64,000 nucleotides of DNA from NCBI GenBank assembly GCA_035471925.1, contig DATIPO010000065.1, positions 9,340 to 73,339 on the forward strand. The letters run 5' to 3'. Source of the DNA: Acidobacteriota bacterium. Lineage in GTDB: Bacteria; Acidobacteriota; UBA6911; RPQK01; DATIPO01. Under the pieces are notes generated by a model. It saw only the letters and a list, made by a program, of their open reading frames with translations, did not search any database and had not been told where the DNA came from. Within the stretch, counting starts at the first letter, position 1, and every line of letters begins with the position of its first letter. A program made the translations under genes and the position numbers. This document shows, one piece after another, positions 1 to 64,000 of this stretch.

Positions 1-1240
1 GCTTCTCGATTTGGCTGCGGGATACAAGGAAGGCAGCGGCGGCGCTGGCCAGAAGTCCGGCGTTGATGACCAGTGCGGTTGCGGGCGAGAGGCGCGAGGC
101 CGTCCAGCCGGTGGCTAGGTCGCCGACCGGCATCCCGCCCCGGAAGGAGAGCATGAAGACGCTCATGACCCGTCCCCGCATCTCGTCCTCCACCGCCAGT
201 TGGATGAGGGCGTTGATGGAGGCGATCAGCGTCAGCATCGACATTCCGCCCAGAAAGAGCAGGACGAAACTCAAAGGCAGCAGGCGCGACAGGGCGAAGC
301 CCACCAGAATGGCTGAAAAGAACAGCTCGATGATCAGCGTGACCAGTCCCCGGCGTTTCATGTCCGAGAAGTAGGCGTAGATGAGGGCGCCGGTGACCGA
401 TCCGGCGGCCGAAACGGTCATCATGTGTGAATAGGTCTGGGCGTCGCCGTTGAAGATGTCCCTGGCGAAAACCGGCAACTGGGTCAGCAGAGGAATGCCG
501 CAGAAGGCCGTGATGAAGCCCAGCAAGCTGAGTTGCCACAGGGCGGCCCTGTCGAAAAGGTAGCTGAGTCCGTGTCGGACATCGGCCAGTACCGAGCGGC
601 CGGTTTTCTGCGGCTTGAAGGAGGTCTCGATCAGATTGAGGGTGATGATGACGGCCACGAAGCTGAGCCCGTTGAAGGCGAAGCAAAGGACGGCGCCCAC
701 GTGCTCCAGCAGGATCCCGGCCAGAAAGGGACCCACCATGCGGGCCAGGTTGAATTGGGTCGAGTTGATGGCGATGGCGTTGGGCATGTCCTCGCGCGGA
801 ACCAGGTTGGGCAGAAGGGCCTGGTAAGCGGGTCCGCCGAAGGCTTGGGCCGTCCCCACGACGAAGACCAGCACCAGGAAGTGCCACAGAGCGATGACCT
901 CGAAGTAGACCAGCCCGGTGAGGATGAAGGCGCTGCTCATCTGCACGTACTGTGAGGCCAGCAGTTGCTTGCGGCGGTCCACCCGGTCGGCCACGGCACC
1001 GCCGATGAGGGTGAAGAGGATGAAGGGCAGCGATCCTAAGAATCCCACCAGACCCAGGTAAAACGGGTCGTTGGTCATTTCGTAGACCAGCCAGCCCTGG
1101 GCGATCTGCTGAGTCCAGGTGCCGGTGGTGGATGTGAAGGACCCCATCCACATCAGCCTGAAATCGCGGTGGGAGAATGCTCGGAACGTTTTCTTGACGA
1201 CGGAAGGTTGATCCGCTTCCGATTCCTTTTGGCCGTCCAT
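1..1240 (-). CDS. MFS transporter (EntS/enterobactin-exporter-like); N-terminus at 1240, C-terminus runs off the window start
   Basis: Reverse-complement translation from the ATG at 1240 gives MDGQKESEADQ...FRLMWMGSFTSTTGTWTQQIAQGWLVYEMT..., with 12-TM-like hydrophobic periodicity. It is open to the window edge. It was not in the ORF table; read directly from the sequence. Confidence 0.75.
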   Translation of the reverse strand, partial: MDGQKESEADQPSVVKKTFRAFSHRDFRLMWMGSFTSTTGTWTQQIAQGWLVYEMTNDPFYLGLVGFLGSLPFILFTLIGGAVADRVDRRKQLLASQYVQMSSAFILTGLVYFEVIALWHFLVLVFVVGTAQAFGGPAYQALLPNLVPREDMPNAIAINSTQFNLARMVGPFLAGILLEHVGAVLCFAFNGLSFVAVIITLNLIETSFKPQKTGRSVLADVRHGLSYLFDRAALWQLSLLGFITAFCGIPLLTQLPVFARDIFNGDAQTYSHMMTVSAAGSVTGALIYAYFSDMKRRGLVTLIIELFFSAILVGFALSRLLPLSFVLLFLGGMSMLTLIASINALIQLAVEDEMRGRVMSVFMLSFRGGMPVGDLATGWTASRLSPATALVINAGLLASAAAAFLVSRSQIEK

Positions 1241-1304
1241 CTCAGCGTAGATGCCTCTCTGGCTGTCGCGGATTCGCCTGAGTTCGTGGTATTTTCTTGC
1301 CCAA

Positions 1305-2324
1305 ATGGGCCTCTACGGACGAATCATGCACTGGCGCGAGAAGGTGTTGACCCGCAGGGACACCAACCGGCGCGTCTTCCCCTTTGAATGGGGATTGCAG
1401 TGGCTGGGTCTGGACAACAACGGTCATCCGCCTCTGCGCAAGCTGCAGGAGCTGTCCGGCGAAGCCGTCCAGAACTCCGACCGCTTTTTCGCTTTGCCTG
1501 AGAAGCATGTCAAAGCCCGCTGGCTCGATCAAGGCCGCGTGGTCGAGTTCGAGTCCCCCGCCGACTGCCTGCTGGAGCAGAACAACCTCGTCCGCTGCCG
1601 GGTTTTCGAGGCGCCTGATTCTCGGCGGGCGGTGGTCGTCCTGCCTCAGTGGAACGCCGACGAAGACAGCCACGTGGGGCTGTGCCGGATCCTTCAGCGG
1701 CTGGGAATCACCGCCGTGCGTCACGCTCTGCCCTTTCACGAGCACCGGCGTCCTCCGGGCATGGTGCGGGCCGACTACATGGTCAGCCCCAACATCGGAC
1801 GTACCATCCACGCGGTGCGTCAAGCCGTGCTGGAGACTCGCCGGCTAGTCCACTTGCTGCATGAAAAAGGCTATCAGCGGGTGGCTTTGATGGGCACCAG
1901 CATCGGTTCCTGCGTGGGCTTTCTCAGCTTTCTGCACGAGCCTCTGGCCCGTGTCGGAGTCTTTAATTTCGTCTCCGGATGGTTCGCCGACGTGGTTTGG
2001 CAGGGGAATGCCACCCGCTATGTACGGCGGGGACTGGAGCAGGAGATTAACCTTGAGGATCTGCGCCGCCTGTGGGCGCCCATCAGTCCCATGGCGTACG
2101 TGGAGAGAGCCGCCGCCGACACCCGTCGGCATCTGCTGATCTCGGCGCGCTATGATCTGACCTTCCTGCCTGAAATGAGTGAAGAGGTGTTTCAAGCCTA
2201 CCGCCGTCATGGACGCGAGCCGGAAGTGGCCTACCTGCCCTGCGGCCACTACACTACCGCCCGCTTTCCGTTCAAATACCTGGACGGCTGGCACATCTGC
2301 CGCTACCTCCACCGCCACCTCTAG
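1305..2324 (+). CDS. alpha/beta hydrolase fold protein
   Basis: ORF 1251..2324 contains the nucleophile-elbow-like motif GTSIGS. It is divergent from the MFS gene, so the start is probably an internal ATG (1305 or 1326). Confidence 0.65.
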   Translation: MGLYGRIMHWREKVLTRRDTNRRVFPFEWGLQWLGLDNNGHPPLRKLQELSGEAVQNSDRFFALPEKHVKARWLDQGRVVEFESPADCLLEQNNLVRCRVFEAPDSRRAVVVLPQWNADEDSHVGLCRILQRLGITAVRHALPFHEHRRPPGMVRADYMVSPNIGRTIHAVRQAVLETRRLVHLLHEKGYQRVALMGTSIGSCVGFLSFLHEPLARVGVFNFVSGWFADVVWQGNATRYVRRGLEQEINLEDLRRLWAPISPMAYVERAAADTRRHLLISARYDLTFLPEMSEEVFQAYRRHGREPEVAYLPCGHYTTARFPFKYLDGWHICRYLHRHL

Positions 2325-2889
2325 CCCGTTCTCGCGGGTTGTCGTCGCGAGGGGGCCGCCAGCGCCGCGATGACGAGGCGTCGCGACCGAGGCCCGCGGA
2401 GACCTGCTGTAGGGTACGTTGAGCATGCCGACCGAGGCCAATGCAGTCAGCGCGGATAGATGCGGCAACGCAGTACCGCCCGCGAGAGATATGGGCTAGC
2501 CCACCACGAGCTCTTGTATTGGGGACCGGGGCGGCAGAAAAATGAGATTTTTTCGGTCCTCGCCGAAGAATGTCAGAGGCGTCTGCTAGAGTCCTGGCCA
2601 TACTTCCAGGAGCTCCTGCCAACGATCCTGGAAGACTTGGAGAAGAGAAGGGCGTACATCAAGCCATCCAGCCTCTTTCAGCCTCTCTGCAAAAGCCTGG
2701 AACGCCCTTCTCTCCTTCCGGTTTCTTTCCCCCCGCCACATCTTGCAAGGTTTATTCACCCCTGCTGCGCTTTGCCTTTTTTCGTCCCCTGACCCAGAGT
2801 GGCATCGCTGCTCACAAGTGCAGGTCACAGGTACTGAAGAATGGCTCCAATTCACTTAGCCCAGGAGGGTAGTGCCTGCGTTGGCAGTC

Positions 2890-3350
2890 AGGGCCAAGTT
2901 CGCCGAAGGCGAGAGATGGGTCAGTGCTTTGCCGGTGGCTATGAAAGGCAGGCAGTCCTGGTGTCGAGAGCCAAGTTTGGGCTCGCCGTGGCAAGCGACA
3001 GGTGCTTCCTTCGCCAGATTCTAATGGAAGGCAAGCAGCCCGGTGTCGAGAACCAAGTCCGGGCTCGCTGTGGCGAGCCATGAGGTCCCGTCCCGCCAAA
3101 AGCGATGGTGGGCAGGCAGCCGGGTGTCGAGAACCAAGTCGGGGCCCGCTGTGGCGTGAGCCATAGAGCCGTCCTTCGCTAAAAGCCCCGGAGGGCAGGC
3201 GGCCAGGTGTCGAAAAGCAAGTCGGGGCTCGCTGAAGGCGAGCCATAGGCCAGCCCAGGGTGGAGCCCGCTGCGAGCGTAGCGCTGCAAGGGCGCAACCC
3301 TGGGTCTTGGCCAGAGGACGACCGAACGCTGAAAGCGTGCAATAGCGTCA
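2890..3350 (+). repeat. Structured intergenic repeat element, copy 1: ~3.7 tandem ~83-bp units plus a conserved ~100-bp terminal module
   Basis: Units carry a perfect hairpin (GGCTCGC-TGTG-GCGAGCC) within gtcgagaaccaagtccgggctcgctgtggcgagccat. The terminal module carries CCCAGGGT...ACCCTGGG and the aacgctgaaagcgtgcaatagcgt hairpin. It is homologous to 23395..23630 (inverted) and 63450..63915. Confidence 0.6.
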
Positions 3351-3381
3351 GGGGCTGGCTCGAATGGCTCGGCTTGCTACG

Positions 3382-4644
3382 CTAGTCGACCGTCTCGAGG
3401 TTGTTGGCCATGCGGACGGCTTCCTCGTAGGAGAGGGCGCGTTCCAGGTTGACGGTGGTCATGGCAGCCACCTTCTCGTAGGTTTCGCGAGCTTTCTCTT
3501 CTTGCCCGTCCTTATGATAGGCGCGGGCCAGGAGAAGCTGATGGAAGGCGTCGGTGGGGCTGGCTTGCTCCAGATGCTCGATGGCCGCGTCGATCTCGCC
3601 AGCTTCCAGCTTCACGTATCCGGCAAGGTAGTGGTAGGCCGCCTCGAAATTGACTGCTTGGGAGCCGCCTTCATCCAGGGCCTTGCGCATCCATTCCACT
3701 TCGGCCCAAGCCGCGTCGTCCTTGCCCATCTTAGCCAAGGTGCGGCCCTTGCCATGGTGGTAGCGCCCCGTCCAGATCTGGATTTGTTGCTCGGGCAGAC
3801 CGGAGCCTTCCAACGACTTGAGGCCCTTCTCATAGTCGGTCATGGCTTCTTCGAGGCGCCCGTTTTCCAAATTGATGCGGGCCCGCAGGTTGTGAATGAA
3901 GACGGTCGGGAAGGCTTGGGCATTGCCGGCTTCGATGTACCCGGCCAACGCCTGATCGACGGCGGACAAGGCCTTGTCGACGTGACCTTCGTGGACGTGG
4001 GTGAGAATGGTCCCGAAGTGGAGTCCGAAGGGGAAGTTGTCGGCCTTGGCCAGCCCCTTGCGGTAGGTCTTGCGGGCTTTGCCGTACTTGGAGTCCAGCA
4101 GTTGGCAGTTTCCGCGGAAGAAATAAATGCGCGGCGTGCTGTTGTCGAGCTTGAAGGCGCGGTCAAAAGACCGGCAGGCGGATTCGGCGTCGCTGCCCAT
4201 CGAAAGCTGTCCCACCAGCATGTGGGCGCGCCGCTCCTCGGGCCAGCCCCGGGCCATTTTCTGAAAGACCTCCAGAGCTTCAGGCAGGGTGCCGGCGCGG
4301 ATGTGTTTGACGCCCTCCAGATAGAGCTTCTCGCCCTCATTCAGGTTGGCGGCCAGTTCATCGGCCTTGGCCAGCATTTCCTGGGCCTGGGGATTGGGTT
4401 GAAACTGGCTGGCTACCATGTACCCGAAGGCCCACTCGGGATCGGCATCGATCAATTCCTGAGCCTTGGCGGCCAGGGCGGGTCCCGCCTGAAAGCTCTC
4501 GATGCCGTGGGTGATTTCGTCCACCAGCTCGACGGCCTTTTCAGAGTCGGATGAAAACTCAAGGGCTTTGCCGCCCGCGAAGGTCCAGCCGAAGGCCAGG
4601 AGTAGGATCGCCGCTGGCGCGGCACATTTGCTCACAAACTTCAT
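3382..4644 (-). CDS. secreted TPR-repeat protein
   Basis: 420-aa ORF with an N-terminal signal peptide (MKFVSKCAAPAAILLLAFGWTFAGG) and TPR-like helical repeats (AYHYLAGYV..., ARAYHKDGQ...). Confidence 0.7.
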   Translation of the reverse strand: MKFVSKCAAPAAILLLAFGWTFAGGKALEFSSDSEKAVELVDEITHGIESFQAGPALAAKAQELIDADPEWAFGYMVASQFQPNPQAQEMLAKADELAANLNEGEKLYLEGVKHIRAGTLPEALEVFQKMARGWPEERRAHMLVGQLSMGSDAESACRSFDRAFKLDNSTPRIYFFRGNCQLLDSKYGKARKTYRKGLAKADNFPFGLHFGTILTHVHEGHVDKALSAVDQALAGYIEAGNAQAFPTVFIHNLRARINLENGRLEEAMTDYEKGLKSLEGSGLPEQQIQIWTGRYHHGKGRTLAKMGKDDAAWAEVEWMRKALDEGGSQAVNFEAAYHYLAGYVKLEAGEIDAAIEHLEQASPTDAFHQLLLARAYHKDGQEEKARETYEKVAAMTTVNLERALSYEEAVRMANNLETVD

Positions 4645-4895
4645 GGTTGCGTCTCCTCCTTAACCGTGGTCGTCCTCCACCGTCGGCGAGAATGGATCCT
4701 TAATTCCGGGATTCCTGACAACAAACGTCGCCTCGCGCAGCTTCGTTCCCAAAAGATCTTCTGCCCCGGAGAGCGACGGGCAGCCGAGCCGGGGCCTTAA
4801 TGGCGCTCTCCGCTGAGCCTTGACCCGCGTCGGGATCTCGGTTTCGCTGCGGGCAGAGGCCGGAATTGGGTGGGTTGACTTCGGGCAGCGGGCAC

Positions 4896-4931
4896 AAAAA
4901 AAGACGCCTGATGCGGGCGGCACCAGGCGTC
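4896..4931 (-). terminator. Rho-independent terminator downstream of the Hsp20 gene
   Basis: On the minus strand a hairpin (gacgcctg...caggcgtc) is followed by TTTTTTT. Confidence 0.5.
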
Positions 4932-4996
4932 CTCGGGTTCGGACTCCGGCCGGGTCGCGTCTTCTCGCGACGCACCCGGGCCGAAGCAAGGCTCGG

Positions 4997-5413
4997 TCAT
5001 TTGACCTTGATGTCGATCTGCTTGGGCTTGGCTTCTTCCCGCTTGGGAAGAGTCAGCACCAGCAGCCCGTTTTTGAGGTTGGCGCTGATCTTGTCGGGAT
5101 CGATGTTGCGCGGCAGGGTGAAGCTGCGCTCGAAGCGGCCGTAGCTGCGCTCGATGCGGTGGTATTCTTCATCTTTGCGTTCCTGGGTGCGTTCACCCGA
5201 GAGGGTCAGGACGCCGTCCTCAACAGAAATGTCGATGTCGCCCTTGGCAAATCCCGGCAGTTCGGCGGTGAAGACCAGAGCATCGGTGTCTTCACTCACG
5301 TCCACGGCCGGCCTCCAGCCGCGGGAAGTCTCAGGATAGTTGCGGCTGAAAAAGTTGCTGAAAGCGTCATCGAAGAGCCGTTGTACGTCGTTGGTTCTCA
5401 TTAAGGTTGTCAT
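4997..5413 (-). CDS. Hsp20/alpha-crystallin small heat shock protein
   Basis: Alpha-crystallin domain (WRPAVDVSEDTDALVFTAELPGFAKGDIDISVEDGVLTLSGER...RSYGRFERSFTLP). Start is at the internal ATG MTTLMRTNDV with the RBS gaaggagga. Confidence 0.85.
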   Translation of the reverse strand: MTTLMRTNDVQRLFDDAFSNFFSRNYPETSRGWRPAVDVSEDTDALVFTAELPGFAKGDIDISVEDGVLTLSGERTQERKDEEYHRIERSYGRFERSFTLPRNIDPDKISANLKNGLLVLTLPKREEAKPKQIDIKVK

Positions 5414-5470
5414 GTCGTCTTCCTCCTTCGATCTATGTGAAATCAAGGTTGTTCGTGCCTTCGCGCTCGC

Positions 5471-5499
5471 TACATAAAATGCCTCTTGAGGGCTGTCAA
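5471..5499 (-). promoter_or_regulatory. Sigma70-like promoter of Hsp20 gene 1 (TTGACA-17-TATGTA)
   Basis: The minus-strand sequence cctcaccTTGACAgccctcaagaggcatttTATGTA lies ~55 nt upstream of the ATG. The extended motif GCCTCAC(C)TTGACAGCC is shared with the second Hsp20 promoter. Confidence 0.45.
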
Positions 5500-5615
5500 G
5501 GTGAGGCCGGCGACAAAGGCGGAACATCCGGCCTCAACCCAGAAAGCCCGGCGAAGGCGGCCTCCGCCGGGCTCGGGTCTCGGGTTCGCCCGGCGGCTTT
5601 GCCAGGCCTTTTCAA

Positions 5616-6059
5616 TCAGTGGACGTCGACCGCGATGTGGCGCGGCTTGGCCTCTTCGCGCTTGGGAATGGAGATGGTCAGCAGTCCATTCTTGAGCGAA
5701 GCGCTGATGTTGCCGGAATCAACGTTGGTGGGCAGCGCGAAGCTGCGCTCGAAGCGGCCGTAAGAGCGCTCTACGCGGTGGAACTGACGGCCTTCCTCCT
5801 GGCTCTCGCGCTGGCGTTCGCCGGAAACGGTGAGGGTGCCGTCTTCAACTGAGATGTTCAGGTCTTCCTTGTTGAAGCCCGGCACCTCGGCGGTGAAGGT
5901 CAGGCCCTCGGGGTCTTCGTGAATATCTACTGCGGGAAGCCATCCCTTTGAAGCTTCAGGGCGATGGCGGCTCGGCTCGAGGTCGTTGAAGACCCGGTCG
6001 AAAAGATCGTAGGGCGAAGTCGGTTGAGGCATCTGTCTGCGAATCTTCATTAAAGTCAT
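5616..6059 (-). CDS. Hsp20/alpha-crystallin small heat shock protein (paralogue)
   Basis: 147 aa (WLPAVDIHEDPEGLTFTAEVPGFNKEDLNISVEDGTLTVSGER...RSYGRFERSFALP); in tandem with 4997..5413. Confidence 0.85.
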   Translation of the reverse strand: MTLMKIRRQMPQPTSPYDLFDRVFNDLEPSRHRPEASKGWLPAVDIHEDPEGLTFTAEVPGFNKEDLNISVEDGTLTVSGERQRESQEEGRQFHRVERSYGRFERSFALPTNVDSGNISASLKNGLLTISIPKREEAKPRHIAVDVH

Positions 6060-6124
6060 GTAAGTTGGTCCTCCAGTTGGCTCGAATGTATTTAAAAGTA
6101 CTGCGTTTTTCGTCTACGTTTAGT

Positions 6125-6153
6125 GAGATAAGATGCCAGGAGGCGGCTGTCAA
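6125..6153 (-). promoter_or_regulatory. Sigma70-like promoter of Hsp20 gene 2 (TTGACA-17-TATCTC)
   Basis: The minus-strand sequence gcctcacTTGACAgccgcctcctggcatctTATCTC shares the same extended -35 context as the first Hsp20 promoter. Confidence 0.4.
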
Positions 6154-6207
6154 GTGAGGCGGGCAAAAAAATCGCATTTCTGCCCCAAATAGCTGAAAAA
6201 TAGAGGT

Positions 6208-7281
6208 TTAGGTCATCTGCAGGTAGGCTTCGGTGCCCAAGTCGGCTTGGCTCAGGGCATCGGTGAAGCTTTGCATGAGGGACATGCGTTGATCGTGGGG
6301 CAGGAAGGCCGAGCGGGCTCCTTGCAGGATGAGGCGGTGGAGCCCCTCCTGGGTCAGTCCGAAATGTTGGACGGCCAACAGGTACTCGTTGCTGATGGTG
6401 GTTTGAAAGAGTCCGGGGTCGTCGGTGTTGAGGCTGACGGCCAAGCCGCGCTTGAAGAGCAGGCCGAAGGGATTGTTGGAGACGGGCGCCCAGGAGCCGG
6501 TGCATTGGTTGCTGGTGAGGCAGACGTCGAGGCCCACCGGGTGGCCGCGCAGGTATTCGATGAGGCGTCCGTCGCGGGCCGCCTGGATGCCGTGGCCAAT
6601 GCGGTTGGCGCCCAGGACGCGCATGGCGTCCCACACTTGGTCGGGTCCCCCGGTTTCGCCCGCGTGGACGTGTATGAAGAGTCCGCGGGCCTTGGCCCGG
6701 CGGAAGACATCCTGGAAATCGCTCATGGGAAGGGAGTTCTCATCGCCGCCTAGTCCCAGTCCGCAGACGCCCCGCTGCTGATGCTCGACGGCCCACTGAG
6801 CGGTTTGCTCGGCTTCTTCGGGACCCCACTGGCGGACGCAGTCGAAGATCCAGCGAATGGAGACGGTCCCCTTGGATTCGATTTCGCCGGAACGTGTCAG
6901 CAAAGCGTCGATGACGGCCTCGGCGTCGAATCCGAACCGCTGAGGGATGGAAGGCGAGACGATGATCTCGGCGTAGCGGATGTGGTGCTGCTTGAAGTAG
7001 TCGCACAGGTGGTCGAGCAGCAGCAGATAGTCTTCAGGCTCGCGCAGGTGCTGGCACACCGTCTTGTAGGTGGAGAGAAAGTCGGCGAAGTCCTCATACT
7101 GGAAGAAGCGCCGGTGGACGTCAGCAACAGACAGGTCCTTGAGTTCCGTGTCGTACTTTTCGGCCAGCCCGATGAGGATGTCGGCCGTGGCCGAGCCCTC
7201 CAAATGGAGGTGCAGTTCGGCCTTGGGAACGCTCCTGATGCGCTCGTACAATTGCTCTGAAATGGCTTGGCGTTCCTTCAA
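6208..7281 (-). CDS. add: adenosine deaminase family protein
   Basis: Motifs ELHLHLEGS, HAGE and SLNTDDP. The ORF's ATG at 7419 overlaps the upstream gene by 115 nt. A TTG at 7281 preceded by AAGGAGG is the likelier start. Confidence 0.8.
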   Translation of the reverse strand: MKERQAISEQLYERIRSVPKAELHLHLEGSATADILIGLAEKYDTELKDLSVADVHRRFFQYEDFADFLSTYKTVCQHLREPEDYLLLLDHLCDYFKQHHIRYAEIIVSPSIPQRFGFDAEAVIDALLTRSGEIESKGTVSIRWIFDCVRQWGPEEAEQTAQWAVEHQQRGVCGLGLGGDENSLPMSDFQDVFRRAKARGLFIHVHAGETGGPDQVWDAMRVLGANRIGHGIQAARDGRLIEYLRGHPVGLDVCLTSNQCTGSWAPVSNNPFGLLFKRGLAVSLNTDDPGLFQTTISNEYLLAVQHFGLTQEGLHRLILQGARSAFLPHDQRMSLMQSFTDALSQADLGTEAYLQMT

Positions 7282-7304
7282 GAGCCTCCTTGCAAGAGGG
7301 CCGG

Positions 7305-8267
7305 CTATCCCAGCAGTTGCATCTGCTTGAGTCCGCTGAGGGTCTCCTCGGAGATGACGTTCTCGTAAGTCTTCAATTCGCGGTCTCCCGGCGTCCGTTT
7401 TCGCATCTCGTCCCAGCACATGGGCGAGACGAAAATCAGATCAGCTTCTTTGACGATTTTTTCGATCAAATCCTCGCGGTCGATAGGAGCGATCCAGAAC
7501 TTTTTGTCGGTGGAAGGGTGAAAAATGTTCATGAAAACTTCCCAGGGGGCGTGAAGCGTCCTCTCGTCTTTGATGACGATGGCGATGTTGCGGTCCTGGG
7601 CTTCGCTGAGAATGTCGGTGTAGATGGCGTGCCGCGGTTTGATTTCCTGGACGGGCTTTTTGTAGCGCTCCGCCATGCGGGTCACTTCGTCCAGATGCCA
7701 GCTTGTGGTCAGCAGGCAGTCGGCTTCTCGCAGGAAGCGTTCCTCTTCTTCGGTAGGCTGGCCCTCCAGGTTGACGGGAAAGGCCTCAGCATTGAGCCGC
7801 ATCTGCAGTTCGCGCGAGAAGATGAAAGCTTCTTCGCTGTGATCGACCACGGCCAGCTTGAGCTTGCGCAGGTCGGTGCCGTTGACGAAGCTGCTGTAGA
7901 GGCGGGCGAATTTTTCCGGACTCAGTCCCACGCTGCGGGCCCGGTCGCTGACCTCCCCCAGCAGCTTGAAGATGGCCTTGGCGCGCATCTGCTCGTAGCC
8001 TTCGCGTCCGCTCTTCTTCTGCAGGAAGGCACCGCTCCCCTTGACGATCTCGACGTAGTTTTCCTCGGCCAGCCGGACGTAGATCTTGCGGATGGTCTTG
8101 TAATTGACCTCCAAGTCGTCGGCCAGTTCGCGGATGGAGGGCAGACGGTCGCCTTCCTGGATCTTGCCGCAGTAAATGGCGCTCAGGAGCTGCCCCTTGA
8201 TCTGGCGGTAATAGCTGAGGTTGACGTTTTCCTTGTCCAGGTTGAACCTGAGGGTCTTGTCAGACAT
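7305..8267 (-). CDS. GntR-family transcriptional regulator (N-terminal winged HTH plus C-terminal ligand domain)
   Basis: N-terminal YYRQIKGQLLSAIYCGKIQEGDRLPSIRELADDLEVNYKTIRKIY is a GntR-type HTH. Its start codon overlaps the serS stop (TAATG). Confidence 0.75.
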   Translation of the reverse strand: MSDKTLRFNLDKENVNLSYYRQIKGQLLSAIYCGKIQEGDRLPSIRELADDLEVNYKTIRKIYVRLAEENYVEIVKGSGAFLQKKSGREGYEQMRAKAIFKLLGEVSDRARSVGLSPEKFARLYSSFVNGTDLRKLKLAVVDHSEEAFIFSRELQMRLNAEAFPVNLEGQPTEEEERFLREADCLLTTSWHLDEVTRMAERYKKPVQEIKPRHAIYTDILSEAQDRNIAIVIKDERTLHAPWEVFMNIFHPSTDKKFWIAPIDREDLIEKIVKEADLIFVSPMCWDEMRKRTPGDRELKTYENVISEETLSGLKQMQLLG

Positions 8268-9559
8268 TACAGCTTAAGTCCGTTCTCCACCGTGATGCGC
8301 TCCAAGCCGTCCATGTAGGGACGCAGCGCTTGGGGGATCAACACGGTTCCGTCGGCTTCCTGGAAGTTCTCCAGAAGGGCCACCCAGGTGCGTCCCACGG
8401 CCAGTCCTGAGCCGTTGAGGGTGTGGACGTGGCGAGTCTTCTTGGCATCGCTGGGACGGTAGCGGATACTGGCCCGGCGGGCCTGGAAGTCCTCGAAGTT
8501 GCTGCAAGAGGAAATCTCGCGGTAGGTGTTCTGACTGGGAATCCAAACCTCCAAGTCGTAGGTTTTGGCGGAACTGAAGCCGGTGTCGCCGCTGCAAAGC
8601 GTGACCACCCGGTAGGGCAGCTCCAGGCGTTGAAGAATGGACTCAGCGTCGGATGTCAGTTGCTCCAGTTGCTGATAGGAGTCGTCGGCGCGGGCGAACT
8701 TGACCAATTCCACCTTGTTGAACTGGTGCTGGCGGATCAGTCCCCTGGTGTCTTTGCCGTAGGATCCCGCCTCGCTGCGGAAGCAAGGCGTGTAGGCGGT
8801 CAGGCTGATGGGGAGGTTTTCCTCCTCCAGGATTTCCTGGGCCAGCAGGTTGGTGACGGGAACTTCCGCCGTGGGGACCAGATAGAAGTCATGGCCCTCC
8901 AGCTTGAAGAGGTCCTGCTCGAACTTGGGGAGTTGACCGGTGCCTACGAAGGCGTTGCGGTTGTTGATGTAGGGGGGCAGGACCTCGGTGTAGCCGTGCT
9001 CCTTAGTGTGGACGTCGAGCATGAAGCGGGCCAGCGCATGCTCCAAGCGGGCGCCGGCGCCCAGGTAGACGGCAAAGCGGGCTCCGGCGATCTTGCCGGC
9101 CCGCTGCAGGTCGAGAATCCCCAGGTCTTCGCCCAGCTCGACGTGATCTTTGATGGGGAAGTCGAAGGCGCGCGGCTCTCCGAAGGTGCGCATTTCCTGG
9201 TTGGCGCTCTCGTCCTCGCCTGGCGGCACCGAGTCATGGCAAAGGTTGGGGATGGTGAGCAGGAAGTCCTCCATGCTCTGGGCCAGCTCGGCCAGCCTTC
9301 CGTCCAGCTCCTTGATGCGGGCGCCTACCTGCTTCATTTCTTCGATCTGCGGGGAGGCATCGCCGCCGGAGCGTTTGACTTGGGCGATCTGATCGCTGGT
9401 CTTGTTGCGCTTGGCCCGCAGCTCCTCCCATTCCAGGCGGACCTCTTTTTCTTCATCGTCGAGTTGGCGGAAAGTCTCGCGCTCAAAGTCATAGCCGCGC
9501 TGGGAGAGTTTCTCGGCCACCCGGTCTAAGTTTTCGCGTATGAAGGTTCGATCGAGCAT
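8267..9559 (-). CDS. serS: seryl-tRNA synthetase
   Basis: 430 aa with an N-terminal coiled coil and a class II aaRS core ([34 protein letters not shown]). Confidence 0.95.
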
Positions 9560-9622
9560 GATGTGTCGCGTCCTTTATTATGAGTGATCTCGCGTCCCAG
9601 CGCATCCCCGACGCCCGGTGCC

Positions 9623-10495
9623 TCAGAGAGCGAGGCTGCGCAGCCAACGGCGCAAGTCGTCGGCCAGGTCTTCCCGTTCCAGGGCGAAGTCGATGGAGGC
9701 TTGCAGGTATTCCAGCTTGTTGCCGGCGTCGTATCGCGTGCCCTCGAATTTGTAGGCGTAGACGGGTTCCTTGCGCAGGAGCGCCCTGAGTCCGTCGGTC
9801 AGTTGAATCTCGCCGCCCTTGCCGGGAGGCGTGCTTTCCAGGGCGTCGAAAATGGCAGGAGTGAGGACGTAGCGTCCGATGATGGCCAGGGTGGAGGGCG
9901 CTTCGTCGACGGGAGGCTTTTCCACCAAGTCGGTGATTCGGAAGAGGCGGTCGTTGCCTTCAACAGCCTCCACGGCGGGTATGCCGTAGCGCGAGACGGC
10001 TTCGCGTTCCACCTCGAAGACGGCCAGCACGCTGGCTTGCTTGGCTTCGAAGACCTCGATCAATTGCTGCATGCCCGGTTTTCGGGAATGAATGATGTCG
10101 TCCCCCAGAAAGACGCCGAAGGGCTCCTGTCCGACATAGGGACGGGCCACCAGGACGGCGTGTCCCAGGCCCAGGGGCTTTTTCTGGCGCACCGAAGAGA
10201 TGGTGATCATGTTGGAAAGGCTGGCGACCATCTCCAGCAGGTCGGCCTTGCCCTGCTCCTTGAGGACGGTGGAGAACTGGTAGTCGTAATCGAAATGGTC
10301 GAGGATGGCGCTCTTGCCCTGCGAGGTGACGAAGCAGAAGTCCTGCAGCCCCGAGGCCACCGCCTCTTCCACCACATATTGGATGGTGGGCTTGTCGACG
10401 ATGGGCAGCATTTCTTTGGGAATGGCTTTGGTGGCCGGCAGGAACCGGGTGCCCATTCCGGCCGCCGGAATGACGGCCTTATGGATCTTGTTCAT
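9623..10495 (-). CDS. galU: UTP--glucose-1-phosphate uridylyltransferase
   Basis: MNKIHKAVIPAAGMGTRFLPATKAIPKEMLPIVDKPTIQYVVEEA is a GalU signature. Start is the internal ATG at 10495. Confidence 0.85.
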   Translation of the reverse strand: MNKIHKAVIPAAGMGTRFLPATKAIPKEMLPIVDKPTIQYVVEEAVASGLQDFCFVTSQGKSAILDHFDYDYQFSTVLKEQGKADLLEMVASLSNMITISSVRQKKPLGLGHAVLVARPYVGQEPFGVFLGDDIIHSRKPGMQQLIEVFEAKQASVLAVFEVEREAVSRYGIPAVEAVEGNDRLFRITDLVEKPPVDEAPSTLAIIGRYVLTPAIFDALESTPPGKGGEIQLTDGLRALLRKEPVYAYKFEGTRYDAGNKLEYLQASIDFALEREDLADDLRRWLRSLAL

Positions 10496-10696
10496 CAGTC
10501 GCCTCCATCTCGGCGAGGATGATAGCATGCGTCCCGGCCGTGCGCCCCCCGCCACACCCGGCTGCCCGACCTGTTCCTCGGCAGCCCCCTCCCGCTCTTG
10601 ACCCGTCTGCCAAGCGTCTGATACTTTTATCGTTTACGGAAACAAGCTCCCGTCTGCGAGACGGGGCAATCCTTTGACAGAGGGGAGTGAAACGAC

Positions 10697-10885
10697 TTGG
10701 CTGAAGTACATGTAGGAGAGAACGAATCTCTCGAGAGCGCGCTTCGCCGCTTCAAGCGGAAGGTCCAGCAAGAAGACATCATCAAAGATATCAAAAAGCA
10801 TTCCTTCTACCTGAAGCCCGGCGAGAAACGGCGCCTCAAGCAGGCCCTGGCCCGTAAGCGCGCTCGTAAAAAGTCGCGCCGCTAG
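10697..10885 (+). CDS. rpsU: 30S ribosomal protein S21
   Basis: (M)AEVHVGENESLESALRRFKRKVQ...RKRARKKSRR with a TTG start; matches the S21 family. Confidence 0.9.
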   Translation: MAEVHVGENESLESALRRFKRKVQQEDIIKDIKKHSFYLKPGEKRRLKQALARKRARKKSRR

Positions 10886-11000
10886 GCCGCTGGCTGGCGA
10901 CCAAGTTCGCACGAGTCCTGTTTTGTGAATTTGGTCAGCGGCCTGGGATGCCCTTGGCCGCCGGCTATTCGGCGCCGACTTGTTGAAGACGACTTTTGCC

Positions 11001-11037
11001 GCCCGAGCAGCCCCCCGCGGCTTGCTCGGGTTTTTTG
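11001..11037 (+). terminator. Rho-independent terminator after rpsU
   Basis: cccgagca...tgctcggg hairpin followed by TTTTTTGTGTTT. Confidence 0.5.
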
Positions 11038-11060
11038 TGTTTGCAGCGGGGGCCGAGAGA

Positions 11061-12365
11061 ATGAACGTAGTTGAGATCATCCGCAAGAAGCGTGACCAAG
11101 AGTCCAACTCGCCCCAAGAAATCCGCCACATGGTCCAAGGGGCGGTCGAGGGCGAGATTCCCGAGTATCAGGTCAGCGCCTGGTTGATGGCTGTTTACCT
11201 TAACGGACTCGAGGCCGAGGAAACCCGGTCGCTGACGCAGGCTCTCATCGACTCGGGCCGCACCGTGGACCTGTCTCACATCCCAGGACTGAAGGTCGAC
11301 AAGCATTCCACCGGCGGGGTAGGAGACAAGACTTCGCCCATCATCGCCCCCATCGTGGCGGCTGCGGGCGGACGCGTCCCCATGGTCTCGGGACGCGGGC
11401 TGGGGCACACGGGCGGCACTCTGGACAAGCTGGAGTCCATCCCCGGCTTTCGCGTCGACCTGTCCCTGCAGCGCTTCACCCAACTGGTTGAGGAGTGCGG
11501 ATTCGCTCTCATCGGCCAGACCGACGAGTTCAATCCCGGTGACCGCATCCTCTACGCCTTGCGCGACGTCACGTCCACCGTGGAGTCGATTCCCCTGATC
11601 GTCTCCAGCATCATCTCCAAGAAAGTCGCCGAGGGCATCGACGCTCTGGTCTTGGACGTCAAGACCGGTGGAGGAGCCTTCATGAAGACGCCGCAGCGCT
11701 CTCGAGAGCTGGCTCGTGCGCTGATCGAGGCCGGGACGGGACTGGGCAAGCGCGTTGTGGCCCTCATCAGCGACATGTCTCAGCCGCTGGGACGGGCGGT
11801 GGGCAACGCCCTGGAGATCCGCGAATGCATCGAGGTTTTGCGGGGCGAGGGACCTGATGACCTGCGCCAACTGTGTCTGGAGTTGGCCGGCTATATGCTC
11901 CTGCTGTCCGAGCTGGCCCCTGACATTGCTTCGGCCCGCGATTTGGCCCGGGAGCAAATCAGCAGCGGACGCGCCCTGCGGGCCTTGGGGGCTCTGATTG
12001 AAAAGCAGCATGGCGACCCGCGGGTGGTCGACGATCTGTCGCTGCTGCCTGGACCCCGCTCCGAATTTGAGTATACTGGCCCGCAGTCTGGCGTCCTGCA
12101 CGAGGTCCGCGCGCTGTCCATCGGACGCGCCGCCATGCTGCTGGGAGCCGGACGTCGAACGGTGGATTCCAGAATCAATCCGGCGGTGGGCATCGAGGTG
12201 CTCAAAAAGGTGGGCGATCATGTCGAAGAGGGCCAAAGTCTGGCCCGGCTTCATTACGATGACGAATCCACTTTGCAGCAGGCCCTCGAGGAGATGGAAA
12301 GCGCCTTCTTCATCTCCCAAGAGGCCGTCGAGGCGCCCCCGCTGATTCACGACGTCCTGGAATGA
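11061..12365 (+). CDS. deoA: thymidine/pyrimidine-nucleoside phosphorylase
   Basis: MNVVEIIRKKRDQ..., KHSTGGVGDKTS, SGRGLGHTGGTLDKLE. Start is at the internal ATG with the RBS gagaga. Confidence 0.9.
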   Translation: MNVVEIIRKKRDQESNSPQEIRHMVQGAVEGEIPEYQVSAWLMAVYLNGLEAEETRSLTQALIDSGRTVDLSHIPGLKVDKHSTGGVGDKTSPIIAPIVAAAGGRVPMVSGRGLGHTGGTLDKLESIPGFRVDLSLQRFTQLVEECGFALIGQTDEFNPGDRILYALRDVTSTVESIPLIVSSIISKKVAEGIDALVLDVKTGGGAFMKTPQRSRELARALIEAGTGLGKRVVALISDMSQPLGRAVGNALEIRECIEVLRGEGPDDLRQLCLELAGYMLLLSELAPDIASARDLAREQISSGRALRALGALIEKQHGDPRVVDDLSLLPGPRSEFEYTGPQSGVLHEVRALSIGRAAMLLGAGRRTVDSRINPAVGIEVLKKVGDHVEEGQSLARLHYDDESTLQQALEEMESAFFISQEAVEAPPLIHDVLE

Positions 12366-12414
12366 GCGTCCTGGGATCCGGGGTCATCTAGGAACGTGGA
12401 GGGCATCGAATAAC

Positions 12415-13653
12415 GTGGACAGACTCATCGGACTGGTTGGCATCGCCCTTTTGCTGGGTTTGGCCTGGCTCTTTTCCACCAAGCGCAGCGCCATCCGCTG
12501 GAAAACGGTGGCTTGGGGACTGGTGCTGCAGTTGCTCTTCGCCCTCTTCGTGCTCAAGGTTCCCTTCGGACAGAGGGCCCTGGAGGCTGTTTCCGCCGCC
12601 GTCACTACTTTGATCGGATTCGCCGACCAAGGATCCTTCTTTCTCTTCCGCGACCTGGTGGGCGAGGGAGCGCCCTTTATTTTCGCCTTCCAGGTGCTGC
12701 CCATCGTCATCTTCATCTCCAGCTTTTTCAGCGTCCTCTACTACCTGGGCATCATGCAGATGATGGTGCTGGGGATGGCCAAGGTGATGACCCGCTTCAT
12801 GGGGGTCAGCGGGGCTGAATCCCTGGGCGCGGCCGCCAACGTCTTCATGGGACAGACCGAAGCGCCCATCGTCGTGGCCCCATACATCAAGAAGATGACC
12901 GACTCAGAACTCATGGCGCTGATGACAGGTGGCATGGCCACTGTCTCGGGCGCCATCCTGGGCGGCTACATCGGACTGGGCGTCAACGCCCAATACCTGA
13001 TCGCCGCCAGCGTCATGGCGGCTCCCGGCTCGTTGGTGGCAGCCAAGATGCTGATTCCCGAGACCGAGCATTCCCTGACCGCCGGCAAAGTGGAGATGAA
13101 GATCGAGCGCACCGACGTCAACATCATTGACGCGGCCGCCCGCGGCGCCGGGCAGGGACTCAACTTGGCCCTCAACATCGGGGCCATGCTCATCGCCTTC
13201 GTCTCCATCATCTACCTGCTCAACGGCATCTTGGGGTGGGTGACGGGCTATTTCGGCGCCCAGCTCACCATGCAGGAGATCCTGGGCTACGCCCTGGCGC
13301 CTCTGACTTTCTTGATGGGCGTGCCCTGGGAGGACGCCAACTCGGTGGGGCAACTCATCGGGCTCAAGATCGTCCTCAACGAATTCCTGGCCTACGACGC
13401 CCTGGCCGGCATGCAGGGGTATGCGGCGGCGGCTGGAGACGTCGCTCCCCAACTGGGCGCCAAGGCCGAAATGATCGCCACCTACGCGCTGTGCGGCTTC
13501 GCCAACTTCTCCAGCATCGCCATTCAGATCGGCGGCATCGGCGGATTGGCCCCGGAACGCAAATCCGACCTGGCCCGGCTGGGACTGCGGGCCGTGCTGG
13601 GAGGCTCGATCGCCAGCTTCATCACCGCCACCCTGGCCGGTATCATCTCCTGA
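12415..13653 (+). CDS. nupC: concentrative nucleoside transporter (NupC family)
   Basis: 412-aa polytopic membrane protein with CNT motifs (GQTEAPIVVAPYIKKMT..., NEFLAY). Confidence 0.9.
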   Translation: MDRLIGLVGIALLLGLAWLFSTKRSAIRWKTVAWGLVLQLLFALFVLKVPFGQRALEAVSAAVTTLIGFADQGSFFLFRDLVGEGAPFIFAFQVLPIVIFISSFFSVLYYLGIMQMMVLGMAKVMTRFMGVSGAESLGAAANVFMGQTEAPIVVAPYIKKMTDSELMALMTGGMATVSGAILGGYIGLGVNAQYLIAASVMAAPGSLVAAKMLIPETEHSLTAGKVEMKIERTDVNIIDAAARGAGQGLNLALNIGAMLIAFVSIIYLLNGILGWVTGYFGAQLTMQEILGYALAPLTFLMGVPWEDANSVGQLIGLKIVLNEFLAYDALAGMQGYAAAAGDVAPQLGAKAEMIATYALCGFANFSSIAIQIGGIGGLAPERKSDLARLGLRAVLGGSIASFITATLAGIIS

Positions 13654-13662
13654 GGAGCCGCC

Positions 13663-14490
13663 ATGGACTACATGAACCAACTCAAGGATGCTGTCCGCTT
13701 CCTGCGCGGACACATCGGGGATCCGCCCGACGTGGTCCTGGTGCTGGGCAGCGGACTGGGCGGCGCCTTCGCCTCCCAAGTCGAAAGCCAACGCCTGAGT
13801 TACACCGAGATTCCCCATTTTCCCGCCTCTTCGGTGGTGGGACACGCCGGCGAGCTGGCCTGGGGCACCCATGAGCAGACCCGATTCTGCGCGCTGATGG
13901 GACGCGTCCACCTCTACGAGGGCCTTCCCCTGGAGCGGGTGGTCTTCGCCGTCCGGTCCATGGCCTTGTGGGGGACCGAGAACTTCCTCATCACCAACGC
14001 CGCCGGCGCCGTCAATGAAGACTTTGAGCCCGGTGAACTGATGCTGATCACCGACCACATCAATCTCCAGGGCGCCAACCCATTGGAGGGCGACAATCAT
14101 GAGGAGCTGGGCCAGCGCTTCCCCGACATGTCCGAGGCCTACCATCCCGATCTGAGGAGGCTGGCGCTGCAATGCGCCGGGGAAGTGGGCATCGGCCTGC
14201 GCCGGGGCGTCTATATCGCCGTCCGCGGACCCAGCTACGAGACTCCCGCTGAGATCCGCATGTGCCGTACTCTGGGGGCCGACGCCGTGGGCATGTCCAC
14301 CGTCCCCGAAGTCATCGCCCTCAATCACATGCAGCGCCGCGTGGCCGGGATCTCTTGCCTGACCAACATGGCCGCCGGCATCCTCGACCAGCCGTTGGTG
14401 CACGACGAGGTGCTGGGGGTGACTGAACGAGTCAAAGGCGATTTCGCCAAGCTGGTGCTGAAGTGGACCGAAAGGCTGGGCGCACAATGA
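13663..14490 (+). CDS. purine nucleoside phosphorylase (trimeric PNP family)
   Basis: VLVLGSGLGG, GHAGELAWG, GMSTVPEV motifs. Confidence 0.9.
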   Translation: MDYMNQLKDAVRFLRGHIGDPPDVVLVLGSGLGGAFASQVESQRLSYTEIPHFPASSVVGHAGELAWGTHEQTRFCALMGRVHLYEGLPLERVVFAVRSMALWGTENFLITNAAGAVNEDFEPGELMLITDHINLQGANPLEGDNHEELGQRFPDMSEAYHPDLRRLALQCAGEVGIGLRRGVYIAVRGPSYETPAEIRMCRTLGADAVGMSTVPEVIALNHMQRRVAGISCLTNMAAGILDQPLVHDEVLGVTERVKGDFAKLVLKWTERLGAQ

Positions 14491-14927
14491 GCGATTCCTC
14501 TTCCAATCAGCCCTCCAGCGGTGCCCCTTTAGAGCGGGCCGCCGAGTTGATCGAGACCGCCACCCAGGCCCGTCTCCGGGCTCAGGCGCAATTCAGCCAG
14601 TTCAAAGTGGGTGCTGCACTGCTCTCGTCACAGGGACAAGTCTTCTCGGGCTGCAACGTCGAAAACGCCAGCTACGGACTGACCATGTGCGCCGAACGAG
14701 TGGCCATTTTCAAGGCCATTTCTGAAGGAGTGACGGAGTTTGAGGCCATCTGCGTGGTGGCCGACACTCAGACCTTGACCCCGCCATGCGGGTCCTGCCG
14801 CCAACTGATCTGGGAAAAATGCGGCGACATCCCCGTTCTCTTGGCCAACCTGAGGGGCGACAGCCGCCAGTTCACCAGCGGCCAACTGCTGCCCTTTCCC
14901 TTCGACCGCTCCTCGCTGACTTCCTGA
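14487..14927 (+). CDS. cdd: cytidine deaminase
   Basis: CAERVAIFKAI and PCGSCRQ zinc-binding motifs. ATGA overlap with the PNP stop. Confidence 0.85.
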   Translation: MSDSSSNQPSSGAPLERAAELIETATQARLRAQAQFSQFKVGAALLSSQGQVFSGCNVENASYGLTMCAERVAIFKAISEGVTEFEAICVVADTQTLTPPCGSCRQLIWEKCGDIPVLLANLRGDSRQFTSGQLLPFPFDRSSLTS

Positions 14928-14933
14928 AAGGCC

Positions 14934-16481
14934 ATGACGATGGACTCCACGAAGAAATCTCTTCTCAACTCCCTGATCAAGACCGGCGCTTGCTCACGCC
15001 AACTCGCGTCGGCAGAGGAACCGTGGCGCGGCCGGCTGATCTTGCTCAAGCTGATGCTGGTTGTGCTTGTGACGGCGGCGGGCTGTTCGGAGGCCCCGCA
15101 GCCGCAGCAGGAGGGCCAAGGCAGCGGCGCGGTCGAGGAATCGAGTGAGGACTCGGCGCTGACGGTCGATCTGCTCATTGAGAAGGGCGCCGTCCTCACC
15201 ATGGACGAAGAGTTCACCTACCATCCGGTGGGCTACGTGGCCGTCAAAGGGGATGAGATCGTTGAAGTGGGTGCCGGGGACGTTCCCGCCGAGATTCATG
15301 GTGTCCGCCGTATCGACGCCTCCGGACACTTCGTCCTGCCCGGACTCATCAACGGCCATCAGCATGCGCCCATGACCGTCATGCGGGGGGTAGCCGACGA
15401 CTTGGCGCTGATGGACTGGCTCCAGAATTACATCTTCCCCGCCGAAGCCGCCAATGTCGATGAGGAGATGGTCTACTGGGGCACCTTGCTGGCCGCCATG
15501 GAGATGATCCGCGGAGGCACCACGCTCTACGTCGACATGTACTATTACGAGGACAAGGTCGCCGAAGCCACCGCCCGGGCCGGCATGCGCGGCATCCTGG
15601 GAGAGACCATCCTCGATTTCCCCGTCCCCGACGCCAAAGACCCGAAGAGCGGCATCGAGGCCGCCAAGGTCTATTTGGCCAAGTGGAAGGACCATCCCCT
15701 CATCATTCCGGCCATCGCGCCCCATTCGCCCTACACCTGTTCCACCGAAACCCTGCTGGCCTGCAAGGCTGCGGCGGAGGAATTCGACGTGCCCTTGGTC
15801 ATCCACGTGGCCGAGACCCAGGACGAGCTGCGCCAAGTCAAAGAGAAGTCGGGGACCACGCCGGTGCGTTATCTGCGCGACATCGGTTTTCTCGACCAGC
15901 GAGTGATCGCCGCCCACACGGTGTGGGTGGACGCCGAAGAGATCGCCCTCATGAAGCAGTTCGGCGTCGGTCCCGTCCACAACCCGGAAAGCAATATGAA
16001 GCTGGCTTCAGGCGTGGCTCCCGTTCCCGACATGCTGGATGCGGGATTGGCCGTGGGCATCGGCACCGACGGTCCGGCCAGCAACAACAACCTCGACTTG
16101 CTGGACGAACTCGACAGCGCCGCCAAACTACACAAGATCCACCGCATGGATCCCACCGTCCTCAGCGCGCGCCAAGCCCTGGCCATGGCCACCCGGCTGG
16201 GAGCCCAGGCTGTCGACATGGATCATCTGGTGGGGAGCCTGGAGATCGGAAAGAAGGCCGACCTGATCCTGATCAAGTCGGACGGGTTGCCTCAGGGCGT
16301 GCCATCCTTCGATCCCTACAGCAGCATCGTCTACTCCCTGGGCGCCGAGGCGGTCGTGATGACCGTCGTCAACGGCAGTGTGGTCTTCGAGAACGGCAGC
16401 CTCACAAAAATCGACGAGGCCGAGGTCTATTCCAAGGTGGCCGAGTTGTCGGCTAAGCTCCGCAGTTCGCTTGAAAAGTGA
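14934..16481 (+). CDS. amidohydrolase-family deaminase (MTA/SAH/guanine-deaminase-like) with a lipoprotein signal
   Basis: HxH metal motif (INGHQHAPM), HVAE and GTDGPASNN. The N-terminal hydrophobic segment ends with the lipobox-like AAGC. Confidence 0.75.
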   Translation: MTMDSTKKSLLNSLIKTGACSRQLASAEEPWRGRLILLKLMLVVLVTAAGCSEAPQPQQEGQGSGAVEESSEDSALTVDLLIEKGAVLTMDEEFTYHPVGYVAVKGDEIVEVGAGDVPAEIHGVRRIDASGHFVLPGLINGHQHAPMTVMRGVADDLALMDWLQNYIFPAEAANVDEEMVYWGTLLAAMEMIRGGTTLYVDMYYYEDKVAEATARAGMRGILGETILDFPVPDAKDPKSGIEAAKVYLAKWKDHPLIIPAIAPHSPYTCSTETLLACKAAAEEFDVPLVIHVAETQDELRQVKEKSGTTPVRYLRDIGFLDQRVIAAHTVWVDAEEIALMKQFGVGPVHNPESNMKLASGVAPVPDMLDAGLAVGIGTDGPASNNNLDLLDELDSAAKLHKIHRMDPTVLSARQALAMATRLGAQAVDMDHLVGSLEIGKKADLILIKSDGLPQGVPSFDPYSSIVYSLGAEAVVMTVVNGSVVFENGSLTKIDEAEVYSKVAELSAKLRSSLEK

Positions 16482-16507
16482 GGAGGCAAGGGAGAGCCGC
16501 TTGGCGG

Positions 16508-17182
16508 CTATTTGCGGTTGACGCAGCGGACGGCCTTCCAATGGCCCAGGAAGTCGATGTTGACGACGCGGTCGATCTCCAAGCCGGCTTCGTCGAAGAG
16601 AGGACGCAGCCGCAGGTCGGTGCGGAAGCCGACTTTGTAAAAGGCCGGGGCCAAGGCCGTTTCCAGAGTCTCAATGACCGGCACCTCGTGGACGAAGTGG
16701 TTGAGGACCAGGATGATGCCTCCGGGACGGCAAACCCGCTTCATCTCAAGCAGCACATTGACGGGATCAGGCACGACCGAAACGAAGTAAGCCGCCAGCA
16801 CCCGGTCGAAGCAGTTGTCGGCGAAGTCCATCGAGGTGGCGTCCATGCGCTTGAGGTCGACGTGGTCCCACCCCCGCTTCTGCATTTGCTTTTCCGCCTC
16901 GCGCAGCATTCCAAGAGAGAGGTCGATGCCCGTGATCTTGATGTCCCGGGGCAGCTCCGAGAGGGTCAATCCGGTGCCCACGCCCACTTCGAGCAGTTTG
17001 GCGCCGGGATAACAGTTGAGCAGGGCTGGTGCTCTTTCGCGTCCTCCGCTCAAGACCCAATTGAACAAAAAGTTATAAAAGCGCGAGTAGGTGTTGTAGA
17101 CCTTCTCGACGGATTCGACGGTCAAGGCGATCCTCCCAAGGCTGTATTGTAATCGTCCTCCCGCGGCCAAGCAAAAAAACAA
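16508..17182 (-). CDS. class I SAM-dependent methyltransferase
   Basis: Motif I LEVGVGTGL plus a downstream acidic loop; UbiE/Methyltransf_11-like. Confidence 0.75.
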   Translation of the reverse strand: MFFCLAAGGRLQYSLGRIALTVESVEKVYNTYSRFYNFLFNWVLSGGRERAPALLNCYPGAKLLEVGVGTGLTLSELPRDIKITGIDLSLGMLREAEKQMQKRGWDHVDLKRMDATSMDFADNCFDRVLAAYFVSVVPDPVNVLLEMKRVCRPGGIILVLNHFVHEVPVIETLETALAPAFYKVGFRTDLRLRPLFDEAGLEIDRVVNIDFLGHWKAVRCVNRK

Positions 17183-17190
17183 CTCCTGGC

Positions 17191-17871
17191 CTACAAGCGG
17201 GGAGGGTTTTCAACGGCCACTTCCTCGATGATCTCGGGACGCTCGTTGTGGGGTGAGTTCACCTCCCGGCTGACCGCAACGGCCTCCATCTCCTCAGCAG
17301 GGTAGGGGACGAGAAGCGCCCGCAGCTCCTTCGAACGTGCCTCCGGATCAAGCCAGTGCCCGTGCTCCTCATGTGGAAGAATCACCGGCATGCGGTCGTG
17401 CACCTGGCCGCTGAGAGGGTTGGGTCCGGTGGTAATGATGGTGCAGGAGAGCACCTGGTGTCCGTCGGGGGCCCGCCAGCGTTCCCACAGTCCGGCGAAG
17501 GCCATCAATCCCCGGTCTTTGCGTCTGAAGAGAAAAGGCTGCTTGCCGTCGCTTTGCTTCCGCCATTCATAGTAGCCGTCCGTCGGCAGAAGGCAACGTC
17601 TTTTCTGGAAGGCGTTGCGGAATGCCGATTTTGACGCTACAGTTTCGGAACGGGCGTTGATCATTTTGAAACCGATCTTCTCGTCCTTGGCCCAATAGGG
17701 AATCAATCCCCAGCGATAGAGGCCGAGTTGGCGGGTGTCGTGGTCGGCCAGGGTCACCGCCGGCACGGTCTGGCTGGGTGCGATGTTGTATCGGGGCGGC
17801 AGGCGCACCTCGTCGACTTCGAAAACGTCGGGAATCTGTTCGGTCTGGGTCAGCGTGTAGCGTCCGCACAT
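17191..17871 (-). CDS. SOS-response-associated peptidase (SRAP/YedK/HMCES family)
   Basis: N-terminal MCGRY with the catalytic Cys2; YNIAPSQ and WGLIPYWAKD motifs. Confidence 0.85.
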   Translation of the reverse strand: MCGRYTLTQTEQIPDVFEVDEVRLPPRYNIAPSQTVPAVTLADHDTRQLGLYRWGLIPYWAKDEKIGFKMINARSETVASKSAFRNAFQKRRCLLPTDGYYEWRKQSDGKQPFLFRRKDRGLMAFAGLWERWRAPDGHQVLSCTIITTGPNPLSGQVHDRMPVILPHEEHGHWLDPEARSKELRALLVPYPAEEMEAVAVSREVNSPHNERPEIIEEVAVENPPRL

Positions 17872-18143
17872 GGGGCCGATTCTAGCCGATCCGCTCCAGA
17901 TGTGAAGTTCTGGGGGTTCGGGGAGGGCTAAGACGCGGGCTCTTCAGACGGTTCCAAAAGCGCATGCCGCTTGCGTTTGGGCGGGGTTTGGAATTGAAGG
18001 AGCAAAATATTTATGGTAACTTCCCGTGCACTCAGGCATCTATGAACCCAGGGCCGGGAGACGCCAAAAAACCCGGACCGCCCGGTTCGGCAGAGAGAAT
18101 GAGCTGGACACGTCCAGTCAGCCATGGAGGTCGATTGAGAACA

Positions 18144-19163
18144 ATGAATTGGAAAACACTGAAGTTGGCAGTTGCCCTGATTGTCCTGGCCACGGTGGCA
18201 GCCCCGGCCGTGATGGCCCAGGAAGCGAGTGCGGAAGGACAAGATCCTGAACAGTACCGCATCGAGTACACGGCCTATCAAGACGCCATCAAGAAAACAG
18301 GCCAGGAAAAGGTCGAAGCTCTGCTGAAATTCTACAGGGATTTCCCCAAATCGAGCTTGCTGCCCTATATCAAGGGCGAATACCTGCAAATCCTGCAAGC
18401 GGCCTACAATGAAGGCAAGGCCGCTGAAACGGTGACGCTGGGCGAGCGCTTTATGCAGGTCGAACCCGGGGAGATCGCGCCGGTTTATTTTTCCGCTGAT
18501 CTGCTGTTCCGGCAGGGAAACTATGCCGATGCTCTTCCTTGGGCTGAGCGCCTTTACAAAGAGGCGGAGAAAGCCGACTTCAAGAAGCGTGCCACGTTCA
18601 TGGCCGCCTTCGCCTCTCTCCAGACCGGGAAAACGGCCAAGCTGCAAAAGTACGGCCCCGAAGCGGTCGATCAGTTCGCTGCCAAAGACACTTATCTGAT
18701 CTCCACCGAGTTGATGCGTCAGGCGGTGTCTTCCAACAATCTCCGTCAGGCTGCCCAATACGCCAACAAGGCCCTGGAGGGCTATGGCGCCGCCGAATCC
18801 TCGGCCAGTGCCGAGATGAGAGAGTACATCGGCGACAACCGCGTGGCCGCCACCATGGTTCTGGGCGAGGCTGCTTATGTTCAAGGACAGTGGAACCGCG
18901 CCATCCAGCAGTTTCAGAGAGTGCTCCAGCTAACTTCCGAGAAGGAGAAGACAGGGCAGGCCTACTATAAGATCGGCATGAGCCACTGGAAGGCCGGCAA
19001 GGTTGATCCCGAAGCCATGCGCGCCTTCGCCCGCGGCTACAAACTCGGCAGCGGCCAATTCTCGCAGCAGTGCTACAAGCATTTGGAAGATCTCTACAAG
19101 ATCCGCCACAACGACTCCACGGCCGGCTTGGATGAGTTCATTCAAGAATCACTGACTGAATAA
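18144..19163 (+). CDS. secreted hypothetical protein (helical, TPR-like)
   Basis: Signal peptide MNWKTLKLAVALIVLATVAAPAVMAQEA. The upstream in-frame extension of the ORF is not protein-like. Confidence 0.6.
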   Translation: MNWKTLKLAVALIVLATVAAPAVMAQEASAEGQDPEQYRIEYTAYQDAIKKTGQEKVEALLKFYRDFPKSSLLPYIKGEYLQILQAAYNEGKAAETVTLGERFMQVEPGEIAPVYFSADLLFRQGNYADALPWAERLYKEAEKADFKKRATFMAAFASLQTGKTAKLQKYGPEAVDQFAAKDTYLISTELMRQAVSSNNLRQAAQYANKALEGYGAAESSASAEMREYIGDNRVAATMVLGEAAYVQGQWNRAIQQFQRVLQLTSEKEKTGQAYYKIGMSHWKAGKVDPEAMRAFARGYKLGSGQFSQQCYKHLEDLYKIRHNDSTAGLDEFIQESLTE

Positions 19164-19189
19164 GCACGACTCACATGCCTGAGTTTCAA

Positions 19190-19226
19190 CGCCGGTCCTC
19201 TCCTCACGGGGGCCGGCGTTTTTTTG
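19190..19226 (+). terminator. Rho-independent terminator
   Basis: cgccggtcc...ggccggcg hairpin followed by TTTTTTT. Confidence 0.75.
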
Positions 19227-19242
19227 TATCCTTGACTCTTCT

Positions 19243-21528
19243 ATGGCCCCATCCGCCTCATCTCTGCTCGACCAACTCAACGAGCCTCAGCGCGAGGCCG
19301 TGACCCACGAAGAAGGCCCCTTGCTCATCCTGGCTGGAGCCGGCAGCGGCAAGACCCGCACCCTCACCTACCGTGTCGCCCATCTGATCGCCACCCACGC
19401 CTGCGGTCCCGACCAGATCCTGGCCGTCACCTTTACCAACAAGGCGGCCGAAGAAATGCGTTCGAGGGTTCTCTCGCTGCTGCCGCCGATGGACCGCGTG
19501 CCGCTGGTCTGTACTTTTCACTCCTTCGGGGTGAGGGTCCTGCGCCGCTACGCCAGCCGCGTGGGCTACCGCAACGACTTCAACATCTGCGATGCCGACG
19601 ATCAGCACCGCCTCTACAAGGGCATCTACAAAGAGATGGATCTCAACGACAAGGAGATCCGCATCGCCGAGGCCCGCTCGGTGATTTCCAGGGCCAAGAA
19701 CAAGGGATGGGGGCCGGATCAGTTGGCCAAGGACGGGCACCGCTCCGATTGCGAGGTGCTGGCCCGCCTTTACCGCCGTTACCAGCAGGTGCTGCGCCAG
19801 TCCAACGCCGTCGACTTCGACGACCTGATTCTGCTGACCGTCCATCTGCTGCAGGAAAATGAAGACGTCTGCTACCGCTATGGCGAGTGGTACCGCCACC
19901 TGCTTATCGACGAGTACCAGGACACCAATTTTCCTCAATACGAGCTGATCAAGGCCCTCACCTGCACGCACGACAATCTCTGTGCGGTGGGCGACGAAGA
20001 CCAGTCCATCTACGGCTTCCGGGGAGCCGAGATCGACAACATCCTGCGCTTCGAGAAGGACTTTCCCGGCACCCGCCTGATTAAGCTGGAGCAAAACTAC
20101 CGCTCCACCCAGCTCATCCTGGATGCTGCTGGGGCGGTCGTGTCCAACAACCAGCAGCGCAAGGGAAAGACGCTCTGGACCGAGCGCAAGAGCGGACCCA
20201 AGATCGATCTCTACGTGGCCGCCAACGCCTCCGATGAGGCCCGCTGGGTAGCCGAAAAGATCGAAGCCTGCCGACGCCGGGGAGTGGAACGCATCGCCGT
20301 GCTCTACCGCACCAACTTCCTCTCCCGCCAGTTCGAGGAAGCGCTGCGCCAGCGCCGCATTCCCTATCGCCTGATCGGGGGCGTCAGCTTCTATTCGCGC
20401 AAGGAAATCAAAGATGCCCTGGCCTACTTGCGCATGGCCCGCAATCCCGACGACAACGTCTCTCTTCTGCGCGTCATCAACGAGCCTTCGCGAGGTATCG
20501 GGAACAAGACGCTGGAACAGCTTCAGAGCTTGGCCTCCGAACACGATGGAAGCTTGTGGAAGGCTCTTGAGGCGGGACTCGGAGATCAACGCTTCCCAGG
20601 ACGGGCTCACCGCTGCCTCAACGCTTTCCGCGAAATCATCGGCAAGTCAGCCGAGGCCTTGGAAAAGCCTCTTCCATCGGCTCTGGAGCGCATTCTCTCG
20701 GTCAGCGGCTACGTCAGAGCCCTGGAATCGGAAGGGACGCCGGAAGCCGACAGCCGGCTGGAGAACCTCAAAGAACTGATCAACGTGGCTCGTGAAGTCG
20801 AAGCCGCCGACCTGGACGTCCAGCAATTCCTGGACGAGGCCGCCTTGCGCGCCGACACCGACGAGTACGACGCCAGGGCCCCCGTCACCCTGATGACCCT
20901 GCACAATGCCAAGGGGCTGGAGTTCGAGACGGTGTTTCTGGCGGGATGCGAAGAAGGGCTCTTCCCCCATGCCCGCTCGCTGGCCGAGAACGATATTGAG
21001 GAGGAGCGCAGGCTCTGCTACGTGGGCATGACCCGGGCCGAACGCAAGCTGCACCTCAGCTACTCGCGGCGCCGGCGTTTTTACGGCAGCGACGCCAATG
21101 AATTCAACCAGCCCTCTCAGTTCCTCCACGAGATTCCCGGAGAACTGGTTGAAAGTCACAGGTCTCCGCTGTTGGGCTACGCTTCGCCCTATGAAACGGG
21201 CTATCAGGGCGCGGCTTCACCATCATCCTCGGGGCGCCTCTTTCCCAGGGCGGCCTCGCCTTCAGAGCGCAGCAAGCCCAAGGCGGCCTTCTCGGGCATG
21301 ACGCTCAATACCAAGCAAGACGTTCAGGGCTACCTCGACAAGATGCACAAGCAGAAGGGGTCGGGAAAGGCCTTGCGGCGGGGAGCGTTCGTCGAGCACG
21401 CCAAGTGGGGCCGCGGCAAGGTGCTCTCGGTTGAGCCCAGCAAGGGCGACGACCTCAAAGTTACGGTCCGATTCTCTCAAGGCATCAAGAAGCTGATGCA
21501 AAGCTACGCTAAACTTCGCGTGCTCTAG
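19243..21528 (+). CDS. uvrD: ATP-dependent DNA helicase, UvrD/PcrA family
   Basis: LNEPQREAV, Walker A AGAGSGKT, helicase motifs throughout, and a C-terminal Tudor-like tail. Confidence 0.9.
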   Translation: MAPSASSLLDQLNEPQREAVTHEEGPLLILAGAGSGKTRTLTYRVAHLIATHACGPDQILAVTFTNKAAEEMRSRVLSLLPPMDRVPLVCTFHSFGVRVLRRYASRVGYRNDFNICDADDQHRLYKGIYKEMDLNDKEIRIAEARSVISRAKNKGWGPDQLAKDGHRSDCEVLARLYRRYQQVLRQSNAVDFDDLILLTVHLLQENEDVCYRYGEWYRHLLIDEYQDTNFPQYELIKALTCTHDNLCAVGDEDQSIYGFRGAEIDNILRFEKDFPGTRLIKLEQNYRSTQLILDAAGAVVSNNQQRKGKTLWTERKSGPKIDLYVAANASDEARWVAEKIEACRRRGVERIAVLYRTNFLSRQFEEALRQRRIPYRLIGGVSFYSRKEIKDALAYLRMARNPDDNVSLLRVINEPSRGIGNKTLEQLQSLASEHDGSLWKALEAGLGDQRFPGRAHRCLNAFREIIGKSAEALEKPLPSALERILSVSGYVRALESEGTPEADSRLENLKELINVAREVEAADLDVQQFLDEAALRADTDEYDARAPVTLMTLHNAKGLEFETVFLAGCEEGLFPHARSLAENDIEEERRLCYVGMTRAERKLHLSYSRRRRFYGSDANEFNQPSQFLHEIPGELVESHRSPLLGYASPYETGYQGAASPSSSGRLFPRAASPSERSKPKAAFSGMTLNTKQDVQGYLDKMHKQKGSGKALRRGAFVEHAKWGRGKVLSVEPSKGDDLKVTVRFSQGIKKLMQSYAKLRVL

Positions 21529-21661
21529 GCCCGCATTTCTCACGGGCCAGGGCCATCTCCTGCGATGCGGCGAGTCCCACGTCACCGGCAGCGACTCTGT
21601 ACAAGTTCACCCTCCAGTCAGGTTTGCCTGAGCTATGTCCTCGGCGGCAGGAACCCGCTGT

Positions 21662-22486
21662 CTACTGGATGGCGTCTTCAGCGTCGAGGAAAATCGGGGT
21701 GTCGAGTTCCTCTGGCCACACGGGTTGCCAGGGGTCCTGTGCCCAAGGATTGGTGCGGCAACGCTCCAGATATTCGTCGACCAGAGGGCGGACCTGGGGC
21801 GGGTCCTGAGTCAAGGCTGCCAGAATCAGTCCTGAATAGGGCACCGCGGGATCGGCCTGGGGGTGCATGCGCTGCAAAGCGGCTCGAAAAGCCTGAGAGG
21901 CCTGTTCAGATTGGCCGCTTTCCAGATGAGTGCGACCCAGCAAAAGGTAGACCCGCGAGGTGTCGGGACCGAGCCGGCGCGCCTGCTCCAGAAAGACACG
22001 GGCTTGTTCGGGTTGCCCGTCCTCGATCAGGGTTTCGCCCAGGGCCATCAGCAGCATGCGTCGGTGGGGGCGCTCTGCGGCCAGCCGGGTCAGCAGGGCA
22101 ACTGCGGCCGACGTTTCGCCCCGTCCCCGCAGGCACTGGGCCTTCAGGAAGAGCCGTTCAGGAGCCGACGAAGAAGCGGCCATCCAGTAAGCGCTTTCCA
22201 GAGCCTGTTGGGCCTCCTGAGAGGTGGGCGCGGTCAGGGCCGTCAGGTAGTGGGCCAGCGCATCGGAGGGAGCGCCGCGCAGAGCCTGTTGGGCCATCGG
22301 CGCCAACAGCGCCTTGGGCTGGGAGATCTCCAACCCGTGCAGGACCAACTCGGCCATTTCGAGAGTTTCAGGAGAATGTTGGGCGGAGGCGAAGACCGGT
22401 CCGTCGGCGGCCACATCCTTGGCCCAAGCCGGGACCAGCAACAACGCCAGCAAGATTAGCGTGAGCGTTCGCGGAATCATCGTCAT
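21662..22486 (-). CDS. secreted TPR-repeat protein
   Basis: Start at MTMIPRTLTLILLALLLVPAWA (signal peptide) followed by TPR-like repeats. Confidence 0.6.
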   Translation of the reverse strand: MTMIPRTLTLILLALLLVPAWAKDVAADGPVFASAQHSPETLEMAELVLHGLEISQPKALLAPMAQQALRGAPSDALAHYLTALTAPTSQEAQQALESAYWMAASSSAPERLFLKAQCLRGRGETSAAVALLTRLAAERPHRRMLLMALGETLIEDGQPEQARVFLEQARRLGPDTSRVYLLLGRTHLESGQSEQASQAFRAALQRMHPQADPAVPYSGLILAALTQDPPQVRPLVDEYLERCRTNPWAQDPWQPVWPEELDTPIFLDAEDAIQ

Positions 22487-22743
22487 CGTACTGCCTATTC
22501 CAATAACCCAGCGGACCTCCCACGATCCTGTCACTTTCACTGACGAGCGATGATTGCCCGTCGTTCCGAATATACGACGGTGTTCCCATGGAAATTCGAT
22601 GAATCGACGGGGTCGCCCCGGGCACCTCTCACCAATGGGGATGAAAATCGGCCTCATCGGGAAATGCGGCTGCAGTGTCGATTTTGAGGCGGCTCGTTCG
22701 TCAAGGGGGTGAAAGACAGAGTTATGACTTCGAGGAGACAACA

Positions 22744-23304
22744 ATGAAAAGGAGAAACCAAACCATGAGAAAGTGGATTACGCCCATGGCCGCGCTGATG
22801 CTGACGGCTTTTCTGTCGTTGACCTGGACGGTCGGCTGGGCCGGCGATGCCGGCACGCCTTCCCAAAGCGTGGTTGACGCGTTCGAGAAACTGAAGTCGT
22901 TGGAGGGCACCTGGAAGGGCACCAACGGCCAAGGCGAAGAGGTCGAATTGACCTTCGAGCTGACCGGCAACGGAAGCGCTGTCTACAGCCGCTACAGCGT
23001 CAACGGGACGGAACACGAGCACGACATGGCGACCGTGTATCACCTGGAGGGTGCGCGTCTGATGCTGACCCACTATTGCGCCATGGCAAATCAGCCCCGC
23101 ATGATTTCCACCAGCGGACTGCAAGGCAACGCTCTCCAGTTTCAGTTCCTGGACGTGGGGAACGCCGATGCGTCCAAGGATGGACACATGCACAAGGCGG
23201 CCTACCAGTTCCTGTCCGACAACCACTTCACCACGGATTGGACCTGGTTCGAGGGCGGTGAGTCGCGCTTCACCGCCACTGTCGACGTCAAGCGCGTCAA
23301 ATAA
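22744..23304 (+). CDS. secreted hypothetical protein
   Basis: MKRRNQTMRKWITPMAALMLTAFLSL signal peptide followed by a beta-rich domain. RBS aaggag lies before the second ATG. Confidence 0.5.
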   Translation: MKRRNQTMRKWITPMAALMLTAFLSLTWTVGWAGDAGTPSQSVVDAFEKLKSLEGTWKGTNGQGEEVELTFELTGNGSAVYSRYSVNGTEHEHDMATVYHLEGARLMLTHYCAMANQPRMISTSGLQGNALQFQFLDVGNADASKDGHMHKAAYQFLSDNHFTTDWTWFEGGESRFTATVDVKRVK

Positions 23305-23394
23305 AACGCCCTTCCCGGATTCGTCCGGGGGTGCGGCGAAGGGTGGATCCCCGATTTGTCTTCCGACAAAACCGCCCTTCGCCGATTCTCTCCT

Positions 23395-23630
23395 TGCAGG
23401 GAATTGGCCAACGCTTAGTGCAGCGAGTCCCCTTCAAGCCGTCCTTCAACGCTATTCCACGCTTTCAGCGTTAAGAGATGTGGTCCCCTTGAACCCAGGG
23501 TGGCGCCGTCGTCTCGCTTCGCTCGAGGCGGCTGACCCTTGGGCTGGCATATGGCTCGCCTACAGCGAGCTTTCAACACAGCCGCCGGGCTGAAGTGTGG
23601 CTCGCCTGAGCGAGCCCGGACTCTTCAACA
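23395..23630 (-). repeat. Structured intergenic repeat element, copy 2 (inverted orientation)
   Basis: The reverse complement contains gctcgctgtaggcgagccatatgccagcccaagggtcagcc and aacgctgaaagcgtggaatagcgt. These nearly match copies 1 and 3. Confidence 0.55.
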
Positions 23631-23671
23631 CTGGTTTTGAAGGCCGGGCCCGTCACTCTGCGGCTTTCTCG

Positions 23672-26600
23672 TTAGTCCTCGTCTGATGGGTCGGCGTTCC
23701 ACCACCAGAAGGGGGCGACTTCCTCTTCCTGAGGATAAATCTTCTTGAGGGTGTCCCCCTCGAAGAGTTCGCCGTTTTTCATCACCCAGCGGACGCTGTT
23801 GGTGTTGCGGATGTCCTGCAGCGGATCCTGATCCAGAATCACCAGGTCGGCCAGCTTGCCTTCGGTGATGCTTCCCAGATCCTGCTGGAGGCCGACGATT
23901 TCGGCACCGTCGATGGTGGCGGCCTTGAGGACTTCGCGGGGCGTCATTCCGCCCATGCCCAGCGACCACATCTCCCAGTGATAGCCCAGCCCCTGCAACT
24001 GGCCGTGTCCGCCCACGCCCACCAGTCCGCCGGCGCGCTGGACTTGAGCGGCCGCGGCAGCATGACGGGGAAAGGCGTGCTCGTCCTCCCGGAACCAGGG
24101 ACGCCTCTTGGTCAAGCGGTCGATCTCATTGTGAGGCACGAAACGATTGATCTTGGCGTCGTCGTGGACTTCGGTAGTGGTGTAGAAGTAATTCTCGGCC
24201 CAAGGACCTCCGTAGAGCACCAGCAGCGTCGGCGTGTAAGCGCAGCGGGTCTGGGCAAAGAGCTCCACCACGTCTTTGAAGAGGGGGACGATGGGCAGCG
24301 AATGCTCGTTTCCGCCGAAGCCGTCGATGGCGTGGGTCATGTCCAGCTTGAGGTCGAGAGCGCCTTCGGTAGTGACCGTCATTTCCAGTTCATTGGCGGC
24401 TTTGACAACCCACTGGCGCTGCTTGCGGTTGCCCACCACGTAGCTCTTAAGGTTGTTGTTCCTGTAGTAGCGCTTGTAGCGCTCCAGCACGTGGTAGGCC
24501 GACTCGTAGTCCTGGAAGTTGGTGTTGGAAAAGACCCCCGGCCCGGTGGAATGGGCGCGCGGGCCCAGCATGATGCCGGCCTGCACCATGTCGAGGTAAG
24601 CCAGATAGTCGTTGGTTGAGGTCTGGACGTCGAGTCCGGTGGTGACGCCGTAGGCCAGGTTGGCCAGGAAGCTCCAGTTGTGGAGTTCCAGCACGCCCTC
24701 GGTACGCATCTCGTAATGGGCGTGGGTGTCGATGAAGCCGGGAACCACGTACTTGCCCGCGAGATCGAAGACGCGGGCCTGGGACGGGACCTGCAGATCC
24801 TTGCCCACGGCCTTGATGCGGTTGTCCTCGATCAGGATGTCGGCGTCCTCCAGCACTTCGTCGCCGTTCATGGTGATGACCGTGGCGCCTCGCAGAACAA
24901 CCGTCCCCTCGGGCTTGTGGCGTGGAAACTCGATGACGACTTCGTAAGACTCGACGTTCTCGTCCTCTTCCTTGGCCTCGAACTTCTCCTCTTCGTTCTG
25001 GCCGTCGTCGGCTTCCGCGTCTTGGTTTTCCTCGCCTTCCTCCGGTGTTTCTTCGGCATCCGATTCGTCGTCGCCTTCTTCTTCGGCTTGGTCATCCTCC
25101 TCGTCGTCTTTCTTGGGACTGAAGTCGATGGAATCGAAGGGACGGCGGAAGAAAGTCGAGCCCATCGACCAAGTGACGGTCTTGCCTTGGTCGGCCCACT
25201 GATAGGAGTCGGCTCCGACGTCGGTCAGTCGCTTGGCGGGCAGAGTGCCCGAGTCGACGTTGATGCTGGGTGCGCTTCCGGTGGGGGGAGGCACGGCCGT
25301 GACGTAGAGCTGGTGGTTGACGCGGGCCAGGGCCCAGCGTCCGTCGGGAGAGATGCGGACATCCTGGGCAGCCGGCGGACGCCTGGAACGGGGCGTGGAG
25401 CGTCCCGTGACCTTGAGGTGGTTGCGCCGGTCGGTGCCGTCGTAGCGCATGGAGACGAGTCCGTCGCGTGAGTAGAAGTAGACTCGGTCGTCCTCGGGAC
25501 CGAAGTGAGGCACGCCCAGTCCGCGGGCGGGGACGATGAGCTGCACCTGGCCGCCTTCCGAAGGCAGCCACACCAAGTCGAGGGAAATGCGCAGTCCGCC
25601 GAATTCGCTGGGAGTCTGAGTGCGCATCCAGGCATTGCCCCGGCGGGCCACGATGCGGCTTCCGTCAGGCGAAAAAACGGGATCGGTGTAGAAGGCCGGA
25701 GTCTGGGTCAGACGCTGAGGCGTCCCCCCGGCTGCCGGACGCTTCCAGATGTGGCCGGTGCCGTCGGCAATCCAGGTGACGTAGACGATCCACTGCCCGT
25801 CGGGCGAGAAGGAGGGCTTGAATTCATTGGCGTTGTCTTGGGTCAGGCGGCGCGGTGTTTTCTCTTCCAGATTCATCTCGTAAAGATGCCCCATGGCCGA
25901 GAAAACGATGCGCTCGCCCTCAGGTGACTGGACGGGATCGAAGATGAGGCGCGAACGCACCGGCCCATCCCCGATCTTGCGCTGGAAGTTGAGCCGCGGT
26001 CCGATGTCGAGCGAAACATCGGCGCTGAAGGCGATCTCGCTGGAATCTCCGCTGCTGATGTCGATGCGGTGGATCTTGCCGTCGTAGGTGACGATCAGGG
26101 AGTCGCCGTCGGGAGTAAAGGCATAGGAAGGGAAGAGGTCGCGGCTTCCCCGCGATTCCATGTCGTCGCGCTGGACGGGGTACTTCAGCCAGCGGTCCTG
26201 TCCCGAGTCGAGGTTGCGGATGCGCAGTCCCGTCTCGGCCTCGTAGCGGGTACCGTAGACGAGGTGCTTGCCATCGGGCGAGATGAGGGGCCGGAAGGCT
26301 CCCCCCTGAGCCTGAGTGACACGGTCGCTTTCGCCGCTGATCATGTCGCGGCGGTGGATCTCCCAGTCGAAGGACATCTGGTTGTAGACGCTGCCGCCTC
26401 CGCGTTGGGCGTAGTAGAGGAAGCGTCCGTCGGGAGAGACGGCAGCCCCCATCTTGCGGTCGCCGCCCCGGCCTCCGCCGCCCGGTCCGTCGTCGTCCTC
26501 CTCGTCTCCCGTGACCTTGATGCCCGATCCGCCGTTGACGTGGTACATGTAGATGTCCACCCCGCGGTCGCTCTTGGTCACCAGCACATACTGGCTGTCC

Positions 26601-27028
26601 GGCATCCAGGCCGGGGAGATGATGGAATTGGACTTCTCTTTCGACAGTTGGCGCGGATCGCTGCCGTCAGCCTGGGCCACCCAGAGATTCTCGGCTCCGT
26701 CCCGGTCGGAGATGAAGGCGATCCATTTCCCGTCGGGCGAATAGCGGGGCTGGCTGTCGAAACCCATGCCTTCGGTCAGGCGCTGGGCCGTCCCACCCTC
26801 GATGGGGACGCTGTAGAGGTCGCCCACCAACTCGAAGACGATGTTCTGGCCGTCGGGCGAGACATCCAGCGACATCCAGGTCACTTCGTCGGTGGTGAAT
26901 TCGACCTGCCGGACCGGCTCCAGAGGCAGGTCCTTCTTCTCTTTCTTGTCGTCCCGCTGAGCCAAAGCCGATCCCGCGATCAGCAGCAACACTATCGTCC
27001 AAACAGAAAACCGTTCAACACTCTTCAT
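23672..27028 (-). CDS. secreted TolB-like beta-propeller (PD40 repeats) fused to a metal-dependent amidohydrolase
   Basis: 1118 aa: a signal peptide, WD40/PD40-like repeats, a ~60-aa acidic linker (DEEDDQAEEEGDDESDAEE...), then an amidohydrolase core (GFIDTHAHYEM...). Confidence 0.8.
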   Translation of the reverse strand: MKSVERFSVWTIVLLLIAGSALAQRDDKKEKKDLPLEPVRQVEFTTDEVTWMSLDVSPDGQNIVFELVGDLYSVPIEGGTAQRLTEGMGFDSQPRYSPDGKWIAFISDRDGAENLWVAQADGSDPRQLSKEKSNSIISPAWMPDSQYVLVTKSDRGVDIYMYHVNGGSGIKVTGDEEDDDGPGGGGRGGDRKMGAAVSPDGRFLYYAQRGGGSVYNQMSFDWEIHRRDMISGESDRVTQAQGGAFRPLISPDGKHLVYGTRYEAETGLRIRNLDSGQDRWLKYPVQRDDMESRGSRDLFPSYAFTPDGDSLIVTYDGKIHRIDISSGDSSEIAFSADVSLDIGPRLNFQRKIGDGPVRSRLIFDPVQSPEGERIVFSAMGHLYEMNLEEKTPRRLTQDNANEFKPSFSPDGQWIVYVTWIADGTGHIWKRPAAGGTPQRLTQTPAFYTDPVFSPDGSRIVARRGNAWMRTQTPSEFGGLRISLDLVWLPSEGGQVQLIVPARGLGVPHFGPEDDRVYFYSRDGLVSMRYDGTDRRNHLKVTGRSTPRSRRPPAAQDVRISPDGRWALARVNHQLYVTAVPPPTGSAPSINVDSGTLPAKRLTDVGADSYQWADQGKTVTWSMGSTFFRRPFDSIDFSPKKDDEEDDQAEEEGDDESDAEETPEEGEENQDAEADDGQNEEEKFEAKEEDENVESYEVVIEFPRHKPEGTVVLRGATVITMNGDEVLEDADILIEDNRIKAVGKDLQVPSQARVFDLAGKYVVPGFIDTHAHYEMRTEGVLELHNWSFLANLAYGVTTGLDVQTSTNDYLAYLDMVQAGIMLGPRAHSTGPGVFSNTNFQDYESAYHVLERYKRYYRNNNLKSYVVGNRKQRQWVVKAANELEMTVTTEGALDLKLDMTHAIDGFGGNEHSLPIVPLFKDVVELFAQTRCAYTPTLLVLYGGPWAENYFYTTTEVHDDAKINRFVPHNEIDRLTKRRPWFREDEHAFPRHAAAAAQVQRAGGLVGVGGHGQLQGLGYHWEMWSLGMGGMTPREVLKAATIDGAEIVGLQQDLGSITEGKLADLVILDQDPLQDIRNTNSVRWVMKNGELFEGDTLKKIYPQEEEVAPFWWWNADPSDED

Positions 27029-27125
27029 GACTGCTTACCCTCCTTTGAGCAACTACATTACGCGCAGCGGCAATGAAAGGCAACGCCGGATTGGCGCCAC
27101 ACTGGAGGAGACCGGCAAGTTTATA

Positions 27126-27153
27126 TTGACAGGTATATACTCATCGATATATT
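27126..27153 (+). promoter_or_regulatory. Candidate sigma70 promoter of the PadR gene (TTGACA-16-TATATT), near-leaderless
   Basis: TTGACAggtatatactcatcgaTATATT ends 9 nt before the ATG at 27163. Confidence 0.4.
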
Positions 27154-27162
27154 CTACGCCTC

Positions 27163-27516
27163 ATGGCGAAGAAAGACGAGACGCTCAAGCCGCACTGGTT
27201 TCAGATCCTCCTGGCGCTGGGAGAGCGCGATCTTCACGGCTTGGGGATCATGCAGGACGTGCTGGAGCGCACCCAGGGCACGATGCACCTGTGGCCGGGG
27301 ATGCTGTACGGAGCACTCAAGGACCTGAGCGAACGGGGACTGATCGAAGAAGTCGAAGCGCCCAAGGACGCTGAGACAGGGGGCGGCAAGCCGCGTTTTT
27401 ACCAGTTGACCGAAGAGGGCCGGCGCCAAGCTTCGGCTGAGGCCCGCAAGCTGGAGTCCTACGTCGAGGCGGCCCGCTCGCGCAGACTGCTGGAACAGAA
27501 AGGGGAAGGCCGATGA
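27163..27516 (+). CDS. PadR-family transcriptional regulator
   Basis: HWFQILLALGERDLHGLGIMQDV...GMLYGALKDLSERGLIE; 4-nt overlap with the downstream permease. Confidence 0.85.
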   Translation: MAKKDETLKPHWFQILLALGERDLHGLGIMQDVLERTQGTMHLWPGMLYGALKDLSERGLIEEVEAPKDAETGGGKPRFYQLTEEGRRQASAEARKLESYVEAARSRRLLEQKGEGR

Positions 27517-30314
27517 GCCGCAAGCCTGAAAGGGCCAAGCCCGACCGAGCGTCCGCGCCTGAGAGCCCAGGGGCCCCTCTGCCGGGCTGGATGGAAGCCT
27601 ACTACCGTGTTCTCTTGCGGCTCTATCCCGTGTCTTTCCGGCGGCGCTTCGGCAGCGAAATGAAGACGCACTTCCGCCATCTGGCGGCGGATCGCCTCTC
27701 CCGTCGGGGCCGGCTGAGGGGAGGATTGGGCGTCCTTTGGCGCATGACGTCGGATTCTCTGCGGGGCGCCGCCCGCCTTCACTGGAGCGGCAGGAGGGGC
27801 CAGCCTTCCTCGGCGTCGGGCCGCTCCCCGGGCACCCGGACGGGTTGGCTGGGCGACATCCGCTACTCTTTGCGCTCGTTGCGCAGGCGTCCGCTGTGGA
27901 CGCTTTCGATTCTCTTGCTTCTAGCCTTGGGAATCGGCGCCAACGCCGCCATCTTCAGCACCGCCCGCTCCATCCTGCATGCTCCGTTGCCCTTCCCCGG
28001 TTCTGAGCGCCTGATGCTGGTCGAGAACCTGCACGAAGGCCGCACGGGTCCTCAGGTGGCCTACCAGGACTTCCAGGACATCGTGGAACAAACCCCCTCC
28101 TTGGAGAGCGGCGGTCTGGCCCTGTGGTACGCGGGGACGCTCCAGCATCACCAGCGGGCCGAGCGTCTGGACGGCTTTCAGGTCACGCCGGGGTTCTTTC
28201 GCGCCCTGGCCGCCGACTTCGCATTGGGATCGAATTTCAGCGACCAGGAGGCGGCCCGGGACCAAACAGTCATCATCAGCCACCGGCTGTGGCAGAGCCG
28301 CTTCGGAGGAACCCCCGACATTCTGGGGCGGGAAGTGGTCATAGACGGACGGCCGCGGAGCGTGATCGGAGTCCTGGCGCCTGGAGTCGATCTGCCCTAT
28401 CCGCGCAGCGGCAACGACTTGTGGCTGCCTCTGAACCGGGACCACCAGTTGGCCCAAAGCCGCGCCGTGTTCACCTTCTTCGCCTTCGTCCGGCTCAGGC
28501 CAGGGGCCTCGCTTGAAGCTTTGCGCCAGGAGTTGCGGACGGTGGCTTTGCGACTTCAGGAGGCCTATCCCGAGACCAACGCCGGACGATTCTACGTCGC
28601 CCGTCCCCTGCTGGAGGCGGCGGTGGGAGACGTCCGCCCGTCGCTTTGGCTGCTCTACGCCGCCGTCACGGTCCTGCTGCTGCTGGTGTGCGCCAATGTG
28701 GCCAACCTCTTGCTGGCCCGCTTCAGCGTCCGCCGCCACGAAGTGGCTTTGCGGGCGGCTCTGGGGGCCGGACGTTGGCGCCTGATGGCTCAGTTTCTGT
28801 GGGAGAGCCTGCTGCTCTCTGCCTCTGGAGCCGCTGCTGGACTCCTGCTGGCGCTGGGACTCGTGCGTTTGCTGCCTCTGCTGGCTCCGCCCGGAGTGCC
28901 CCGATTGGAAGAGGTCGCGCTGAGTTCCGACGTCCTGCTCTATGCCTGCGCGCTGGCCCTCCTGACGGGACTCGTCTTCGGACTGGCACCGGCCTGGAAA
29001 GCCGGGCGGACGCAAGCTCGCCGCTCTCTGGCCCAAGCCCATCCGCGAGGCTCAGGGGGCGCTTCGGGAGGCCTGCGAAGTGGACTTGTGGTGGCCGAAC
29101 TGGCGCTGGCCCTGACCCTCACTGTGGCGGCCGGACTGCTGCTGACCAGCATGGCGCAAGTGCTAAACCAGCCGCCCGGATTCCGCGTCGACTCCACCTT
29201 GACCTGGCGGCTTTCTCTGCCGCCCGACCAGTATCCCGATTTCGCCAGCATTCTGGACTTTCAACGCCGGCTGGCCGAGGGCATCGAATCCTTGCCGGGG
29301 GCACGCCGGTTGGCCTTCTCCACCAGCCTGCCCTTGAGCGGACACGACACCGGCTCGTCGCTGACTATCGAAGGACGGCCGGCAGTTCCCATCGCCGAGT
29401 TGCCCAGCGTGCGCTGGCAGGCCATCTCTCCGGGGGGATTCCGCGCGGCCGGAATCCAGTTGCTGGAAGGACGGACCTTTGGGCCGGCAGACCTCGGGAC
29501 TCAGTCGGTCCGAAGTTCCAATTCCCAAGGGTCCAACTCACAAGGGGCGGGCTCAGACTCTTCCGATGAGAACTCGCAGGAGCGGCACTTGGTGGTTGTC
29601 AACCGGGCTTTGGCCGAGCGCCACTTCCCTGAGGGAGCCATCGGCCAGCGCATCCAACTGGGAATCCCCAACGGCGACTGGCACGAGATTGTCGGTGTGG
29701 TGGGCGATGTCCGTCACCGGACTCTCGATCAGGCCCCCGATCCGCGCGCCTATGATCTCTTCGGACAACACGGCAGCCGCAGCTTTTTCGCCCTCCTGCA
29801 AACCGACGTTCCGGCGGCTTCGCTGGCCGATGCGGTCCGCGCCGAGGTGGGCGGCTTGGATCCCATGCTGCCCGCCTATGACCTGCGCAGCATGCGTGAG
29901 CGCGTCACCGACAGCCTCTCCGGACGCCGCTTTCTCCTCACCCTGCTGGGGGGCTTTGCGCTGCTGGCTTTGGTCCTGTGCGCCATCGGCGTCTACGGAC
30001 TTCTGGCCTTCGTGGTGCAGGAAAGGCGGGGCGAGATCGGCATCCGCCTGGCTTTGGGCGCGCGTCCCGAGGACGTGCGGCGGCTGATGCTGGGTCGCGG
30101 TGCCTGGCTGGCCGTTGCAGGCATTCTCCTGGGATTGCCGGCTCTCTGGGCCGCCTCCCGCTATCTGGCGGGGAGGCTCTATCAGGTTTCAGCCGGCGAC
30201 CCGGTGATCGTGGCGCTCTCCTGCCTGTTGCTGCTGGTGGTGGCCTTGACCGCCACTTATTTCCCGGCCCGCCGCGCCTCCCTCCTCGATCCCCAGGAGA
30301 CGCTCAGGGAATGA
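27513..30314 (+). CDS. ABC-transporter permease, MacB-like with duplicated FtsX domains (ADOP family)
   Basis: 933 aa with two MacB_PCD+FtsX modules (LRSLRRRPLWTLSILLLLALGIGANAAIFS...). Preceded by a PadR gene. Confidence 0.85.
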   Translation: MSRKPERAKPDRASAPESPGAPLPGWMEAYYRVLLRLYPVSFRRRFGSEMKTHFRHLAADRLSRRGRLRGGLGVLWRMTSDSLRGAARLHWSGRRGQPSSASGRSPGTRTGWLGDIRYSLRSLRRRPLWTLSILLLLALGIGANAAIFSTARSILHAPLPFPGSERLMLVENLHEGRTGPQVAYQDFQDIVEQTPSLESGGLALWYAGTLQHHQRAERLDGFQVTPGFFRALAADFALGSNFSDQEAARDQTVIISHRLWQSRFGGTPDILGREVVIDGRPRSVIGVLAPGVDLPYPRSGNDLWLPLNRDHQLAQSRAVFTFFAFVRLRPGASLEALRQELRTVALRLQEAYPETNAGRFYVARPLLEAAVGDVRPSLWLLYAAVTVLLLLVCANVANLLLARFSVRRHEVALRAALGAGRWRLMAQFLWESLLLSASGAAAGLLLALGLVRLLPLLAPPGVPRLEEVALSSDVLLYACALALLTGLVFGLAPAWKAGRTQARRSLAQAHPRGSGGASGGLRSGLVVAELALALTLTVAAGLLLTSMAQVLNQPPGFRVDSTLTWRLSLPPDQYPDFASILDFQRRLAEGIESLPGARRLAFSTSLPLSGHDTGSSLTIEGRPAVPIAELPSVRWQAISPGGFRAAGIQLLEGRTFGPADLGTQSVRSSNSQGSNSQGAGSDSSDENSQERHLVVVNRALAERHFPEGAIGQRIQLGIPNGDWHEIVGVVGDVRHRTLDQAPDPRAYDLFGQHGSRSFFALLQTDVPAASLADAVRAEVGGLDPMLPAYDLRSMRERVTDSLSGRRFLLTLLGGFALLALVLCAIGVYGLLAFVVQERRGEIGIRLALGARPEDVRRLMLGRGAWLAVAGILLGLPALWAASRYLAGRLYQVSAGDPVIVALSCLLLLVVALTATYFPARRASLLDPQETLRE

Positions 30315-30320
30315 CTTCAG

Positions 30321-31076
30321 TTATGCCCCCAGCAGGTCGGCCGGTTCCCTCACAGGATGCAGGCGGATTTCCCGGGGCGCGGCCTTGTAGGCCAGGGCGG
30401 CGGCGAATCCTGGAGCCACTGACAAGTCGTGGAGCGTCCAGCGGCGGGCGGCTTCGGAGTCGTCCTCGACATGCAGCATGCGGGCTTCTTGACCGGGTTC
30501 GAGTGTGACCCGGAAGCTGTCTAGCGGAGCGGCCAGACCGTTGCCGACCGCCTTCAAATAAGCCTCCTTGCGCGTCCAGCAGAGGAAGAAAGCGTCTTCC
30601 CGCTGCCGGGCATCGAGCTTCATCAGTTCCTCGAACTCCTCGCGGCAGAAATAGCGCCGGGCGATGTCGCCGAGATCGGCAAGAGGACGGAAGACCTCCA
30701 GATCGGCCCCGATCTCGACCTCTCGGGCGAATGCGAAGAGGCCCAGTCCTCCCGAGTGGGAGAGATTGAAGCGCAGATTCGTGTCGCCCCTCAGGCAGGG
30801 CTTTCCCTTCGATCCGGTCCGGAAGGCGACGTCCTCGGCGGCGATGTCCAGATAACGGCCCAGCAGCGCCCGAAGCGCTCCTCGAGAGAGGGCGAAGGAA
30901 TCCCGCAGCCGCTGGAAGGCGAATCGGTCACGGCGAGCTCGCTCTTGGGCGTCCAGGACAGCGGCGAAGCACTCGATCACGGCTGCCGGAGCCTCCAGTC
31001 TCAGAGGCCACACGTCGATGCGGGCGGCATCCAAGTCAAAAGGAGGGTGGGTAGTGCTCACGGTTGGCTTCCTCAT
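30321..31076 (-). CDS. 4'-phosphopantetheinyl transferase (Sfp/EntD type)
   Basis: FNLSHSGGL and WTRKEAYLKAVG motifs. Confidence 0.75.
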   Translation of the reverse strand: MRKPTVSTTHPPFDLDAARIDVWPLRLEAPAAVIECFAAVLDAQERARRDRFAFQRLRDSFALSRGALRALLGRYLDIAAEDVAFRTGSKGKPCLRGDTNLRFNLSHSGGLGLFAFAREVEIGADLEVFRPLADLGDIARRYFCREEFEELMKLDARQREDAFFLCWTRKEAYLKAVGNGLAAPLDSFRVTLEPGQEARMLHVEDDSEAARRWTLHDLSVAPGFAAALAYKAAPREIRLHPVREPADLLGA

Positions 31077-31244
31077 CTCGACCTTGAGCAAGAACGGCCT
31101 GCTTGTCAAGAGGCTTGGCGATTTAAGTTGCTGTGCACGACAATAAGGCCTTGACTGCTGATGGCGGCTTAGCCTTCCACTGATCCTCAGCCCAGGGAGG
31201 GAAGGTGAATGAAGTTAGCTTAGCCAGCGTAGAATGGGATAGCC

Positions 31245-32195
31245 ATGACACTGCAGGAACTCAACGAGAAACTCTCGGAAACCCGCCGTCAACTGGCGCT
31301 GGCCGAGAAGAACCGGCGCGACCTCAGGGACATCCGTTCGCAACTTGGCGAAGAACTGCGCAGAGTCGAGCGGCTCGAGGCCGAGGTCCGAAAAGAGAGC
31401 CGCGACCTGGACCGTCTGGAAGGCTTGTCCTGGACGTCGCTGCTGGCCGACCTCAAGGGCGACAAAATGGAGAAGTTGGAGAAGGAGCAGAAGGAACTCC
31501 TCGAGGCCCGTCTCCGCTTGGAGGAGTGCAGCGACGGAGTGGCCAAGCTGCGCGCCCGCGAACGCGAGCTTCACAAGCGTTCCCAGTCGTTGGGAGATCC
31601 TCAGACCGAGTACGGCCAACTCCTCAAGCAAAAGCGCGCGATGCTCAAGGAGTCGGGACATCCTCAATTCGAGCGGCTGGCAGCTCTGGCCGAACAGCGG
31701 GGGAAATGGGAGGCCGACCGTCATGAACTGGACGAAGCTCTGACTTCGGGATCTCGGGCCGTGAGGGCTCTCAACCGCGCTCATGCCATGCTGGATAAGG
31801 CCGCCAACTGGGGGACCCTGGACATGCTGGGAGGCGGACTCATCTCGGGCCATATGAAGCATGCCAAGATCAACGAAGCCCGCCAGATCCTCTACCGGGC
31901 CCGGGATGCGCTGCGCCTCTTCAAGACCGAATTGCGGGATGTGCAGTTGCAGCAGGAGATCTCCGACACTCCCGAAATCAAAGTGCCCGGCGAACTGGTC
32001 GATCTGGTCTTCGACAATCTGCTGGTGGATTGGATGATCCAGTCCAAAATCCGCGGCGTCCAGACCCAGATTGGACTCTGTTCACGACGCCTCAAACGCG
32101 TCCTCAACCAACTGCGTAAACGGCGTGCTTGGACGGACTCCCAGCTCCGGGACCTGAGCCAGGAAGCCCGTTCGGTCTTAGAGCAGGCCGGCTGA
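31245..32195 (+). CDS. hypothetical coiled-coil protein
   Basis: 316 aa with heptad-rich charged segments (LEAEVRKESRDLDRLEG..., KLEKEQKELLEARLRLEE) and no recognisable catalytic motif. Confidence 0.55.
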   Translation: MTLQELNEKLSETRRQLALAEKNRRDLRDIRSQLGEELRRVERLEAEVRKESRDLDRLEGLSWTSLLADLKGDKMEKLEKEQKELLEARLRLEECSDGVAKLRARERELHKRSQSLGDPQTEYGQLLKQKRAMLKESGHPQFERLAALAEQRGKWEADRHELDEALTSGSRAVRALNRAHAMLDKAANWGTLDMLGGGLISGHMKHAKINEARQILYRARDALRLFKTELRDVQLQQEISDTPEIKVPGELVDLVFDNLLVDWMIQSKIRGVQTQIGLCSRRLKRVLNQLRKRRAWTDSQLRDLSQEARSVLEQAG

Positions 32196-32225
32196 CAGGC
32201 GGCCTGCTGCTTCGTCTCTTCATGC

Positions 32226-34952
32226 TCATTCCGCACCCAAGGCCTGCACAGGATCGATGCGCGTGGCGCGGCGGGCTGGAGTGTAGCAGGGGAGCAGCGC
32301 CAGCAGGAAGACGATCAAGGCCACCGCAACCAGGGTCAAGGGATCGGCGGGGCTGACGCCGAAAAGCAGCGAGGCCAGAAAGCGCGAGAGGATCAAAGAG
32401 GTGGCCATCCCCGCAACCAGTCCCAGGGCCGCCAGGGCCAGTCCCTGGCGCAGGATGAGGGCCCGGATGTTGGAGGGGCGTCCCCCCAGGGCCATGCGCA
32501 CGCCGATTTCCCGCGTCCTCTGAGTGACGAAGGCGGAAATGACGCCGTAGATGCCCACCGCCGCCAACAGCAGTCCCAAAGCGGCGAAGGCCGCCAGAAG
32601 CAGCATGGGATAACGTTTGGGGGCCAGATTGGACTCCACCGCCCGCTCCAGCGGACGGAGATTGAAGACCGGCAACTGAGGATCGGCTGCCTTGACGGCG
32701 GAACGGATTTCCTGGGCCATGAATTGGGGTGAAAGCCCTCCCTCGGCCACCAAGACCATGGAGCGCGGTCCGCCCGTTTGCGCCAGCGGCACGAAGACCT
32801 GGTCGGCGGGTTCCTGTCCTACGGACCGGCTTTGCAGGCCTTCCACCACGCCCACGATTTCCCGCCAGGGTCCCTCCTCGGAAGGGCCCACGCGCTTGCC
32901 TACGGCATCCTCATCGGGCCAGTATCTTTGGGCCACTTGGCGATTGACGATGATGGTCGGCAAGCTGGACGAATCGTCCTGGCGGGTGAATAGGCGGCCC
33001 TGCAGCAGGCGGACATCCAGGGTGCGGAAAAATCCGGGCGAGACGGTCTTGACCTCGGCGCCCGGCTGTTTGCTTCCGGGAGTGGGCGGCTGATCTTCGA
33101 TGTAGAAGGTGGCGGTGCCTTGAATGGGATCGAGGGGAAGCCAGTCGATGAATCCCGCCGAGGTGATGCCGGGGCGTCCGCCCAGATCGTCGAGCACCTG
33201 CTGAAACAGGGCATGGCGCTGGGCGGGCTGGGCGTATTGGGCGGCGGGCAGCGAGATCTCGGCGCTCATGCGTTGTTCCACCGAGAAGCCCGGATCGACC
33301 TCAACCAAGTGAAGGAAGCTGCGCAGCAGGAGGCCGGCTCCGGTCAGCAGCACCACCGCCAGGGCCACCTCGCCCACCACCAGCAGGCGGCGCAAACCCA
33401 GTCCTCCAACCGCTCCGCCGCGTCCCGACTGGTGCAGGGCCGGCGAGAGTTCCCGGCCCAGGATCTTCCAGGCGGGCAGGATGCCGGTCGCCAGTCCCGC
33501 GGCCAGCGACAGGGCTAGAGCGGCCAACAGGGTGGGGGTGTTGAGTCCGCTGTTGTCGATAAGGGGAAAGCCCTCTGGCGCGGAGGTCAGCAGCAGCCGA
33601 AGCAGGGCTGCGGCCAAGAGGACGCCGGCGGCTCCACCCACCAGGCAGAGCAGTAACGATTCTCCCAGCAGTTGTCGCAGCAGCCGCAGCGGAGGCGCTC
33701 CGAAAGAGGCCCGCACCGCCACTTCGCGCATCCGCAAAGAGGACTGTGCCAGTTGCAAATTGGCCACGTTCACGCAGGCGATCAGGAGCAGGCATCCCAC
33801 AGCGGCCAGAAGCATCCACAGCGGGGCGCGGACGTTGGCGGTGTAGCGCTCGCGGAAGGGCACCAGTTGAGCGCTCCAGTCCACCCGGCGCAGGAAGTCG
33901 GCTCGGGAGGGCACGGTGGCGATGACGTTGGCGGCGATGGCGTCCATTTCGGCTTCAGCCTCCTCAAAGGAGACATCGGGCCTCAGGCGTCCCAGGACCC
34001 GCAGAAACTCGTTCCCGCGCTGGGAATCTTGCCGATGCGCCAGTGTGAAGGCGGCGGGACGATAGAGGTCGACTTGCGAGGAGGGAAGGTCGAACCCCTG
34101 AGGCATCACGCCCAGGACGGTGTAGGGACGGCCGTCCAGATGCAATGTCCTGCCCAGGGCCTCGGTTTGGCCCCCGAAACGGCGCTGCCAGAATCCATAG
34201 GACAGCACCGCCACGTCGTCCTGGCCCGGCTGGTCGTGGGACTCGTCGAAGAAGGTTCCCAGCAGCGGGTTCATGCCCAACACCTCGAAGTAGCTGGCCG
34301 TAACCCGGGCGGCCTTGACCCGGACGGGCTCGCCTTCGCCGGTCAGGTTGACGTCGCGCGTCCAGTAGGCGGCCAGGCTCTCCAACGTGCCGCTCGATTC
34401 CACCCGGTCGAAGTAGTCGGGCACCGAGTTGGCGGAAGGGTTGCCCTCGTACTCGTTGTGAATCCACACCAGGCGTTCAGCCTGGGGATAGGGCAGCGGA
34501 CGCAGCAGAATGCCGTAGAAGACGCTGAAGACCGTGGCGGTGCCTCCGATCCCCAGTGCCAGGGTCACGATGGTCAGCAGGGCGAAGGTGCGCCGGCGCG
34601 AGATCAGGCGCAGTCCGTAGCGGAAATCCTGGGTCCATCCTTGCAGAAAACGAGACATGTCACTTCCTCCGTCGAGTTTCCCGGGCGAGGCGGGAAGGCG
34701 CTTGAGCCCGGAAAGCGGTCTTTCGATCTTGTGCAGCCGCATGCCGAGATTGGAATCGTCCAGATGAGCCAACGCTTCACGCCGGGCCGCCTTGACCGTG
34801 AGTCCCCGTTGCCGCGACTCGCGGTAGACGTCCTCCAGATGATCCGAGAGTTCGGCTGAGATCTCAGCTCGGCGCGGACCGCTCAATCCGTCCAGGTGAG
34901 GTTCGATGAAAGGCTTCCAATCAGGCATCTTGAAATCCCGTGACTTGGTCAA
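32226..34952 (-). CDS. ABC-transporter permease, MacB-like duplicated FtsX (ADOP family)
   Basis: 908 aa (FRYGLRLISRRRTFALLTIVTLALGIGGTATVFS...). TTG start with a GGAGG RBS; overlaps the 3' end of the upstream PadR gene. Confidence 0.85.
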   Translation of the reverse strand: MTKSRDFKMPDWKPFIEPHLDGLSGPRRAEISAELSDHLEDVYRESRQRGLTVKAARREALAHLDDSNLGMRLHKIERPLSGLKRLPASPGKLDGGSDMSRFLQGWTQDFRYGLRLISRRRTFALLTIVTLALGIGGTATVFSVFYGILLRPLPYPQAERLVWIHNEYEGNPSANSVPDYFDRVESSGTLESLAAYWTRDVNLTGEGEPVRVKAARVTASYFEVLGMNPLLGTFFDESHDQPGQDDVAVLSYGFWQRRFGGQTEALGRTLHLDGRPYTVLGVMPQGFDLPSSQVDLYRPAAFTLAHRQDSQRGNEFLRVLGRLRPDVSFEEAEAEMDAIAANVIATVPSRADFLRRVDWSAQLVPFRERYTANVRAPLWMLLAAVGCLLLIACVNVANLQLAQSSLRMREVAVRASFGAPPLRLLRQLLGESLLLCLVGGAAGVLLAAALLRLLLTSAPEGFPLIDNSGLNTPTLLAALALSLAAGLATGILPAWKILGRELSPALHQSGRGGAVGGLGLRRLLVVGEVALAVVLLTGAGLLLRSFLHLVEVDPGFSVEQRMSAEISLPAAQYAQPAQRHALFQQVLDDLGGRPGITSAGFIDWLPLDPIQGTATFYIEDQPPTPGSKQPGAEVKTVSPGFFRTLDVRLLQGRLFTRQDDSSSLPTIIVNRQVAQRYWPDEDAVGKRVGPSEEGPWREIVGVVEGLQSRSVGQEPADQVFVPLAQTGGPRSMVLVAEGGLSPQFMAQEIRSAVKAADPQLPVFNLRPLERAVESNLAPKRYPMLLLAAFAALGLLLAAVGIYGVISAFVTQRTREIGVRMALGGRPSNIRALILRQGLALAALGLVAGMATSLILSRFLASLLFGVSPADPLTLVAVALIVFLLALLPCYTPARRATRIDPVQALGAE

Positions 34953-35283
34953 GGGCCTCCACGAAGCGTTTCCAACTGCGCCGCTGGCTGGCCAACATTT
35001 CGCCGCCCTTGGGAGTCAGCCGGTAATAGCGCCGCCGCCGCTGACCCGCCTTTTCCACCCAGCGTCCTTTGAGCAGCCCCTGCTTTTCCATGCGGTAGAG
35101 GATGGGGTAGAGCGAGGCGGCATGAAAACTCAGTTCTCCGCCCGAGCGGGACTCGATCCTCTTGGCAATGTCGTAGCCGTGGCGCGCTTCGCTCTCCAAG
35201 ATCGAAAGGATCAGCAATTGGGTGCTGCCGCGCTTCAATTCACGTTCCAAGTCGCTTTTTGTTCCCATATGTGGTGTCACCAT
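34921..35283 (-). CDS. PadR-family transcriptional regulator
   Basis: STQLLILSILESEARHGYDIAKRIESRSGGELSFHAASLYPILYRMEKQGLL. An imperfect palindrome (atatggtgacaccacatat) spans the first codons. Confidence 0.8.
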   Translation of the reverse strand: MVTPHMGTKSDLERELKRGSTQLLILSILESEARHGYDIAKRIESRSGGELSFHAASLYPILYRMEKQGLLKGRWVEKAGQRRRRYYRLTPKGGEMLASQRRSWKRFVEALDQVTGFQDA

Positions 35284-35357
35284 ATATTAACTGGCGCTTG
35301 CCCCGCATGCCAAGCCTTCGACTCGGCCCTGTTTGATTTGGTTGTATGAAAAAATCC

Positions 35358-35386
35358 TTGACAGATGGAAGTCCGGCTGCTAGTCT
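35358..35386 (+). promoter_or_regulatory. Candidate sigma70 promoter (TTGACA-17-TAGTCT) driving a short transcript
   Basis: Good -35 box with 17-bp spacing, ~55 nt upstream of a 44-codon sORF and ~215 nt upstream of a strong terminator. Confidence 0.35.
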
Positions 35387-35600
35387 GCGTCTCCTTTTTG
35401 TTGAAGCAGGCTCTGAAGCCGCTCTTTGAAGACGGAGAAGAATGATGTTGAGAAGCGAATACCAACCCTTTCAGCAGATCGCGCGGGAGTGCAATCCCAG
35501 GGCCGACATGTGTCTGCATGGATTGGCTGGTCTTAGTTTTGCGACTCCAACCGTCTTCAGGGATCCGCCCGGATAGACCGGGTTGAATTCAGGTTTTTAG

Positions 35601-35637
35601 AGCCCCGAAGACGGCAGGTCTTCGGGGCTTTTTTTAT
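35601..35637 (+). terminator. Strong Rho-independent terminator
   Basis: agccccgaagac-ggcag-gtcttcggggct hairpin followed by TTTTTTTA. Confidence 0.75.
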
Positions 35638-35728
35638 GCATTGAAGTTTTCCCCGGATGTCTGGCCGACGGCGTTCCCTTCTGAGTTGAGGTCGGGGCGT
35701 TCCGTAACGGTTTCAAGAAAGGCATCCA

Positions 35729-35800
35729 CCGTCGATAGCTCAACGGTAGAGCACTGGACTTTGGATCCAGCGGTTGCGGGTTCGAATCCCGCTCGTTCAA
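35729..35800 (+). tRNA. tRNA-like element (anticodon loop CTTTGGA, so UUG/Gln-like); acceptor stem has 3 mismatches, probable pseudogene or relic
   Basis: Canonical D-arm (TA-GCTC-AACGGTA-GAGC), anticodon stem CTGGA/TCCAG and T-arm GCGGG-TTCGAAT-CCCGC. The 5' strand ccgtcga against the 3' strand tcgttca gives only 4 of 7 pairs. No CCA. Confidence 0.35.
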
Positions 35801-36248
35801 GTTGCCTGACAAGCAACCAACAGGCTCGAGAGAGCCACCGAAAGCGGCCGGGGGCGCGTGAGAACGGGAGACTCCAGCCGTCCGCAGAGGGCCGGACGGA
35901 AGCCATCGGGCTTCCCTGACGGCCTCTGTGGGTCGGCACTGCAGAGGAGGCCTAGAAGGCCAAGGGATACCGCCGTTTCCCAATCCGTGGCGGGCTGGGC
36001 GGACGGTGCTTTCGAAGTCTGGCACAGTGCCGGGACTCAGGAAGCGCCTAAAGCACGGTCCAAAGCGGGGAGTGAGGCGGCTCAACTTGGCCTCCGCCGC
36101 CGAAGCAGGGAGTTTCCGGGGATCGGCGCTCCCGGCTGTCAAAACTCGGCCGCCGGGTATCGACCGGAAAAGGTTTCCGCCGCCGCGGCTCCCGACCGCG
36201 GCAGCGGATGTAGCGAAAAGAGAACTTCGGGAGAAAGGAGCAGCAGCC

Positions 36249-37376
36249 ATGAAGTGGCTACGAGTCCGAATTCGTGAACATGAAGTGGGGCTGCGGTTCC
36301 GTTACGGTAACTTCGACCGGCTCTTGAAGCCGGGCGCGTACTGGAACTTCGGCGCCTTGCTGGGCGTCAGCCGAATCGAGGTGGTCAACCGCCTGCGGAC
36401 GCGCTTCCAGCATGAACTCTTGGATCTCATCACCCGTCGGGAGGAGGTCGAGAAGGACCTCCTGATCGTCCGCCTGGGCGAGCGTCAGCGCGCCTTGCTG
36501 TGGCAGGACGGCCGGCTGGCCGAGATCCTGGGACGCGGGCTGCACGCCTTTTGGCGCCAGCCCTACGAACTGAAGGTCGAGATCTTCGAGATCGACGAGT
36601 TTTGGTTCCGTCACCCCAAGCTGGAATCGATTGTCGCCTCTCCCTTCGGGAAGGTCTTCCTGGAGAGCATCCAGGTCGACTCCAACCAGACGGGGCTGTT
36701 CTTCCGCGACGGACGTATGTTGGAGCCGCTGCAAGCGGGCCTGCACGTCTACTGGAAGGAGACCGGCCGCGTCCGCTTCCAGATCGTCGATCTGCGTGAG
36801 CAGGTGGCCGAAGTGGCGGGTCAGGAGATCATGACCTCCGATAAGGTCACCTTGCGCGTCAACCTGGTTGTGACCTACCAGGTGACCGATCCGCTCAAGG
36901 CGGCCAGCGTGGTCAGCGACTACCAGCAGTCTCTCTACCGGGAGGCTCAGTTGGTGCTGCGGGCTGCGGTGGGGACGCGCAAGATCGACGCTTTGCTGGC
37001 CGATAAGGAATCGGTGGGCGGAGAGGTCCGAAAGGCCCTGTCCCGCCGGGCCGAGACTTTCGGCGTGGCCGTGCGTACGGTGGGTTTGCGCGACATCGTC
37101 CTGCCGGGCGACATGAAGCTGATCCTCAACCAGGTCATCGAAGCCCAGAAGCAGGCCGAAGCCAACCTGGTGCGGCGCCGCGAGGAAACCGCAGCGGCTC
37201 GTAGCCAGGCCAACACGGCCAAGCTCCTGGCCTCCAACCCGCTGTTGGTGCGGATGAAGGAATTGGAAAGCCTGCAGGAAATCCTGGCCGGCACCAAGAC
37301 CACCTTCATTCTGGGTTCCGGCGACCTCTCCGGGCAGATCCAATCTCTGCTCAAGTCCTCGGTGGAGGACGAATAA
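36249..37376 (+). CDS. SPFH/Band 7 (stomatin/HflC-like) domain protein
   Basis: Start MKWLRVRIREHEVGLRF with RBS gagaaaggag; an SPFH core followed by a C-terminal coiled coil. The upstream in-frame extension is GC-rich noise. Confidence 0.8.
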   Translation: MKWLRVRIREHEVGLRFRYGNFDRLLKPGAYWNFGALLGVSRIEVVNRLRTRFQHELLDLITRREEVEKDLLIVRLGERQRALLWQDGRLAEILGRGLHAFWRQPYELKVEIFEIDEFWFRHPKLESIVASPFGKVFLESIQVDSNQTGLFFRDGRMLEPLQAGLHVYWKETGRVRFQIVDLREQVAEVAGQEIMTSDKVTLRVNLVVTYQVTDPLKAASVVSDYQQSLYREAQLVLRAAVGTRKIDALLADKESVGGEVRKALSRRAETFGVAVRTVGLRDIVLPGDMKLILNQVIEAQKQAEANLVRRREETAAARSQANTAKLLASNPLLVRMKELESLQEILAGTKTTFILGSGDLSGQIQSLLKSSVEDE

Positions 37377-37537
37377 TCGCGTCCGGGGACCGTCCAAACC
37401 GGGCGGTCCCCTGGCAGATCGATGGTTCCTGTTATGCTGATCGGCGGTTCCGTTTTCAGACCTGTCTTCCGGCCGATTCGGAAGAAACGAGGCCGCTATG
37501 TTTGGTTTCGTCCAGACCCTTGGTTAAAATTCGGGCC

Positions 37538-38890
37538 ATGGACGAGGCGCTGACCGCTCACCGCTTCCACTTCGCCTTTACGGTGGCCTACCACTACATC
37601 TTTCCCCAACTGACCATGGGGCTTTCGCTGCTGATTCTGGTGCTCAAGACCATGCACCTCCGCGGCGACCAGGAGGCCGGCCGCGCGGCCCGTTTCTGGA
37701 TCAAGATCCTCGCCATCTCCTTCGTCATGGGGGTCGTCACCGGCATCCCCATGGAATTCCAGTTCGGCACCAACTGGAGCCGCTTTTCCCAGGCCGCCGG
37801 GGGCGTGATAGGACAGACGCTGGCCATGGAAGGCGTCTTCGCCTTTTTTCTGGAGTCGGCTTTTCTCTACGTGTTGGTCTTTCAGGAGAAGCGTCTCAGC
37901 GCCCGGGGCCATTGGACGGCCGCCTTGCTTGTTTTCATCGGCACTTGGCTAAGCGGGTTCTTCATCACCTGCACCAACGCCTGGATGCAGCATCCTGTGG
38001 GCTACCGGGTCACCTCTGGAGGCGTGATCGAACTGGAGAGCCTGACGGCCATGCTGACCAATCCCTGGGCTTTTGCCGAGTACAGCCATACCATGATCGG
38101 ATCGGTCATCACGGCCAGTTTCACCATGGCCTCCATCGGGGCTTTCTACCTGCTGCGCGGCCAGCATGAGAGGGTGGCTCGGCGCTTTGTCTCGGTGGCC
38201 GTTGTGGCGGGATTGATCGCCAGCATCACGGCCGCCTTTCCCACCGGGGACATCCAAGCCAAGATGGTCCACCGCCATCAGCCGGTCACTTTCGCGGCCA
38301 TGGAAGGTCACTTCAAGACCGAGGAGGGCGCCGGATTGGTCCTGGTGGGACAGCCCGACTTGGAGGAGATGGAACTCGACAACCCCATCGTCCTGCCCCG
38401 CATCCTGTCTTTTCTCACCCACGCCCGCTGGGACTCGGAGATCACAGGACTTACCGACTTTCCCCGCGAGGAGTGGCCCGACAACGTGGCCCTGCTTTAT
38501 TACGCCTATCACATCATGGCTGGACTGGGGACCATCTTCATCGCCACCATGCTGGCCGGCGCCTTCTTCTTGTGGCGCGGGACCCTGGCCCGCCAGCGAT
38601 GGTTGCTGTGGATCTTGCTGCTCTCCTTGCCCCTGCCCTTCATCGCCAACACCGCCGGCTGGATGACCGCCGAACTGGGACGCCAGCCCTGGCTCATCCA
38701 CGGGCTGATGCGCACCGCCGAGGGCTATTCCAGCCATGTCTCAGCGGGCAACGCCCTCTTTACCCTGCTGGGCTTCATGGGGCTTTACGTAATGCTTTCG
38801 GCGCTCTTCTTCTTCACTACCACCCGCATCATCGCCGCCGGACCGGACGAGGCGGTCGACGGAGCATCCCCAAGCGAGGTTGAAGACTGA
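37538..38890 (+). CDS. cydA: cytochrome bd ubiquinol oxidase subunit I
   Basis: MDEALTAHRFHFAFTVAYHYIFPQLTMGLS..., with the Q-loop and heme-ligating region present. Confidence 0.9.
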   Translation: MDEALTAHRFHFAFTVAYHYIFPQLTMGLSLLILVLKTMHLRGDQEAGRAARFWIKILAISFVMGVVTGIPMEFQFGTNWSRFSQAAGGVIGQTLAMEGVFAFFLESAFLYVLVFQEKRLSARGHWTAALLVFIGTWLSGFFITCTNAWMQHPVGYRVTSGGVIELESLTAMLTNPWAFAEYSHTMIGSVITASFTMASIGAFYLLRGQHERVARRFVSVAVVAGLIASITAAFPTGDIQAKMVHRHQPVTFAAMEGHFKTEEGAGLVLVGQPDLEEMELDNPIVLPRILSFLTHARWDSEITGLTDFPREEWPDNVALLYYAYHIMAGLGTIFIATMLAGAFFLWRGTLARQRWLLWILLLSLPLPFIANTAGWMTAELGRQPWLIHGLMRTAEGYSSHVSAGNALFTLLGFMGLYVMLSALFFFTTTRIIAAGPDEAVDGASPSEVED

Positions 38891-39963
38891 TGGAAACGCT
38901 CTGGTTCTGCCTGCTGGCCTGGATGCTGGCCACTTACGTGGTCCTCGACGGATTCGACCTGGGTGCCGGACTGCTGCACCCCTTCGTGGCCCGCACCGAG
39001 GCCGAGCGCCAACAGATCGTGCGCAGCTTGGGTCCCGTCTGGGACGGCAACGAAGTGTGGCTGCTGGCCGCCGGAGGAACCATGTTTCTGGCCTTCCCCA
39101 CCTTGCTGGGCACGGCCTTCAGCGGATTCTATCTGCCGCTCATGATTGTCCTCTGGCTGCTCATCTTCCGGGCGCTGGGCATCGAGCTTCGCCACCAACT
39201 CCACGACTCGATGTGGACGCAGTTCTGGGATTATGCCTTCGCCGTCTCCAGCTTCTTGCTGGCCGTGTGTTTCGGCGCCGCCTTGGGCAACGTGGTGCGG
39301 GGCGTGCCTTTGGGTCCCGACGGGACTTTCTTCGAGCCGCTTTGGACCGACTTCAGGGTGGGTGCCCGAACCGGCATTCTCGACTGGTACACCGTCCTCA
39401 TCGGACTCACCGCCGTCGCCGCCTTGGCTCAGCATGGCGCCTTGTGGCTGGCTTCCCGCACCGACGGGCCGGTGCAGGAGCGTTCTCGCCGGCTGGTTTC
39501 CCGGCTGTGGCCGCTGACCATCGTCTTGGCCCTGCTCACGACTATCGCCACCTTCTCCGTCCAGCCGTTGATCGTCCAAAGCCTCTCGGACCGTCCATGG
39601 GGAGTCGTCTTTGCCTTGTTGGCCGCCGGCGGACTGGCCGGCATCTACGCCTTCCGCCGCCGCGCCGTCGCCGAGTCGACCGAGGAGTCCAAGCGCCGCG
39701 CCAGTCTGCGCGCCTTTCTCTCTTCGGCGGCCTTCCTCTACGGGATGCTGGCGTTGGTAGGCGTGGGCCTCTACCCCTACCTTCTGCCCGCCCGCGATCC
39801 GGCGCTGGGACTCACCGCTCAAACCGCCGCAGCCGGAGGCGCCGGACTCACGACTGCCCTCTATTGGTGGATCCCGGGCATGATCTTGGCCGTAGGCTAT
39901 TTCACCTACCTCTACGGGTCGCTTCCCTCCTGCTTCTCCGTCCACGACCCCGGAGAACACTGA
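38890..39963 (+). CDS. cydB: cytochrome bd ubiquinol oxidase subunit II
   Basis: METLWFCLLAWMLATYVVLDGFDLGAGLL...; TGATG overlap with cydA. Confidence 0.9.
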   Translation: METLWFCLLAWMLATYVVLDGFDLGAGLLHPFVARTEAERQQIVRSLGPVWDGNEVWLLAAGGTMFLAFPTLLGTAFSGFYLPLMIVLWLLIFRALGIELRHQLHDSMWTQFWDYAFAVSSFLLAVCFGAALGNVVRGVPLGPDGTFFEPLWTDFRVGARTGILDWYTVLIGLTAVAALAQHGALWLASRTDGPVQERSRRLVSRLWPLTIVLALLTTIATFSVQPLIVQSLSDRPWGVVFALLAAGGLAGIYAFRRRAVAESTEESKRRASLRAFLSSAAFLYGMLALVGVGLYPYLLPARDPALGLTAQTAAAGGAGLTTALYWWIPGMILAVGYFTYLYGSLPSCFSVHDPGEH

Positions 39964-40064
39964 GGAATGAACCCGCTGGGTGCGGGGCAGACCGCATCCT
40001 GCAAGAGCGACGGGGGCCCTCCGTCGAAGCGTCAGCTCGGCACCCTACATGGTAAGATCTCATC

Positions 40065-40265
40065 ATGGTCGGATCGATTTCGCATGACCGGCAGGAAGAG
40101 AGCCTGGAAGCCAAAGCGCGGTGGTTTCAATCGCTTGCGCTTGAGGAACGGATGGAACTGCTGTGCGAATACACCGACCTCGTGCTGGAGAACAATCCCC
40201 GCGCCGCCGAGGTAGACCGTGCTCAACCGTCTTCAGACCGTGTTCGCGTCCTTACGCTCTCATGA
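40065..40265 (+). CDS. small hypothetical protein (66 aa) overlapping the start of the nucleotidyltransferase gene
   Basis: ORF ...EESLEAKARWFQSLALEERMELLCEYTDLVLEN...; no recognisable motif; ~45-nt out-of-frame overlap with the next gene. Confidence 0.35.
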   Translation: MVGSISHDRQEESLEAKARWFQSLALEERMELLCEYTDLVLENNPRAAEVDRAQPSSDRVRVLTLS

Positions 40266-40671
40266 TGTCCGCTACTTGATCATCGGAGGCATCGCCGCAG
40301 TGCTGCACGGCGTCCCCCGGGCGACTTTCGACTTGGACATTCTGATCGAGGCCAGCCGGGAGAATGCCGAGGCCCTCCTCGATGCACTCCGCGAAGCTGG
40401 CCTCGGAACAGCCAACCTGATCGATTCTGAAGAGCTTCTGGATAACGAAATCACTGTTTTTAAAGACCGAATGAGGATCGATGTCCTAACCGCAGCACCC
40501 GGTATCCGTTTCGCCGAGGCGTGGGCGCGACGCGAGGTTATGCAATACAGGAAGCAGGAGTTGAACGTGGCGTCACGTCACGACGTCATCGCTTCAAAGA
40601 AAGCAGCCGGCCGCGCCAAAGACTTGGAGGATGCTCGAATCCTCAGCCTTGGCGATGACAGGCCGACCTGA
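40220..40671 (+). CDS. minimal nucleotidyltransferase (pol-beta superfamily MNT-like) protein
   Basis: N-terminal YLIIGGIAAVLHGVPRATFDLDILIE gives the hG[GS]...[DE]h[DE]h signature. GTG start. Confidence 0.6.
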
Positions 40672-40695
40672 CCTGATCTTCTTGCCCCCCACCCA

Positions 40696-41952
40696 CTACT
40701 GCTGCTCGGCGGACACTTCCAGACTGCGGCTGGCCAAGACTTCGCGCTTGCGCACGTAGCGGACCTCGTATTGGCCGGGGGCGCTGGGAGCGAAGAGCGT
40801 AGCCGGGTTGCCGGCACTGCTCAAGGCGCGGCTCTCGTAGGAGTTGGCCGGCTCGTCCTTCTTGGCGATGGCGATGAAGTCTCCTTGGTCGTTGGGTCCC
40901 GTCCAAGTCACTTCGATCGTTGAACTGGGCGCCGCCTTTTCGGGAGCGTCCAGGCTGGCGCTGATGGGTTTCACCAGCAGGGGACGTTTGGCCAAAGTCT
41001 GCTTGGACTGCGACAGCACATAGCGGATTTCATACTGGCCCGGCGTCTCAGGCCCGCGCACGGTGAGAGGGCTGCCTTGGCGCGTGTACGTGTATTTCCC
41101 TGATGTGCCCTCGGGACTGCCCGACTCCACTATGGCGATGTAGTCGTTGTGGTTGTCGGGGCCCGTCCAGGTCACTTCGACCGGCACCTCCACCATGCTC
41201 TCTTCTGGCGCGGTCAAGCTGGCTTCCACAGCCGTCACCTCGATGGGAACGCTGGCCAGCGTGCGCTTGGACTGCGACATCACATAGCGGACTTCATAAT
41301 CGCCCGGCGTTTCCGCGGCTCGGATTTCCAAGGGACTGCCTCTGCGGGTGTAGGTGTAGTCCTCATGCGCGCCTTCGTCCGCAGCGGCGGGGACCACCGT
41401 GATGTAGTCGTTGTGATTGTCGGGACCCGTCCAGGTCACCGCGAAAGTGGCCCCTGCCCCCACCTGCTCAGGAGCCTCCAACGTGGCCTCCACCTCCGTC
41501 ACGGTCAAGGGGGCGCTGACCAGCGTTTCCTTGGTGGCGTTGGACACGTAGCGGACTTCGTACTCGCCGGGACTCTCGGAAACCGTCAACTCCAGAGGAG
41601 TGCCGTTGCGCGTGTAAGTGTAGTCTTGATGGGTGCCCTGTGCGGCGCCCTTCTCGACCACCGTGATGTAGTCGTTTTTTTCGTCCGGCCCCGTCCAGGC
41701 CACTTGAATGGCCGATCCCGCCGGAGCTTCCGCGGGCGTCTCAAGAGTCGCCTCCTCGCCCTCGGTGGTCACGGATTCCACTTGGGCGGGCGCGTCCGCC
41801 GAGTCGGACGGTGCATCTGACGGGGTGCCTTCGCCAGAAGTCGCCTCGGACCCAGCTCCCGCCTCGGCTTCCTCGGCGGGCTCTCCTCCGCCGCAGGCCG
41901 AGAAAACCAGAACCGCGGCACACAAAAGAACAACACAGCGCAACTTAGTCAT
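40696..41952 (-). CDS. lipoprotein with four tandem ~75-aa repeats
   Basis: Signal plus lipobox (LVFSAC). Repeats of VTWTGPDNHNDYITVV...YTYTRxGSPLxxRxPETPGxYEVRYV occur four times. Confidence 0.7.
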   Translation of the reverse strand: MTKLRCVVLLCAAVLVFSACGGGEPAEEAEAGAGSEATSGEGTPSDAPSDSADAPAQVESVTTEGEEATLETPAEAPAGSAIQVAWTGPDEKNDYITVVEKGAAQGTHQDYTYTRNGTPLELTVSESPGEYEVRYVSNATKETLVSAPLTVTEVEATLEAPEQVGAGATFAVTWTGPDNHNDYITVVPAAADEGAHEDYTYTRRGSPLEIRAAETPGDYEVRYVMSQSKRTLASVPIEVTAVEASLTAPEESMVEVPVEVTWTGPDNHNDYIAIVESGSPEGTSGKYTYTRQGSPLTVRGPETPGQYEIRYVLSQSKQTLAKRPLLVKPISASLDAPEKAAPSSTIEVTWTGPNDQGDFIAIAKKDEPANSYESRALSSAGNPATLFAPSAPGQYEVRYVRKREVLASRSLEVSAEQQ

Positions 41953-42188
41953 AAATCACCTTCCCTAGGCTCTAGCGATGTCTGAAAAATCTGCAAGTGC
42001 ACAGTGTATCGGGCGGAACCCCGTCCGGCAAAGTCCCCTTACCCAGACTCACCGCGTCAAGATTCGCTGAAACCGATGAAGGACGAAATGCCGGGGCCCT
42101 AGGTTGCCTCGATCCGGCCCATTCCGAATCCCGCCGACAGAGACAAGGAATTGTCGGCCTGGGAGCGCTTTCTCGCATCTCACAGCGG

Positions 42189-42728
42189 ATGAGACCGAGT
42201 CGGATCGTTGGCGCTTGTCTTTTTCTGCTTCTCTTCCATGGATGCCGACTGCTGCTCCATCCCCATGGCGGGCGTGGGTCAACCAAGTCAGATGTTGCCC
42301 TTGTCCAGATCCAAGAATTGGCTGGGGCCCTGGAGCTCTTCCACTTCGACACTGGACGCTATCCCACAAGCGAAGAAGGGCTGAAGGCATTGATCGACGG
42401 CCGAGGCACTGAAGGCTGGATGGGCCCATACCTGAACAAGGAGAGTTTGCCGGCCGATCCTTGGGGCAGCGACTACATCTATCGTCGTCCTGGTCGTTCA
42501 GGGGACTATGACTTGATGAGTCTGGGGGCCGACGGCCAAGCGGGCGGCGTCAGGGAAGGCGCCGATATCATTCTGGGCCAGCCATGGCCGCCCGATCCTC
42601 CCGTCTGGCGTCAGTTGTTGGGCTGGCGGTGGTGGATTCTCCACTCTGTCCTCCTTCTGCTCTATTTCCTGACAACAGCGACGGTCGCGGCTTGCACCCG
42701 TCCCCGGGTACATCCCCCTCCTGCATGA
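42189..42728 (+). CDS. GspG-like (type II secretion pseudopilin) domain protein lacking the canonical prepilin N-terminus
   Basis: SKSDVALVQIQELAGALELFHFDTGRYPTSEEGLKALI...GWMGPYL...PADPWGSDYIYRRPG...GDYDLMSLGADGQAGG matches GspG globular-domain conservation. The N-terminus MRPSRIVGACLFLLLFHGCRLLL has no G-F-T-L-I-E site. There is an extra hydrophobic C-terminal tail. Confidence 0.55.
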   Translation: MRPSRIVGACLFLLLFHGCRLLLHPHGGRGSTKSDVALVQIQELAGALELFHFDTGRYPTSEEGLKALIDGRGTEGWMGPYLNKESLPADPWGSDYIYRRPGRSGDYDLMSLGADGQAGGVREGADIILGQPWPPDPPVWRQLLGWRWWILHSVLLLLYFLTTATVAACTRPRVHPPPA

Positions 42729-42802
42729 TCGGGGACCGGACCAACCGGGTAGGGGCGCAACGTGTTCGCGGCGGCTCGACGGGCGGGGTGGTTTGGGGCA
42801 CA

Positions 42803-43909
42803 ATGCGCTACGGCGTTGTCATGCAAACCTCCACTCTAAAGGCCTATGTGCTGCCGGGACTCGTTTTTCAGTCCGTCGTCATCGCCGGGGGCTACGGCAC
42901 GGGACGCGAGCTGGCCGAGTTTTTTCTCTTTCATGGGCCCATGGAAGGGCTGATGGGCATGCTGCTGGTTTCGACGGTGCTGTGGTCGCTGGTCTGCGCC
43001 GCAACCTTTGAGTTCGCCCGCGCCTTCCAGGCCTACGACTACCGCCGCTTCTTCCAGCATCTGCTGGGGCGCGGCTGGATAGCCTTTGAAATCTGCTACC
43101 TGATTCTGCTGCTGCTGGTGCTGGCCGTGATCGCCTCGGCGGCGGGCAGCATTCTCCAGGAAACCTTTGGACTGCATTACTTGGCCGGAGTGGTGGGGAT
43201 CATGCTGGCCGTCGGATTCCTCGTCTTCAAGGGCAGTTCCGCCATCGAAGGCTTTCTCTCGGTGTGGTCGCTGGTGCTCTACCTGATGTACGCGGCCTTT
43301 CTGGCGGCCTGCTTTTGGTATTTCGGCGACCATATTCGAGAATCCTTTCAGACCCAGCCCCAAGGATGGGGATGGGTCGTCGGCGGGGTCAAATACGCGG
43401 CCTACAACCTGGGCGTGATTCCGGCCGTGCTCTTCGTTATTCGCCACCTCAAGACCCGACGCCAGGCGCTGGGAGCTGGAATGCTGGCCGGCCCCATCGC
43501 CATGATGCCGGGGCTCTTTTTCTACTTGGCCATGGCCTCGCAGTATCCCGAGGTGCTGGAGCGTCCGGTGCCCGCCAACGCCCTGCTGGAGTCGCTGGGA
43601 TCTCCGCTCTTCCAGATCGCTTTCCAGGTGGTCCTCTTCGGGACCCTGATCGAGACCGGCAGCGGCATGATCCACGCGGTCAATGAGCGTGTTTCAAACC
43701 TGCTCCAGGAGCGCCGAAAAGTCATGCCGTCCTGGCAGCGCTTCACCCTGGGAGTCGGGCTGCTTTTTCTGGGCGCGCTGATCGCCCAATACGGCCTTAT
43801 CGGACTCATCGCCCAAGGCTACGGGACCATCACTTGGGGCTTCCTGCTCATCTACGTCATACCCATCCTCACCTGGGGAATCATCAAGCTTCGCCGAGAG
43901 GCGTCCTGA
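42803..43909 (+). CDS. YkvI-like polytopic membrane protein (putative transporter)
   Basis: VVIAGGYGTGRELAEFF resembles the YkvI-family GAGFASGxE motif; ~10 TM segments. Confidence 0.7.
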   Translation: MRYGVVMQTSTLKAYVLPGLVFQSVVIAGGYGTGRELAEFFLFHGPMEGLMGMLLVSTVLWSLVCAATFEFARAFQAYDYRRFFQHLLGRGWIAFEICYLILLLLVLAVIASAAGSILQETFGLHYLAGVVGIMLAVGFLVFKGSSAIEGFLSVWSLVLYLMYAAFLAACFWYFGDHIRESFQTQPQGWGWVVGGVKYAAYNLGVIPAVLFVIRHLKTRRQALGAGMLAGPIAMMPGLFFYLAMASQYPEVLERPVPANALLESLGSPLFQIAFQVVLFGTLIETGSGMIHAVNERVSNLLQERRKVMPSWQRFTLGVGLLFLGALIAQYGLIGLIAQGYGTITWGFLLIYVIPILTWGIIKLRREAS

Positions 43910-43983
43910 GTTTGGCTGACTCGTAGGAGGTAAGGCAACAGGGGGGCGAAATCGTAATGGACGAGGTCGAATCGAGGTTGCGA

Positions 43984-45777
43984 TCAGATCCAGGTCTGAG
44001 TGGAGATTGCGGCCGGAAGCGTTGCGGCTGCCCAGGCTGCCAGAGTCGTCATCGCGGGTCGAAGACGGCGCTTGCGCAGAACCTGCCAGAGGGTGGCCGG
44101 CACACCCAGGACCAGCAGCGTCGCCGCTAAGCTCTCCCAGCCTGCAAAGTCCTCCAGGAACCAGGCTGAGGCCAGCAGCAGGAAGCTGGCGGCCAGCCCG
44201 TTCAACAGCGCCCTCCACCAGGCGATGCGCCGCACCGAACGGTAGAGCGCCGCTGCCAGCCCCCAGCAGACGCCCAGAACCAGGAGAGCACGCAGGATAT
44301 AGGGCATGAGAATCGTCTGGAGACTTAGATCACCTCCCTGCTCCTGCGAGGATCGGAGCTCTTGCATGGCGTCCGACATTCGCCGCAACGCCGTTGCCAT
44401 GGCGTCCGGCAGTCCCGCCTTCTTCTCCAACTCGTCGAGAGAAGAGTAAGGGGCTGTTCTTTGGATTCTGTCGGCAACTTCCAAGCTCATGCCCGGAACT
44501 CCCATCAGGTCGACGAGGGAGGCGGCATTGATGTCGAAGGTGTGGGTTCGGGGCAGGCCCCGATACTGATCGAAGAGGGTGGTCCCCGTCTTGAAGTCGG
44601 GGTTTGCCAGCCAGATTTGGGGGCTGCGCGTCAGGGATTGGCCCAGGAAAACCTCGTTCACCAGTCTGTCCAGCGCCTGGGCCTCCTGAGGGAAGCTTTT
44701 TTTATAGGCCGCAATCAGGGCCATGACGTCCTGGGGCTTGTCGGAATCGAAGACTGAAAAAAGCTTCAAGTAGGCATTCTCCAGGTCCGGCACTTCCTCG
44801 CTCAGCGTGCCGAACCGGGCAAAGAAATCCGGTCCTGAACGCGATTGCCGGATGGTCGAGTCGCTGACCCAACGATAAAACAATGCACTCACCACTCCCT
44901 CGGTGCTGACAAGAATCGAGGAGGGTTTGGCTGGACCTTCCGCTAAGCCGGGAAAGACGCCTTGTATCAGGTAGGCCTCGTAGGGATCTCCACCCCGAAG
45001 GAGCCGGTCCGGGATCCGTGGCTGGCGGGCAAAGGCGTTGGCTTTGACCCAATGGTAGCGCAGCAAATCTTCGGTCTGGCTGAACCAGAAGAGAAAGCGC
45101 ATGCGCGCCGGGGCTCCCGGTGAAAAGTAAGACTCCAAGGCCTGTCGATAGCGATGCAGGTTGTCCACCGCTCTCAGCCGGGACTCTTCGTCGTCGGCCA
45201 GGCGCGCAGTCTCAGGCGGGGCATCGGGAGCGTCCAGGGCCATGATCTGAAAGTGCTCGGCAAATCCTTCATTGAAGGCCACGATGGGGTCGGTGCGCAG
45301 CGCGGTGGCGTGAATCTGGTTGGCCCCTCCGTCGCCCAACTCGCCAATCAATTGGCGAATGAAGACGTGGCCTAGCTCATGGGGAAAGATCTGGTCGACT
45401 GCGCCGAATCGGCCTGTCAGGGGGCTTGACTTGTGGAGATCCACATAGGCCGCCTCGGGTTTCTCCTCACCCTCAAGGATGAAACCGTAGCGCGGAAATC
45501 CGCCCTGGTTCTCGGAAAGGTAGAGGTAGGCCGGCTCGACCTCGATGCCATCGCGCAGCGAGCGGAAGTTTTGAACAAGGCGGTAGAGCCGGACGATGCG
45601 GAGGGGGAAGCCGGAGGAGAGTGTTTGCCGGATGGCCTCGGCCTGTGGGTGATGAGTCAGCACCGGCAGCCCGTTGTGCTCTTCGTCCGTCCCGGTCAGG
45701 ATCACGAGTTGGGGCTGAGCCGCAAGATTGGAGCCGATCCCGACAAGCACGAGGCATGCTGCGAGAAGTGCCCTCAT
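43984..45777 (-). CDS. secreted HExxH zinc-metallopeptidase-like protein with a ComEA-type helix-hairpin-helix and C-terminal TM anchors
   Basis: Signal peptide; HELGHV; HhH motif INAASLVDLMGVPGMSLEVADRI; two C-terminal hydrophobic helices. Confidence 0.65.
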   Translation of the reverse strand: MRALLAACLVLVGIGSNLAAQPQLVILTGTDEEHNGLPVLTHHPQAEAIRQTLSSGFPLRIVRLYRLVQNFRSLRDGIEVEPAYLYLSENQGGFPRYGFILEGEEKPEAAYVDLHKSSPLTGRFGAVDQIFPHELGHVFIRQLIGELGDGGANQIHATALRTDPIVAFNEGFAEHFQIMALDAPDAPPETARLADDEESRLRAVDNLHRYRQALESYFSPGAPARMRFLFWFSQTEDLLRYHWVKANAFARQPRIPDRLLRGGDPYEAYLIQGVFPGLAEGPAKPSSILVSTEGVVSALFYRWVSDSTIRQSRSGPDFFARFGTLSEEVPDLENAYLKLFSVFDSDKPQDVMALIAAYKKSFPQEAQALDRLVNEVFLGQSLTRSPQIWLANPDFKTGTTLFDQYRGLPRTHTFDINAASLVDLMGVPGMSLEVADRIQRTAPYSSLDELEKKAGLPDAMATALRRMSDAMQELRSSQEQGGDLSLQTILMPYILRALLVLGVCWGLAAALYRSVRRIAWWRALLNGLAASFLLLASAWFLEDFAGWESLAATLLVLGVPATLWQVLRKRRLRPAMTTLAAWAAATLPAAISTQTWI

Positions 45778-46116
45778 AACCCTTATGACGGTCGCCGGCC
45801 GCCTTCGTTTAACAGGCGGGGCGAAGAACCGCTACAGCCTGACTGCGTGGGCCCATCCGCAGGGCATCCTCAGTCCGCCGACAATGCCGGTAGCCGCTTG
45901 ATTCGCCTCCCGGAGGCGGCCCGAATCACTCGCACTTCGCAGCCGGCGCAGGATTGATGCGCACGGCAGGGCAGTTCGAGGCCGACCGCCGGCTCCCCCG
46001 GGCCGAAAATAATCCACGACTCACAAGACCGCGTCGGGAGGAGGGATGGGGACAGCCCCCGCGCAGAGACTCGGTCCACGCGGGGGCTCGGATGGTGCGA
46101 GACCAGCGGAGCAGCG

Positions 46117-48456
46117 TTACTGCTGATTCTGGTCCTCGGGGTTTTGGGTTTCCGGTTCATCGCCTTCCAGCGGAGTGACCGGCAGAGCGGTGAAGCTGCC
46201 CGGTTCGGCGCCGAACTCCAGCACCGTGGCCACGAAGGAACCGTCCTGGCTGCGGATCTCCAGCTCGCCCTGGAAGAACGGCGGCACGGCGTCGCCGAAG
46301 AGCTCGTCGAGCAGCAGGGCCGACCGCCCTTGGGCTGGCAGGCTCAAGGTAGTGAAGCCTCCCTCCAGCGGCTGTCCCAGCGGGTCGCGGAGGGTCAGCG
46401 AGAGGGTGATGGGATGATCCTCAGTGTTGCGAACAGCCGCTCCGGTGTTGGATCCGGCCTGGCGTCGGACGCTGGCCAGCGCCTCGCTCATCGGCTGGCT
46501 GCCCGGAACCACTGCCGTGCCCAGCCCCTCGATGGTGAAGCGCACGATGCCGGCCAGGCGTCCATCGGACTGCACCGTGGCCGATCCGCTGCGCAGTTGC
46601 GCGGCCTGCGGTCCCTCGAGCGCGAAGTCGCCCAGAGGAGCGATGGAGAAGTAAACCGCGCTCCAGTCTCCGGCGGCTTCCACCTGCTGTCCGTTGATGC
46701 GCGGCAGTGACTGCCAGGGCTGGCCCTGGGCGTCCAGCAGGCGGACGAATCCGCTCACCGTGCGGGTCTGGGAAGGATTGTGCAGGATCATCTGGGAGCG
46801 CAACCCCTGGCCCGAGCTGAACTGGGCGAAGTCGAGCCGGTGCTCGAGATCCAGCGCTTCCAGGCTTTGGGCGGGATTCACGACCGCCACGCTGCAGGTC
46901 TCGCTGGCCATGTTGCCGAAGGTGTCCTCGGCTGTCACCGTCCACTCGATAGTGTCGTGGACGCCTCCTGAGTCCTCGATCGTCAGCGTATCGCCCTCGA
47001 ATGAGACTACGCAGGAGTTGGTCTTGTCTACCAGTTTGCCTGAGGGATTGGTCCAGTAGCAGTCGAAGGAAGTGACTTCGGCCGCCACTGTGCCTTCACA
47101 GGCGTCCTCGGCGCTGGCGGTAAAGGAGATGGGCGCGTCCGGCGGCGTGATGGTGGCCGGCGCATTGCAAGAGATCACCGGCGGCAGCGTGTCCTGGACG
47201 ATCACCGTGCGGCTGACCTGCACCGCGTTGTTTCCGGCTGTATCGGCGGCGTCGTAGAGGATGATATAGGTGCCGGGAGTGGAGGTGTCGACGGTGTCTC
47301 CGCTGACCGTCACCGGGACGCTGCCGTCGCAGATGTCGGTGGCCGTGGCACCCGGATCCGTAAAGGTGTCGACGTTGCATTCCAGCGTGATCTCGGCATC
47401 GCCGTTAAGGGTGATCACCGGGGGAATCGTGTCCGCCACCGTGACCGTGCGGGTCCTCTGCACGGCGTTGTTGCCAGAGTCGTCGACAGCGTCATAGGTA
47501 ATGACGTAGACCCCCGGCGTGGAGGTGTCGACCGTGTCGCCTCCCACCGTCACTGGGACGTCGTTGTCGCAGTTGTCGGACGCCGAGAATCCAGGATCGA
47601 CGAAGGTGTCCACGCCGCATTCCAGCGTCAGGTCGCCGTCCACCAGCGAGATTACCGGCGCGGTTTCGTCCACCACCGTGACCGTGGCGGGGCACATGTC
47701 CTCGGCATTGCTGTCGTCGGTGACCGTCAACGTCACCGGCGTGTCGCCCAGCGAGAAGGGACCCGAGGGTGAAAGCGAAAGGGTGATGGGATCGCCGTCG
47801 GGGTCGAAGGACCCGTCATCAACCTGAGCGGCCGTGACGGTGGCCTGGCACTGCGCGTCGGCCACTTCCTGCACGTCCTGGCACATGGCCACCGGCGGAG
47901 TGTTGGGCTCCGTGAAGTAGACAATCAGTTCCACCGCATCGATATCCAGGGTGGGACCATTGACTTGCGTCAGACGGAATCCCAAGGTGCCGTTGGTCGC
48001 GGCCGTCCTCAGACTGGCCTCGGAGATGCCCCACAAGTTCCCGTCGCCGCCGGCACTGACGAAACTGGTGCTGGCGCAGTTGGATTGGCCTCCGAAGAAA
48101 AGAGGCAGAACCATGGCGGAGCCGCTCAGAGATCCTCCGATGGTGAGCTGGACCTGGTTGTCTCCGTTGGTGCGGTACTTAACCCGCACCTCCACGCCGG
48201 TGATCATTTCGCCGGCCGGGATCGTGAAGGCCGGGAAGGTCACCTCGATCCAGTTGTCCATCGGGACGTCAGAAGTAGCGGCGCAAAAATCGTCGGGTGC
48301 GCCCTCGATATTCCCGGTGGCGATCCACTCGTTGGGGTTGTCGACTGTATGTCCATTAGCGTTTCGGGTCTGGTCGGCAGCAAGTAGAAACAGTTGGAGA
48401 AGGCATAAGACGATCAGAGCCGTCATGAGCGCGAGTCTCCGGATTGATAGGAGCAT
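46117..48456 (-). CDS. large secreted Ig-like (DUF5011/HYR-like) repeat adhesin-like protein
   Basis: Signal peptide. Two ~80-aa repeats ETAPVISL.GD..ITLECGVDTF.DPG..A.D.CD..VPVTV.GDTVDTSTPG.Y.I.YDA.D..GNNAVQ..RTV.V.D. Confidence 0.7.
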   Translation of the reverse strand: MLLSIRRLALMTALIVLCLLQLFLLAADQTRNANGHTVDNPNEWIATGNIEGAPDDFCAATSDVPMDNWIEVTFPAFTIPAGEMITGVEVRVKYRTNGDNQVQLTIGGSLSGSAMVLPLFFGGQSNCASTSFVSAGGDGNLWGISEASLRTAATNGTLGFRLTQVNGPTLDIDAVELIVYFTEPNTPPVAMCQDVQEVADAQCQATVTAAQVDDGSFDPDGDPITLSLSPSGPFSLGDTPVTLTVTDDSNAEDMCPATVTVVDETAPVISLVDGDLTLECGVDTFVDPGFSASDNCDNDVPVTVGGDTVDTSTPGVYVITYDAVDDSGNNAVQRTRTVTVADTIPPVITLNGDAEITLECNVDTFTDPGATATDICDGSVPVTVSGDTVDTSTPGTYIILYDAADTAGNNAVQVSRTVIVQDTLPPVISCNAPATITPPDAPISFTASAEDACEGTVAAEVTSFDCYWTNPSGKLVDKTNSCVVSFEGDTLTIEDSGGVHDTIEWTVTAEDTFGNMASETCSVAVVNPAQSLEALDLEHRLDFAQFSSGQGLRSQMILHNPSQTRTVSGFVRLLDAQGQPWQSLPRINGQQVEAAGDWSAVYFSIAPLGDFALEGPQAAQLRSGSATVQSDGRLAGIVRFTIEGLGTAVVPGSQPMSEALASVRRQAGSNTGAAVRNTEDHPITLSLTLRDPLGQPLEGGFTTLSLPAQGRSALLLDELFGDAVPPFFQGELEIRSQDGSFVATVLEFGAEPGSFTALPVTPLEGDEPETQNPEDQNQQ

Positions 48457-48726
48457 TGGGCCCTCCTCGTAAAGAAATGGTTATCGGGGTAAAAACCAGT
48501 GTTTAGTGTGCACGAACACGGGGGTTTAGGCAAGTGCCAAATAGCACGCGATGCCCTAATCTTTGCTTAGAATGATTCGGCTTGATTCGACGCCGAGGGC
48601 CACGAATCCAGCGGCTTTGCGAGACGCCGGGCGGAGATCCGCCAATTGGACTCCATGACGTGAGATGGAAGCTCCTGAGCCGGTCGAGGCGTGCAGTGAA
48701 ATGCTCAGGAAGATATAGTTGAGTTC

Positions 48727-50061
48727 ATGTTAGGACGCATCTGTTTGACTGGTTTGGCGTCGGTCGCTTTGATCGGCGTATCTCTCAGCGAGGATTGGCC
48801 TCACTGGCGTGGGCCGGAGGGTTCGGGAGTTTCCGACGAGACCGCTCTCCCGGCCTCTTGGAGCGCTACCGAGAATATCGCTTGGAAGGCCCCCCTCAAG
48901 GGCACCGGTGTTTCCTCGCCGGTCGTTTGGAGTGACACCGTTTTCGTCACCTCGCAGTCGGGGAGGGGAGCGGTCCGTTCCGGCAATCATCCCACCCTTT
49001 CGCGGGGAGAGGAGGCCATGGAGCGCGAACTCGGCGGTGCCGATGAGACCCGGAGCCCCGAGAAGGTGGTCTTTTTGGTGCAGGCTTTCGACACCGCCGA
49101 CGGCAGTCTGCGCTGGGAATTCATGCTGGACGCCGCCGCTCCGCTGCCGGAAGTCCACAACAAGAACAACCTGGCCACGCCCAGCCCGGTCACCGACGGC
49201 TCCATGGTCTATGCCTGGTTCGGCACCGGACAACTGGTAGCGCTCGACATGCAAGGCCGCCAACAGTGGGAACGCAACTTGGCCGACGACTACGCGCCCT
49301 TCCAGGTCAGTTGGGGACACGCCAGCTCGCCCACGCTCTACAAGGACACCCTTTTCCTGCTCTGCGACCACAGTTCGGAATCTTATCTGCTGGCCCTCGA
49401 CAAGCAGGACGGCAGCCAGAAATGGAAGGTGGAGCGCAACAGCGAGCGCGGATACAGCACGCCCATGGTGGTCTATCGCGAGCAGGGAGACGAGTTGATC
49501 GTCAACGGCAACCGAGGACTCAAGGCCTACGATCCTTCCAGCGGCGAGTTGCTGTGGAATCTGGAAGGAGAGAACCGTTTTCCGGTGCCTTCGCCCTCGC
49601 AAGGCGATGGGATGATCTTCACAAGCCGGGGCTACCGCAGCGGACCCTACATGGCCATTGAGCCCGGAGGGCGCGGAGACATCTCCGAGAGCCACGTCAA
49701 ATGGCGCAAGCCCACTGGCGCCCCCTACGTGTCATCGGTCGTCTACTATCGGGGAACCGTCTACTTCGTCAATGACAGCGGCATCGCCTCGGCCATTGAC
49801 GGCGCCACCGGCGAGACCCTTTGGAGGAGCCGGCTGGGCGGTGTCTTCAGCGCTTCACCAGTGGCTGGAGACGGCAAGGTCTACCTCACCAACGAGGGCG
49901 GCGAAACCATCGTGCTGCAGGCCTCACGTCCCCCGGAAGTCCTCTCGCGCAACGACTTGGGCGAACGCTGCCTGGCCTCTCCCGCTCTCGCTGGCGGACG
50001 CCTCTACCTGCGCACCGACCAACACCTCGTCGCCATCGGTCCTCCGCCCGCGGCCGAATGA
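48727..50061 (+). CDS. PQQ-like beta-propeller repeat protein (secreted)
   Basis: Signal peptide; DWPHWRGP hallmark; repeated W/G-containing blades. Confidence 0.8.
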   Translation: MLGRICLTGLASVALIGVSLSEDWPHWRGPEGSGVSDETALPASWSATENIAWKAPLKGTGVSSPVVWSDTVFVTSQSGRGAVRSGNHPTLSRGEEAMERELGGADETRSPEKVVFLVQAFDTADGSLRWEFMLDAAAPLPEVHNKNNLATPSPVTDGSMVYAWFGTGQLVALDMQGRQQWERNLADDYAPFQVSWGHASSPTLYKDTLFLLCDHSSESYLLALDKQDGSQKWKVERNSERGYSTPMVVYREQGDELIVNGNRGLKAYDPSSGELLWNLEGENRFPVPSPSQGDGMIFTSRGYRSGPYMAIEPGGRGDISESHVKWRKPTGAPYVSSVVYYRGTVYFVNDSGIASAIDGATGETLWRSRLGGVFSASPVAGDGKVYLTNEGGETIVLQASRPPEVLSRNDLGERCLASPALAGGRLYLRTDQHLVAIGPPPAAE

Positions 50062-50242
50062 GCAAGGGCATCGTCTGCGGTTCGGCTGTCAGGGATTGGC
50101 TGGAAGCACCTTGATCCGCTTCAAGGAGCCCCCCGCAGGAGGCGCCTCGTCCAGGCTGCGCGTCAAGATGGCGAAACCTCGGGTGCCCGCCCTGATTCCT
50201 CCACCGGCCATGAGGCCTTCGGAAGCCTGCTCGGCGCCCGTT

Positions 50243-51388
50243 TTATTGGTTTCTGAAGTATTGTTCGTTTTCCTTGATCCAAACGTGCCCGTGGGCCGCA
50301 TCTTTTCCGCAAGTTTCCAGCGCGGCTACCGAGGACCGCAGCAACTGATCGGCGCGGCGATGCTCTCCCAAGAGAAAGTAGGCGCGCCCGAAACCCAAGT
50401 CGATATCGGCTCGCTGGCAGGGGTCCGGGGAGTGGCCTGCCAGGGACTCCAGATGAGGCAAGGCGGCGGCCGCCAACCCCGACGCCAAGTAGAGCCGCGC
50501 CAAGGGGAGGTCAAAAACCGGCGTATTGGTCGCGCCGGAACATTCCAACAAGGTCACAATGGCTTCTCCCAAGATTCCATGGGTCTCCAGCAGGCGGGAG
50601 CGGGCTAGACAGGCGCCTTGGGGCTCCAATGGGGCTTGGGCGAGCAGTGCGAGTTCCCGCTTGACTTCGGCTGAGGCTTGCGGAGTCGTGAGCATGAAGC
50701 TGGACTGCGCCTCGGCTTCGGCTGGCTTCAGGTCGGCTCCCAATCGTGTGACTGTGAAGTCCACCAATTGACCCGGACGGAGAGGTGCGCCGAAAGCGGG
50801 ATAGTCCATCTTGCAGAGGGACCGGCTCGCCGTCAGTCGACGGCACAGGCCGGCGGCCTTGACGACCTTCGTGCCCATGCTGGAACCGGCCTCCGACAAA
50901 GTCCAATGAAAGTATTGGGCGCTTGCGGGGACGGTCCATGCCAGGGGCGGGCGGTCGTCCGGCGTGCTGCCGCGCGGCGAGAGGACCCAAAGTGAAGATT
51001 GGCCCTTGGGGGCCCGCGTCTTCAGCGTCGCTTCGCCCGATGCGGTCACCGATATCGGAGAGGCTGAGTCCATCAGTCTCTCGAACAGGCTGGTTGGTAG
51101 CGATTCGCCAACGCATTCCTGCTCGTTGGCCGTCCAATCCCGCGGTCCCTGCAGGTTGACCAGGCGGTTGTTGTCGCACAGAATCCTGGCCTTGCTGCCC
51201 TGGGCGAGTGAGAGTCGGACGCCGGGTGGAAGCAGGCTCAGCAGTTGAAGCGCACAACTCGGTCCGGTCGGGTTGAAGCGGGCTTCGACCTTTCCTTCGC
51301 TGTGAAGCGGCAAAACGGCGATGCCGTCCTTGCTGTCGCCCGATACTCCGAGGACGAAGAGTCCAGTAGCCAGTATGTGCAAGAACAT
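50243..51388 (-). CDS. secreted hypothetical protein, co-operonic with the CHAT protease
   Basis: Signal peptide MFLHILATGLFVLGVSG. Starts 15 nt after the CHAT gene stop. Several Cys residues. Confidence 0.6.
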   Translation of the reverse strand: MFLHILATGLFVLGVSGDSKDGIAVLPLHSEGKVEARFNPTGPSCALQLLSLLPPGVRLSLAQGSKARILCDNNRLVNLQGPRDWTANEQECVGESLPTSLFERLMDSASPISVTASGEATLKTRAPKGQSSLWVLSPRGSTPDDRPPLAWTVPASAQYFHWTLSEAGSSMGTKVVKAAGLCRRLTASRSLCKMDYPAFGAPLRPGQLVDFTVTRLGADLKPAEAEAQSSFMLTTPQASAEVKRELALLAQAPLEPQGACLARSRLLETHGILGEAIVTLLECSGATNTPVFDLPLARLYLASGLAAAALPHLESLAGHSPDPCQRADIDLGFGRAYFLLGEHRRADQLLRSSVAALETCGKDAAHGHVWIKENEQYFRNQ

Positions 51389-51403
51389 TCTTCCGTCCTC
51401 TTC

Positions 51404-53737
51404 TTAGGTTTCTGAAGAGCCGGCGGCACAGTTGATGGTTTCTTCCAGTTTTTTGCCTTCGTAGAACCAAACGGACTCAGCTCCGCCATCGGTCTGCCTC
51501 AGGAGCTTGAGACGAAGGCAGGCCTCATCCCTCTCTCCCAACTCATGGTGCAGCAGCGCCTTCAGGTAAGTTATTTCTAAGAGCAGAAAAAAGCGGTCGC
51601 CGATGGTGCTTTCAATTCCTTTGAGGTCGGCCAGGGCGGACTCCAGCTCTCCTAGCTTCAGTTTTGCTCGGGCCAGGTTCTTTCGCATCCTCGGATCGCC
51701 GGGCTTTGCGGCCAGTCCGTTGACAAGAACCCGGCGGGCCTTCTTCCAATCACCGCGGTCCAGGTAGATGCGTCCCAACTCATTCCAGGCATCGGGAAAG
51801 GCGTAATCCTCGGCCGCGACTCGCAACTGCACGATGGCGTCCTCGATTTGATCTTGCTGAGGGTGGGCCAAGAGGATTCCGTAATTGAAGCGCAGGTGTC
51901 CGTCGCCGGGATCAATCTGAACCGCCTCCCGAGCATGTTCAACGGCGGAGGCGATCCTCCCGAGACCGCTTTCAGCCAATGCCAGATAGGAGTGGGCGGG
52001 CGCGAAACGCTCATCACTGTCAATGGCGTTTTGAAAGCAGCGGCGAGCCGCCGAGTAGTCGCGCTTCTGAAGGTGCTTGACTCCTTGCAGCGTCCATTCC
52101 CCCACGTCGGAGGCCACGGCTGTGCGGATCGACTCTTTCAGGACGGGACTGAGGCTCACCCCAGCCTTCTCCAGCAGCCATTCCGCGATCCGCGATTCCA
52201 ATGGAAAGGGGTCGGCTGGAAGGGTCTCGTCTTTGGGGCTGCTGCGGGTCGAATCCAGCAGTTGTTTCAGACCGACGAGTTCCTGGGTTCTGCATTTGCC
52301 ATCGACAACACCGAAATGGGAGGAGCTCACGTCGCCGTTGGAGGCCAGTTGCCTAAGCTGTACGAAACTCGATCCGCCCTCCTCCCAGGAGCCCCGGCCA
52401 TCGGGCCTACAGCCGGAATGGACAATCCTGAGCGGGGGACCAGCTTGGCGGGGCCAGTTGCGGGCCGCGGCCTGCAGCTTGGCCACCACTACTTCGTGTT
52501 GGGGACCGGCAAGCCCCTGCGAATCGTCGAAGGCCTCAACAAAGACCCGCAATTCTCCTTTCTGCGGTCCACTGCCGATCGTCAGCCAGCCCAGGACCAC
52601 GAGAATGACGAGGGCAGCCGCAGCATTGATTATCCGTCTCTTGTTCCACCAAACCGTTTGGCTGAAGAGTCGTTGCCCGCTGCGGGCCGCGTAGAGCACC
52701 GGCGTACCCCAAGCGGGACGGTTGGAGCCTGAGTACAAATCCCGCCAGCATTCTGCCAAGGCTTCGTCCACTGTGTGGCCCTGGCTCAGGGCGGCATAGA
52801 AGCGGACCGCGAAGCTGACGGCCAGGTCAGAACGGATGTCGAACTGCATGGCCACTACGTTGGGAATGCCCCGCCGCTCCAGCTCGGCGGCCATGGCCGG
52901 AAGGGAGGTCTCGAATTCAGCGCGGGCACCTTCGCAAGAGTTGAGAACCACCAGACGCAGGTCGGGCTGATCTTTCAGGAGGGTGGCAAAACGCCGGCTC
53001 AAGACCACGTCCCTGCCGCTGCTGTGCTCGTCCGCCTTGAAGAAGAGGCTGTCGGGACCTCCGTGGCGGATCAGGTGGAGGATATGGTAGGACTCGCCTT
53101 TAAGCTGCTGCTGGAGGGTGGTCATGCTGTCGGCATCGATCCTCAGAAGCTTGAGACGCCCGGCGCGGACTTCTGGTGCGAGCAGCTCTTGAAGTTGGTT
53201 CCACTCATTGTCGCCTCCCAGGTCCTCTTCACCGACTGGCACAACCACCGCCATGCGCACCGGTCCTTCGGGTGTGGGAGTCAGTTCCCCGGCCCTGCTG
53301 CCCAGCCGGCGCACCAGAGTGGCGGCTCCTCCGGGCAGCATGAATTCGCGTTCTTGGGGATCGAACAGATACTCCCAGGGCAATTCCGCCAATTTGGGTG
53401 CCTGGGTGAAGTCCAGCGTCAATCGCAGCTTCCGTCCTCGTCCTAGTGCCGCGCGGCAGCAGCGCAAGGCTGTCAGCATTTCGCCCTGGAAGAGGATCTC
53501 GAAAAGAATCTCGCCCACCTGTTCCATGGCCTTCATGCCATCGGCCGGAGATTCCGAGAGCCTGCCTTCTGCCCGTTGACGAATCAGGGCCAGTTCGTCA
53601 TCGTCGAAAGGCACCTTGAAGTCGACGACCGTGCCCACATTGCTGCTGGCTCGCACTAATTGGGCGCCATAGTGCGCTTCGCCAATGCGGCGAAACCACA
53701 CCTCGAAGGCCTCGAGACGAACTCCTGCTGACATCAC
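51404..53737 (-). CDS. CHAT-domain (caspase-like) peptidase: N-terminal cytoplasmic CHAT, single TM, periplasmic TPR region
   Basis: CHAT hallmarks PWEYLFD, His-Gly dyad YHILHLIRHGG and catalytic Cys VVLNSCEGA. TM helix IINAAAALVILVVLGWLTIG. C-terminal TPR repeats. Confidence 0.8.
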   Translation of the reverse strand: MMSAGVRLEAFEVWFRRIGEAHYGAQLVRASSNVGTVVDFKVPFDDDELALIRQRAEGRLSESPADGMKAMEQVGEILFEILFQGEMLTALRCCRAALGRGRKLRLTLDFTQAPKLAELPWEYLFDPQEREFMLPGGAATLVRRLGSRAGELTPTPEGPVRMAVVVPVGEEDLGGDNEWNQLQELLAPEVRAGRLKLLRIDADSMTTLQQQLKGESYHILHLIRHGGPDSLFFKADEHSSGRDVVLSRRFATLLKDQPDLRLVVLNSCEGARAEFETSLPAMAAELERRGIPNVVAMQFDIRSDLAVSFAVRFYAALSQGHTVDEALAECWRDLYSGSNRPAWGTPVLYAARSGQRLFSQTVWWNKRRIINAAAALVILVVLGWLTIGSGPQKGELRVFVEAFDDSQGLAGPQHEVVVAKLQAAARNWPRQAGPPLRIVHSGCRPDGRGSWEEGGSSFVQLRQLASNGDVSSSHFGVVDGKCRTQELVGLKQLLDSTRSSPKDETLPADPFPLESRIAEWLLEKAGVSLSPVLKESIRTAVASDVGEWTLQGVKHLQKRDYSAARRCFQNAIDSDERFAPAHSYLALAESGLGRIASAVEHAREAVQIDPGDGHLRFNYGILLAHPQQDQIEDAIVQLRVAAEDYAFPDAWNELGRIYLDRGDWKKARRVLVNGLAAKPGDPRMRKNLARAKLKLGELESALADLKGIESTIGDRFFLLLEITYLKALLHHELGERDEACLRLKLLRQTDGGAESVWFYEGKKLEETINCAAGSSET

Positions 53738-53882
53738 GGTCTCCCTGAGCAGAGCTGAAAGGCAAGTTCCCTCCCTTAGACACGCTCATTGAATGATTGT
53801 GTGATAGGAAACTGAAAATTCTCCGTAATCGTCCCCAGTAGTGCTGTGAGTCCGGCCCCGGCCTATGATGCGATTTGACCGC

Positions 53883-53964
53883 GTTTACTGGAGGTGTAAA
53901 CAGCGGACCAGGTAAACAGTTTCTGCTCCTGGGCATTGACATTTGGGGCGGAAGGGCCGTTTAC
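53883..53964 (+). promoter_or_regulatory. Operator/promoter region: GTTTAC-N7-GTAAAC inverted repeat, AAAC-N-GTTT, and a TTGACA-18-TTTACT promoter with a third GTTTAC half-site
   Basis: Perfect 6-bp inverted repeat at 53883..53901, a palindrome at ~53913..53921, and gtttac again in the -10 region. Lies between the divergent CHAT operon and the XRE-HTH ORF. Confidence 0.4.
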
Positions 53965-53986
53965 TTTGGTAGATCTTTTTACGACC

Positions 53987-54406
53987 ATGAGAATCCGGCT
54001 TCGGCATGATCGGCTGGCAGATGCAATCGCCAAGAGCCGGGCCAGCCAGAACGCCTGGGCGCGGCGGCTGGGACTCGGCAGAGGGCATCTGTCGCTGCTC
54101 GTTCGAGGCAAGCGTCCCTACCCGTCGAAGGTCACGCGGATCAAGCTGCTGAGCGGACTGGACCTGCCGTTTGGAGAGTTGTTCAAGGTTGAGCGCTCGG
54201 CTGGCGCTCGAAACACAAATTTCGGGGAGGATCCGCTCCCGGAAGCCAGGACCCACTCGTCGCTGAGGGCCGCCCCAGTGGACTCTCAGGGCAGGCGTCG
54301 GTCGAGGCGGGCTGCCAAGAGGCGGCGTTCGGCGACGGTCCCAGCCGGCAGCCTACATTCAAGAACGCTGTGGCCCGCCGGAAAAGGGGCCACGAGAAAG
54401 GAGGGT
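53987..54406 (+). CDS. XRE-family (Cro/C1-type) HTH domain ORF, in frame with no stop before the downstream permease
   Basis: MRIRLRHDRLADAIAKSRASQNAWARRLGLGRGHLSLLVRGKRPYPSKVTRIKLLSGLDLPFGELF is an HTH_XRE domain. It is followed by an Arg-rich low-complexity linker that reads through into the permease. Confidence 0.45.
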
Positions 54407-56830
54407 ATGTTGAGCAGTTTGAGAGGAGATCTGCGCTCTGCCTTTCGCCTGATGGCAGCCCACAAGGGCCTGATGGCGGTCATGGTCGTGGTGTTGGCCT
54501 TGGGCATCGGGCCCAATCTGGCCGTTTTCGCGGTCATGGACGCGGTCTTGCTCAAAAGCCTTCCTTATTCCCAACCCGACGCCTTGGCCGCCGTAGGACC
54601 TCCGCTGCTGGAGCTTTCGCCCGTCGAGCTGCTCGACTTGCGGCAACGAAGCCGGCTGGCCCGCTCCATAGCGGGATGGCAGCCGGTCGATTGGAGCCTC
54701 ACTCATCCTGGGGAACCAGCGGTCGTCCGGGGAGCGCGCGTAACCCCAAACCTCTTTGCCACATTGAAAGTCGAGACGGTCCTGGGTTCGGGCTTTGACG
54801 CCGAAGGGCCGGCGAGCGCAATGATTTCCGACCGCCTGTGGAGAAGCCGCTTTTCCGGCTTGGCCGATGTCCTGGGGCGCAGGCTGACAATCGAAGGACA
54901 ATCCTACCCGATCAGCGGCGTCATGCCTCCCGGATTCGCCTTGCCCGACGACATCGAAAGCGGTCAAAGGTCGGACGTTTGGCTGCCCATCGACATGCGC
55001 GCCGTGAGTCCGCGCAGCCGCGGCTTTAAAGACCTGCTGGTGGTGGCCCGTTTGAAAGAAGGCGTCTCCATGGCCTCCTTTCAGGCCGAAATCACAGCCA
55101 TCGCCCAGGACCTGCAGCGCGAGTTTCCTGATTGGTATCCGTCCGACAAGGCCTTCCAGATCCCGATCCTGCGGCTGCATGAGAAAACCCTGGGCCGGAC
55201 GCGTCCCGCCCTGCGCCTGCTCCTTGGCGGCGTGGGGCTGGTGTTGCTGATCGCCTGCGTCAATGCGGCCAACCTGTTGTTGATCCAGGCCCGGCGCAGT
55301 TACTCCGGATTGGCGCTGCGGCGGATCCTGGGTGCCAGCCGGGTGCGCCTGATGCGTCCGCTGGTCCTGCAAAGCCTGGCGGTGGCGCTGCTGGCAGGAG
55401 TCCTGGGCATGGCGATGGCCGAGGGGATGCTGGGCCTGATGCGGTTACTGGCTCCTGAAGGGGTTCCCCGCTTCGAAGCCATCCAAGTCAGCACGCGGGT
55501 CTTCGCTTTTGGCTTCCTCCTCTCGATGGCTGTAGGGCTGGTATTCGGCGTTTTGCCTGCTCTCAGGGTCTCAGGCTGGTTCAAGGGCGCGATGCCCCTG
55601 GCGGGACGGGGAACGCGGGGCATCCTGGGCGGCTTGCGGCTGCACCGCCAGGCCATTCTGGCCGAAAGCGCGCTGGCCATGATTCTGCTGGTGGGCGGCG
55701 GACTCATGGCCAAGAGCTTCTGGCTGCTGACCCGCGTCGAGGCGGGATTCGAATCGCGAGACACGCTGACCTTCGAGATCGCTTTGCCCAAGTCGCGCTA
55801 TCCCGAATCCCACCGGGTTTCGTCCTTTTTCAATGCTCTGGTGCAGCGGCTGGAAGGGCTTCCGGGCGTGATCTCGGGAGCGGCGGTGCGCAAGCTGCCG
55901 CTGCAGCACTCGGTGGGACGCTGGGAGAGCAGCGTCGCCGGCTCTCCCAAGGGCGACGAGAAGATACTGCCCCAATACCAAGTCATTACGCCGGGGTATT
56001 TCAAGACCCTGGGAATCCGTCTGGCTGAGGGACGCGACTTCAGGCCCACCGACGATGCCGAGGCTTCTGCTGTACTGATCGTCAACCGCTCGCTGGCAGC
56101 GGAGGCATGGCCGGGAGTCAGCGCCCTGGGTAAGCAGCTCAAGATGAGCGGCTCCAGCGAGTCTCCCTGGCTGCGTGTCGTGGGAGTGGTTGAGGACGTC
56201 CGCCATGCAGGCTTAGACGTCCCCGCCGGCCCGCGCATGTACCTGCCCCACAGTCAGTACCCCTCGTCATCGGTGATTGGAGGTCCGGTACGCCGCATGA
56301 CAGTGGTGCTGCGGGTCAAGGGGGCAGCGGACGACCTGGCCGGGCCGGTCAAGCAAGAGGTTCGGCGGCTGGATCCCGGCCTGCCCCTGCAGAGCGTCCG
56401 CAGCATGGACGAGGTCGTGAGCCGGTCGATTTCGCGTCCTCGCTTCCTTACCTCGCTGCTGGCCGCCTTCGGAACGACCGGACTGTTGCTGGCAGCTCTG
56501 GGGGTGTACAGCGTGGTCCTGCTCTCGACAACGCTGCGGCGTCACGAATTCGGAGTGAGGATGGCCGTGGGTGCCCGTCCCTGGGACGTCCTCAGGCTGA
56601 ACGCCGGGCAGGGGCTGCTTCTGACCCTGGCCGGGGCGGGCATCGGACTGCTCGGGGCATTGGCCTTGACCCGCCTTCTCTCAGGATTCCTCTTCGGCGT
56701 CTCTCCCCTCGACTGGAGCGTGATGACCGCCTGCTTCGCGCTGCTGACCGCCATCGGACTGGCCGCATCGGCCATTCCCGCCCTCCACTCAGCCCGCATC
56801 GACCCGATCTCTGTCCTGCGAAGCGAATAG
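54407..56830 (+). CDS. ABC-transporter permease, MacB-like duplicated FtsX (ADOP family)
   Basis: Internal ATG with RBS gagaaaggaggg. MLSSLRGDLRSAFRLMAAHKGLMAVMVVVLALGIGPNLAVFAV... is the typical permease N-terminus; two FtsX modules. Confidence 0.85.
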   Translation: MLSSLRGDLRSAFRLMAAHKGLMAVMVVVLALGIGPNLAVFAVMDAVLLKSLPYSQPDALAAVGPPLLELSPVELLDLRQRSRLARSIAGWQPVDWSLTHPGEPAVVRGARVTPNLFATLKVETVLGSGFDAEGPASAMISDRLWRSRFSGLADVLGRRLTIEGQSYPISGVMPPGFALPDDIESGQRSDVWLPIDMRAVSPRSRGFKDLLVVARLKEGVSMASFQAEITAIAQDLQREFPDWYPSDKAFQIPILRLHEKTLGRTRPALRLLLGGVGLVLLIACVNAANLLLIQARRSYSGLALRRILGASRVRLMRPLVLQSLAVALLAGVLGMAMAEGMLGLMRLLAPEGVPRFEAIQVSTRVFAFGFLLSMAVGLVFGVLPALRVSGWFKGAMPLAGRGTRGILGGLRLHRQAILAESALAMILLVGGGLMAKSFWLLTRVEAGFESRDTLTFEIALPKSRYPESHRVSSFFNALVQRLEGLPGVISGAAVRKLPLQHSVGRWESSVAGSPKGDEKILPQYQVITPGYFKTLGIRLAEGRDFRPTDDAEASAVLIVNRSLAAEAWPGVSALGKQLKMSGSSESPWLRVVGVVEDVRHAGLDVPAGPRMYLPHSQYPSSSVIGGPVRRMTVVLRVKGAADDLAGPVKQEVRRLDPGLPLQSVRSMDEVVSRSISRPRFLTSLLAAFGTTGLLLAALGVYSVVLLSTTLRRHEFGVRMAVGARPWDVLRLNAGQGLLLTLAGAGIGLLGALALTRLLSGFLFGVSPLDWSVMTACFALLTAIGLAASAIPALHSARIDPISVLRSE

Positions 56831-56851
56831 TCAAGGCTGGGGCTAGCTTAG

Positions 56852-57589
56852 CTAGCTGGCCTGCAGCTCCCCTTCCAGGCGCTGGCGCAGGCTCTCCATG
56901 TCGAGGAGCATCTTGCGTCCCTGATAGTCGAGCATTCCCAGCTTCTTGAATTCTGAGAGGATGGTCGAGATGTGAGGTCGGCAGCCGCCGATCATTTCCG
57001 CCAGACGCCGGTGGCTGATTGGAATGCTGAGTTTGAGAAGCCCCTTGTCGGCGTAAGTCGGCTGGCCGTGCAGGTCGCCCAGCTTGAGGAGGGTCTTGGC
57101 CACCCTCTGGCGAGCTTCCAGAGATCCGTCCTGCAGGTCGCTGCGGGCCTCCCACAGCCGCTGGGTCAGGATGCGGATGAGGTTGAGCGAAAGAGCCGGC
57201 CTGAGCTGCATCAGTTCCAGCAGCTTGTGGCGCGGCAGAAGCGAGGCCCAGCATTCCTGGTAGGCGGTGGCGGTGGCTTGGTAAGCCGTGGTGCGACCCA
57301 GTATTTCCTCCCCGAAGACCTCGCCCCCTTTGAGAATGCGCAGGACTTTGGGACGCGGCTTGCGTCCCACCGAAAGCTGGACGTATCCGCGGTTGAGGAT
57401 GTACAGGTGCTGGACCGGATCGCCTTCTCGGAAGATGTGGCTGCCTTCGGGGTAGATTCGATCGCTACAGGCTCTGCCCACGGTTTCGATCTCCTCGGTG
57501 GAAATCTCCCACACCAAAGTGGATCGCTTGAGGTGCCACATTCGGTCGGCACTCCTCAGCGGGCGTTCTTGAGTTGCGGCTTCAGCCAT
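56852..57589 (-). CDS. Crp/Fnr-family transcriptional regulator (cNMP-binding domain plus HTH)
   Basis: IFREGDPVQHLYILNRGYVQL...GEEIL is a cNMP fold; C-terminal HTH RRLAEMIGGCRPHISTILSEFKKLGML. Start at the internal ATG. Confidence 0.8.
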   Translation of the reverse strand: MAEAATQERPLRSADRMWHLKRSTLVWEISTEEIETVGRACSDRIYPEGSHIFREGDPVQHLYILNRGYVQLSVGRKPRPKVLRILKGGEVFGEEILGRTTAYQATATAYQECWASLLPRHKLLELMQLRPALSLNLIRILTQRLWEARSDLQDGSLEARQRVAKTLLKLGDLHGQPTYADKGLLKLSIPISHRRLAEMIGGCRPHISTILSEFKKLGMLDYQGRKMLLDMESLRQRLEGELQAS

Positions 57590-58268
57590 GGTTTCTCTCC
57601 TTCCCGGAACGGGCAGCCAATGATGCCAGGACTCCACCAGCCGGGACGGCCGGCGCCGGACCCAGCCGGCGCTCCTTGAGTTCGGAGCGGATGAAAACTC
57701 GGGCCCGATGTACCCGGCTCTTGATCGTAGATTTCGGAAGTCCGAGGGCTTGGCAGACTTCGGACTCCGAGAGCTTCTCCAGATCTTTGAGGACGTAAGG
57801 GAGCCGGTAGGTTTCGGGCAATTCGGCGATCAGCTTGCGCACCTGATCGGCCAGCTCGCGACGCAGCAAGGCCGTTTCCGGCATCCGGCTCCAGTCGCGG
57901 ACGGCGGAGGGGTGCCGGGCGCAGGCATCGGGCAGCCTGGAGTCGACATCCACCAGCGGAGTCCTGCGCTTCTTCCTCAGCCTCGATAGGGCCAGATTGG
58001 TGGCGATGCGGTAGAGCCAGGTCGAAAGCGAAGCCTGGCCCCGGAAGCTTGAGATCGACTGGAAGGCCTTAAGGAACGTCTCCTGAACACAGTCCTCGGC
58101 ATCTTGAGCATTGCGCAGGATGCGCATGGCTACGCCCTGAAGTCGATGGCCATGACAGCTCACCAACTCGTCAAAGGCCTGGGATGAACGGCGCTTCAGC
58201 CGCTCGACCAGGATCTGCTCGCGGTCATCGGGGTGGAATTTTCGACTCTCGTCGTCTCGTTTCTCCAT
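57582..58268 (-). CDS. ECF-type RNA polymerase sigma-70 factor
   Basis: Region 2 (FDELVSCHGHRLQGVAMRIL...VQETFLKAFQSISSF) and region 4 (LPETYRLPYVLKDLEKLSESEVCQALGLPKSTIKSRVHRAR). Confidence 0.85.
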   Translation of the reverse strand: MEKRDDESRKFHPDDREQILVERLKRRSSQAFDELVSCHGHRLQGVAMRILRNAQDAEDCVQETFLKAFQSISSFRGQASLSTWLYRIATNLALSRLRKKRRTPLVDVDSRLPDACARHPSAVRDWSRMPETALLRRELADQVRKLIAELPETYRLPYVLKDLEKLSESEVCQALGLPKSTIKSRVHRARVFIRSELKERRLGPAPAVPAGGVLASLAARSGKERNHG

Positions 58269-58501
58269 GAGGCTCTCTCCTATGAGTCCTGCCTACATGG
58301 AGAGCTTAAACCGGTGAAAAAGAAAGTGGTATCAGCGAAAGACCACTTGCCTTATAGTATTTTCACTCCCGGGCTATAGGGATTTGTCCTACAAGACTCA
58401 GCGTCGCTCCTACAGGATCAACAGGCGCTCGGAAGCCTCGGCTGGGGGGATTCCTTGAGGAATCGACGCCCGAACATGGATGGTGCAGTCAATCGAGGCG
58501 G

Positions 58502-59137
58502 TCAATCGACCAGACCGTGCTTGAGGGCGTATCGGGCCAGTTCGACATTGTTTCTCAGATCCATCTTCTCCAGGATGCGGGTGCGGTAGGTGCTGATGGT
58601 CTTGATGCTCAGGGACAGTTCGTCGGCGATTTCCGAGACGGTCTTGCCCGAGGCCAGCAGGCAAAGCACCTGGTATTCGCGGTCGGAGAGCGATTCGTGG
58701 GGGAACTGGGCTTCGCTTCCCAAGTCGATGGCCAGCTTTTCGGCCAAGGTCGGACTCACGTACTTCCTGCCCCCAACCACCTTGCGGATGGCCTTGACCA
58801 GTTGCGAGGGTGCGCTTTCTTTGGTCAGGTATCCTGCCGCTCCAGCCCGCAGGACGCGCGTGGCGTACTGGTCCTCTGGGTACATGCTGATGACCAGCAC
58901 GGGCAGCGAGGGGTAATGGGTCTTGATCTGCTGAAGAATCTCCAAGCCACCGCGTCCCGGCATATTGATGTCCAGCAGAACCACGTCCGGACGTTTGGCG
59001 GCCAAGCGGTCGAGAACTTCCTGGCTGGTGCCGGCCTCGGCGGCCACGAGCATGCCGGAGTCCTTCTCGATCACCCTCTTGAGGCCTTCCCGAACCACCG
59101 GATGGTCATCCGCTACCAGAACTTTGATCATGTTCAC
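58502..59137 (-). CDS. NarL/FixJ-family response regulator (REC plus LuxR HTH)
   Basis: KVLVADDHPVVREG...DVVLLDINMPG is a receiver domain; C-terminal LSDREYQVLCLLASGKTVSEIADELSLSIKTISTYR. Confidence 0.9.
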   Translation of the reverse strand: MNMIKVLVADDHPVVREGLKRVIEKDSGMLVAAEAGTSQEVLDRLAAKRPDVVLLDINMPGRGGLEILQQIKTHYPSLPVLVISMYPEDQYATRVLRAGAAGYLTKESAPSQLVKAIRKVVGGRKYVSPTLAEKLAIDLGSEAQFPHESLSDREYQVLCLLASGKTVSEIADELSLSIKTISTYRTRILEKMDLRNNVELARYALKHGLVD

Positions 59138-61506
59138 TTAGCCTGTTGCCGGACGCCAGCTTCGAGAGGAACCCGTAGTGAGACGGTTGTGCCGGCGCCG
59201 GCTTGTCCGGCAATTTCGACTTGGCCGCCCAGCAGTAGTGCCCGTTCGCGCATTCCCAGAATTCCGAAGGTATGAGTTCCACCGCTTTGCCCGGCCTCGA
59301 TGCCCTTTCCGTTATCGCGCACGTTCAGCACCAGATTTCCCCCGGCCTCTCCAAGCTTGACCTCGACTTGGGTGGCCTCGGCGTGCCGGGCGACGTTGGT
59401 TAAAGCTTCCTGGAAGATTCGGAAGACGGCGGTGGCGCGGGCCTGATCGAGTTCGATCTCATGAGCGCTGCAATCCAGTTGGCAATCGATCTTGGTGCGC
59501 TCCTGGAACTCCTGGGCCTGCCATTCCACGGCGGCCGCCAACCCCAAGTCGTCGAGGACCGCCGGCCTCAAAGCCGTCAGGATGCCGCGTACAGAGCGGA
59601 TGGTCTCGTCCACCAGATTCGTCATGCCGCGCGTGTGGGCGGAAAGAGCCTCTTGATCCTCGGCCAGCTCTTCTTCCATCCAGGACAAGTCGAGCTTGAG
59701 AGCCGTCAAGGCTTGACCCAGTTCGTCGTGGATCTCCCGGGCAATCTGCTTTCGTTCTTCTTCGCGGGCTGAAACCAGGTGACGGGAGAGGCGCCGCAGC
59801 TCCTCGTGCGAAGTCCGCAGCTCGGCTTCGGCTTTCCTGCGTTCGGTGATGTCGCGCTGCTGGGCTACCAGGTAAAGGGGCTGGCCATCGCGGTCGCGGA
59901 CCACCGAGGCGGCCACATAGGCCCAGCGCACGTGGCCCTCCTTATGGATGTAGCGTTTCTCCAGGCGGAAGGAATCGAATTCGCCCTCCAGGGCCCGCTG
60001 AGTCTGGTCGCGCCCGATGTCGAGGTCATCGGGATGGGTCACGTCTTGAAAGCTCTTGCGGGTGAGTTCTTCAGCGCTGTATCCCAGCATGTCGCAGAGG
60101 GCGCGGTTGACTCTTTGGAATCTGAATTCCGGCGTCACCACCGACATTCCGATGGTGGCGTGCTCGAAGGCGCTGCGGAAGCGGGCCTCGCTCTCGCGCA
60201 GCTTGGCTTCCACTCTGCGGCGTTCTTCGACCTGCTCTTTGAGGGCTTGGTTGGCTTTGGAGAGCTGGGCTGTCCTCTTCTCGACGCGGGCTTCCAGCAG
60301 TTCGTAGGATTCCTTGAGTTCGGCTTCGGCCCGCTTGCGCTGGCCCTCCAGCGCGGCTTCACGCTCCATCCGCCGGTAGTTGTCGAAGAGCAGCCCCAGT
60401 GCGTTGGTGAGAACGGCGATCTTTCGCTGGTCTCCGCTTTGATACCCGCCGGGACGGTTGGCCACGCCGATCATTCCCACCACGTCGCCGCCCTTGACGG
60501 CCGGCACGCCCAGGAAGCTGTTGAGCGGCGGATGCCCGGCCGGCACTCCGGTCGCTTTGGGGTGCTTGGCGGGGGCGTTGGACAGGACCACCTCACCGTG
60601 GGTGGCGACCCGGCCGGCCAAGTTATCCATCTTTGCGAAAGGAATGTAGCCCCGCTTCTTGAGTTCCCGGTGGGCCGAGTCGTAGATGTCGCGATTGACC
60701 ACCTTGTCCCATTTGAAGCCCTTGTGGTCCAGGATGCGCAGGTCCGGACCCTTCGCAACGACCGCCACAAAGCCGTATTCGCTTTGGGTTTGACGCAGTG
60801 CCTCATCCAGGATCGACCCGACGGCTTGGCGCAGGTCGCCCGTTTCAAGGTAGCCCATCATGGCGTCGGTGATGGACTGCAGTTGGGCGGTCTTCTCCTC
60901 CAGCGCCTTTTCGGTCCGCTTGAGCTCGGAGATGTCCTGGATCTGGGCCAGGCAGCGGAGAGGCTTGTCGTCGGCGTCCCGCACCAAGGTTGCGCTCAAC
61001 AAGGCCCACACGGCGTGACCGTCTTTGTGCAGGTAGCGTTTTTCCTGGCGGAAGCTGTCGATTTCACCGGCCAGCATGCGCTTGACGAGCTTGCGTCCCG
61101 GAGCGATGTCGTCAGGGTGAGTGATGTCGGCAAAGGTCTTGCCCAGGAGTTCTTCTTCGCAGTAGCCGAGCATCTTGCAGAAGGAGGGATTGACCCGAAT
61201 CAGGTGGCTGTCCAGGCTCATCACGGCTCGGCCCATCACCGTCAGCATGAAGTCGCTGGGTGAGGTTTCCTCCGATACCGGAACCTGGGGCGTCGCTTTG
61301 CTCATCGTCCTCAAGTATAGAACGGGGCCTGCCGCCATGCTTGTCGGAGACTTGCCCTTTCTCGTGTGGTCGATTGTCCTACACAGGGCGTTGGGAGATG
61401 CGGAAAAGCAGTCGCGCGGAGCCTCGAGAGGCCCTTTGAGCTCCGTGCGGGCGGCAATCTGGGCTAATCGCGCCTTTTTGCTGTTTAGTCCGATTTCTGA
61501 CCACAA
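59134..61506 (-). CDS. PAS/GAF multi-sensor histidine kinase (HisKA_3 plus HATPase), partner of the NarL-type regulator
   Basis: Two PAS domains and a GAF domain. HisKA_3 H-box REIHDELGQALTALKLDLSWM and a C-terminal ATPase domain. The true start is probably internal (ATG at 61338 or 61305). 4-nt overlap with the regulator gene. Confidence 0.85.
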   Translation of the reverse strand: MWSEIGLNSKKARLAQIAARTELKGPLEAPRDCFSASPNALCRTIDHTRKGKSPTSMAAGPVLYLRTMSKATPQVPVSEETSPSDFMLTVMGRAVMSLDSHLIRVNPSFCKMLGYCEEELLGKTFADITHPDDIAPGRKLVKRMLAGEIDSFRQEKRYLHKDGHAVWALLSATLVRDADDKPLRCLAQIQDISELKRTEKALEEKTAQLQSITDAMMGYLETGDLRQAVGSILDEALRQTQSEYGFVAVVAKGPDLRILDHKGFKWDKVVNRDIYDSAHRELKKRGYIPFAKMDNLAGRVATHGEVVLSNAPAKHPKATGVPAGHPPLNSFLGVPAVKGGDVVGMIGVANRPGGYQSGDQRKIAVLTNALGLLFDNYRRMEREAALEGQRKRAEAELKESYELLEARVEKRTAQLSKANQALKEQVEERRRVEAKLRESEARFRSAFEHATIGMSVVTPEFRFQRVNRALCDMLGYSAEELTRKSFQDVTHPDDLDIGRDQTQRALEGEFDSFRLEKRYIHKEGHVRWAYVAASVVRDRDGQPLYLVAQQRDITERRKAEAELRTSHEELRRLSRHLVSAREEERKQIAREIHDELGQALTALKLDLSWMEEELAEDQEALSAHTRGMTNLVDETIRSVRGILTALRPAVLDDLGLAAAVEWQAQEFQERTKIDCQLDCSAHEIELDQARATAVFRIFQEALTNVARHAEATQVEVKLGEAGGNLVLNVRDNGKGIEAGQSGGTHTFGILGMRERALLLGGQVEIAGQAGAGTTVSLRVPLEAGVRQQAK

Positions 61507-61636
61507 GTCTCAGTCCGCGAAACGCTCATCTATCTGCCGAGTCCAAGGGGGCGTCCGATGCCGAAAGCGCAGCGGATGGCTGACAGGAACGGGGCGCTCC
61601 AAGTGGAGTTGCCCCTCCAAACCAAGGAGATGAACG

Positions 61637-62251
61637 ATGAAACTGTATAGCAAGTACCGAAACCAAACCCTCCTCCTCTTTGTCCTGATCTTGGGCTTCT
61701 CGGTGGCGGGCCTTTTGACCGCGGCGGCGGGACCCGCCTTTCAGGAAAAGCTGGTCTTCAACGGCGACAACGAACTGCAGCGCCCCGATTTCAGCTTTCG
61801 CAACTGGCGTTACATCGGAACGCCGGTGACGCCCAACGACCTGAATTCTGGAAAGGCCCCGTTTCCGGAATTCCACAACGTTTACATCCATCCTGATGAC
61901 TACGACTACTACGCCCGCACCGGCAAGTTCCGCGACGGGACAGCCCTCATCAAGGAGCTGGTGAGCGTCAGCTCCAAGCAGGCGCCCAGCGGCAACGGCT
62001 ACTTCATGGGCGATTTCATCGGCCTCGAGGTGGCGGTCAAGGACTCCAGGCGTTTTCCCGATGAGCCCGGATACTGGGCCTACTTCAGTTACGGCCACAG
62101 TTATCCCCTGAAGGAGAAGGCGGCCGCCCAACCCACGGATACCTGCAATGCCTGCCACCAGGCCAATGCGGCCGACGATTGGGTGTTCAGCCAATACTAT
62201 CCGGTCCTGCGGGCCGCCAAGACCGTCCCGATGGGCGGCGGAAGCCAGTAA
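61637..62251 (+). CDS. cytochrome P460 / cytochrome c'-beta family protein (periplasmic)
   Basis: Signal peptide, RBS aaggag, C-terminal heme-binding CNACH and FRNWRYIG...YYARTGKFRDGTALIKE conservation. Paralogous to the next gene. Confidence 0.7.
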   Translation: MKLYSKYRNQTLLLFVLILGFSVAGLLTAAAGPAFQEKLVFNGDNELQRPDFSFRNWRYIGTPVTPNDLNSGKAPFPEFHNVYIHPDDYDYYARTGKFRDGTALIKELVSVSSKQAPSGNGYFMGDFIGLEVAVKDSRRFPDEPGYWAYFSYGHSYPLKEKAAAQPTDTCNACHQANAADDWVFSQYYPVLRAAKTVPMGGGSQ

Positions 62252-62291
62252 ACCCTGAAGTTGGCTCCAATCCGAGGCTAAGGAGAAGCTC

Positions 62292-63446
62292 GTGATGAAC
62301 AGAATGGTCCTATTAGCATTCATATTGACTCTGGGCGCGGGGGCCGTTCTCTCCGGCCTGCAGGTTGAACCCTTCTCGCCCTGGGCCGACGCCCAGGGCA
62401 ATATCCGCCTTCCTGAGGAATTTCGGACCACCTGGTCACATTTGGGTGACTGGGTGGTCCCCGAGGAGGGCGGACTGTCCTTCCACGAAGTCTATGCCTC
62501 ACCCGAGACGGTGGACTACTACAAGCGGCACCGGCAGTTCCCGGACGGTGCCGTCCTGGTCAAGGAGGTTCGCAGCAGCAGCTCGGCCCAGATGACCACC
62601 GGGCGGGCCTCCTGGGCGTCCGACAACCAGATCTGGTTTGTGATGATCAAGGACGCCCACAACCGCTTCCCCGACAATCCGCTGTGGGGGGACGGATGGG
62701 GCTGGGCCCTGTTCGCGGCCGAGGATCCTCAGGTCAACGTGACCAAAGACTACCGCCAGGAGTGCCTCCCTTGCCACTTGCCCGCCAAAGAGCATGACTG
62801 GGTTTACGTGGAGGGCTATCCAACCCTCAAGCCCGCCCCTGCGGCTGCAGGCATGAACGCGTCTCACGCGGGCGGCATGGGTTCCGGGGCGATGAGTACC
62901 TCCCATGCGGGCTCTGCCGGCGGGACCGGGGCGATGAGTGTCCCCCAGGAGGGAGAGGCGAACGAGTCGGATATGAGCGCTTCCCACGCGGGCGATCATG
63001 GGGCCGGGCCGCCAAGTGTCTCCCAGGAGCGAGAAGCCGGTGCGCCGGATATGAGCGTTGGCCAGCCGGGTCCTGCCGAAGCGGCTGGGTCGATAAGTGC
63101 GTCTCAGGAGGGCAACTCTGACGCTCCGGGGCCAAGGAACAGGCTGCCTTCCAATGCGGGTCCCCGCAAGGAGTCCGCTGCCAGCGACGACGTGCCCGAG
63201 AACAGCGTCAGGATGAACATGTTGGCCTATAGTCCCCAGACCTTGACGGTGAAGGTCGGGACCACAGTGACCTGGATCAACGAGGATCCTTTCCCCCACA
63301 CGGCCACGGCCGACGACGGCAGTTTCGACACGGGGACCATCGCGTCCAAACAGAGAGCTTCCGTCACATTCAACGACCCCGGAACCTTCCCTTACACCTG
63401 CACCCCGCACCCCTTCATGAAGGGAACCATCAAGGTCGTCGAATAA
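62292..63446 (+). CDS. cytochrome P460-like domain fused through a Met/His-rich linker to an amicyanin-like type-1 copper (cupredoxin) domain
   Basis: Signal peptide, CLPCH heme motif, repeats MSxSHAG, and a C-terminal TWINEDPFPHT...YTCTPHPFMKGTIKVVE (His...Cys-x2-His-x2-Met blue-copper ligand set). Confidence 0.7.
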   Translation: MMNRMVLLAFILTLGAGAVLSGLQVEPFSPWADAQGNIRLPEEFRTTWSHLGDWVVPEEGGLSFHEVYASPETVDYYKRHRQFPDGAVLVKEVRSSSSAQMTTGRASWASDNQIWFVMIKDAHNRFPDNPLWGDGWGWALFAAEDPQVNVTKDYRQECLPCHLPAKEHDWVYVEGYPTLKPAPAAAGMNASHAGGMGSGAMSTSHAGSAGGTGAMSVPQEGEANESDMSASHAGDHGAGPPSVSQEREAGAPDMSVGQPGPAEAAGSISASQEGNSDAPGPRNRLPSNAGPRKESAASDDVPENSVRMNMLAYSPQTLTVKVGTTVTWINEDPFPHTATADDGSFDTGTIASKQRASVTFNDPGTFPYTCTPHPFMKGTIKVVE

Positions 63447-63449
63447 CCG

Positions 63450-63915
63450 GCGAGCAGGCGGACACATCAGGGCCCGTCAGATCCTCGCCGCGGGCAACGA
63501 GGATGCCAGCCCAGCAGGCGGACACATCAATACCCATCAAGGACTCGTGTAGGCAACCAGCACGCCAGCCCAGCCGACGCGCGCACCGGTGTCAAGTCAA
63601 GTCCGGGTTCGCTGCAGGCGGGCAGTGTGCCAGCAATAGGGCGCATCAGTGCCAAGTCAAGTCCGGGCTCGCTGCAGGCGGGCAGTGTGCCAGCAATAGG
63701 GCGCATCAGTGCCAAGTCAAGTCCGGGCTCGCTGCAGGGCGGGCAGTGCGCCAGCAGAAGGGCGCATCAGTGCCAAGTCAAGTCCGGGCTCGCTGTAGGT
63801 GAGCCATATGCCAGCCCAGGGTCAGCCGCCGTCGAGCGCAGCGAGACTAAGGCGCCACCCTGGGTTCGAGCGGCGACATGCCCTAACGCTGTAAGCGTGC
63901 AATAGCGTCATCCAG
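63450..63915 (+). repeat. Structured intergenic repeat element, copy 3: ~5 tandem ~60-bp units plus the conserved terminal module
   Basis: Units ...cagtgccaagtcaagtccgggctcgctgcaggcgggcagtgtgccagcaatagggcgcat occur about 3.5 times. The terminal gctcgctgtaggtgagccatatgccagcccagggtcagcc...accctggg...taacgctgtaagcgtgcaatagcgt matches copies 1 and 2. Confidence 0.6.
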
Positions 63916-63943
63916 TGAGCGAAAACTGTTTCGCTTGCTCGCT

Positions 63944-64000
63944 TTATCCAAACAGCGTCGTGGCGATGTTGATGATGAGCAGCAGCGAGAAGCTGCCGTA
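63944..64000 (-). CDS. C-terminal end of a minus-strand (membrane?) protein gene running off the window
   Basis: Reverse-complement translation ...YGSFSLLLIINIATTLFG-stop; too short to classify. Confidence 0.35.
   Translation of the reverse strand, partial: YGSFSLLLIINIATTLFG

Follow-up and report, generated by a model that had tools for sequence, protein, structure and literature searches.

The window analyzed here, a 64-kb stretch of a metagenome-assembled genome (MAG) from an uncultured acidobacterial lineage, contains a composite repeat element in three loci: A (positions 2884-3381, plus strand), B (23414-23630, minus strand), and C (63447-63942, plus strand). We confirmed that these copies form a real repeat family, and we judge with moderate confidence that the element is a lineage-specific, nonautonomous, interspersed mosaic repeat of the BOX, NIME, or REP-cluster kind. 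All three of the copies examined come from this one window.

A composite repeat family at three loci

In its own orientation, the element consists of an array of tandem units, a terminal module of ~100 nt, and a tail of ~33 nt (Table 1). The arrays hold 5 units at locus A, 2 at locus B, and 6 at locus C, all of them direct (head to tail) and 32 to 83 nt long, with lengths of 63, 82, 82, 83, and 55 nt for A0 to A4 and of 58 to 65 nt for C0 to C5. A hairpin of the form GCTCGC-(3 to 6 nt)-GCGAGC, extendable to 7 bp, is found in 11 units, which agrees with the conserved stem-loops noted in a preliminary description of this DNA, and in all canonical units it is flanked by CAAGTC(C/G)GG on the 5' side and by CATA(T/G)G on the 3' side. 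The GCTCGC/GCGAGC hairpins of B1 and B2 are perfect, and those of A1 to A4 (CAAGTCNGGGCTCGC-loop-GCGAGCC, with a period of 81 to 83 nt) are imperfect in A1 and A3. In the canonical units of locus C, which have a period of 60 to 65 nt, G-U wobbles preserve the hairpin pairing. TRF reported 3.7 copies of an 83-nt period at locus A and 3.6 copies of a 60-nt period at locus C. The units most distant from the module (A0, C0, and C1) are degenerate. The preliminary description had given arrays of 2 to 5 units of 60 to 85 bp; the tandem arrays are there, but the units of locus B are shorter than that, locus C has 6 units (2 of them distal and degenerate), and locus A has a degenerate fifth.

TABLE 1 Positions of the features of the three repeat elements in the window and of two similar sites on a metagenome contig (L001)
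Locus	Feature	Position	Strand	Details
A	Degenerate distal unit A0	2884-2946	+	Short hairpin TTCGCCGAAGGCGA
A	Tandem units	2947-3248	+	A1, 2947-3028; A2, 3029-3110; A3, 3111-3193; A4, 3194-3248; TRF
A	Terminal module	3249-3348	+	Long hairpin, 3249-3313 (CCCAGGGT/ACCCTGGG core); 24-mer small hairpin, 3325-3348
A	3' tail	3349-3381	+	...GGCTTGCTACG; abuts TPR gene stop codon (3382-3384, minus strand)
B	Units	23549-23630	-	B1, 23630-23581 (50 nt); B2, 23580-23549 (32 nt)
B	Terminal module	23449-23548	-	CCCAAGGGT...ACCCTGGG hairpin; 24-mer, 23472-23449
B	3' tail	23414-23448	-	
B	Neighboring gene's own hairpins, outside repeat	23305-23400		
C	Degenerate distal units	63447-63563	+	C0, 63447-63504; C1, 63505-63563
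C	Canonical units	63564-63809	+	C2, 63564-63628; C3, 63629-63688; C4, 63689-63749; C5, 63750-63809; TRF
C	Terminal module	63810-63908	+	24-mer, 63885-63908
C	3' tail	63909-63942	+	Own hairpin AGCGAAA-ACTG-TTTCGCT, then ...CGCTTGCTCGC
L001	Site 1	688-746		Fused to tRNA-Ser 3' end
L001	Site 2, diverged copy	2102-2209		Directly after integrase gene

The module begins with GCCAGCCCAGGGT and has a predicted long hairpin closed by CCCAGGGT and ACCCTGGG, followed by ~20 nt, a small hairpin (ACGCT-GAA-AGCGT) within a conserved 24-mer, and then GCAATAGCGT. The long-range pairing, which had been noted before, is exact in loci A and C; in locus B, CCCAAGGGT stands in place of CCCAGGGT and leaves one bulged A. 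Similarity among the copies stops after the ~33-nt tail, and this 3' end is sharp and conserved, unlike the 5' end, which is ragged and gave no alignment among the loci. The elements had been placed correctly in the preliminary description but not at their full length, since homology continues ~33 nt beyond the 24-mer, to 3381, 63942, and ~23414. The distance from the end of the tail to the stop codon of the convergent gene is 0 nt in locus A and 1 nt in locus C, where the stop codon (63944-63946) belongs to a minus-strand gene running off the window and the TAA stop codon of the P460-cupredoxin gene (63444-63446) is immediately followed by the first unit. The GC content of the elements is 60 to 66%.

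Independent searches of the window concur that the same composite element is present at the three loci originally reported. The 24-mer, AACGCTGAAAGCGTGCAATAGCGT, occurs 3 times at ≤1 mismatch, compared to 0 occurrences expected from shuffles, in line with a small hairpin said to have one mismatch across copies. The unit core, CAAGTCCGGGCTCGCTG, occurs 9 times, compared to 0.56 expected, and is not found outside loci A, B, and C. A profile search of the window with the module matched these loci alone (E values of 6e-27 to 4e-30), covariance models of the module agreed with the profile, and no further copies were found in the 64 kb by nhmmer profiles and two covariance models with filters off. 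We also found an exact match to 59 nt at the 3' end of element A (tail and 24-mer) in the independent Logan assembly of SRR9656207, from which the first 192 nt of element C were recovered with 3 SNPs. Since an independent assembly reproduces these parts of the elements, the repeat is not an artifact of one assembly. The source of the sequence is a MAG and both of the short-read Logan contigs end inside the element, which might suggest a chance similarity of GC-rich motifs or a MAG assembly artifact, but such breaks are expected for repeats or hypervariable DNA. Given module E values of ~1e-27 to 1e-30, the absence of expected 24-mer matches in shuffles, the recovery of the end of element A and the start of element C, and the intact genes on either side of each copy, this explanation is effectively refuted, bar the exact tandem copy numbers.

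The element is not uniformly conserved. The modules are 66 to 78% identical in pairwise comparisons, while the enclosed 24-mer is 96 to 100% identical; conservation extends to the base of the long hairpin (GCCAGCCCA.GG / GGCGC.ACCCTGGGT) and to an apical CGAGCG.AGCG. Over their full length, units of the same locus are 75 to 98% identical (88% for A2 and A3 and 98% for C3 and C4), and units of different loci differ in length, in the linker, and outside the core. From the greater likeness of units within than between loci, we infer that the arrays were amplified and homogenized locally. When the window was compared to the SRR9656207 Logan assembly, 192 nt of element C contained 3 SNPs and 3261 nt of flanking genes contained 4 (Fisher's test, P = 0.005), and this excess at the start of the element suggests that distal units evolve fast under weak constraint. 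The constrained parts are the 24-mer, the long hairpin at its base, and the hairpins of the units, most likely because they are recognition features; a conserved core within diverged copies could equally reflect a host function in situ.

Genomic setting and distribution of the repeat

All three copies lie between convergent genes, as had been claimed from the first inspection of the sequence. A crude gene map gave ~11 convergent junctions among 47, and the P value for a placement of 3 of 3 copies in such junctions is ~0.013. Locus A is flanked by a 357-amino-acid (aa) gene without a Pfam match (plus ~560 nt of other noncoding DNA) and a TPR gene, locus B by a TolB-amidohydrolase gene and a conserved 186- to 209-aa hypothetical gene, and locus C by the P460-cupredoxin gene and a membrane-protein gene; these gene sets are functionally unrelated. 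No transposase, RAYT, or integrase was found by Pfam among the ~45 proteins of the window. BOX, RUP, and SPRITE elements also have a bias toward convergent junctions, which has been read as tolerance of parasitic insertions (PMC3049150).

The TolB-amidohydrolase of the window is 100% identical to NCBI HSR50189.1, which is encoded on a 76,087-bp contig, and its ortholog in the closest relative, GCA_035471785.1, has 83% aa identity. The local gene order is kept in this relative (TolB-amidohydrolase, convergent small gene, TPR, UvrD, SRAP, and methyltransferase), but only 87 bp separate the genes at the counterpart of locus B, compared to 367 bp in the window, and this gap contains just a terminator-like hairpin in a sequence too diverged from the window for alignment. 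Neither unit nor module was found across the 23 kb retrieved from GCA_035471785.1. In the window, the gene next to element B retains its own strong hairpins outside the element, which, together with the lack of the element in the relative, shows element B as an addition to a complete intergenic region. These observations fit a lineage-specific insertion, and one empty site in one relative is also compatible with a precise loss there. An empty site within kept synteny also speaks against a view of the element as a conserved portion of either gene. TolB-amidohydrolase orthologs at 63 to 67% identity have lost the flanking synteny and are uninformative.

The placement at convergent junctions (3 of 3) could point to structural or putative protein-binding sites that evolved in the host at convergent gene ends and were amplified in situ without being mobile. 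Nucleoid-protein or gyrase targets on BIMEs offer a comparison for such sites, and the conserved palindromes, the conserved 24-mer, and the lack of transposase signatures would all be in keeping with them. However, the same ~130-nt module and tail is present in both orientations at three unrelated sites, which requires copying between sites, and the orthologous site of the relative is empty. On this evidence, we regard host-evolved, nonmobile sites as quite unlikely.

If the element is instead an interspersed mosaic repeat, as we favor, its history might have run as follows. An ancestral element, made up of one or more hairpin units together with the two-hairpin terminal module and the tail, would have been copied to several chromosomal sites by machinery encoded elsewhere, and copies would have survived only in the short gaps between convergent genes, where neither genes nor promoters are broken. 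After insertion, the arrays would have grown and been homogenized locally by slippage or unequal recombination, as the within- and between-locus identities suggest, and distal units would have decayed. The three constrained parts named above could be read as a DNA or RNA hairpin by the copying or recognition machinery or by a host protein. On read-through of the flanking genes, the hairpins would enter 3' untranslated regions (UTRs) and might impede 3' exonucleases or convergent read-through, a putative effect that would be a side effect. Mobility, the direction of insertion or deletion, the array dynamics, and any function are thus what we infer from comparing copies and sites, and the mechanism of mobility is wholly so, since no terminal inverted repeats, target-site duplication, or mobilizing enzyme was found.

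In public data, the family was found in no lineage but this one, an uncertain relative on one metagenome contig (L001) aside. The 24-mer, scanned as a pattern with variable positions masked and 20 specified bases, had no match in 185,579 species-representative genomes or in viral contigs (IMG/VR), and its single match in the JGI metagenome collection, on L001, compares to ~1 expected by chance. BLASTN in distant mode gave no match for locus C among plasmids or for locus A among phages, and in relatives, of which 23 loci (323 kb) were scanned, nhmmer profiles and two covariance models detected neither modules nor units. The preliminary view that the sequence belongs to no recognized family agrees with a search of the whole window against Rfam 15 at the gathering threshold, in which the elements had no match and the sole match was a tRNA at 35733; in E-value mode with loci A and C, the best match within the elements was Acido-Lenti-1, at 13 bits compared to a gathering score of 37. 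A 176-aa open reading frame (ORF) spanning locus A and a 92-aa ORF over the units and module of locus C had no homologs among 5.8 billion and 1.84 billion proteins. Together with the variable unit lengths (32 to 83 nt), this indicates that the element is noncoding.

Comparison with known repeat families

The design of the element appears closest to that of pneumococcal BOX elements, reportedly the subject of work by Martin in 1992. The architecture of these elements is boxA-boxB(n)-boxC (Croucher 2011, PMC3049150). Like BOX, the element is composite, noncoding, and 100 to 500 nt long, has a variable number of direct tandem internal modules beside a conserved terminal module (2, 5, or 6 units and then one module), has extensive predicted hairpins, is overrepresented between convergent genes, and occurs in one species group. 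Unlike BOX, it has no conserved 5' module equivalent to boxA and no pairing of its two ends: the 5' ends do not align, and end-to-end inverted matches are locus specific and at chance level. The acidobacterial host has a GC content of 62%, and a sequence relationship with BOX was neither expected nor seen.

A resemblance to REP or BIME elements had been proposed, and it holds for the placement at convergent gene ends but not for the tag or the unit orientation. REPs are defined by a GTAG or CGTC tag and by head-to-head or tail-to-tail dimers or clusters (Di Nocera 2013, PMC3733652). The units do share with them a short imperfect palindrome of 20 to 40 nt (7-bp stem and 4- to 6-nt loop; present in 11 units) with a conserved flank (CAAGTC... 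on the 5' side and ...CATA on the 3' side), as well as a clustered, extragenic location downstream of genes. However, no GTAG or CGTC tag is present at the unit stems, the canonical units having CAAGTC(C/G)GG and CATA(T/G)G there, and the units run head to tail with a repeated linker of 30 to 60 nt. The element also has the additional ~130-nt module and tail, and the window has no RAYT. The missing tag and the head-to-tail units exclude a GTAG/CGTC REP or BIME.

Two further groups of mosaic or tandem repeats share some of these traits. NIMEs consist of RS blocks bracketed by dRS3 inverted repeats. Like NIMEs and the RIMEs of Rhizobium, the element forms intergenic mosaic repeat arrays near gene 3' ends, with blocks shuffled and amplified locally, but it has a single polar 3' module and no bracketing inverted repeats. 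Mycobacterial MIRUs lie within operons and contain small overlapping ORFs. They resemble the element in having variable arrays of tandem 40- to 100-bp units at several scattered intergenic sites, whereas the arrays studied here lie between convergent genes, are centered on hairpins, and are joined to a unique terminal module. A MIRU-type minisatellite is excluded by the location between convergent genes and by unit lengths that are not multiples of 3.

The element is small, nonautonomous, structured, and absent from the orthologous site of the relative (87 versus 367 bp), all of which it has in common with MITEs, and a MITE had been suggested for it. In contrast to MITEs, it has no consistent terminal inverted repeats and is not AT rich, and neither a target duplication nor a partner insertion sequence was identified. 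The candidate terminal inverted repeats of locus C (GCGAGCAGGCG/CGCTTGCTCGC) and locus B (CCGGCCTTCAA/TTGAAGGACGG) share neither sequence nor position and do not exceed chance, with about one match of 10 of 11 positions expected per 500-nt locus, and no direct repeat that would represent a target-site duplication was found at the mapped element ends, of which the 5' ends are ragged. The inconsistent inverted matches together with the GC content exclude a classical MITE, and the suggestion was dropped.

Other classes were also rejected. The segments between hairpins are themselves repeated (75 to 98% identical units) and no cas genes were found by Pfam in the window, which excludes a CRISPR array. 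A tRNA origin of the module is not supported, as ARAGORN was negative and the GCGCCA motif is not preceded by a T-arm. CRISPR, iteron, group II intron domain V, retron, and attC assignments had no support from spacers, cas genes, a reverse transcriptase, or Rfam.

Predicted structure and similarity to an integrase-associated site

Since an RNA-level function had been claimed for the element on account of its conserved stems, we compared the predicted folds of the copies. Folded as RNA, the modules of A, B, and C had z scores of -4.5, -0.7, and -1.9, respectively. The opposite strand of the module folds about equally well, and DNA folding parameters yield the same hairpins as RNA parameters. 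Among the three window modules, both sides have changed with pairing kept in 2 of 24 predicted pairs, and the registers of the inner helix differ among copies. Transitions in the unit stems produce G-U on the element strand in ~4 to 5 independent cases, compared to 2 cases of C-A, an asymmetry that is not significant. The helices matter, and RNA, single-stranded DNA, and a cruciform are equally compatible with the palindromes. With so few compensated pairs, a wobble asymmetry short of significance, and palindromes that fit DNA recognition as well, the claimed function at the RNA level is not supported by these comparisons.

The same applies to the proposal of a bidirectional terminator. No T-run follows a hairpin on either strand of the three elements, which excludes an intrinsic (Rho-independent) terminator made of a GC-rich hairpin and a T-run, and the neighbor at locus B keeps its own hairpin outside the element. 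No sigma-70-like promoter was found in the elements. An RNA-level or terminator role of the element is possible. In the broadest form of this idea, the element would belong to a small RNA family or act in 3' UTRs, in either case as a functional structured RNA that sets or protects mRNA 3' ends or insulates convergent units. Such an RNA would account for a predicted two-hairpin architecture in all three copies (albeit of variable stability), for the two window pairs changed on both sides, to which three CG-to-UA compensatory pairs are added once site 2 of L001 is included, and for the hairpin variants that are G-U wobbles on the element strand. The 24-mer is also conserved far above its surroundings, and the element lies downstream of the stop codon of the co-oriented gene in every locus. 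These points are offset by the equal folding of both strands and of DNA, the variable helix registers, and the nonsignificant wobble counts, and also by the lack of an Rfam match, promoter, or U-tract terminator, by three functionally unrelated sets of flanking genes, and by an orthologous site in the closest relative that is empty despite conserved flanking genes. Overall, we consider a functional structured RNA unlikely.

The L001 contig carries CGCCACCCT upstream of the 24-mer, at the distance that separates the two in the window module. This 9-mer overlaps a tRNA-Ser gene at the gene's CCA end, and a Phage_integrase-family gene lies just downstream of site 1. Site 2 (Table 1) has a predicted fold with a long hairpin and a small hairpin, the same architecture as the module, and differs from the window modules by three C-G to U-A compensatory pairs; it scores 10.6 bits against a model built from the window copies only. 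The extra similarity of L001 has a local-alignment P value of 0.04 to 0.06, the positional argument not counted. Judging from this one contig, the module architecture may occur in other bacteria, tied to a tyrosine recombinase.

These features raise the idea that the module is an att-like or arm-type site, with a CGCCACCCT core, a spacer of ~25 nt, and an ACGCT/AGCGT hairpin with repeated AGCGT, recognized by a tyrosine recombinase that moves or rearranges cassettes. The same layout occurs twice in L001, on either side of the integrase gene, with site 1 fused to the tRNA-Ser 3' end, the offset between the 9-mer and the 24-mer kept as in the module, and the two-hairpin fold of site 2 retained through compensatory changes. 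However, L001 was picked by the 24-mer itself in a collection where ~1 chance match is expected, and its additional similarity is modest. No integrase is present in the window, a search of viral contigs gave no relatives of the one on L001, and the window copies have no flanking direct repeats. We therefore think it very unlikely that the window modules are recombinase-recognized sites. We give only a small chance to the more general proposal that the module is a two-hairpin structure (a long hairpin with the 3' strand CGCCACCCTG, a spacer, and the ACGCT/AGCGT hairpin) that is read by a tyrosine recombinase and shared by distant bacteria or, alternatively, a new structured 3'-end RNA. If the recombinase reading were true, the window elements would be integrase-mobilized miniature cassettes with self-expanding hairpin arrays. 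We know of no description of integrase mobilization for small interspersed repeats, and the L001 link, if true, would represent an unusual way of mobilizing miniature elements.

To our knowledge, small interspersed repeats are poorly cataloged outside model bacteria, and we found no description of interspersed repeats for this uncultured acidobacterial lineage. The element represents a new repeat family, but its kind is familiar and no new principle is involved. The strong conservation of the 24-mer in diverged copies marks a putative recognition site, for which the reader might be a transposase, a recombinase, or a host protein. The elements also have practical consequences, as they break short-read assemblies (both Logan contigs) and create spurious ORFs of 92 to 176 aa, and their variable-number tandem arrays could be used for strain typing.

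Repeat copies and module-like structures in other assemblies

On metagenome contig L001, the single JGI match to the 24-mer of the terminal module, CGCCACCCT-N26-AACGCTGTCAGCGTGCAATAGCGT is followed by a tyrosine-integrase gene (L001 750-2126) and then by the same two-hairpin structure a second time, in a diverged form (2102-2209). Two occurrences of the 9-bp CGCCACCCT, one on either side of this gene, make up a direct repeat.

In the independent Logan assembly of run SRR9656207, which derives from the same organism, short-read contigs L002 and L023 correspond to window 3323-6592 and 60186-63638 and terminate within elements A and C, respectively. Between L023 and the window there are 7 SNPs, three of which fall inside the repeat. 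With one of the three, 63592 T>C, canonical unit C2 comes to resemble C3-C5, which suggests either inter-unit conversion or strain variation.

Features and gene families in the window and on contig L001
Feature	Location	Strand	Basis or detail
Hairpins beside element B	window 23305-23400	+	two strong hairpins, then U-rich stretch; fold z = -3.6
Candidate unannotated small RNA	window ~35350-35640	+	promoter-like pair, intrinsic terminator
tRNA-like sequence	window 35733-35795	+	Rfam tRNA; anticodon UUG
Coding tandem repeats	window 40696-41952, 46117-48456	-	periods 264 nt and 240 nt
MacB/FtsX-type permease genes	window 27163-30314, 32226-35283, 53936-56830		3 paralogues
Cytochrome P460 genes	window 61637-63446	+	2, adjacent
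tRNA-Ser(CGA), CGCCACCCT-N26-AACGCTGTCAGCGTGCAATAGCGT, tyrosine-integrase gene, second structure copy	L001 599-2209 (JACZDD010253017.1)		in this order

Noncoding features in the window

The hairpins beside element B lie outside the element and come after the stop codon of a 186-209-aa hypothetical gene, to which they and the U-rich stretch probably belong as its terminator. Approximately 560 nt (2324-2884) separate element A from a 357-aa gene that had no Pfam match, and the abhydrolase identity given to it in the preliminary description was not confirmed. This gap contains only a weak ORF (2460-2792; GC3 0.64, no Pfam match) and, at 2630-2725, an imperfect long hairpin (z = -3.65) with a U-rich run after it, content that is unrelated to the intergenic repeat family.

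The candidate small RNA has a promoter-like pair, TTGACA...TAGTCT, near 35360-35390 and a textbook intrinsic terminator at 35600-35637 (14-bp GC stem plus TTTTTTT; fold z = -7), and it had no Rfam match. The tRNA-like sequence, within a 645-nt gap (35283-35928), scored 58.6 bits against the Rfam tRNA model in a match limited to model positions 5-66. Its acceptor stem is unpaired, and ARAGORN called no tRNA across the whole window; the sequence probably represents a tRNA fragment or pseudogene.

Coding repeats and paralogues

The coding tandem repeats bear no relation to the intergenic repeat; they form part of large surface proteins that contain Ig-like domains. Two of the three permease paralogues are paired with PadR regulators, and two HSP20 paralogues lie side by side at 4997-6059. 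In the second P460 gene, a cupredoxin domain is fused via a long low-complexity linker, and similarity to the closest homologues extends over only about half of the fusion protein.

Follow-up and report, generated by a model that had tools for sequence, protein, structure and literature searches.

A predicted HetF-like transmembrane CHAT protease with a TPR ectodomain and a closely spaced gene for a putative exported partner in an Acidobacteriota bacterium

The locus described here, which lies within a 64,000-nucleotide stretch of DNA (the window) from an Acidobacteriota MAG, raises the question of whether a CHAT protease followed by a transmembrane (TM) helix and a TPR region forms a functional pair with the product of the gene immediately downstream. 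A sequence-only reading had placed two ORFs at this locus, and both are present on the minus strand, as are all of the features within, between and just 5' of them that are described below. The first gene (51404..53737), recognised from the ORF list, the Pfam CHAT and TPR matches and an exact match to HSR50208.1, which is annotated at NCBI as "CHAT domain-containing protein [Acidobacteriota bacterium]", encodes a CHAT-TM-TPR protein of 777 aa from a GTG at 53737 or, with the NCBI start at an ATG (53734), of 776 aa. Residues are numbered from the GTG throughout. An RBS read from the sequence (AGGGAG, 53741..53746) is located 6 nt 5' of the ATG. The second gene (50243..51388, ORF list; HSR50207.1, "hypothetical protein" at NCBI) encodes a 381-aa protein, hereafter the partner. 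This Cys-rich and predicted exported protein is, as the earlier reading had noted for a secreted, Cys-containing product, tightly spaced behind the protease, its start following the CHAT stop codon after a 15-nt spacer (51389..51403) that includes a GAGGA RBS (51396-51400) 7 nt 5' of the partner ATG. No terminator-like sites were found in 49900-54500. The spacing is compatible with co-transcription, which we infer for the two genes. The length of the ORFs, the highly significant domain matches and the NCBI annotation of both genes exclude a chance origin.

The N-terminal CHAT module (residues 1–360; 52658..53737), predicted to be cytoplasmic, consists of a small β/helical sub-domain (residues ~1–97) and a caspase-fold core. 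It matches Pfam CHAT PF12770 at residues 75–364 (E=7.2e-19, 68.7 bits versus a 24-bit cut-off), covering profile positions 4–281 of 289, and the motifs PWEYLFD, YHILHLIRHGG and VVLNSCEGA begin at residues 120, 217 and 263, respectively. His225 in the HLIRHGG motif (codon 53063..53065) and Cys268 in the VVLNSCEGA motif (codon 52934..52936), both with checked codons, occupy columns that are invariant in two family alignments of 18 and 64 sequences, and 146 of 150 family representatives carry H and C in the two dyad columns. In the AlphaFold2 model, residues 1–360 are confidently predicted (pLDDT ~75–93) and lead into a long helix (361–388). The confident model has a caspase/separase-type α/β fold, its top structural matches being CHAT-clade proteins; among solved CHAT domains, the SAVED-CHAT from a type III-B cascade comes closest. 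These results show that the CHAT domain is complete, with an intact dyad, and it is probably proteolytically active. The earlier description of an N-terminal CHAT domain with a His/Cys dyad thus stands, and the HMM searches that it had proposed returned PF12770 together with several TPR families.

A single TM helix directly preceded by NKRR is predicted at residues 369–388 (IINAAAALVILVVLGWLTIG; 52574..52633) from Kyte-Doolittle hydrophobicity, the model helix and the charge bias of the family. This segment is the only one in the protein to reach at least 1.6 in a 19-residue Kyte-Doolittle window (peak 2.5), and it lies within an uninterrupted 28-residue helix (361–388) of the AlphaFold2 model. 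The flanking charges of this protein alone show a marginal bias (3–4 K/R on the N side versus 2 on the C side), whereas a positive-inside bias is strong in the family, the N flank being richer in K/R in 84 and the C flank in 17 of 125 members (p=1.6e-12). The CHAT-TM-TPR protein has no N-terminal signal peptide, leaving nothing to export 368 residues of folded CHAT, and the ectodomains of related members contain TolB, TonB-C, GldJ/K-type FGE-sulfatase and PD40 domains, which are typical periplasmic modules. The absence of a signal peptide, the family-wide bias and the periplasmic ectodomains of relatives together point to an N-in/C-out topology as the best reading, in keeping with the earlier proposal of one TM helix behind a cytoplasmic CHAT domain.

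The predicted periplasmic ectodomain (residues 389–777; 51407..52573) is composed of a lineage-specific juxtamembrane region (389–544), a TPR array and a short Cys-containing tail. The array (residues ~545–711, about 4–5 repeats; 51605..52105) is matched by the Pfam families TPR_1, TPR_2, TPR_14, TPR_16 and TPR_19, by an NCBIfam PilW-like stretch at residues 551–711 and by consensus-TPR PDB profiles at residues 548–696, which confirms the TPR content that had been noticed in the C-terminal half. Neither BLAST against family members nor a metagenome scan found relatives specific to the ectodomain, and no match among the family representatives extended past residue ~390 with the exception of P0001. 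The AlphaFold2 models of the ectodomain and of the partner are of low confidence.

The partner is a lineage-specific orphan, rich in Cys, whose C-terminal third is helical and TPR-like. Its predicted Sec-type signal peptide (MFLHILATGLFVLGVSG; 51338..51388) is indicated by a hydrophobic core of 10–13 residues that falls short of the length at which a TM helix is called and is kept in a homologue with 53% identity, the best 10-residue window scoring 2.3–2.4 at residues 5–14 in both proteins. Eight of the nine Cys residues are conserved in this homologue, which, together with a near-identical copy, makes up all of the homologues in the data searched. The suggestion that the partner might belong to DUF4384 or another CHAT-associated family was not borne out: Pfam gave only sub-threshold TPR_19, TPR_4 and TPR_14 matches, NCBIfam and PADLOC gave none, and a PDB profile search yielded only a non-significant TPR-like match (E=0.79).

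The regulatory region pictured by the sequence-only reading did not withstand closer inspection. The supposed XRE-HTH ORF sharing the promoter region (53987..54406) is an in-frame 5' extension of an ADOP permease that has its own AAGGAGG RBS and an NCBI start at 54407. This stretch matches no Pfam family at E<=10 and no HTH family in NCBIfam, its sole PDB match is a non-significant one to a phage immunity repressor HTH (E=0.22), and NCBI annotates no gene there. In place of palindromic operators, two short and imperfect palindromes were found, both within the permease extension.

The order of domains, which had been described as reversed and unusual, prevails in a very large subfamily and is found in HetF as well. 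An exhaustive search identified 2,090 cluster representatives of related proteins at E<=1e-30, and the CHAT module is N-terminal in 147 of the best 150 of them, with a single TM and a variable ectodomain (FGE-sulfatase, TolB/PD40, TonB-C or TPR) following in 92 of these 150. Similarly, a single TM follows the CHAT module at 41 of 74 related genomic loci. This uncharacterised subfamily spans Chloroflexota, Acidobacteriota, Verrucomicrobiota, Actinomycetota and others, and its members share the catalytic dyad and 31–40% identity with the present protein over the entire 360-aa CHAT module, including the N-terminal sub-domain. The present protein differs from them in its CHAT-to-TM linker of ~21 residues, the shortest seen (26–460 in the others), in its TPR ectodomain, which is common to only 4 of 63 other single-TM members, in a juxtamembrane region without relatives and in a downstream partner gene that is confined to this lineage.

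HetF is the founding CHAT protein and the source of the domain name. The Anabaena sp. PCC 7120 protein (alr3546; NCBIfam NF045509, "cell division protein HetF") has an N-terminal CHAT domain with a catalytic Cys, one TM and C-terminal periplasmic TPRs (PMC8406250, Fig. 4A legend; PMC9457339), which is the order and predicted topology found here. HetF is also the nearest named NCBIfam for the CHAT-TM-TPR protein and for all 64 of the family members tested. Cys-dependent cleavage by HetF of PatU3, a specific substrate in the cytoplasm, the localisation of HetF to the divisome through FtsI and the TM dependence of its membrane localisation have been demonstrated, and a co-encoded secreted partner, as predicted here, is not described for HetF in these papers (PMC8406250, PMC9457339).

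Several other known systems were compared with the present protein. DdvA, a transmembrane anti-sigma factor of Myxococcus xanthus (PDB 8rot), has the opposite domain order and topology, with a cytoplasmic zinc-binding anti-sigma domain, a TM helix and a periplasmic TPR-CHAT whose CHAT domain is without a three-helix motif, and it forms a pair with an adjacent ECF sigma factor (PMC11506125). A DdvA-like anti-sigma factor was rejected for the present protein, in which the N-terminus is the CHAT domain and the TPRs are C-terminal to the TM; the ECF sigma gene closest to it (57582..58268) lies 4 kb off, past a divergently oriented permease gene and not in the same operon. Csx29/Craspase of type III-E CRISPR systems and separase are soluble, cytoplasmic proteins in which the TPR or helical region is N-terminal to CHAT, and they are activated by the RNA-bound Cas7-11 complex or by securin removal; Csx29 is encoded beside cas7-11 and a CRISPR array. 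A Csx29-type TPR-CHAT was likewise rejected given the reverse domain order, the TM helix and the lack of CRISPR-associated genes among the neighbours scanned. The SAVED-CHAT of the type III-B cascade (PDB 8tl0) is soluble, forms filaments and senses cyclic oligoadenylate through an N-terminal SAVED domain. Its PADLOC model (PDLC02016) matches only the CHAT core of the present protein (35.5 bits; residues 206–364 versus model positions 136–263 of 498), and no SAVED domain was found in the Pfam scan, so this identity was also dismissed. A similar plan, with an intracellular caspase-fold protease joined via TM helices to an extracellular sensor, is seen in C14 metacaspases fused to extracellular receptor domains, such as the metacaspase-CHASE2 protein of Trichodesmium and metacaspase-FGE-sulfatase proteins (PMC3501461); these belong to the sister family C14 rather than to the CHAT/C50-like proteases and are also experimentally uncharacterised.

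On modest balance, we consider that the locus encodes a HetF-like transmembrane receptor-protease in a two-gene chromosomal unit, with the partner as the candidate ligand of the ectodomain. The CHAT-TM-TPR protein would be a single-pass inner-membrane cysteine endopeptidase of the CHAT family (clan CD, separase/HetF-type), with the CHAT module in the cytoplasm, the TM helix as anchor and the TPR ectodomain in the periplasm. There the TPR domain is predicted to bind a protein, for which the co-encoded, putatively exported and disulfide-rich partner, itself TPR-like in its C-terminal third, is the best candidate. The contact could position or switch the protease, probably through a changed oligomeric state, as commonly happens with caspase-fold enzymes, and the cytoplasmic CHAT domain would then cleave one specific substrate or a few, located in the cytoplasm or close to the membrane, PatU3 being the substrate of HetF. 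The soluble CHAT domain of HetF alone complements a hetF mutant (PMC9457339), indicating that the TM and TPRs are not strictly needed for catalysis in this one studied case, which makes a transmembrane switch less likely and a role in localisation more so.

A less probable alternative is that the CHAT-TM-TPR protein acts alone and that the downstream ORF encodes an unrelated exported protein, a mere neighbour or transcript-mate. At the 74 related loci, 53 ORFs lie downstream on the same strand; only 5 of them look exported (hydrophobic N-terminus) and none encodes a partner homologue, so the secreted partner that was to be sought in other neighbourhoods is not a family trait, and the CHAT/partner pair was seen in one lineage only. 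In addition, the partner and the ectodomain have no detectable sequence relationship, and the independent 53% homologue comes first in a group of genes for exported proteins (M48 peptidase, C14 caspase and TPR protein) without being demonstrably associated with a CHAT-TM-TPR gene, the gene upstream of it being cut by the contig end and not detectably similar. However, the 15-nt spacing, the RBS of the partner and the lack of a terminator favour a single operon, at locus L001 an ATGA overlap translationally couples the partner homologue, too, with a co-directional gene upstream of it, and at both independent loci the partner family has a caspase-fold protease and TPR proteins as neighbours. The alternative that the hydrophobic segment is not a true N-in/C-out anchor, the protein being soluble, peripheral or inverted, would fit the marginal charge bias of this protein alone and the 41 of the best 150 representatives without a hydrophobic segment by the same Kyte-Doolittle criterion, but it is very improbable in view of the peak hydrophobicity, the uninterrupted model helix, the missing signal peptide, the family charge bias with periplasmic-type C-terminal domains and the TM-dependent localisation of HetF.

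A role as an anti-phage or conflict effector, in which the ectodomain would sense an invader-derived molecule at the envelope and CHAT would trigger abortive infection or cell death, would be akin to that of CHAT and caspase effectors in CRISPR type III-E/III-B, gasdermin and STAND systems. CHAT is a recurrent defence effector, the closest solved domain and the weak PADLOC match (about 35 bits) are both SAVED-CHAT, and the interchangeable ectodomains of the relatives resemble a receptor repertoire, with FGE-sulfatase/C-lectin domains of the type that DGRs diversify in putative antigen sensors (PMC10907252). This role nevertheless seems unlikely: the PADLOC match is to the generic catalytic core, no SAVED domain is present and the partner has no PADLOC match. 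The surrounding genes are of an ordinary chromosomal kind (ADOP permeases, a BamB-like protein, cytochrome bd oxidase, a two-component system and cytochrome P460), the GC content is not anomalous, and no gasdermin, CRISPR, STAND NTPase or DGR element occurs among the genes examined in the 64-kb window, so the earlier view of a defence or death module finds no nearby indication. Functional equivalence to HetF, as a divisome protease that is recruited by a periplasmic or membrane division protein and degrades a division inhibitor, would agree with the shared architecture and family assignment and is quite improbable. The NF045509 match scores 38.3 bits versus an equivalog cut-off of 1200 bits and is limited to the catalytic core (residues 201–355 versus model positions 217–380 of 836), which led us to reject orthology. 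The CHAT region spans ~360 aa here versus ~555 aa in HetF, no division, cell-wall or patU-type genes were found among the neighbours scanned, and cyanobacteria are absent from the 80 best genomic loci of the subfamily. The roles of HetF in heterocyst differentiation and FtsI-driven divisome recruitment are cyanobacteria-specific.

Beyond the two-gene receptor-protease proposed for this locus, the CHAT-TM-TPR protein does not stand out within its family, which has been little studied and includes thousands of uncharacterised bacterial proteins. A broader and rather doubtful possibility is that the N-terminal-CHAT/TM/variable-ectodomain proteins are widespread single-chain transmembrane receptor-proteases and thus the bacterial equivalent of signalling from death receptors to caspases. 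The swappable ectodomain (TPR, C-lectin/FGE-sulfatase, TolB/PD40 propeller or TonB-C) would be bound by a ligand in the periplasm, at this locus the disulfide-rich partner or something captured by it, and binding would lead to oligomerisation of the cytoplasmic CHAT domain and cleavage of cytoplasmic targets. If this is true, a signal from the envelope would be passed on by proteolysis and not by phosphorylation.

The ORF list placed two minus-strand genes at exactly the coordinates assigned to them by an earlier, sequence-only reading of this DNA. The CHAT-TM-TPR protein (HSR50208.1) is encoded at 51404..53737 (777 codons from a GTG; the NCBI start is an ATG at 53734, one codon 3′ of the GTG and preceded by AGGGAG), and the 381-residue partner (HSR50207.1; 50243..51388) begins 15 nt past the CHAT stop codon behind a GAGGA ribosome-binding site, with no terminator-like site in the two-gene region. 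NCBI already annotates the former as a 'CHAT domain-containing protein' and the latter as a 'hypothetical protein'; together with HSR50209.1 they are consecutive across the locus in this third-party-annotated MAG.

A Pfam scan of the CHAT-TM-TPR protein bore out the complete CHAT domain claimed for it, with PF12770 matched at 68.7 bits against a 24-bit cut-off over residues 75–364 (counted from the GTG) and TPR families clustered at residues ~545–711. The motifs quoted in the sequence-only reading are all present. His225 of the HGG motif and Cys268 of the LNSC motif are invariant in an alignment of the query with 17 homologues, together with His218 and the PWE-motif Glu; the same His/Cys pair is again invariant in a second alignment of 64 sequences, and H/C occupy the dyad columns in 146 of 150 family representatives. 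Degenerate dyads (H/Y, Y/C and P/V) occur in some members among P0029–P0177 and L003–L082, the protein homologues and loci collected for the family. The AlphaFold2 model, built on the 17-homologue alignment, is confident for the CHAT module (residues 1–360, pLDDT about 75–93), which leads directly into one long helix (residues 361–388), whereas lack of alignment depth left the C-terminal half poorly modelled. In structural comparison of the modelled CHAT module, ordinary metacaspases and caspases reached only 8–9.5, with Foldseek in agreement. No other CHAT paralogues are present within the 64-kb window.

The only hydrophobic segment in the whole protein by Kyte-Doolittle analysis spans residues 369–388, is preceded by NKRR and lies within the modelled helix, in agreement with the proposed single TM helix after an N-terminal CHAT domain. 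Four lines of evidence were used to deduce its orientation: the absence of a signal peptide, the charges flanking the protein's own helix, the charge bias of the family and the C-terminal domains of relatives. With no signal peptide at its N-terminus, the protein should keep the 368 residues that precede the helix in the cytoplasm. Its own charge bias is small, with 3–4 K/R in the N-terminal flank versus 2 in the C-terminal flank. In the family, 84 of 125 single-TM members are more basic on the N-terminal side of the helix than on the C-terminal side and 17 show the opposite bias (Wilcoxon p = 1.6e-12), and the C-terminal domains of relatives include classic periplasmic modules of the TolB, TonB-C and GldJ/K types. 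With HetF as a further precedent, an N-in/C-out topology is thus the clear favourite on sequence and analogy, and the cytoplasmic CHAT and periplasmic TPR regions first proposed for this protein are retained as the favoured arrangement. Taken jointly, we regard this identity and topology as highly probable.

The order of these parts had been considered reversed and unusual for a CHAT protein. CHAT stands for 'Caspase HetF Associated with TPRs', the domain being named after HetF of Anabaena, and HetF itself is drawn as CHAT - TM - TPR (PMC8406250, Fig. 4A legend); the supposedly reversed order is therefore that of the archetype. An exhaustive phmmer search with residues 1–545 against 1.84 billion cluster representatives (sequence clusters at 50% identity) returned 14,251 matches at E ≤ 1e-3, 8,331 at E ≤ 1e-10 and 2,090 at E ≤ 1e-30. 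Among the best 150 of these matches, the CHAT module is N-terminal in 147; exactly one hydrophobic segment follows it in 92, with about 100–650 further residues beyond, whereas 17 have several such segments and 41 have none. Scanning one genome per species yielded at least 586 family loci, which among the matches listed fall in Chloroflexota, Acidobacteriota, Verrucomicrobiota, Actinomycetota, Gemmatimonadota, KSB1, Dadabacteria and others; in the 74 listed loci where the gene could be delimited, 41 products have one TM segment and 7 have several. A few giant members (1,500–2,300 aa: P0029, P0030, P0033 and P0087) have their TM segment at the very C-terminal end, and in P0006 and P0013 a STAND-like NTPase and TPRs are inserted between the CHAT module and the TM segment.

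The regions past the TM segment are interchangeable binding modules across the family. FGE-sulfatase/C-lectin-type domains (matches to GldJ/K, PvdO and EgtB models) were found there in 6 of 63 relatives and TPRs in 4 of 63 besides the query; others carry PD40/TolB propellers, WD40, TonB C-terminal or lectin-like domains, and most have no assignable domain. All 64 sequences tested matched the HetF NCBIfam model (best E = 2e-33), all far below its 1200-bit equivalog cut-off, which makes HetF the nearest named relative of the whole subfamily. Orthology with HetF was rejected for the CHAT-TM-TPR protein, which reached 38.3 bits against that cut-off, over the catalytic core only; the two proteins have the CHAT - TM - TPR order in common. 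The same design had been pointed out in 2012 for C14 metacaspases, in which TM helices link an intracellular caspase fold to an extracellular receptor domain (PMC3501461). [quoted passage not shown] The window protein is a new lineage-specific member of the membrane-anchored CHAT proteases with HetF architecture.

The ectodomain (residues 389–777) and the partner are far more narrowly distributed. A metagenome scan for ectodomain orthologues gave generic TPR matches only, BLAST against the 74 and 150 family members found nothing specific, and the juxtamembrane region (residues 389–544) had no relatives by phmmer, by BLAST against family members or in the metagenome scan. The partner matched no Pfam, NCBIfam or PADLOC family, so that it does not belong to DUF4384, a family named earlier as one to check; sub-threshold TPR matches at residues ~291–352 were the only signal. 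Single-sequence and profile searches, one genome scan and one metagenome scan recovered as homologues only P0027 and P0180 (about 99% identical, from other samples) and P0028 (53% identical), the genome and metagenome scans contributing none. The partner and P0028 align collinearly from end to end and share eight cysteines (positions 71, 92, 182, 192, 260, 283, 324 and 360) and a hydrophobic N-terminal core of 10–13 residues, features that argue for a real, exported and disulfide-bonded protein, in keeping with the secreted, Cys-containing product first predicted from the ORF. The AlphaFold2 model of the partner, from two sequences only, has a mean pLDDT of 40.7 and is unusable. Paralogy between partner and ectodomain was considered and set aside, since their similarity is not significant. 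Both look like lineage-specific inventions on a common protease module.

P0028 lies on L001, a 6793-bp Logan contig (SRR31012004) with a gene cluster at 134–5097, where its start overlaps the stop codon of a co-directional 5′ gene (ATGA). Three exported proteins follow it: an M48 metallopeptidase with TPR, a Peptidase_C14 caspase and a TPR protein. The caspase has a signal peptide and a long N-terminal region, and the TPR protein is 200 aa long. The cluster headed by P0028 looks like a possible periplasmic proteolysis module around an exported caspase; apart from a generic TPR match, the M48, C14 and TPR genes have no counterparts in the window. The 5′ gene is truncated by the contig edge, which leaves its last 44 residues for comparison. 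They showed no significant similarity to the whole CHAT-TM-TPR protein (145 of 500 shuffles matched the Smith-Waterman score) or to its last 60 residues (398 of 1000 shuffles), and a resemblance seen by eye to its C-terminus ('V..YEG...I.C') was dropped after this shuffle test. Among the family loci listed, a hydrophobic N-terminus occurs in just 5 of the 53 downstream ORFs, and no homologue of the partner is among the 53; a secreted gene 3′ of the CHAT gene is therefore not a family rule.

The tight regulation of a defence or death module had also been suggested, on the grounds of an XRE-HTH ORF and palindromic operators in a shared promoter region; neither was supported. The supposed regulator (53987–54406, plus strand, 140 codons) is an in-frame 5′ extension, with no stop between, of an ADOP-family duplicated permease ORF (54407–56830, plus strand; TIGR03434, 721 bits; HSR50209.1, 'ABC transporter permease'), which is served by a ribosome-binding site of its own (AAGGAGG) ahead of the ATG at 54407, also the NCBI start. 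NCBI annotates no gene between HSR50208 and HSR50209. Even with the cut-off relaxed to E ≤ 10, Pfam gave no match for the stretch, and no HTH family supported it; the sole PDB match, of its residues 18–70 to a phage immunity repressor HTH (8bny), is suggestive yet falls short of significance (E = 0.22). A regulator gene of the XRE type, decayed or highly divergent and without its original stop, would be one explanation, and an ORF arising by chance in GC-rich DNA another; with no gene here, the two divergent genes would be separated by ~670 nt of unannotated DNA. The only two palindromes are short and imperfect (11–12 nt, 82–83% complementary), and both lie inside the permease extension, with none in the 53738–53986 spacer. 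A sigma-70 scan found no minus-strand promoter, although promoters of Acidobacteria may depart from that consensus.

The idea of a defence island was likewise abandoned, as PADLOC and the neighbourhood scan were negative and there was no mark of a defence or mobile island. PADLOC gave only a 35-bit match of the CHAT catalytic core to SAVED_CHAT and no match for the partner; base composition is flat across the locus, and up to about 15 kb to either side the neighbours are ordinary genes of the chromosome. These encode a BamB/PQQ-like propeller protein, an Ig-like-repeat surface protein, cytochrome bd oxidase, an SPFH protein, a Crp/Fnr regulator, an ECF sigma factor, a PAS/GAF histidine kinase with a LuxR-type response regulator and cytochrome P460 proteins. 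The propeller gene (48727–50061) is convergent with and abuts the 3′ end of the partner gene, and it is present, again convergent, on the near-identical contig L002. It adjoins the gene for a secreted protein of 779 aa (46117–48456, minus strand), which has Bact_surface_Ig-like domains in tandem and ends in an acidic tail. The longest form of the Crp/Fnr-type ORF (56852–57637, minus strand; cNMP-binding and HTH_Crp_2) overlaps by 56 nt the 3′ end of the ECF sigma factor gene (57582–58268, minus strand), after which there is no obvious anti-sigma gene. The cytochrome P460 genes are in tandem (61637–62251 and 62292–63446, plus strand), the second with a C-terminal cupredoxin/plastocyanin-like domain. 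ORFs of 418, 441 and 597 aa (40696–41952, minus; 42584–43909, plus; 43984–45777, minus) have coding-like GC3 (0.74–0.77) and no Pfam match at E ≤ 1e-5. A further ADOP/MacB-type duplicated permease gene (32226–34952, minus strand) lies within 22 kb of the first, each with MacB_PCD and FtsX twice. The ADOP permease family is typical of Acidobacteria, and the two genes fit its known expansion there.

HetF offers the closest guide to function. It localises to the membrane in a TM-dependent manner and is recruited to the septum via FtsI, and it cleaves PatU3 in a Cys295-dependent reaction (PMC8406250, PMC9457339). By analogy, the cytoplasmic CHAT domain would cleave a specific substrate, or a few of them, at the membrane's inner face, with the periplasmic TPR domain acting as a protein-binding module that localises or controls the protease. 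The co-encoded partner would be the most economical candidate ligand for the TPR ectodomain, because it is predicted to be exported, has a TPR-like C-terminal third and has its sole independent homologue among exported proteases and TPR proteins. Since oligomerisation is the usual switch for caspase-fold enzymes, ligand-driven clustering would be the most plausible means of carrying a signal through one helix. A strict switch is harder to reconcile with the complementation of a hetF mutant by the soluble CHAT domain of HetF on its own (PMC9457339); the TM and TPR parts may hence serve localisation rather than activation. The receptor-protease mechanism with partner involvement is accordingly put forward as a tentative proposal, at somewhat under an even chance, and the explanation as a whole, identity and topology included, as slightly favoured.

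The features read from the sequence alone are thus confirmed, and their interpretation is upheld in part. As a single locus, an already annotated CHAT-domain protein with the HetF layout carries little weight. The wider family, large, spread over many phyla and receptor-like, is the more interesting target: far from being an oddity of cyanobacteria, the HetF architecture predominates in a family of over 2,000 clusters (50% identity) from at least eight phyla. No member other than HetF is known to have an assigned substrate, signal or phenotype. Should these proteins indeed be transmembrane receptor-proteases, they would constitute a sizeable and unexplored route of envelope-to-cytoplasm signalling, for which the Acidobacteria locus gives one concrete hypothesis, a candidate periplasmic ligand encoded beside its receptor.

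Follow-up and report, generated by a model that had tools for sequence, protein, structure and literature searches.

An XRE-type helix-turn-helix domain fused in frame to an ADOP permease in an uncultured Acidobacteriota bacterium

We analysed a 64,000-nucleotide stretch of an Acidobacteriota contig (the window), whose host is an uncultured soil-type bacterium. Positions 53987–56830 of the window are one gene, in which a single frame encodes an XRE/Cro-type helix-turn-helix (HTH) domain, an Arg-rich linker and a complete ADOP permease. Judged by comparison with homologues, the HTH–ADOP fusion is a real, selected architecture. The reading we favour, at a probability of roughly 0.6, is that the long product is a membrane-tethered, autoregulating one-component regulator of the XRE type, and that an HTH-less permease is also made from an internal start. 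The features concerned are as follows.

53883–53901, no strand: perfect inverted repeat GTTTAC-N7-GTAAAC, unique in the window
53912–53926, + strand: conserved box GTAAACAGTTTCTGC, candidate operator; its core AAACAGTTTCTG (53914–53925) holds an AAAC-N-GTTT palindrome
53936–53941, + strand: −35-like hexamer TTGACA, 22 nt 3′ of the conserved box start
53959–53965, no strand: fourth GTTTAC box (53959–53964), overlapping a weak −10-like TTTACT (53960–53965)
53987–56830, + strand: fusion gene, one frame for HTH, linker and permease
53987–54196, + strand: XRE/Cro-C1-type HTH, residues 1–70 (family profile, AlphaFold, Foldseek, substitution pattern)
54197–54406, + strand: Arg-rich, low-complexity, predicted disordered linker, residues 71–140 (pLDDT, composition)
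54394–54409, + strand: internal Shine-Dalgarno-like GAGAAAGGAGGG and ATG 54407, the ancestral ADOP start and the NCBI start (anti-SD energy)
54407–56830, + strand: ADOP duplicated permease with eight predicted transmembrane (TM) helices (TIGR03434, Pfam, AF2 model)
27163–27516, + strand: separate PadR gene preceding another ADOP
34921–35283, − strand: separate PadR gene preceding another ADOP

One frame from the HTH domain to the permease

The frame is free of stops from 53936 to the stop codon at 56828–56830 on the + strand, and translation from ATG 53987 yields 947 aa. ATG 54407 lies in the same frame, and it is here that the NCBI/PGAP annotation begins, recording an 807-aa permease alone and ignoring the HTH start. 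The first-pass annotation had reported an in-frame HTH–permease fusion, which is borne out by the continuous frame and by the same fusion in independent homologues.

The HTH domain escapes curated profiles. Pfam scans of the full protein and of the 140-aa N-terminus gave no HTH match, and the isolated 83 aa stayed below the cutoffs for HTH_31 (E=0.005, 17.5 bits, cutoff 27), HTH_3 (E=0.15, 12.6 bits, cutoff 23) and HTH_26 (E=0.19, 12.5 bits, cutoff 22), so that no curated gathering score of the HTH_3/HTH_31 type was reached. The HTHs of relatives, at 21–29 bits, are likewise under cutoff. A profile built from the HTH family matches solved XRE and phage-repressor HTHs among PDB sequences (8bny_A, 2e-4; 3b7h_A, 5e-4); the expected XRE profile match is thus obtained with the family profile and fails at the Pfam gathering thresholds. 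The AlphaFold (AF2) model of the domain (pLDDT 90.7) contains five helices (residues 7–16, 21–28, 32–39, 48–58 and 62–65) in a lambda-repressor-like fold with a helix 2–turn–helix 3 arrangement, and its best Foldseek matches are C.AhdI, SinR, C.BclI, Stl, CylR2, DdrO, lambda cI and P22 c2 (probability 1.0, rmsd 1.3–1.5 Å). The HTH reads SQNxWAxxLGxxxGHLSxLVxGKRxP, the pattern of XRE domains that bind DNA. PDB profile, AF2 and Foldseek agree with the initial call of a bona fide Cro/C1-type HTH; by profile and model, the domain is a genuine XRE fold. The codon-position GC of the segment (0.66/0.51/0.72) resembles that of the permease and is coding-like.

The linker is predicted to be disordered, with pLDDT below 50 over residues 74–133 in the AF2 model, and carries 16 R+K against 5 D+E. 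Neither its length nor its sequence is conserved among homologues, and its codon-position GC is atypical (0.61/0.74/0.74). Between the orthologous pair L003 and L004, linker differences number 4/3/18 by codon position, with zero indels; this bias to the third position argues that the linker is translated.

The permease matches TIGR03434 (ADOP) over residues 146–947 of 947 and model positions 2–803 (721.7 bits against a cutoff of 622.3), and Pfam places two MacB_PCD and two FtsX domains within it. An amphipathic helix (from residue 137) is followed by two repeats of TM, MacB periplasmic core domain and three TM helices. The AF2 model (pLDDT 86.7) has eight TM helices and two periplasmic domains; together with the sequence topology analysis it replaces the 10-TM permease proposed at first. 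The best structural match is E. coli YbbP (9ge6_A, E=7e-19), and MacB, LolCDE and BceB are also matched. The MacB equivalog NF007826 matches the permease part alone (87.6 bits; cutoff 966). Pfam and the locus neighbours reveal no ABC_tran domain or nucleotide-binding domain (NBD) in the fusion protein or the flanking genes. With the NBD neither fused nor encoded alongside, the permease is an orphan, as ADOPs are, and the protein falls outside the MacB-type (type VII) ABC transporters.

The fusion recurs widely. A search with the HTH profile, from whose family alignment the HTH start was placed, returned 277 protein clusters at E≤1e-3, 150 of them at E≤1e-10, with the domain at residues 2–70 in nearly all matches. 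Among the best 150 of the 277 clusters, 52 are 850–999 aa long and 25 reach 1050 aa or more; the full-length members scanned are mostly HTH–ADOP (~900 aa) or HTH–Ser/Thr kinase (Pkinase)–ADOP (~1200 aa). Eight or more further contigs, each from a different sample or set of samples (L001, L004, L009, L012, L013, L014, L015 and P0003), keep the frame uninterrupted, and many ~900-aa database proteins also span HTH to permease without a stop. Fusions thus predominate in the comparison of orthologous loci that had been proposed as a check. Relative to P0003, the HTH of the window is 75% identical (dN 0.22, dS 1.28) and the permease ~38% identical. Between L003 and L004, the HTH has dN 0.044 and dS 0.685 (dN/dS ~0.06) and the permease dN 0.258 and dS 1.28. 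These substitution patterns show a single translated frame evolving from HTH through linker to permease, in which the HTH is under the strongest constraint.

The architecture had also been called novel. At least 277 clusters carry the HTH, ADOP is its fusion partner in most of the full-length clusters checked, and a 2023 census of transmembrane transcription regulators (TTRs) already lists, in a supplementary table and without comment, 76 that contain MacB_PCD and 72 that contain FtsX (PMC10269533). HTH–ADOP proteins are therefore catalogued yet undescribed, and not unprecedented. NCBI names one 901-aa fusion merely ‘ADOP family duplicated permease’.

Upstream elements and the internal start

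All the elements first described upstream of the gene are present in that region: the inverted repeat, the AAAC-N-GTTT palindrome, the GTTTAC counted there as the third, and TTGACA. The inverted repeat is the sole GTTTAC-N7-GTAAAC site in the window (0 expected in shuffles), and 4 of the window's 11 GTAAAC hexamers fall within 82 bp (53883–53964). It contains GGAGGTGTAAAC, similar to the GGAGTGTAAAC boxes of L001, the closest homologue, whose upstream region has clustered GTAAAC boxes. L001 carries three direct GTAAAC boxes in place of the repeat, which is not conserved outside this closest relative. What stood of the proposed operator cluster is the AAAC-N-GTTT box, AAACAGTTT at 53914–53922 in the window, which is kept in sequence and position across nine loci.

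An unbiased motif search over these nine independent HTH–ADOP loci recovered AAACACTTTTTG ~70 nt upstream of the start (positions −54 to −100). The best 12-mer common to the upstream regions scored 87 against 79.6±1.2 in shuffled sequence, a score that 0 of 60 shuffles reached, in statistics built on nine loci only. When the 64-kb window (128 kb of strand) was scanned with a position weight matrix of the box, a single further site, a terminator-like hairpin, scored ≥15; the matrix also matches 94 nt 5′ of a kinase-type HTH gene outside the training set. By sequence inspection, a TTGACx/TTGAxx hexamer follows the box after 22–24 nt in six loci (the window, L001, L009, L012, L014 and L015). TTTACT starts 18 nt after TTGACA and may serve as the −10. 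The TTGACA promoter put forward by the first-pass annotation lacks a good −10, and a sigma-70 consensus scan of the upstream region called zero promoters because the −10 is weak. The box could be a promoter element and not an operator, since its distance to the −35-like hexamer is fixed. Its consensus is A/T-rich and weakly palindromic, which counts against the operator reading because XRE proteins usually bind as dimers.

ATG 53987 has no Shine-Dalgarno sequence before it (anti-SD energy −2.8), and several family members carry good ribosome-binding sites at the HTH start. Directly 5′ of ATG 54407 lies gagaaaggaggg (54394–54405), with an anti-SD duplex energy of −11.3 kcal/mol that beats all in-frame positions tested in the permease part of the ORF. 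At the internal Met, HTH–ADOP fusions average −7.5, the background being −3.25 (p<5e-5), and the window is the strongest. Met is kept at the ancestral start in 54 of 71 HTH–ADOP proteins (76%) as opposed to 23% of other N-extended ADOPs. AGR codons are enriched at the internal site (p=0.006), and the window uses the rare Arg codon AGA there. The gap between GGAGG and ATG 54407 is just 2 nt, a suboptimal spacing. Kinase-type members retain ‘GG’ at this position even without the Met, and the Gly-rich stretch leading up to the internal Met could be a hinge in the protein instead of a ribosome-binding site. A free permease isoform from the internal start is plausible because the ancestral Met and the Shine-Dalgarno-like sequence are retained inside fusions, which lends sequence-level support to the earlier suggestion that both products are made.

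Proposed mechanism and competing explanations

In the long product, a 70-aa HTH at the N-terminus, on the cytoplasmic side, would be joined by a disordered, Arg-rich tether of ~70 aa to an eight-TM, NBD-less ADOP resembling YbbP and MacB. The cytoplasmic placement of the HTH is proposed by analogy with MacB, whose N-terminus, the NBD, lies in the cytoplasm (PMC5985334), and from the Arg/Lys-rich linker. The HTH would bind the conserved box; the GTTTAC/GTAAAC boxes that flank it and extend across the putative promoter would be further targets in this locus. With the box beside its own promoter, the gene would thereby autoregulate. HTH dimerisation or DNA binding may depend on the conformation or oligomeric state that the permease adopts, and one polypeptide would in this way couple an envelope signal to transcription. 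Internal initiation at 54407 would give an HTH-less permease from the same mRNA, in this locus probably as the major product. The sub-threshold Pfam scores of the HTH count against a tethered regulator, and a single HTH on an internally duplicated permease counts against the picture of a dimeric one.

The neighbourhood is consistent with this proposal. The divergent upstream gene encodes a CHAT-TPR protein, and the convergent neighbours are a Crp-type regulator and an ECF sigma factor. Among the family loci compared, no conserved neighbour genes were found, which suits a self-contained unit. Both other ADOPs in the window are paired with separate PadR genes, as had been noted, and in each pair the stop and start codons of the two genes overlap. 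Upstream of 53987 a PadR ORF (TIGR03433) is absent and the fused XRE HTH stands in its place, where it may take over the role of the separate PadR gene that precedes ordinary ADOPs.

A more particular picture, tentative and in our judgement rather doubtful, is that of a nested two-isoform gene, in which the strong internal ribosome-binding site would yield free ADOP, and a weakly initiated long isoform would carry a permease-gated HTH acting at the box by its own −35. In such a protein the transporter would double as its own transcription factor, a one-polypeptide flux or occupancy sensor replacing the PadR partner of ordinary ADOPs, and the Ser/Thr kinase between HTH and permease in the sister clade would add phosphorylation to the circuit.

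The fusion may also be real and its HTH something other than a transcription factor, namely a cytoplasmic protein-interaction or regulatory module, with the upstream box a promoter (UP-like) element. The HTH stands where MacB has its NBD (PMC5985334) and might dock a partner ATPase or kinase there, as the RodZ HTH does MreB; a Ser/Thr kinase is inserted at the same place in the sister clade; the box is A/T-rich, weakly palindromic and fixed at 22–24 nt from the −35-like hexamer; and there is one HTH per pseudo-dimeric permease. We consider this unlikely, given that the HTH has the sequence pattern of DNA-binding XRE domains, that nearly all its best sequence and structure matches are DNA-binding repressors, and that the box, with one chance match in 128 kb of strand scanned, is no general promoter feature of the genome. 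Stand-alone 77-aa relatives of the HTH, moreover, are carried by a mobile element in the manner of ordinary Cro-type regulators.

Less probable again is that just the 807-aa permease is expressed, the HTH–linker segment being an untranslated or decaying leader of an ancestral fusion. The strongest Shine-Dalgarno-like sequence of the ORF precedes 54407 and none precedes 53987, PGAP chose 54407, and in HSR52338.1 (57 aa), probably a second copy from the same series of MAGs, HTH similarity ends after residue 43 and the protein at 57. Against these points, the 420-nt segment is stop-free with permease-like codon-position GC, 75% amino-acid identity to P0003 is kept despite a dS of 1.28, the conserved box and −35-like hexamer sit upstream of the HTH start and not of 54407, and relatives have good ribosome-binding sites at the HTH start. 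An assembly error in the MAG around 54200–54410 could instead hide a stop between two genes, a small XRE regulator and then an ADOP, as in PadR–ADOP pairs. The atypical linker GC, a +1-frame stop near 54262 and the split HTH and kinase–ADOP arrangement of L005 fit such an indel. Split and truncated cases look like frameshifts of a fusion, because they lie in error-prone long-read contigs or break at the start of the kinase domain; the stop-free frame in at least eight other contigs and many ~900-aa proteins, and the third-position-biased, indel-free linker substitutions of L003 and L004, refute the frameshift alternative, which we regard as highly improbable.

Few membrane protein families of Acidobacteriota are as expanded and as poorly understood as the ADOP permeases, which are scarcely mentioned in the literature searched. 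An ADOP subfamily bearing a strongly constrained XRE domain, alone or with a Ser/Thr kinase, together with a conserved upstream box, makes ADOP function testable, and the inducing signal would point to the permease substrate. A transporter-bodied class would be added to the membrane-tethered transcription regulators, and the gene is a candidate bacterial case of two nested isoforms, a regulator-tagged and an untagged permease, from one ORF. There is also a systematic annotation problem, in that NCBI records drop the HTH or leave it unnamed. If the two-isoform, self-regulating reading is true, it would give a first functional handle on this very large uncharacterised family.

Relation to known systems

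RodZ is a membrane protein that likewise begins with a cytoplasmic XRE-clan HTH, the location presumed for the HTH of the fusion. RodZ is single-pass, and its HTH binds MreB and is not a classical operator-binding repressor. Neither HTH_25 nor DUF4115 matched the fusion protein, which has eight TM helices and not a single one, and the searches showed no family link to RodZ at the sequence level. Among solved folds, the HTH comes closest to restriction-modification controller (C) proteins such as C.AhdI and C.BclI (rmsd 1.4–1.5 Å, 28–31% identity), soluble and untethered dimers of ~70–80 aa, to which the resemblance is structural only. C proteins autoregulate from adjacent operators beside or overlapping the −35.

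The E. coli type VII ABC permeases YbbP (of YbbAP-TesA) and MacB share with the ADOP a periplasmic core domain and an FtsX-type TM bundle, duplicated in YbbP. YbbP has two extra intervening TM helices and a partner ATPase, YbbA (PMC5985334; PMC12646458); the ADOP, by contrast, has eight TM helices, an N-terminal HTH and no partner ATPase nearby. The BceAB-BceRS modules use a MacB/FtsX-type permease as the sensor through which an envelope signal reaches transcription (PMC5985334). BceB depends on the BceA ATPase and relays its signal to a histidine kinase and a response regulator that are proteins of their own, whereas the gene described here has no adjacent ATPase or kinase and carries the DNA-binding-type domain on the permease itself.

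BcrR of Enterococcus faecalis and other TTRs likewise join an N-terminal XRE-type HTH and TM helices in one polypeptide, and share with our proposal a one-component logic in which transporter expression is controlled from the membrane. BcrR has four TM helices without a transport-type domain and regulates the separate bcrABD operon. The fusion, unlike BcrR, has as its membrane part an entire duplicated type VII permease with eight TM helices and a pair of periplasmic domains, and presumably acts on its own gene. TTRs are reported to be enriched in Acidobacteriae (PMC10269533), and the fusion joins them in having a DNA-binding-type domain and TM segments in one conserved polypeptide. The PadR–ADOP pairs (TIGR03433 and TIGR03434) have the same permease family and a small DNA-binding protein encoded directly 5′ of it; PadR is a winged-helix protein and a separate polypeptide, whereas here an unrelated XRE HTH is covalently fused to the permease through a disordered linker.

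A Cro/C1-type domain in frame with an ADOP permease

The plus strand is free of stop codons from 53936 through to the stop codon at 56828-56830, and the ORF that opens at 53987 encodes 947 residues. The product matches TIGR03434 (NCBIfam, ADOP family duplicated permease) over residues 146-947 with 721.7 bits (cutoff 622.3), and Pfam detects two MacB_PCD and two FtsX domains. Because the TIGR03434 match begins at residue 146, the canonical ADOP start is the in-frame ATG at 54407. The NCBI record holds the 807-aa version alone (HSR50209.1, 'MAG TPA: ABC transporter permease [Acidobacteriota bacterium]'), and both the 947-aa and the 964-aa versions are absent from the protein collection searched. 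NCBI start calls are inconsistent among HTH-ADOP genes, the fusion being retained in the relative P0164 and lost in the window gene. The gene and its product, as modeled at full length by AlphaFold (pLDDT 86.7, pTM 0.77), are organized as follows.

53987-56830, plus strand: HTH-ADOP fusion ORF
54394-54405, plus strand: GAGAAAGGAGGG, ahead of the in-frame ATG
54407, plus strand: in-frame ATG
Residues 1-70: HTH, confidently modeled (pLDDT ~96)
Residues 74-133: linker, disordered (pLDDT 30-36)
From residue 137: helix continuing into TM1

Curated profiles taken alone would deny an XRE HTH: Pfam matches neither the full protein nor the 140-aa extension, and on the isolated 83 aa every match is sub-threshold (HTH_31, E=0.005; HTH_3, 0.15; HTH_26, 0.19). 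Despite this, a 45-sequence family profile compared with solved structures matches the immunity repressor 8bny_A (E=2e-4) and 3b7h_A (5e-4), followed by further XRE/phage-repressor domains, namely AcrIIA15, Stl, and C.BclI. An AlphaFold2 model of the HTH built on a 49-sequence alignment (pLDDT 90.7) consists of five helices and a short N/C-terminal beta pair; its Foldseek neighbors are C.AhdI, SinR, C.BclI, Stl, CylR2, DdrO, HipB, lambda cI, and P22 c2, with probability 1.0, an rmsd of 1.3-1.5 Å over 55-58 residues, and TM scores up to 0.84. Since family profile, AlphaFold2, and Foldseek agree, the N-terminal domain is a Cro/C1-type HTH, divergent but bona fide, as the first-pass annotation had read it. 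PHROGs return weak generic HTH matches and nothing more specific, and the plasmid collection contains no HTH match. The one relative that looks truly stand-alone, a ~77-aa HTH of the 'LTLNGWA' subtype (homologous locus L007, 4501-4734; P0154, P0284, and P0287 are further examples of the subtype), lies beside resolvase and Rep genes, its neighbors being a serine recombinase, an HTH_19 repressor, a Rep_1 protein, and a transposase. The setting is that of a mobile element, a hint that the fused HTH originated as one such element's Cro-like regulator.

The permease part comprises eight long transmembrane helices and two periplasmic domains in the AlphaFold model, and hydropathy gives the same eight segments; the ten helices first attributed to it are therefore wrong. 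The nearest solved structure is E. coli YbbP (9ge6_A, E=7e-19), followed by MacB, LolC/E, and BceB. MacB has a cytoplasmic N-terminus bearing the NBD, which an amphipathic helix connects to TM1 (PMC5985334). The MacB precedent would place the HTH and its Arg-rich tether (16 R+K versus 5 D+E) on the cytoplasmic side.

Selection on the fusion and its spread

The first-pass annotation allowed that an assembly frameshift might hide a stop codon between the HTH and the permease. Base composition shows a local anomaly: in a window of 62% G+C, codon-position GC is 0.66/0.51/0.72 in the first 249 nt of the extension, similar to the permease (0.68/0.49/0.78), and an atypical 0.61/0.74/0.74 in the following 171 nt, which fits the Arg/Ala/Gly/Pro-rich low-complexity segment encoded there. 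Searched by word index, the 140-aa N-terminus had no relatives; the full-length query and an exhaustive profile search gave many, which makes that first result a false negative. Genome-contig scans with the full protein and with a two-sequence HTH alignment yielded nothing useful, and a first metagenome scan gave no match. A 45-sequence alignment was too diverse for designing a search pattern; a scan from an 8-sequence alignment retrieved the homologous loci L003 and L004 alone. L002 was rejected as a relative: its 35-residue match, inside a Saccharibacteria gene, is spurious and is no HTH.

The full-length search recovered P0003 (922 aa, query coverage 100%), which is 75% identical to the window protein in the HTH and only about 38% in the permease, has a shorter, unrelated linker, and retains a Met at the ADOP start. 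The exhaustive HTH profile search, covering 1.84 billion cluster representatives, returned 277 proteins at E<=1e-3, 150 of them at E<=1e-10, with the HTH at residues 2-70 in nearly all. Among the best 150 of the 277, 52 are 850-999 aa long and 25 reach 1050 aa or more; members of ~900 aa are HTH-ADOP proteins, and those of ~1200 aa are HTH-Ser/Thr kinase-ADOP proteins. The kinase form (~1120-1230 aa; P0138, P0177, P0190, and others) makes up 25 or more of the top 150 representatives, and in P0138 the Pkinase domain spans residues 90-306 and TIGR03434 scores 793 bits over residues 396-1210.

Stop-free read-through recurs in contigs of unrelated samples (L001, the closest relative's locus, L004, L009, L012/L013, L014, and L015). 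Between the orthologues L003 and L004, dN and dS are 0.044 and 0.685 in the HTH and 0.258 and 1.28 in the permease, and the 27-codon linker differs at 4/3/18 sites by codon position with zero indels; the window and L001 HTHs have dN 0.22 and dS 1.28. These L003/L004 substitution patterns indicate that a single translated frame runs through HTH, linker, and permease, with the HTH under the tightest constraint. The codon-position pattern and the independent read-throughs together refute the hidden frameshift, and the fusion is borne out by homologous loci of the same design. Short, seemingly stand-alone HTH proteins were considered as evidence for two genes and rejected, most being fragments at contig ends or the result of frameshifts in HTH-kinase-ADOP genes. 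Such apparent split forms are explained by L006 and L008, long-read contigs riddled with frameshifts, and by L005 (4501-8084), where a 97-aa HTH ORF overlaps a 1099-aa kinase-ADOP ORF by 10 nt and the break falls exactly where the kinase domain begins; this split is probably a frameshift.

The TARA ocean metagenome contig L012/L013 (1-4293) carries two ~930-aa ADOP genes in tandem, the second an HTH-ADOP, and two or more HTH-ADOP paralogues occur in the sister MAG GCA_035471785.1. Relatives with accessions include HSR66501.1 (P0164, L015) and HSR67713.1 (P0121, L011). The window's MAG series probably carries a second HTH copy, P0261 (HSR52338.1, 57 aa), whose family similarity ends after residue 43 and whose accession is near HSR50209.1.

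A conserved upstream box

The HTH-ADOP gene diverges from a CHAT-TPR gene, and the window's two other ADOPs pair with separate PadR genes, as had been noted.

50243-51388, minus strand: TPR protein, next after the CHAT-TPR gene
51404-53737, minus strand: CHAT-domain protein, 777 aa, C-terminal TPR repeats
27163-27516 and 27513-30314, plus strand: PadR and ADOP, stop/start codons overlapping
34921-35283 and 32226-34928 (start approximate), minus strand: PadR and ADOP, stop/start codons overlapping
53883-53901: GTTTAC-N7-GTAAAC inverted repeat, unique in the window (0 expected)
53914-53925, plus strand: AAACAGTTTCTG, window copy of the conserved box
53914-53922: AAACAGTTT, inside the box
53936-53941: TTGACA, -35-like
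53959-53964: GTTTAC
63918-63935, minus strand: GCGAAACAGTTTTCGC, hairpin-like palindrome just past a minus-strand gene end

The ADOP at 32226-34928 has an N-terminal 'permease prefix domain 1' (NF038403), and that at 27513-30314 another N-terminal extension of ~110 aa. Opposite-strand genes flanking HTH-ADOP encode a Crp-type regulator and an ECF sigma factor. The flanking genes include no ATPase, and no neighbor, the CHAT-TPR linkage included, is conserved across related loci. Near the window end, a noncoding tandem repeat occupies 63581-63799 (60-bp unit, 3.6 copies, 93% matches).

All the upstream elements named in the first-pass annotation are present, and 4 of the window's 11 GTAAAC hexamers fall inside 82 bp. 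L001 has three direct TGTAAAC boxes, spanning 35 bp, a short way upstream of its HTH-ADOP gene and seven GTAAAC hexamers in the locus versus 1.1 expected; none lies upstream of the kinase-type L005, L006, and L008. Of the roughly 300 family members, ten HTH-ADOP loci were fetched, and an unbiased seed search was run on 200 nt upstream of nine independent ones against a background of sixty dinucleotide shuffles. The best shared 12-mer, AAACACTTTTTG, scores 87 of 108 (shuffles 79.6±1.2, maximum 82) and lies on the coding strand in 9/9 loci, at -54 to -100 from the start and at -67 to -82 in 6/9. Its window copy is the AAAC-N-GTTT palindrome, which is thus conserved across nine loci; the N7-spaced inverted repeat has no counterpart beyond the window and L001. 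A TTGACx/TTGAxx hexamer follows 22-24 nt from the box start in the window, L001, L009, L012, L014, and L015.

Across the 64 kb, the nine-site PWM finds one other site scoring >=15, at 63920(-). We rejected it as a second operator, as it falls in the terminator-like hairpin following a gene end; this palindrome, the sole off-target high score, is probably a terminator. Outside the training set, the PWM picks out GAACACTTTGTG, which precedes the kinase-type HTH gene of L005 by 94 nt. Near-silent elsewhere in the window yet matching the untrained L005, the box is, by its distribution, specific to HTH-ADOP-type genes and not a general promoter feature. The TTGACA promoter fares less well: the hexamer is there, and a consensus sigma-70 and terminator scan of 53600-54500 finds no sites, so the promoter assignment is still inferential. 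Rfam finds no RNA family in the same interval.

Possible internal initiation and a proposed tethered-regulator model

We counted internal Met residues by HMM anchoring on the ADOP N-terminal motif, with the Met five residues before [QH]D[LIV]R. A Met stands there in 76/81 ordinary ADOPs, where it is the start codon, in 54/71 HTH-ADOP fusions (76%), in 11/28 HTH-kinase-ADOP proteins (39%), and in 8/35 ADOPs with other N-terminal extensions (23%). Anti-Shine-Dalgarno pairing in the 18 nt before it averages -7.5 kcal/mol in eight independent loci, against an in-frame background of -3.25 kcal/mol in the same ORFs (resampling p<5e-5); the window's site, at -11.3, pairs more strongly than any in-frame background position tested in the window ORF. 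Local codon choice is skewed to purine-rich rare codons, with AGA/AGG at 4/7 Arg codons versus 57/470 elsewhere (p=0.006) and GGA at 6/11 Gly codons versus 134/462 (p=0.07). The window's HTH start lacks a Shine-Dalgarno sequence (-2.8); one is present at the HTH start of L009 and other loci. The spacing from the GGAGG core to ATG 54407 is 2 nt only, and kinase-type members keep 'GG' before the position even without the Met, so the Gly-rich residues may instead serve as a hinge in the protein. Internal initiation at 54407, yielding an HTH-less permease, is plausible but unproven.

The model builds on a single ORF with an XRE fold, a selected and conserved fusion, a box at fixed position, and a retained internal Met with its SD-like sequence. 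The long isoform would be a membrane-tethered XRE regulator, a transmembrane transcription regulator (TTR) in the sense of PMC10269533. Its HTH would bind the box adjoining the -35 and, in the window locus, also the GTAAAC/GTTTAC boxes around it, including the one lying across the putative -10; such binding at its own promoter would make the gene autoregulatory. The fused HTH would fill the role that PadR proteins hold for the window's two other ADOPs. XRE proteins normally bind DNA as dimers, and ADOP is an internal pseudo-dimer with one HTH per polypeptide. A natural, if speculative, coupling step would be signal-dependent pairing of two permeases, or the action of monomers on reiterated boxes.

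The architecture, proposed as novel, is catalogued but undescribed. A 2023 TTR census lists MacB_PCD (76), FtsX (72), and Pkinase (27) as non-DNA-binding domains in a supplementary table only (PMC10269533), and NCBI names a 901-aa HTH-ADOP member simply 'ADOP family duplicated permease'; the literature searched, where ADOP and orphan permeases are seldom mentioned, contains no description of the fusion. The closest functional analogue is BcrR, which likewise tethers an XRE HTH, through four TM helices, but has no transporter body, whereas the membrane part of the window protein is a permease. The proposed role also resembles BceAB-BceS, in which a MacB-type permease acts as a transcription sensor; that system signals through separate proteins, whereas HTH-ADOP is one polypeptide.
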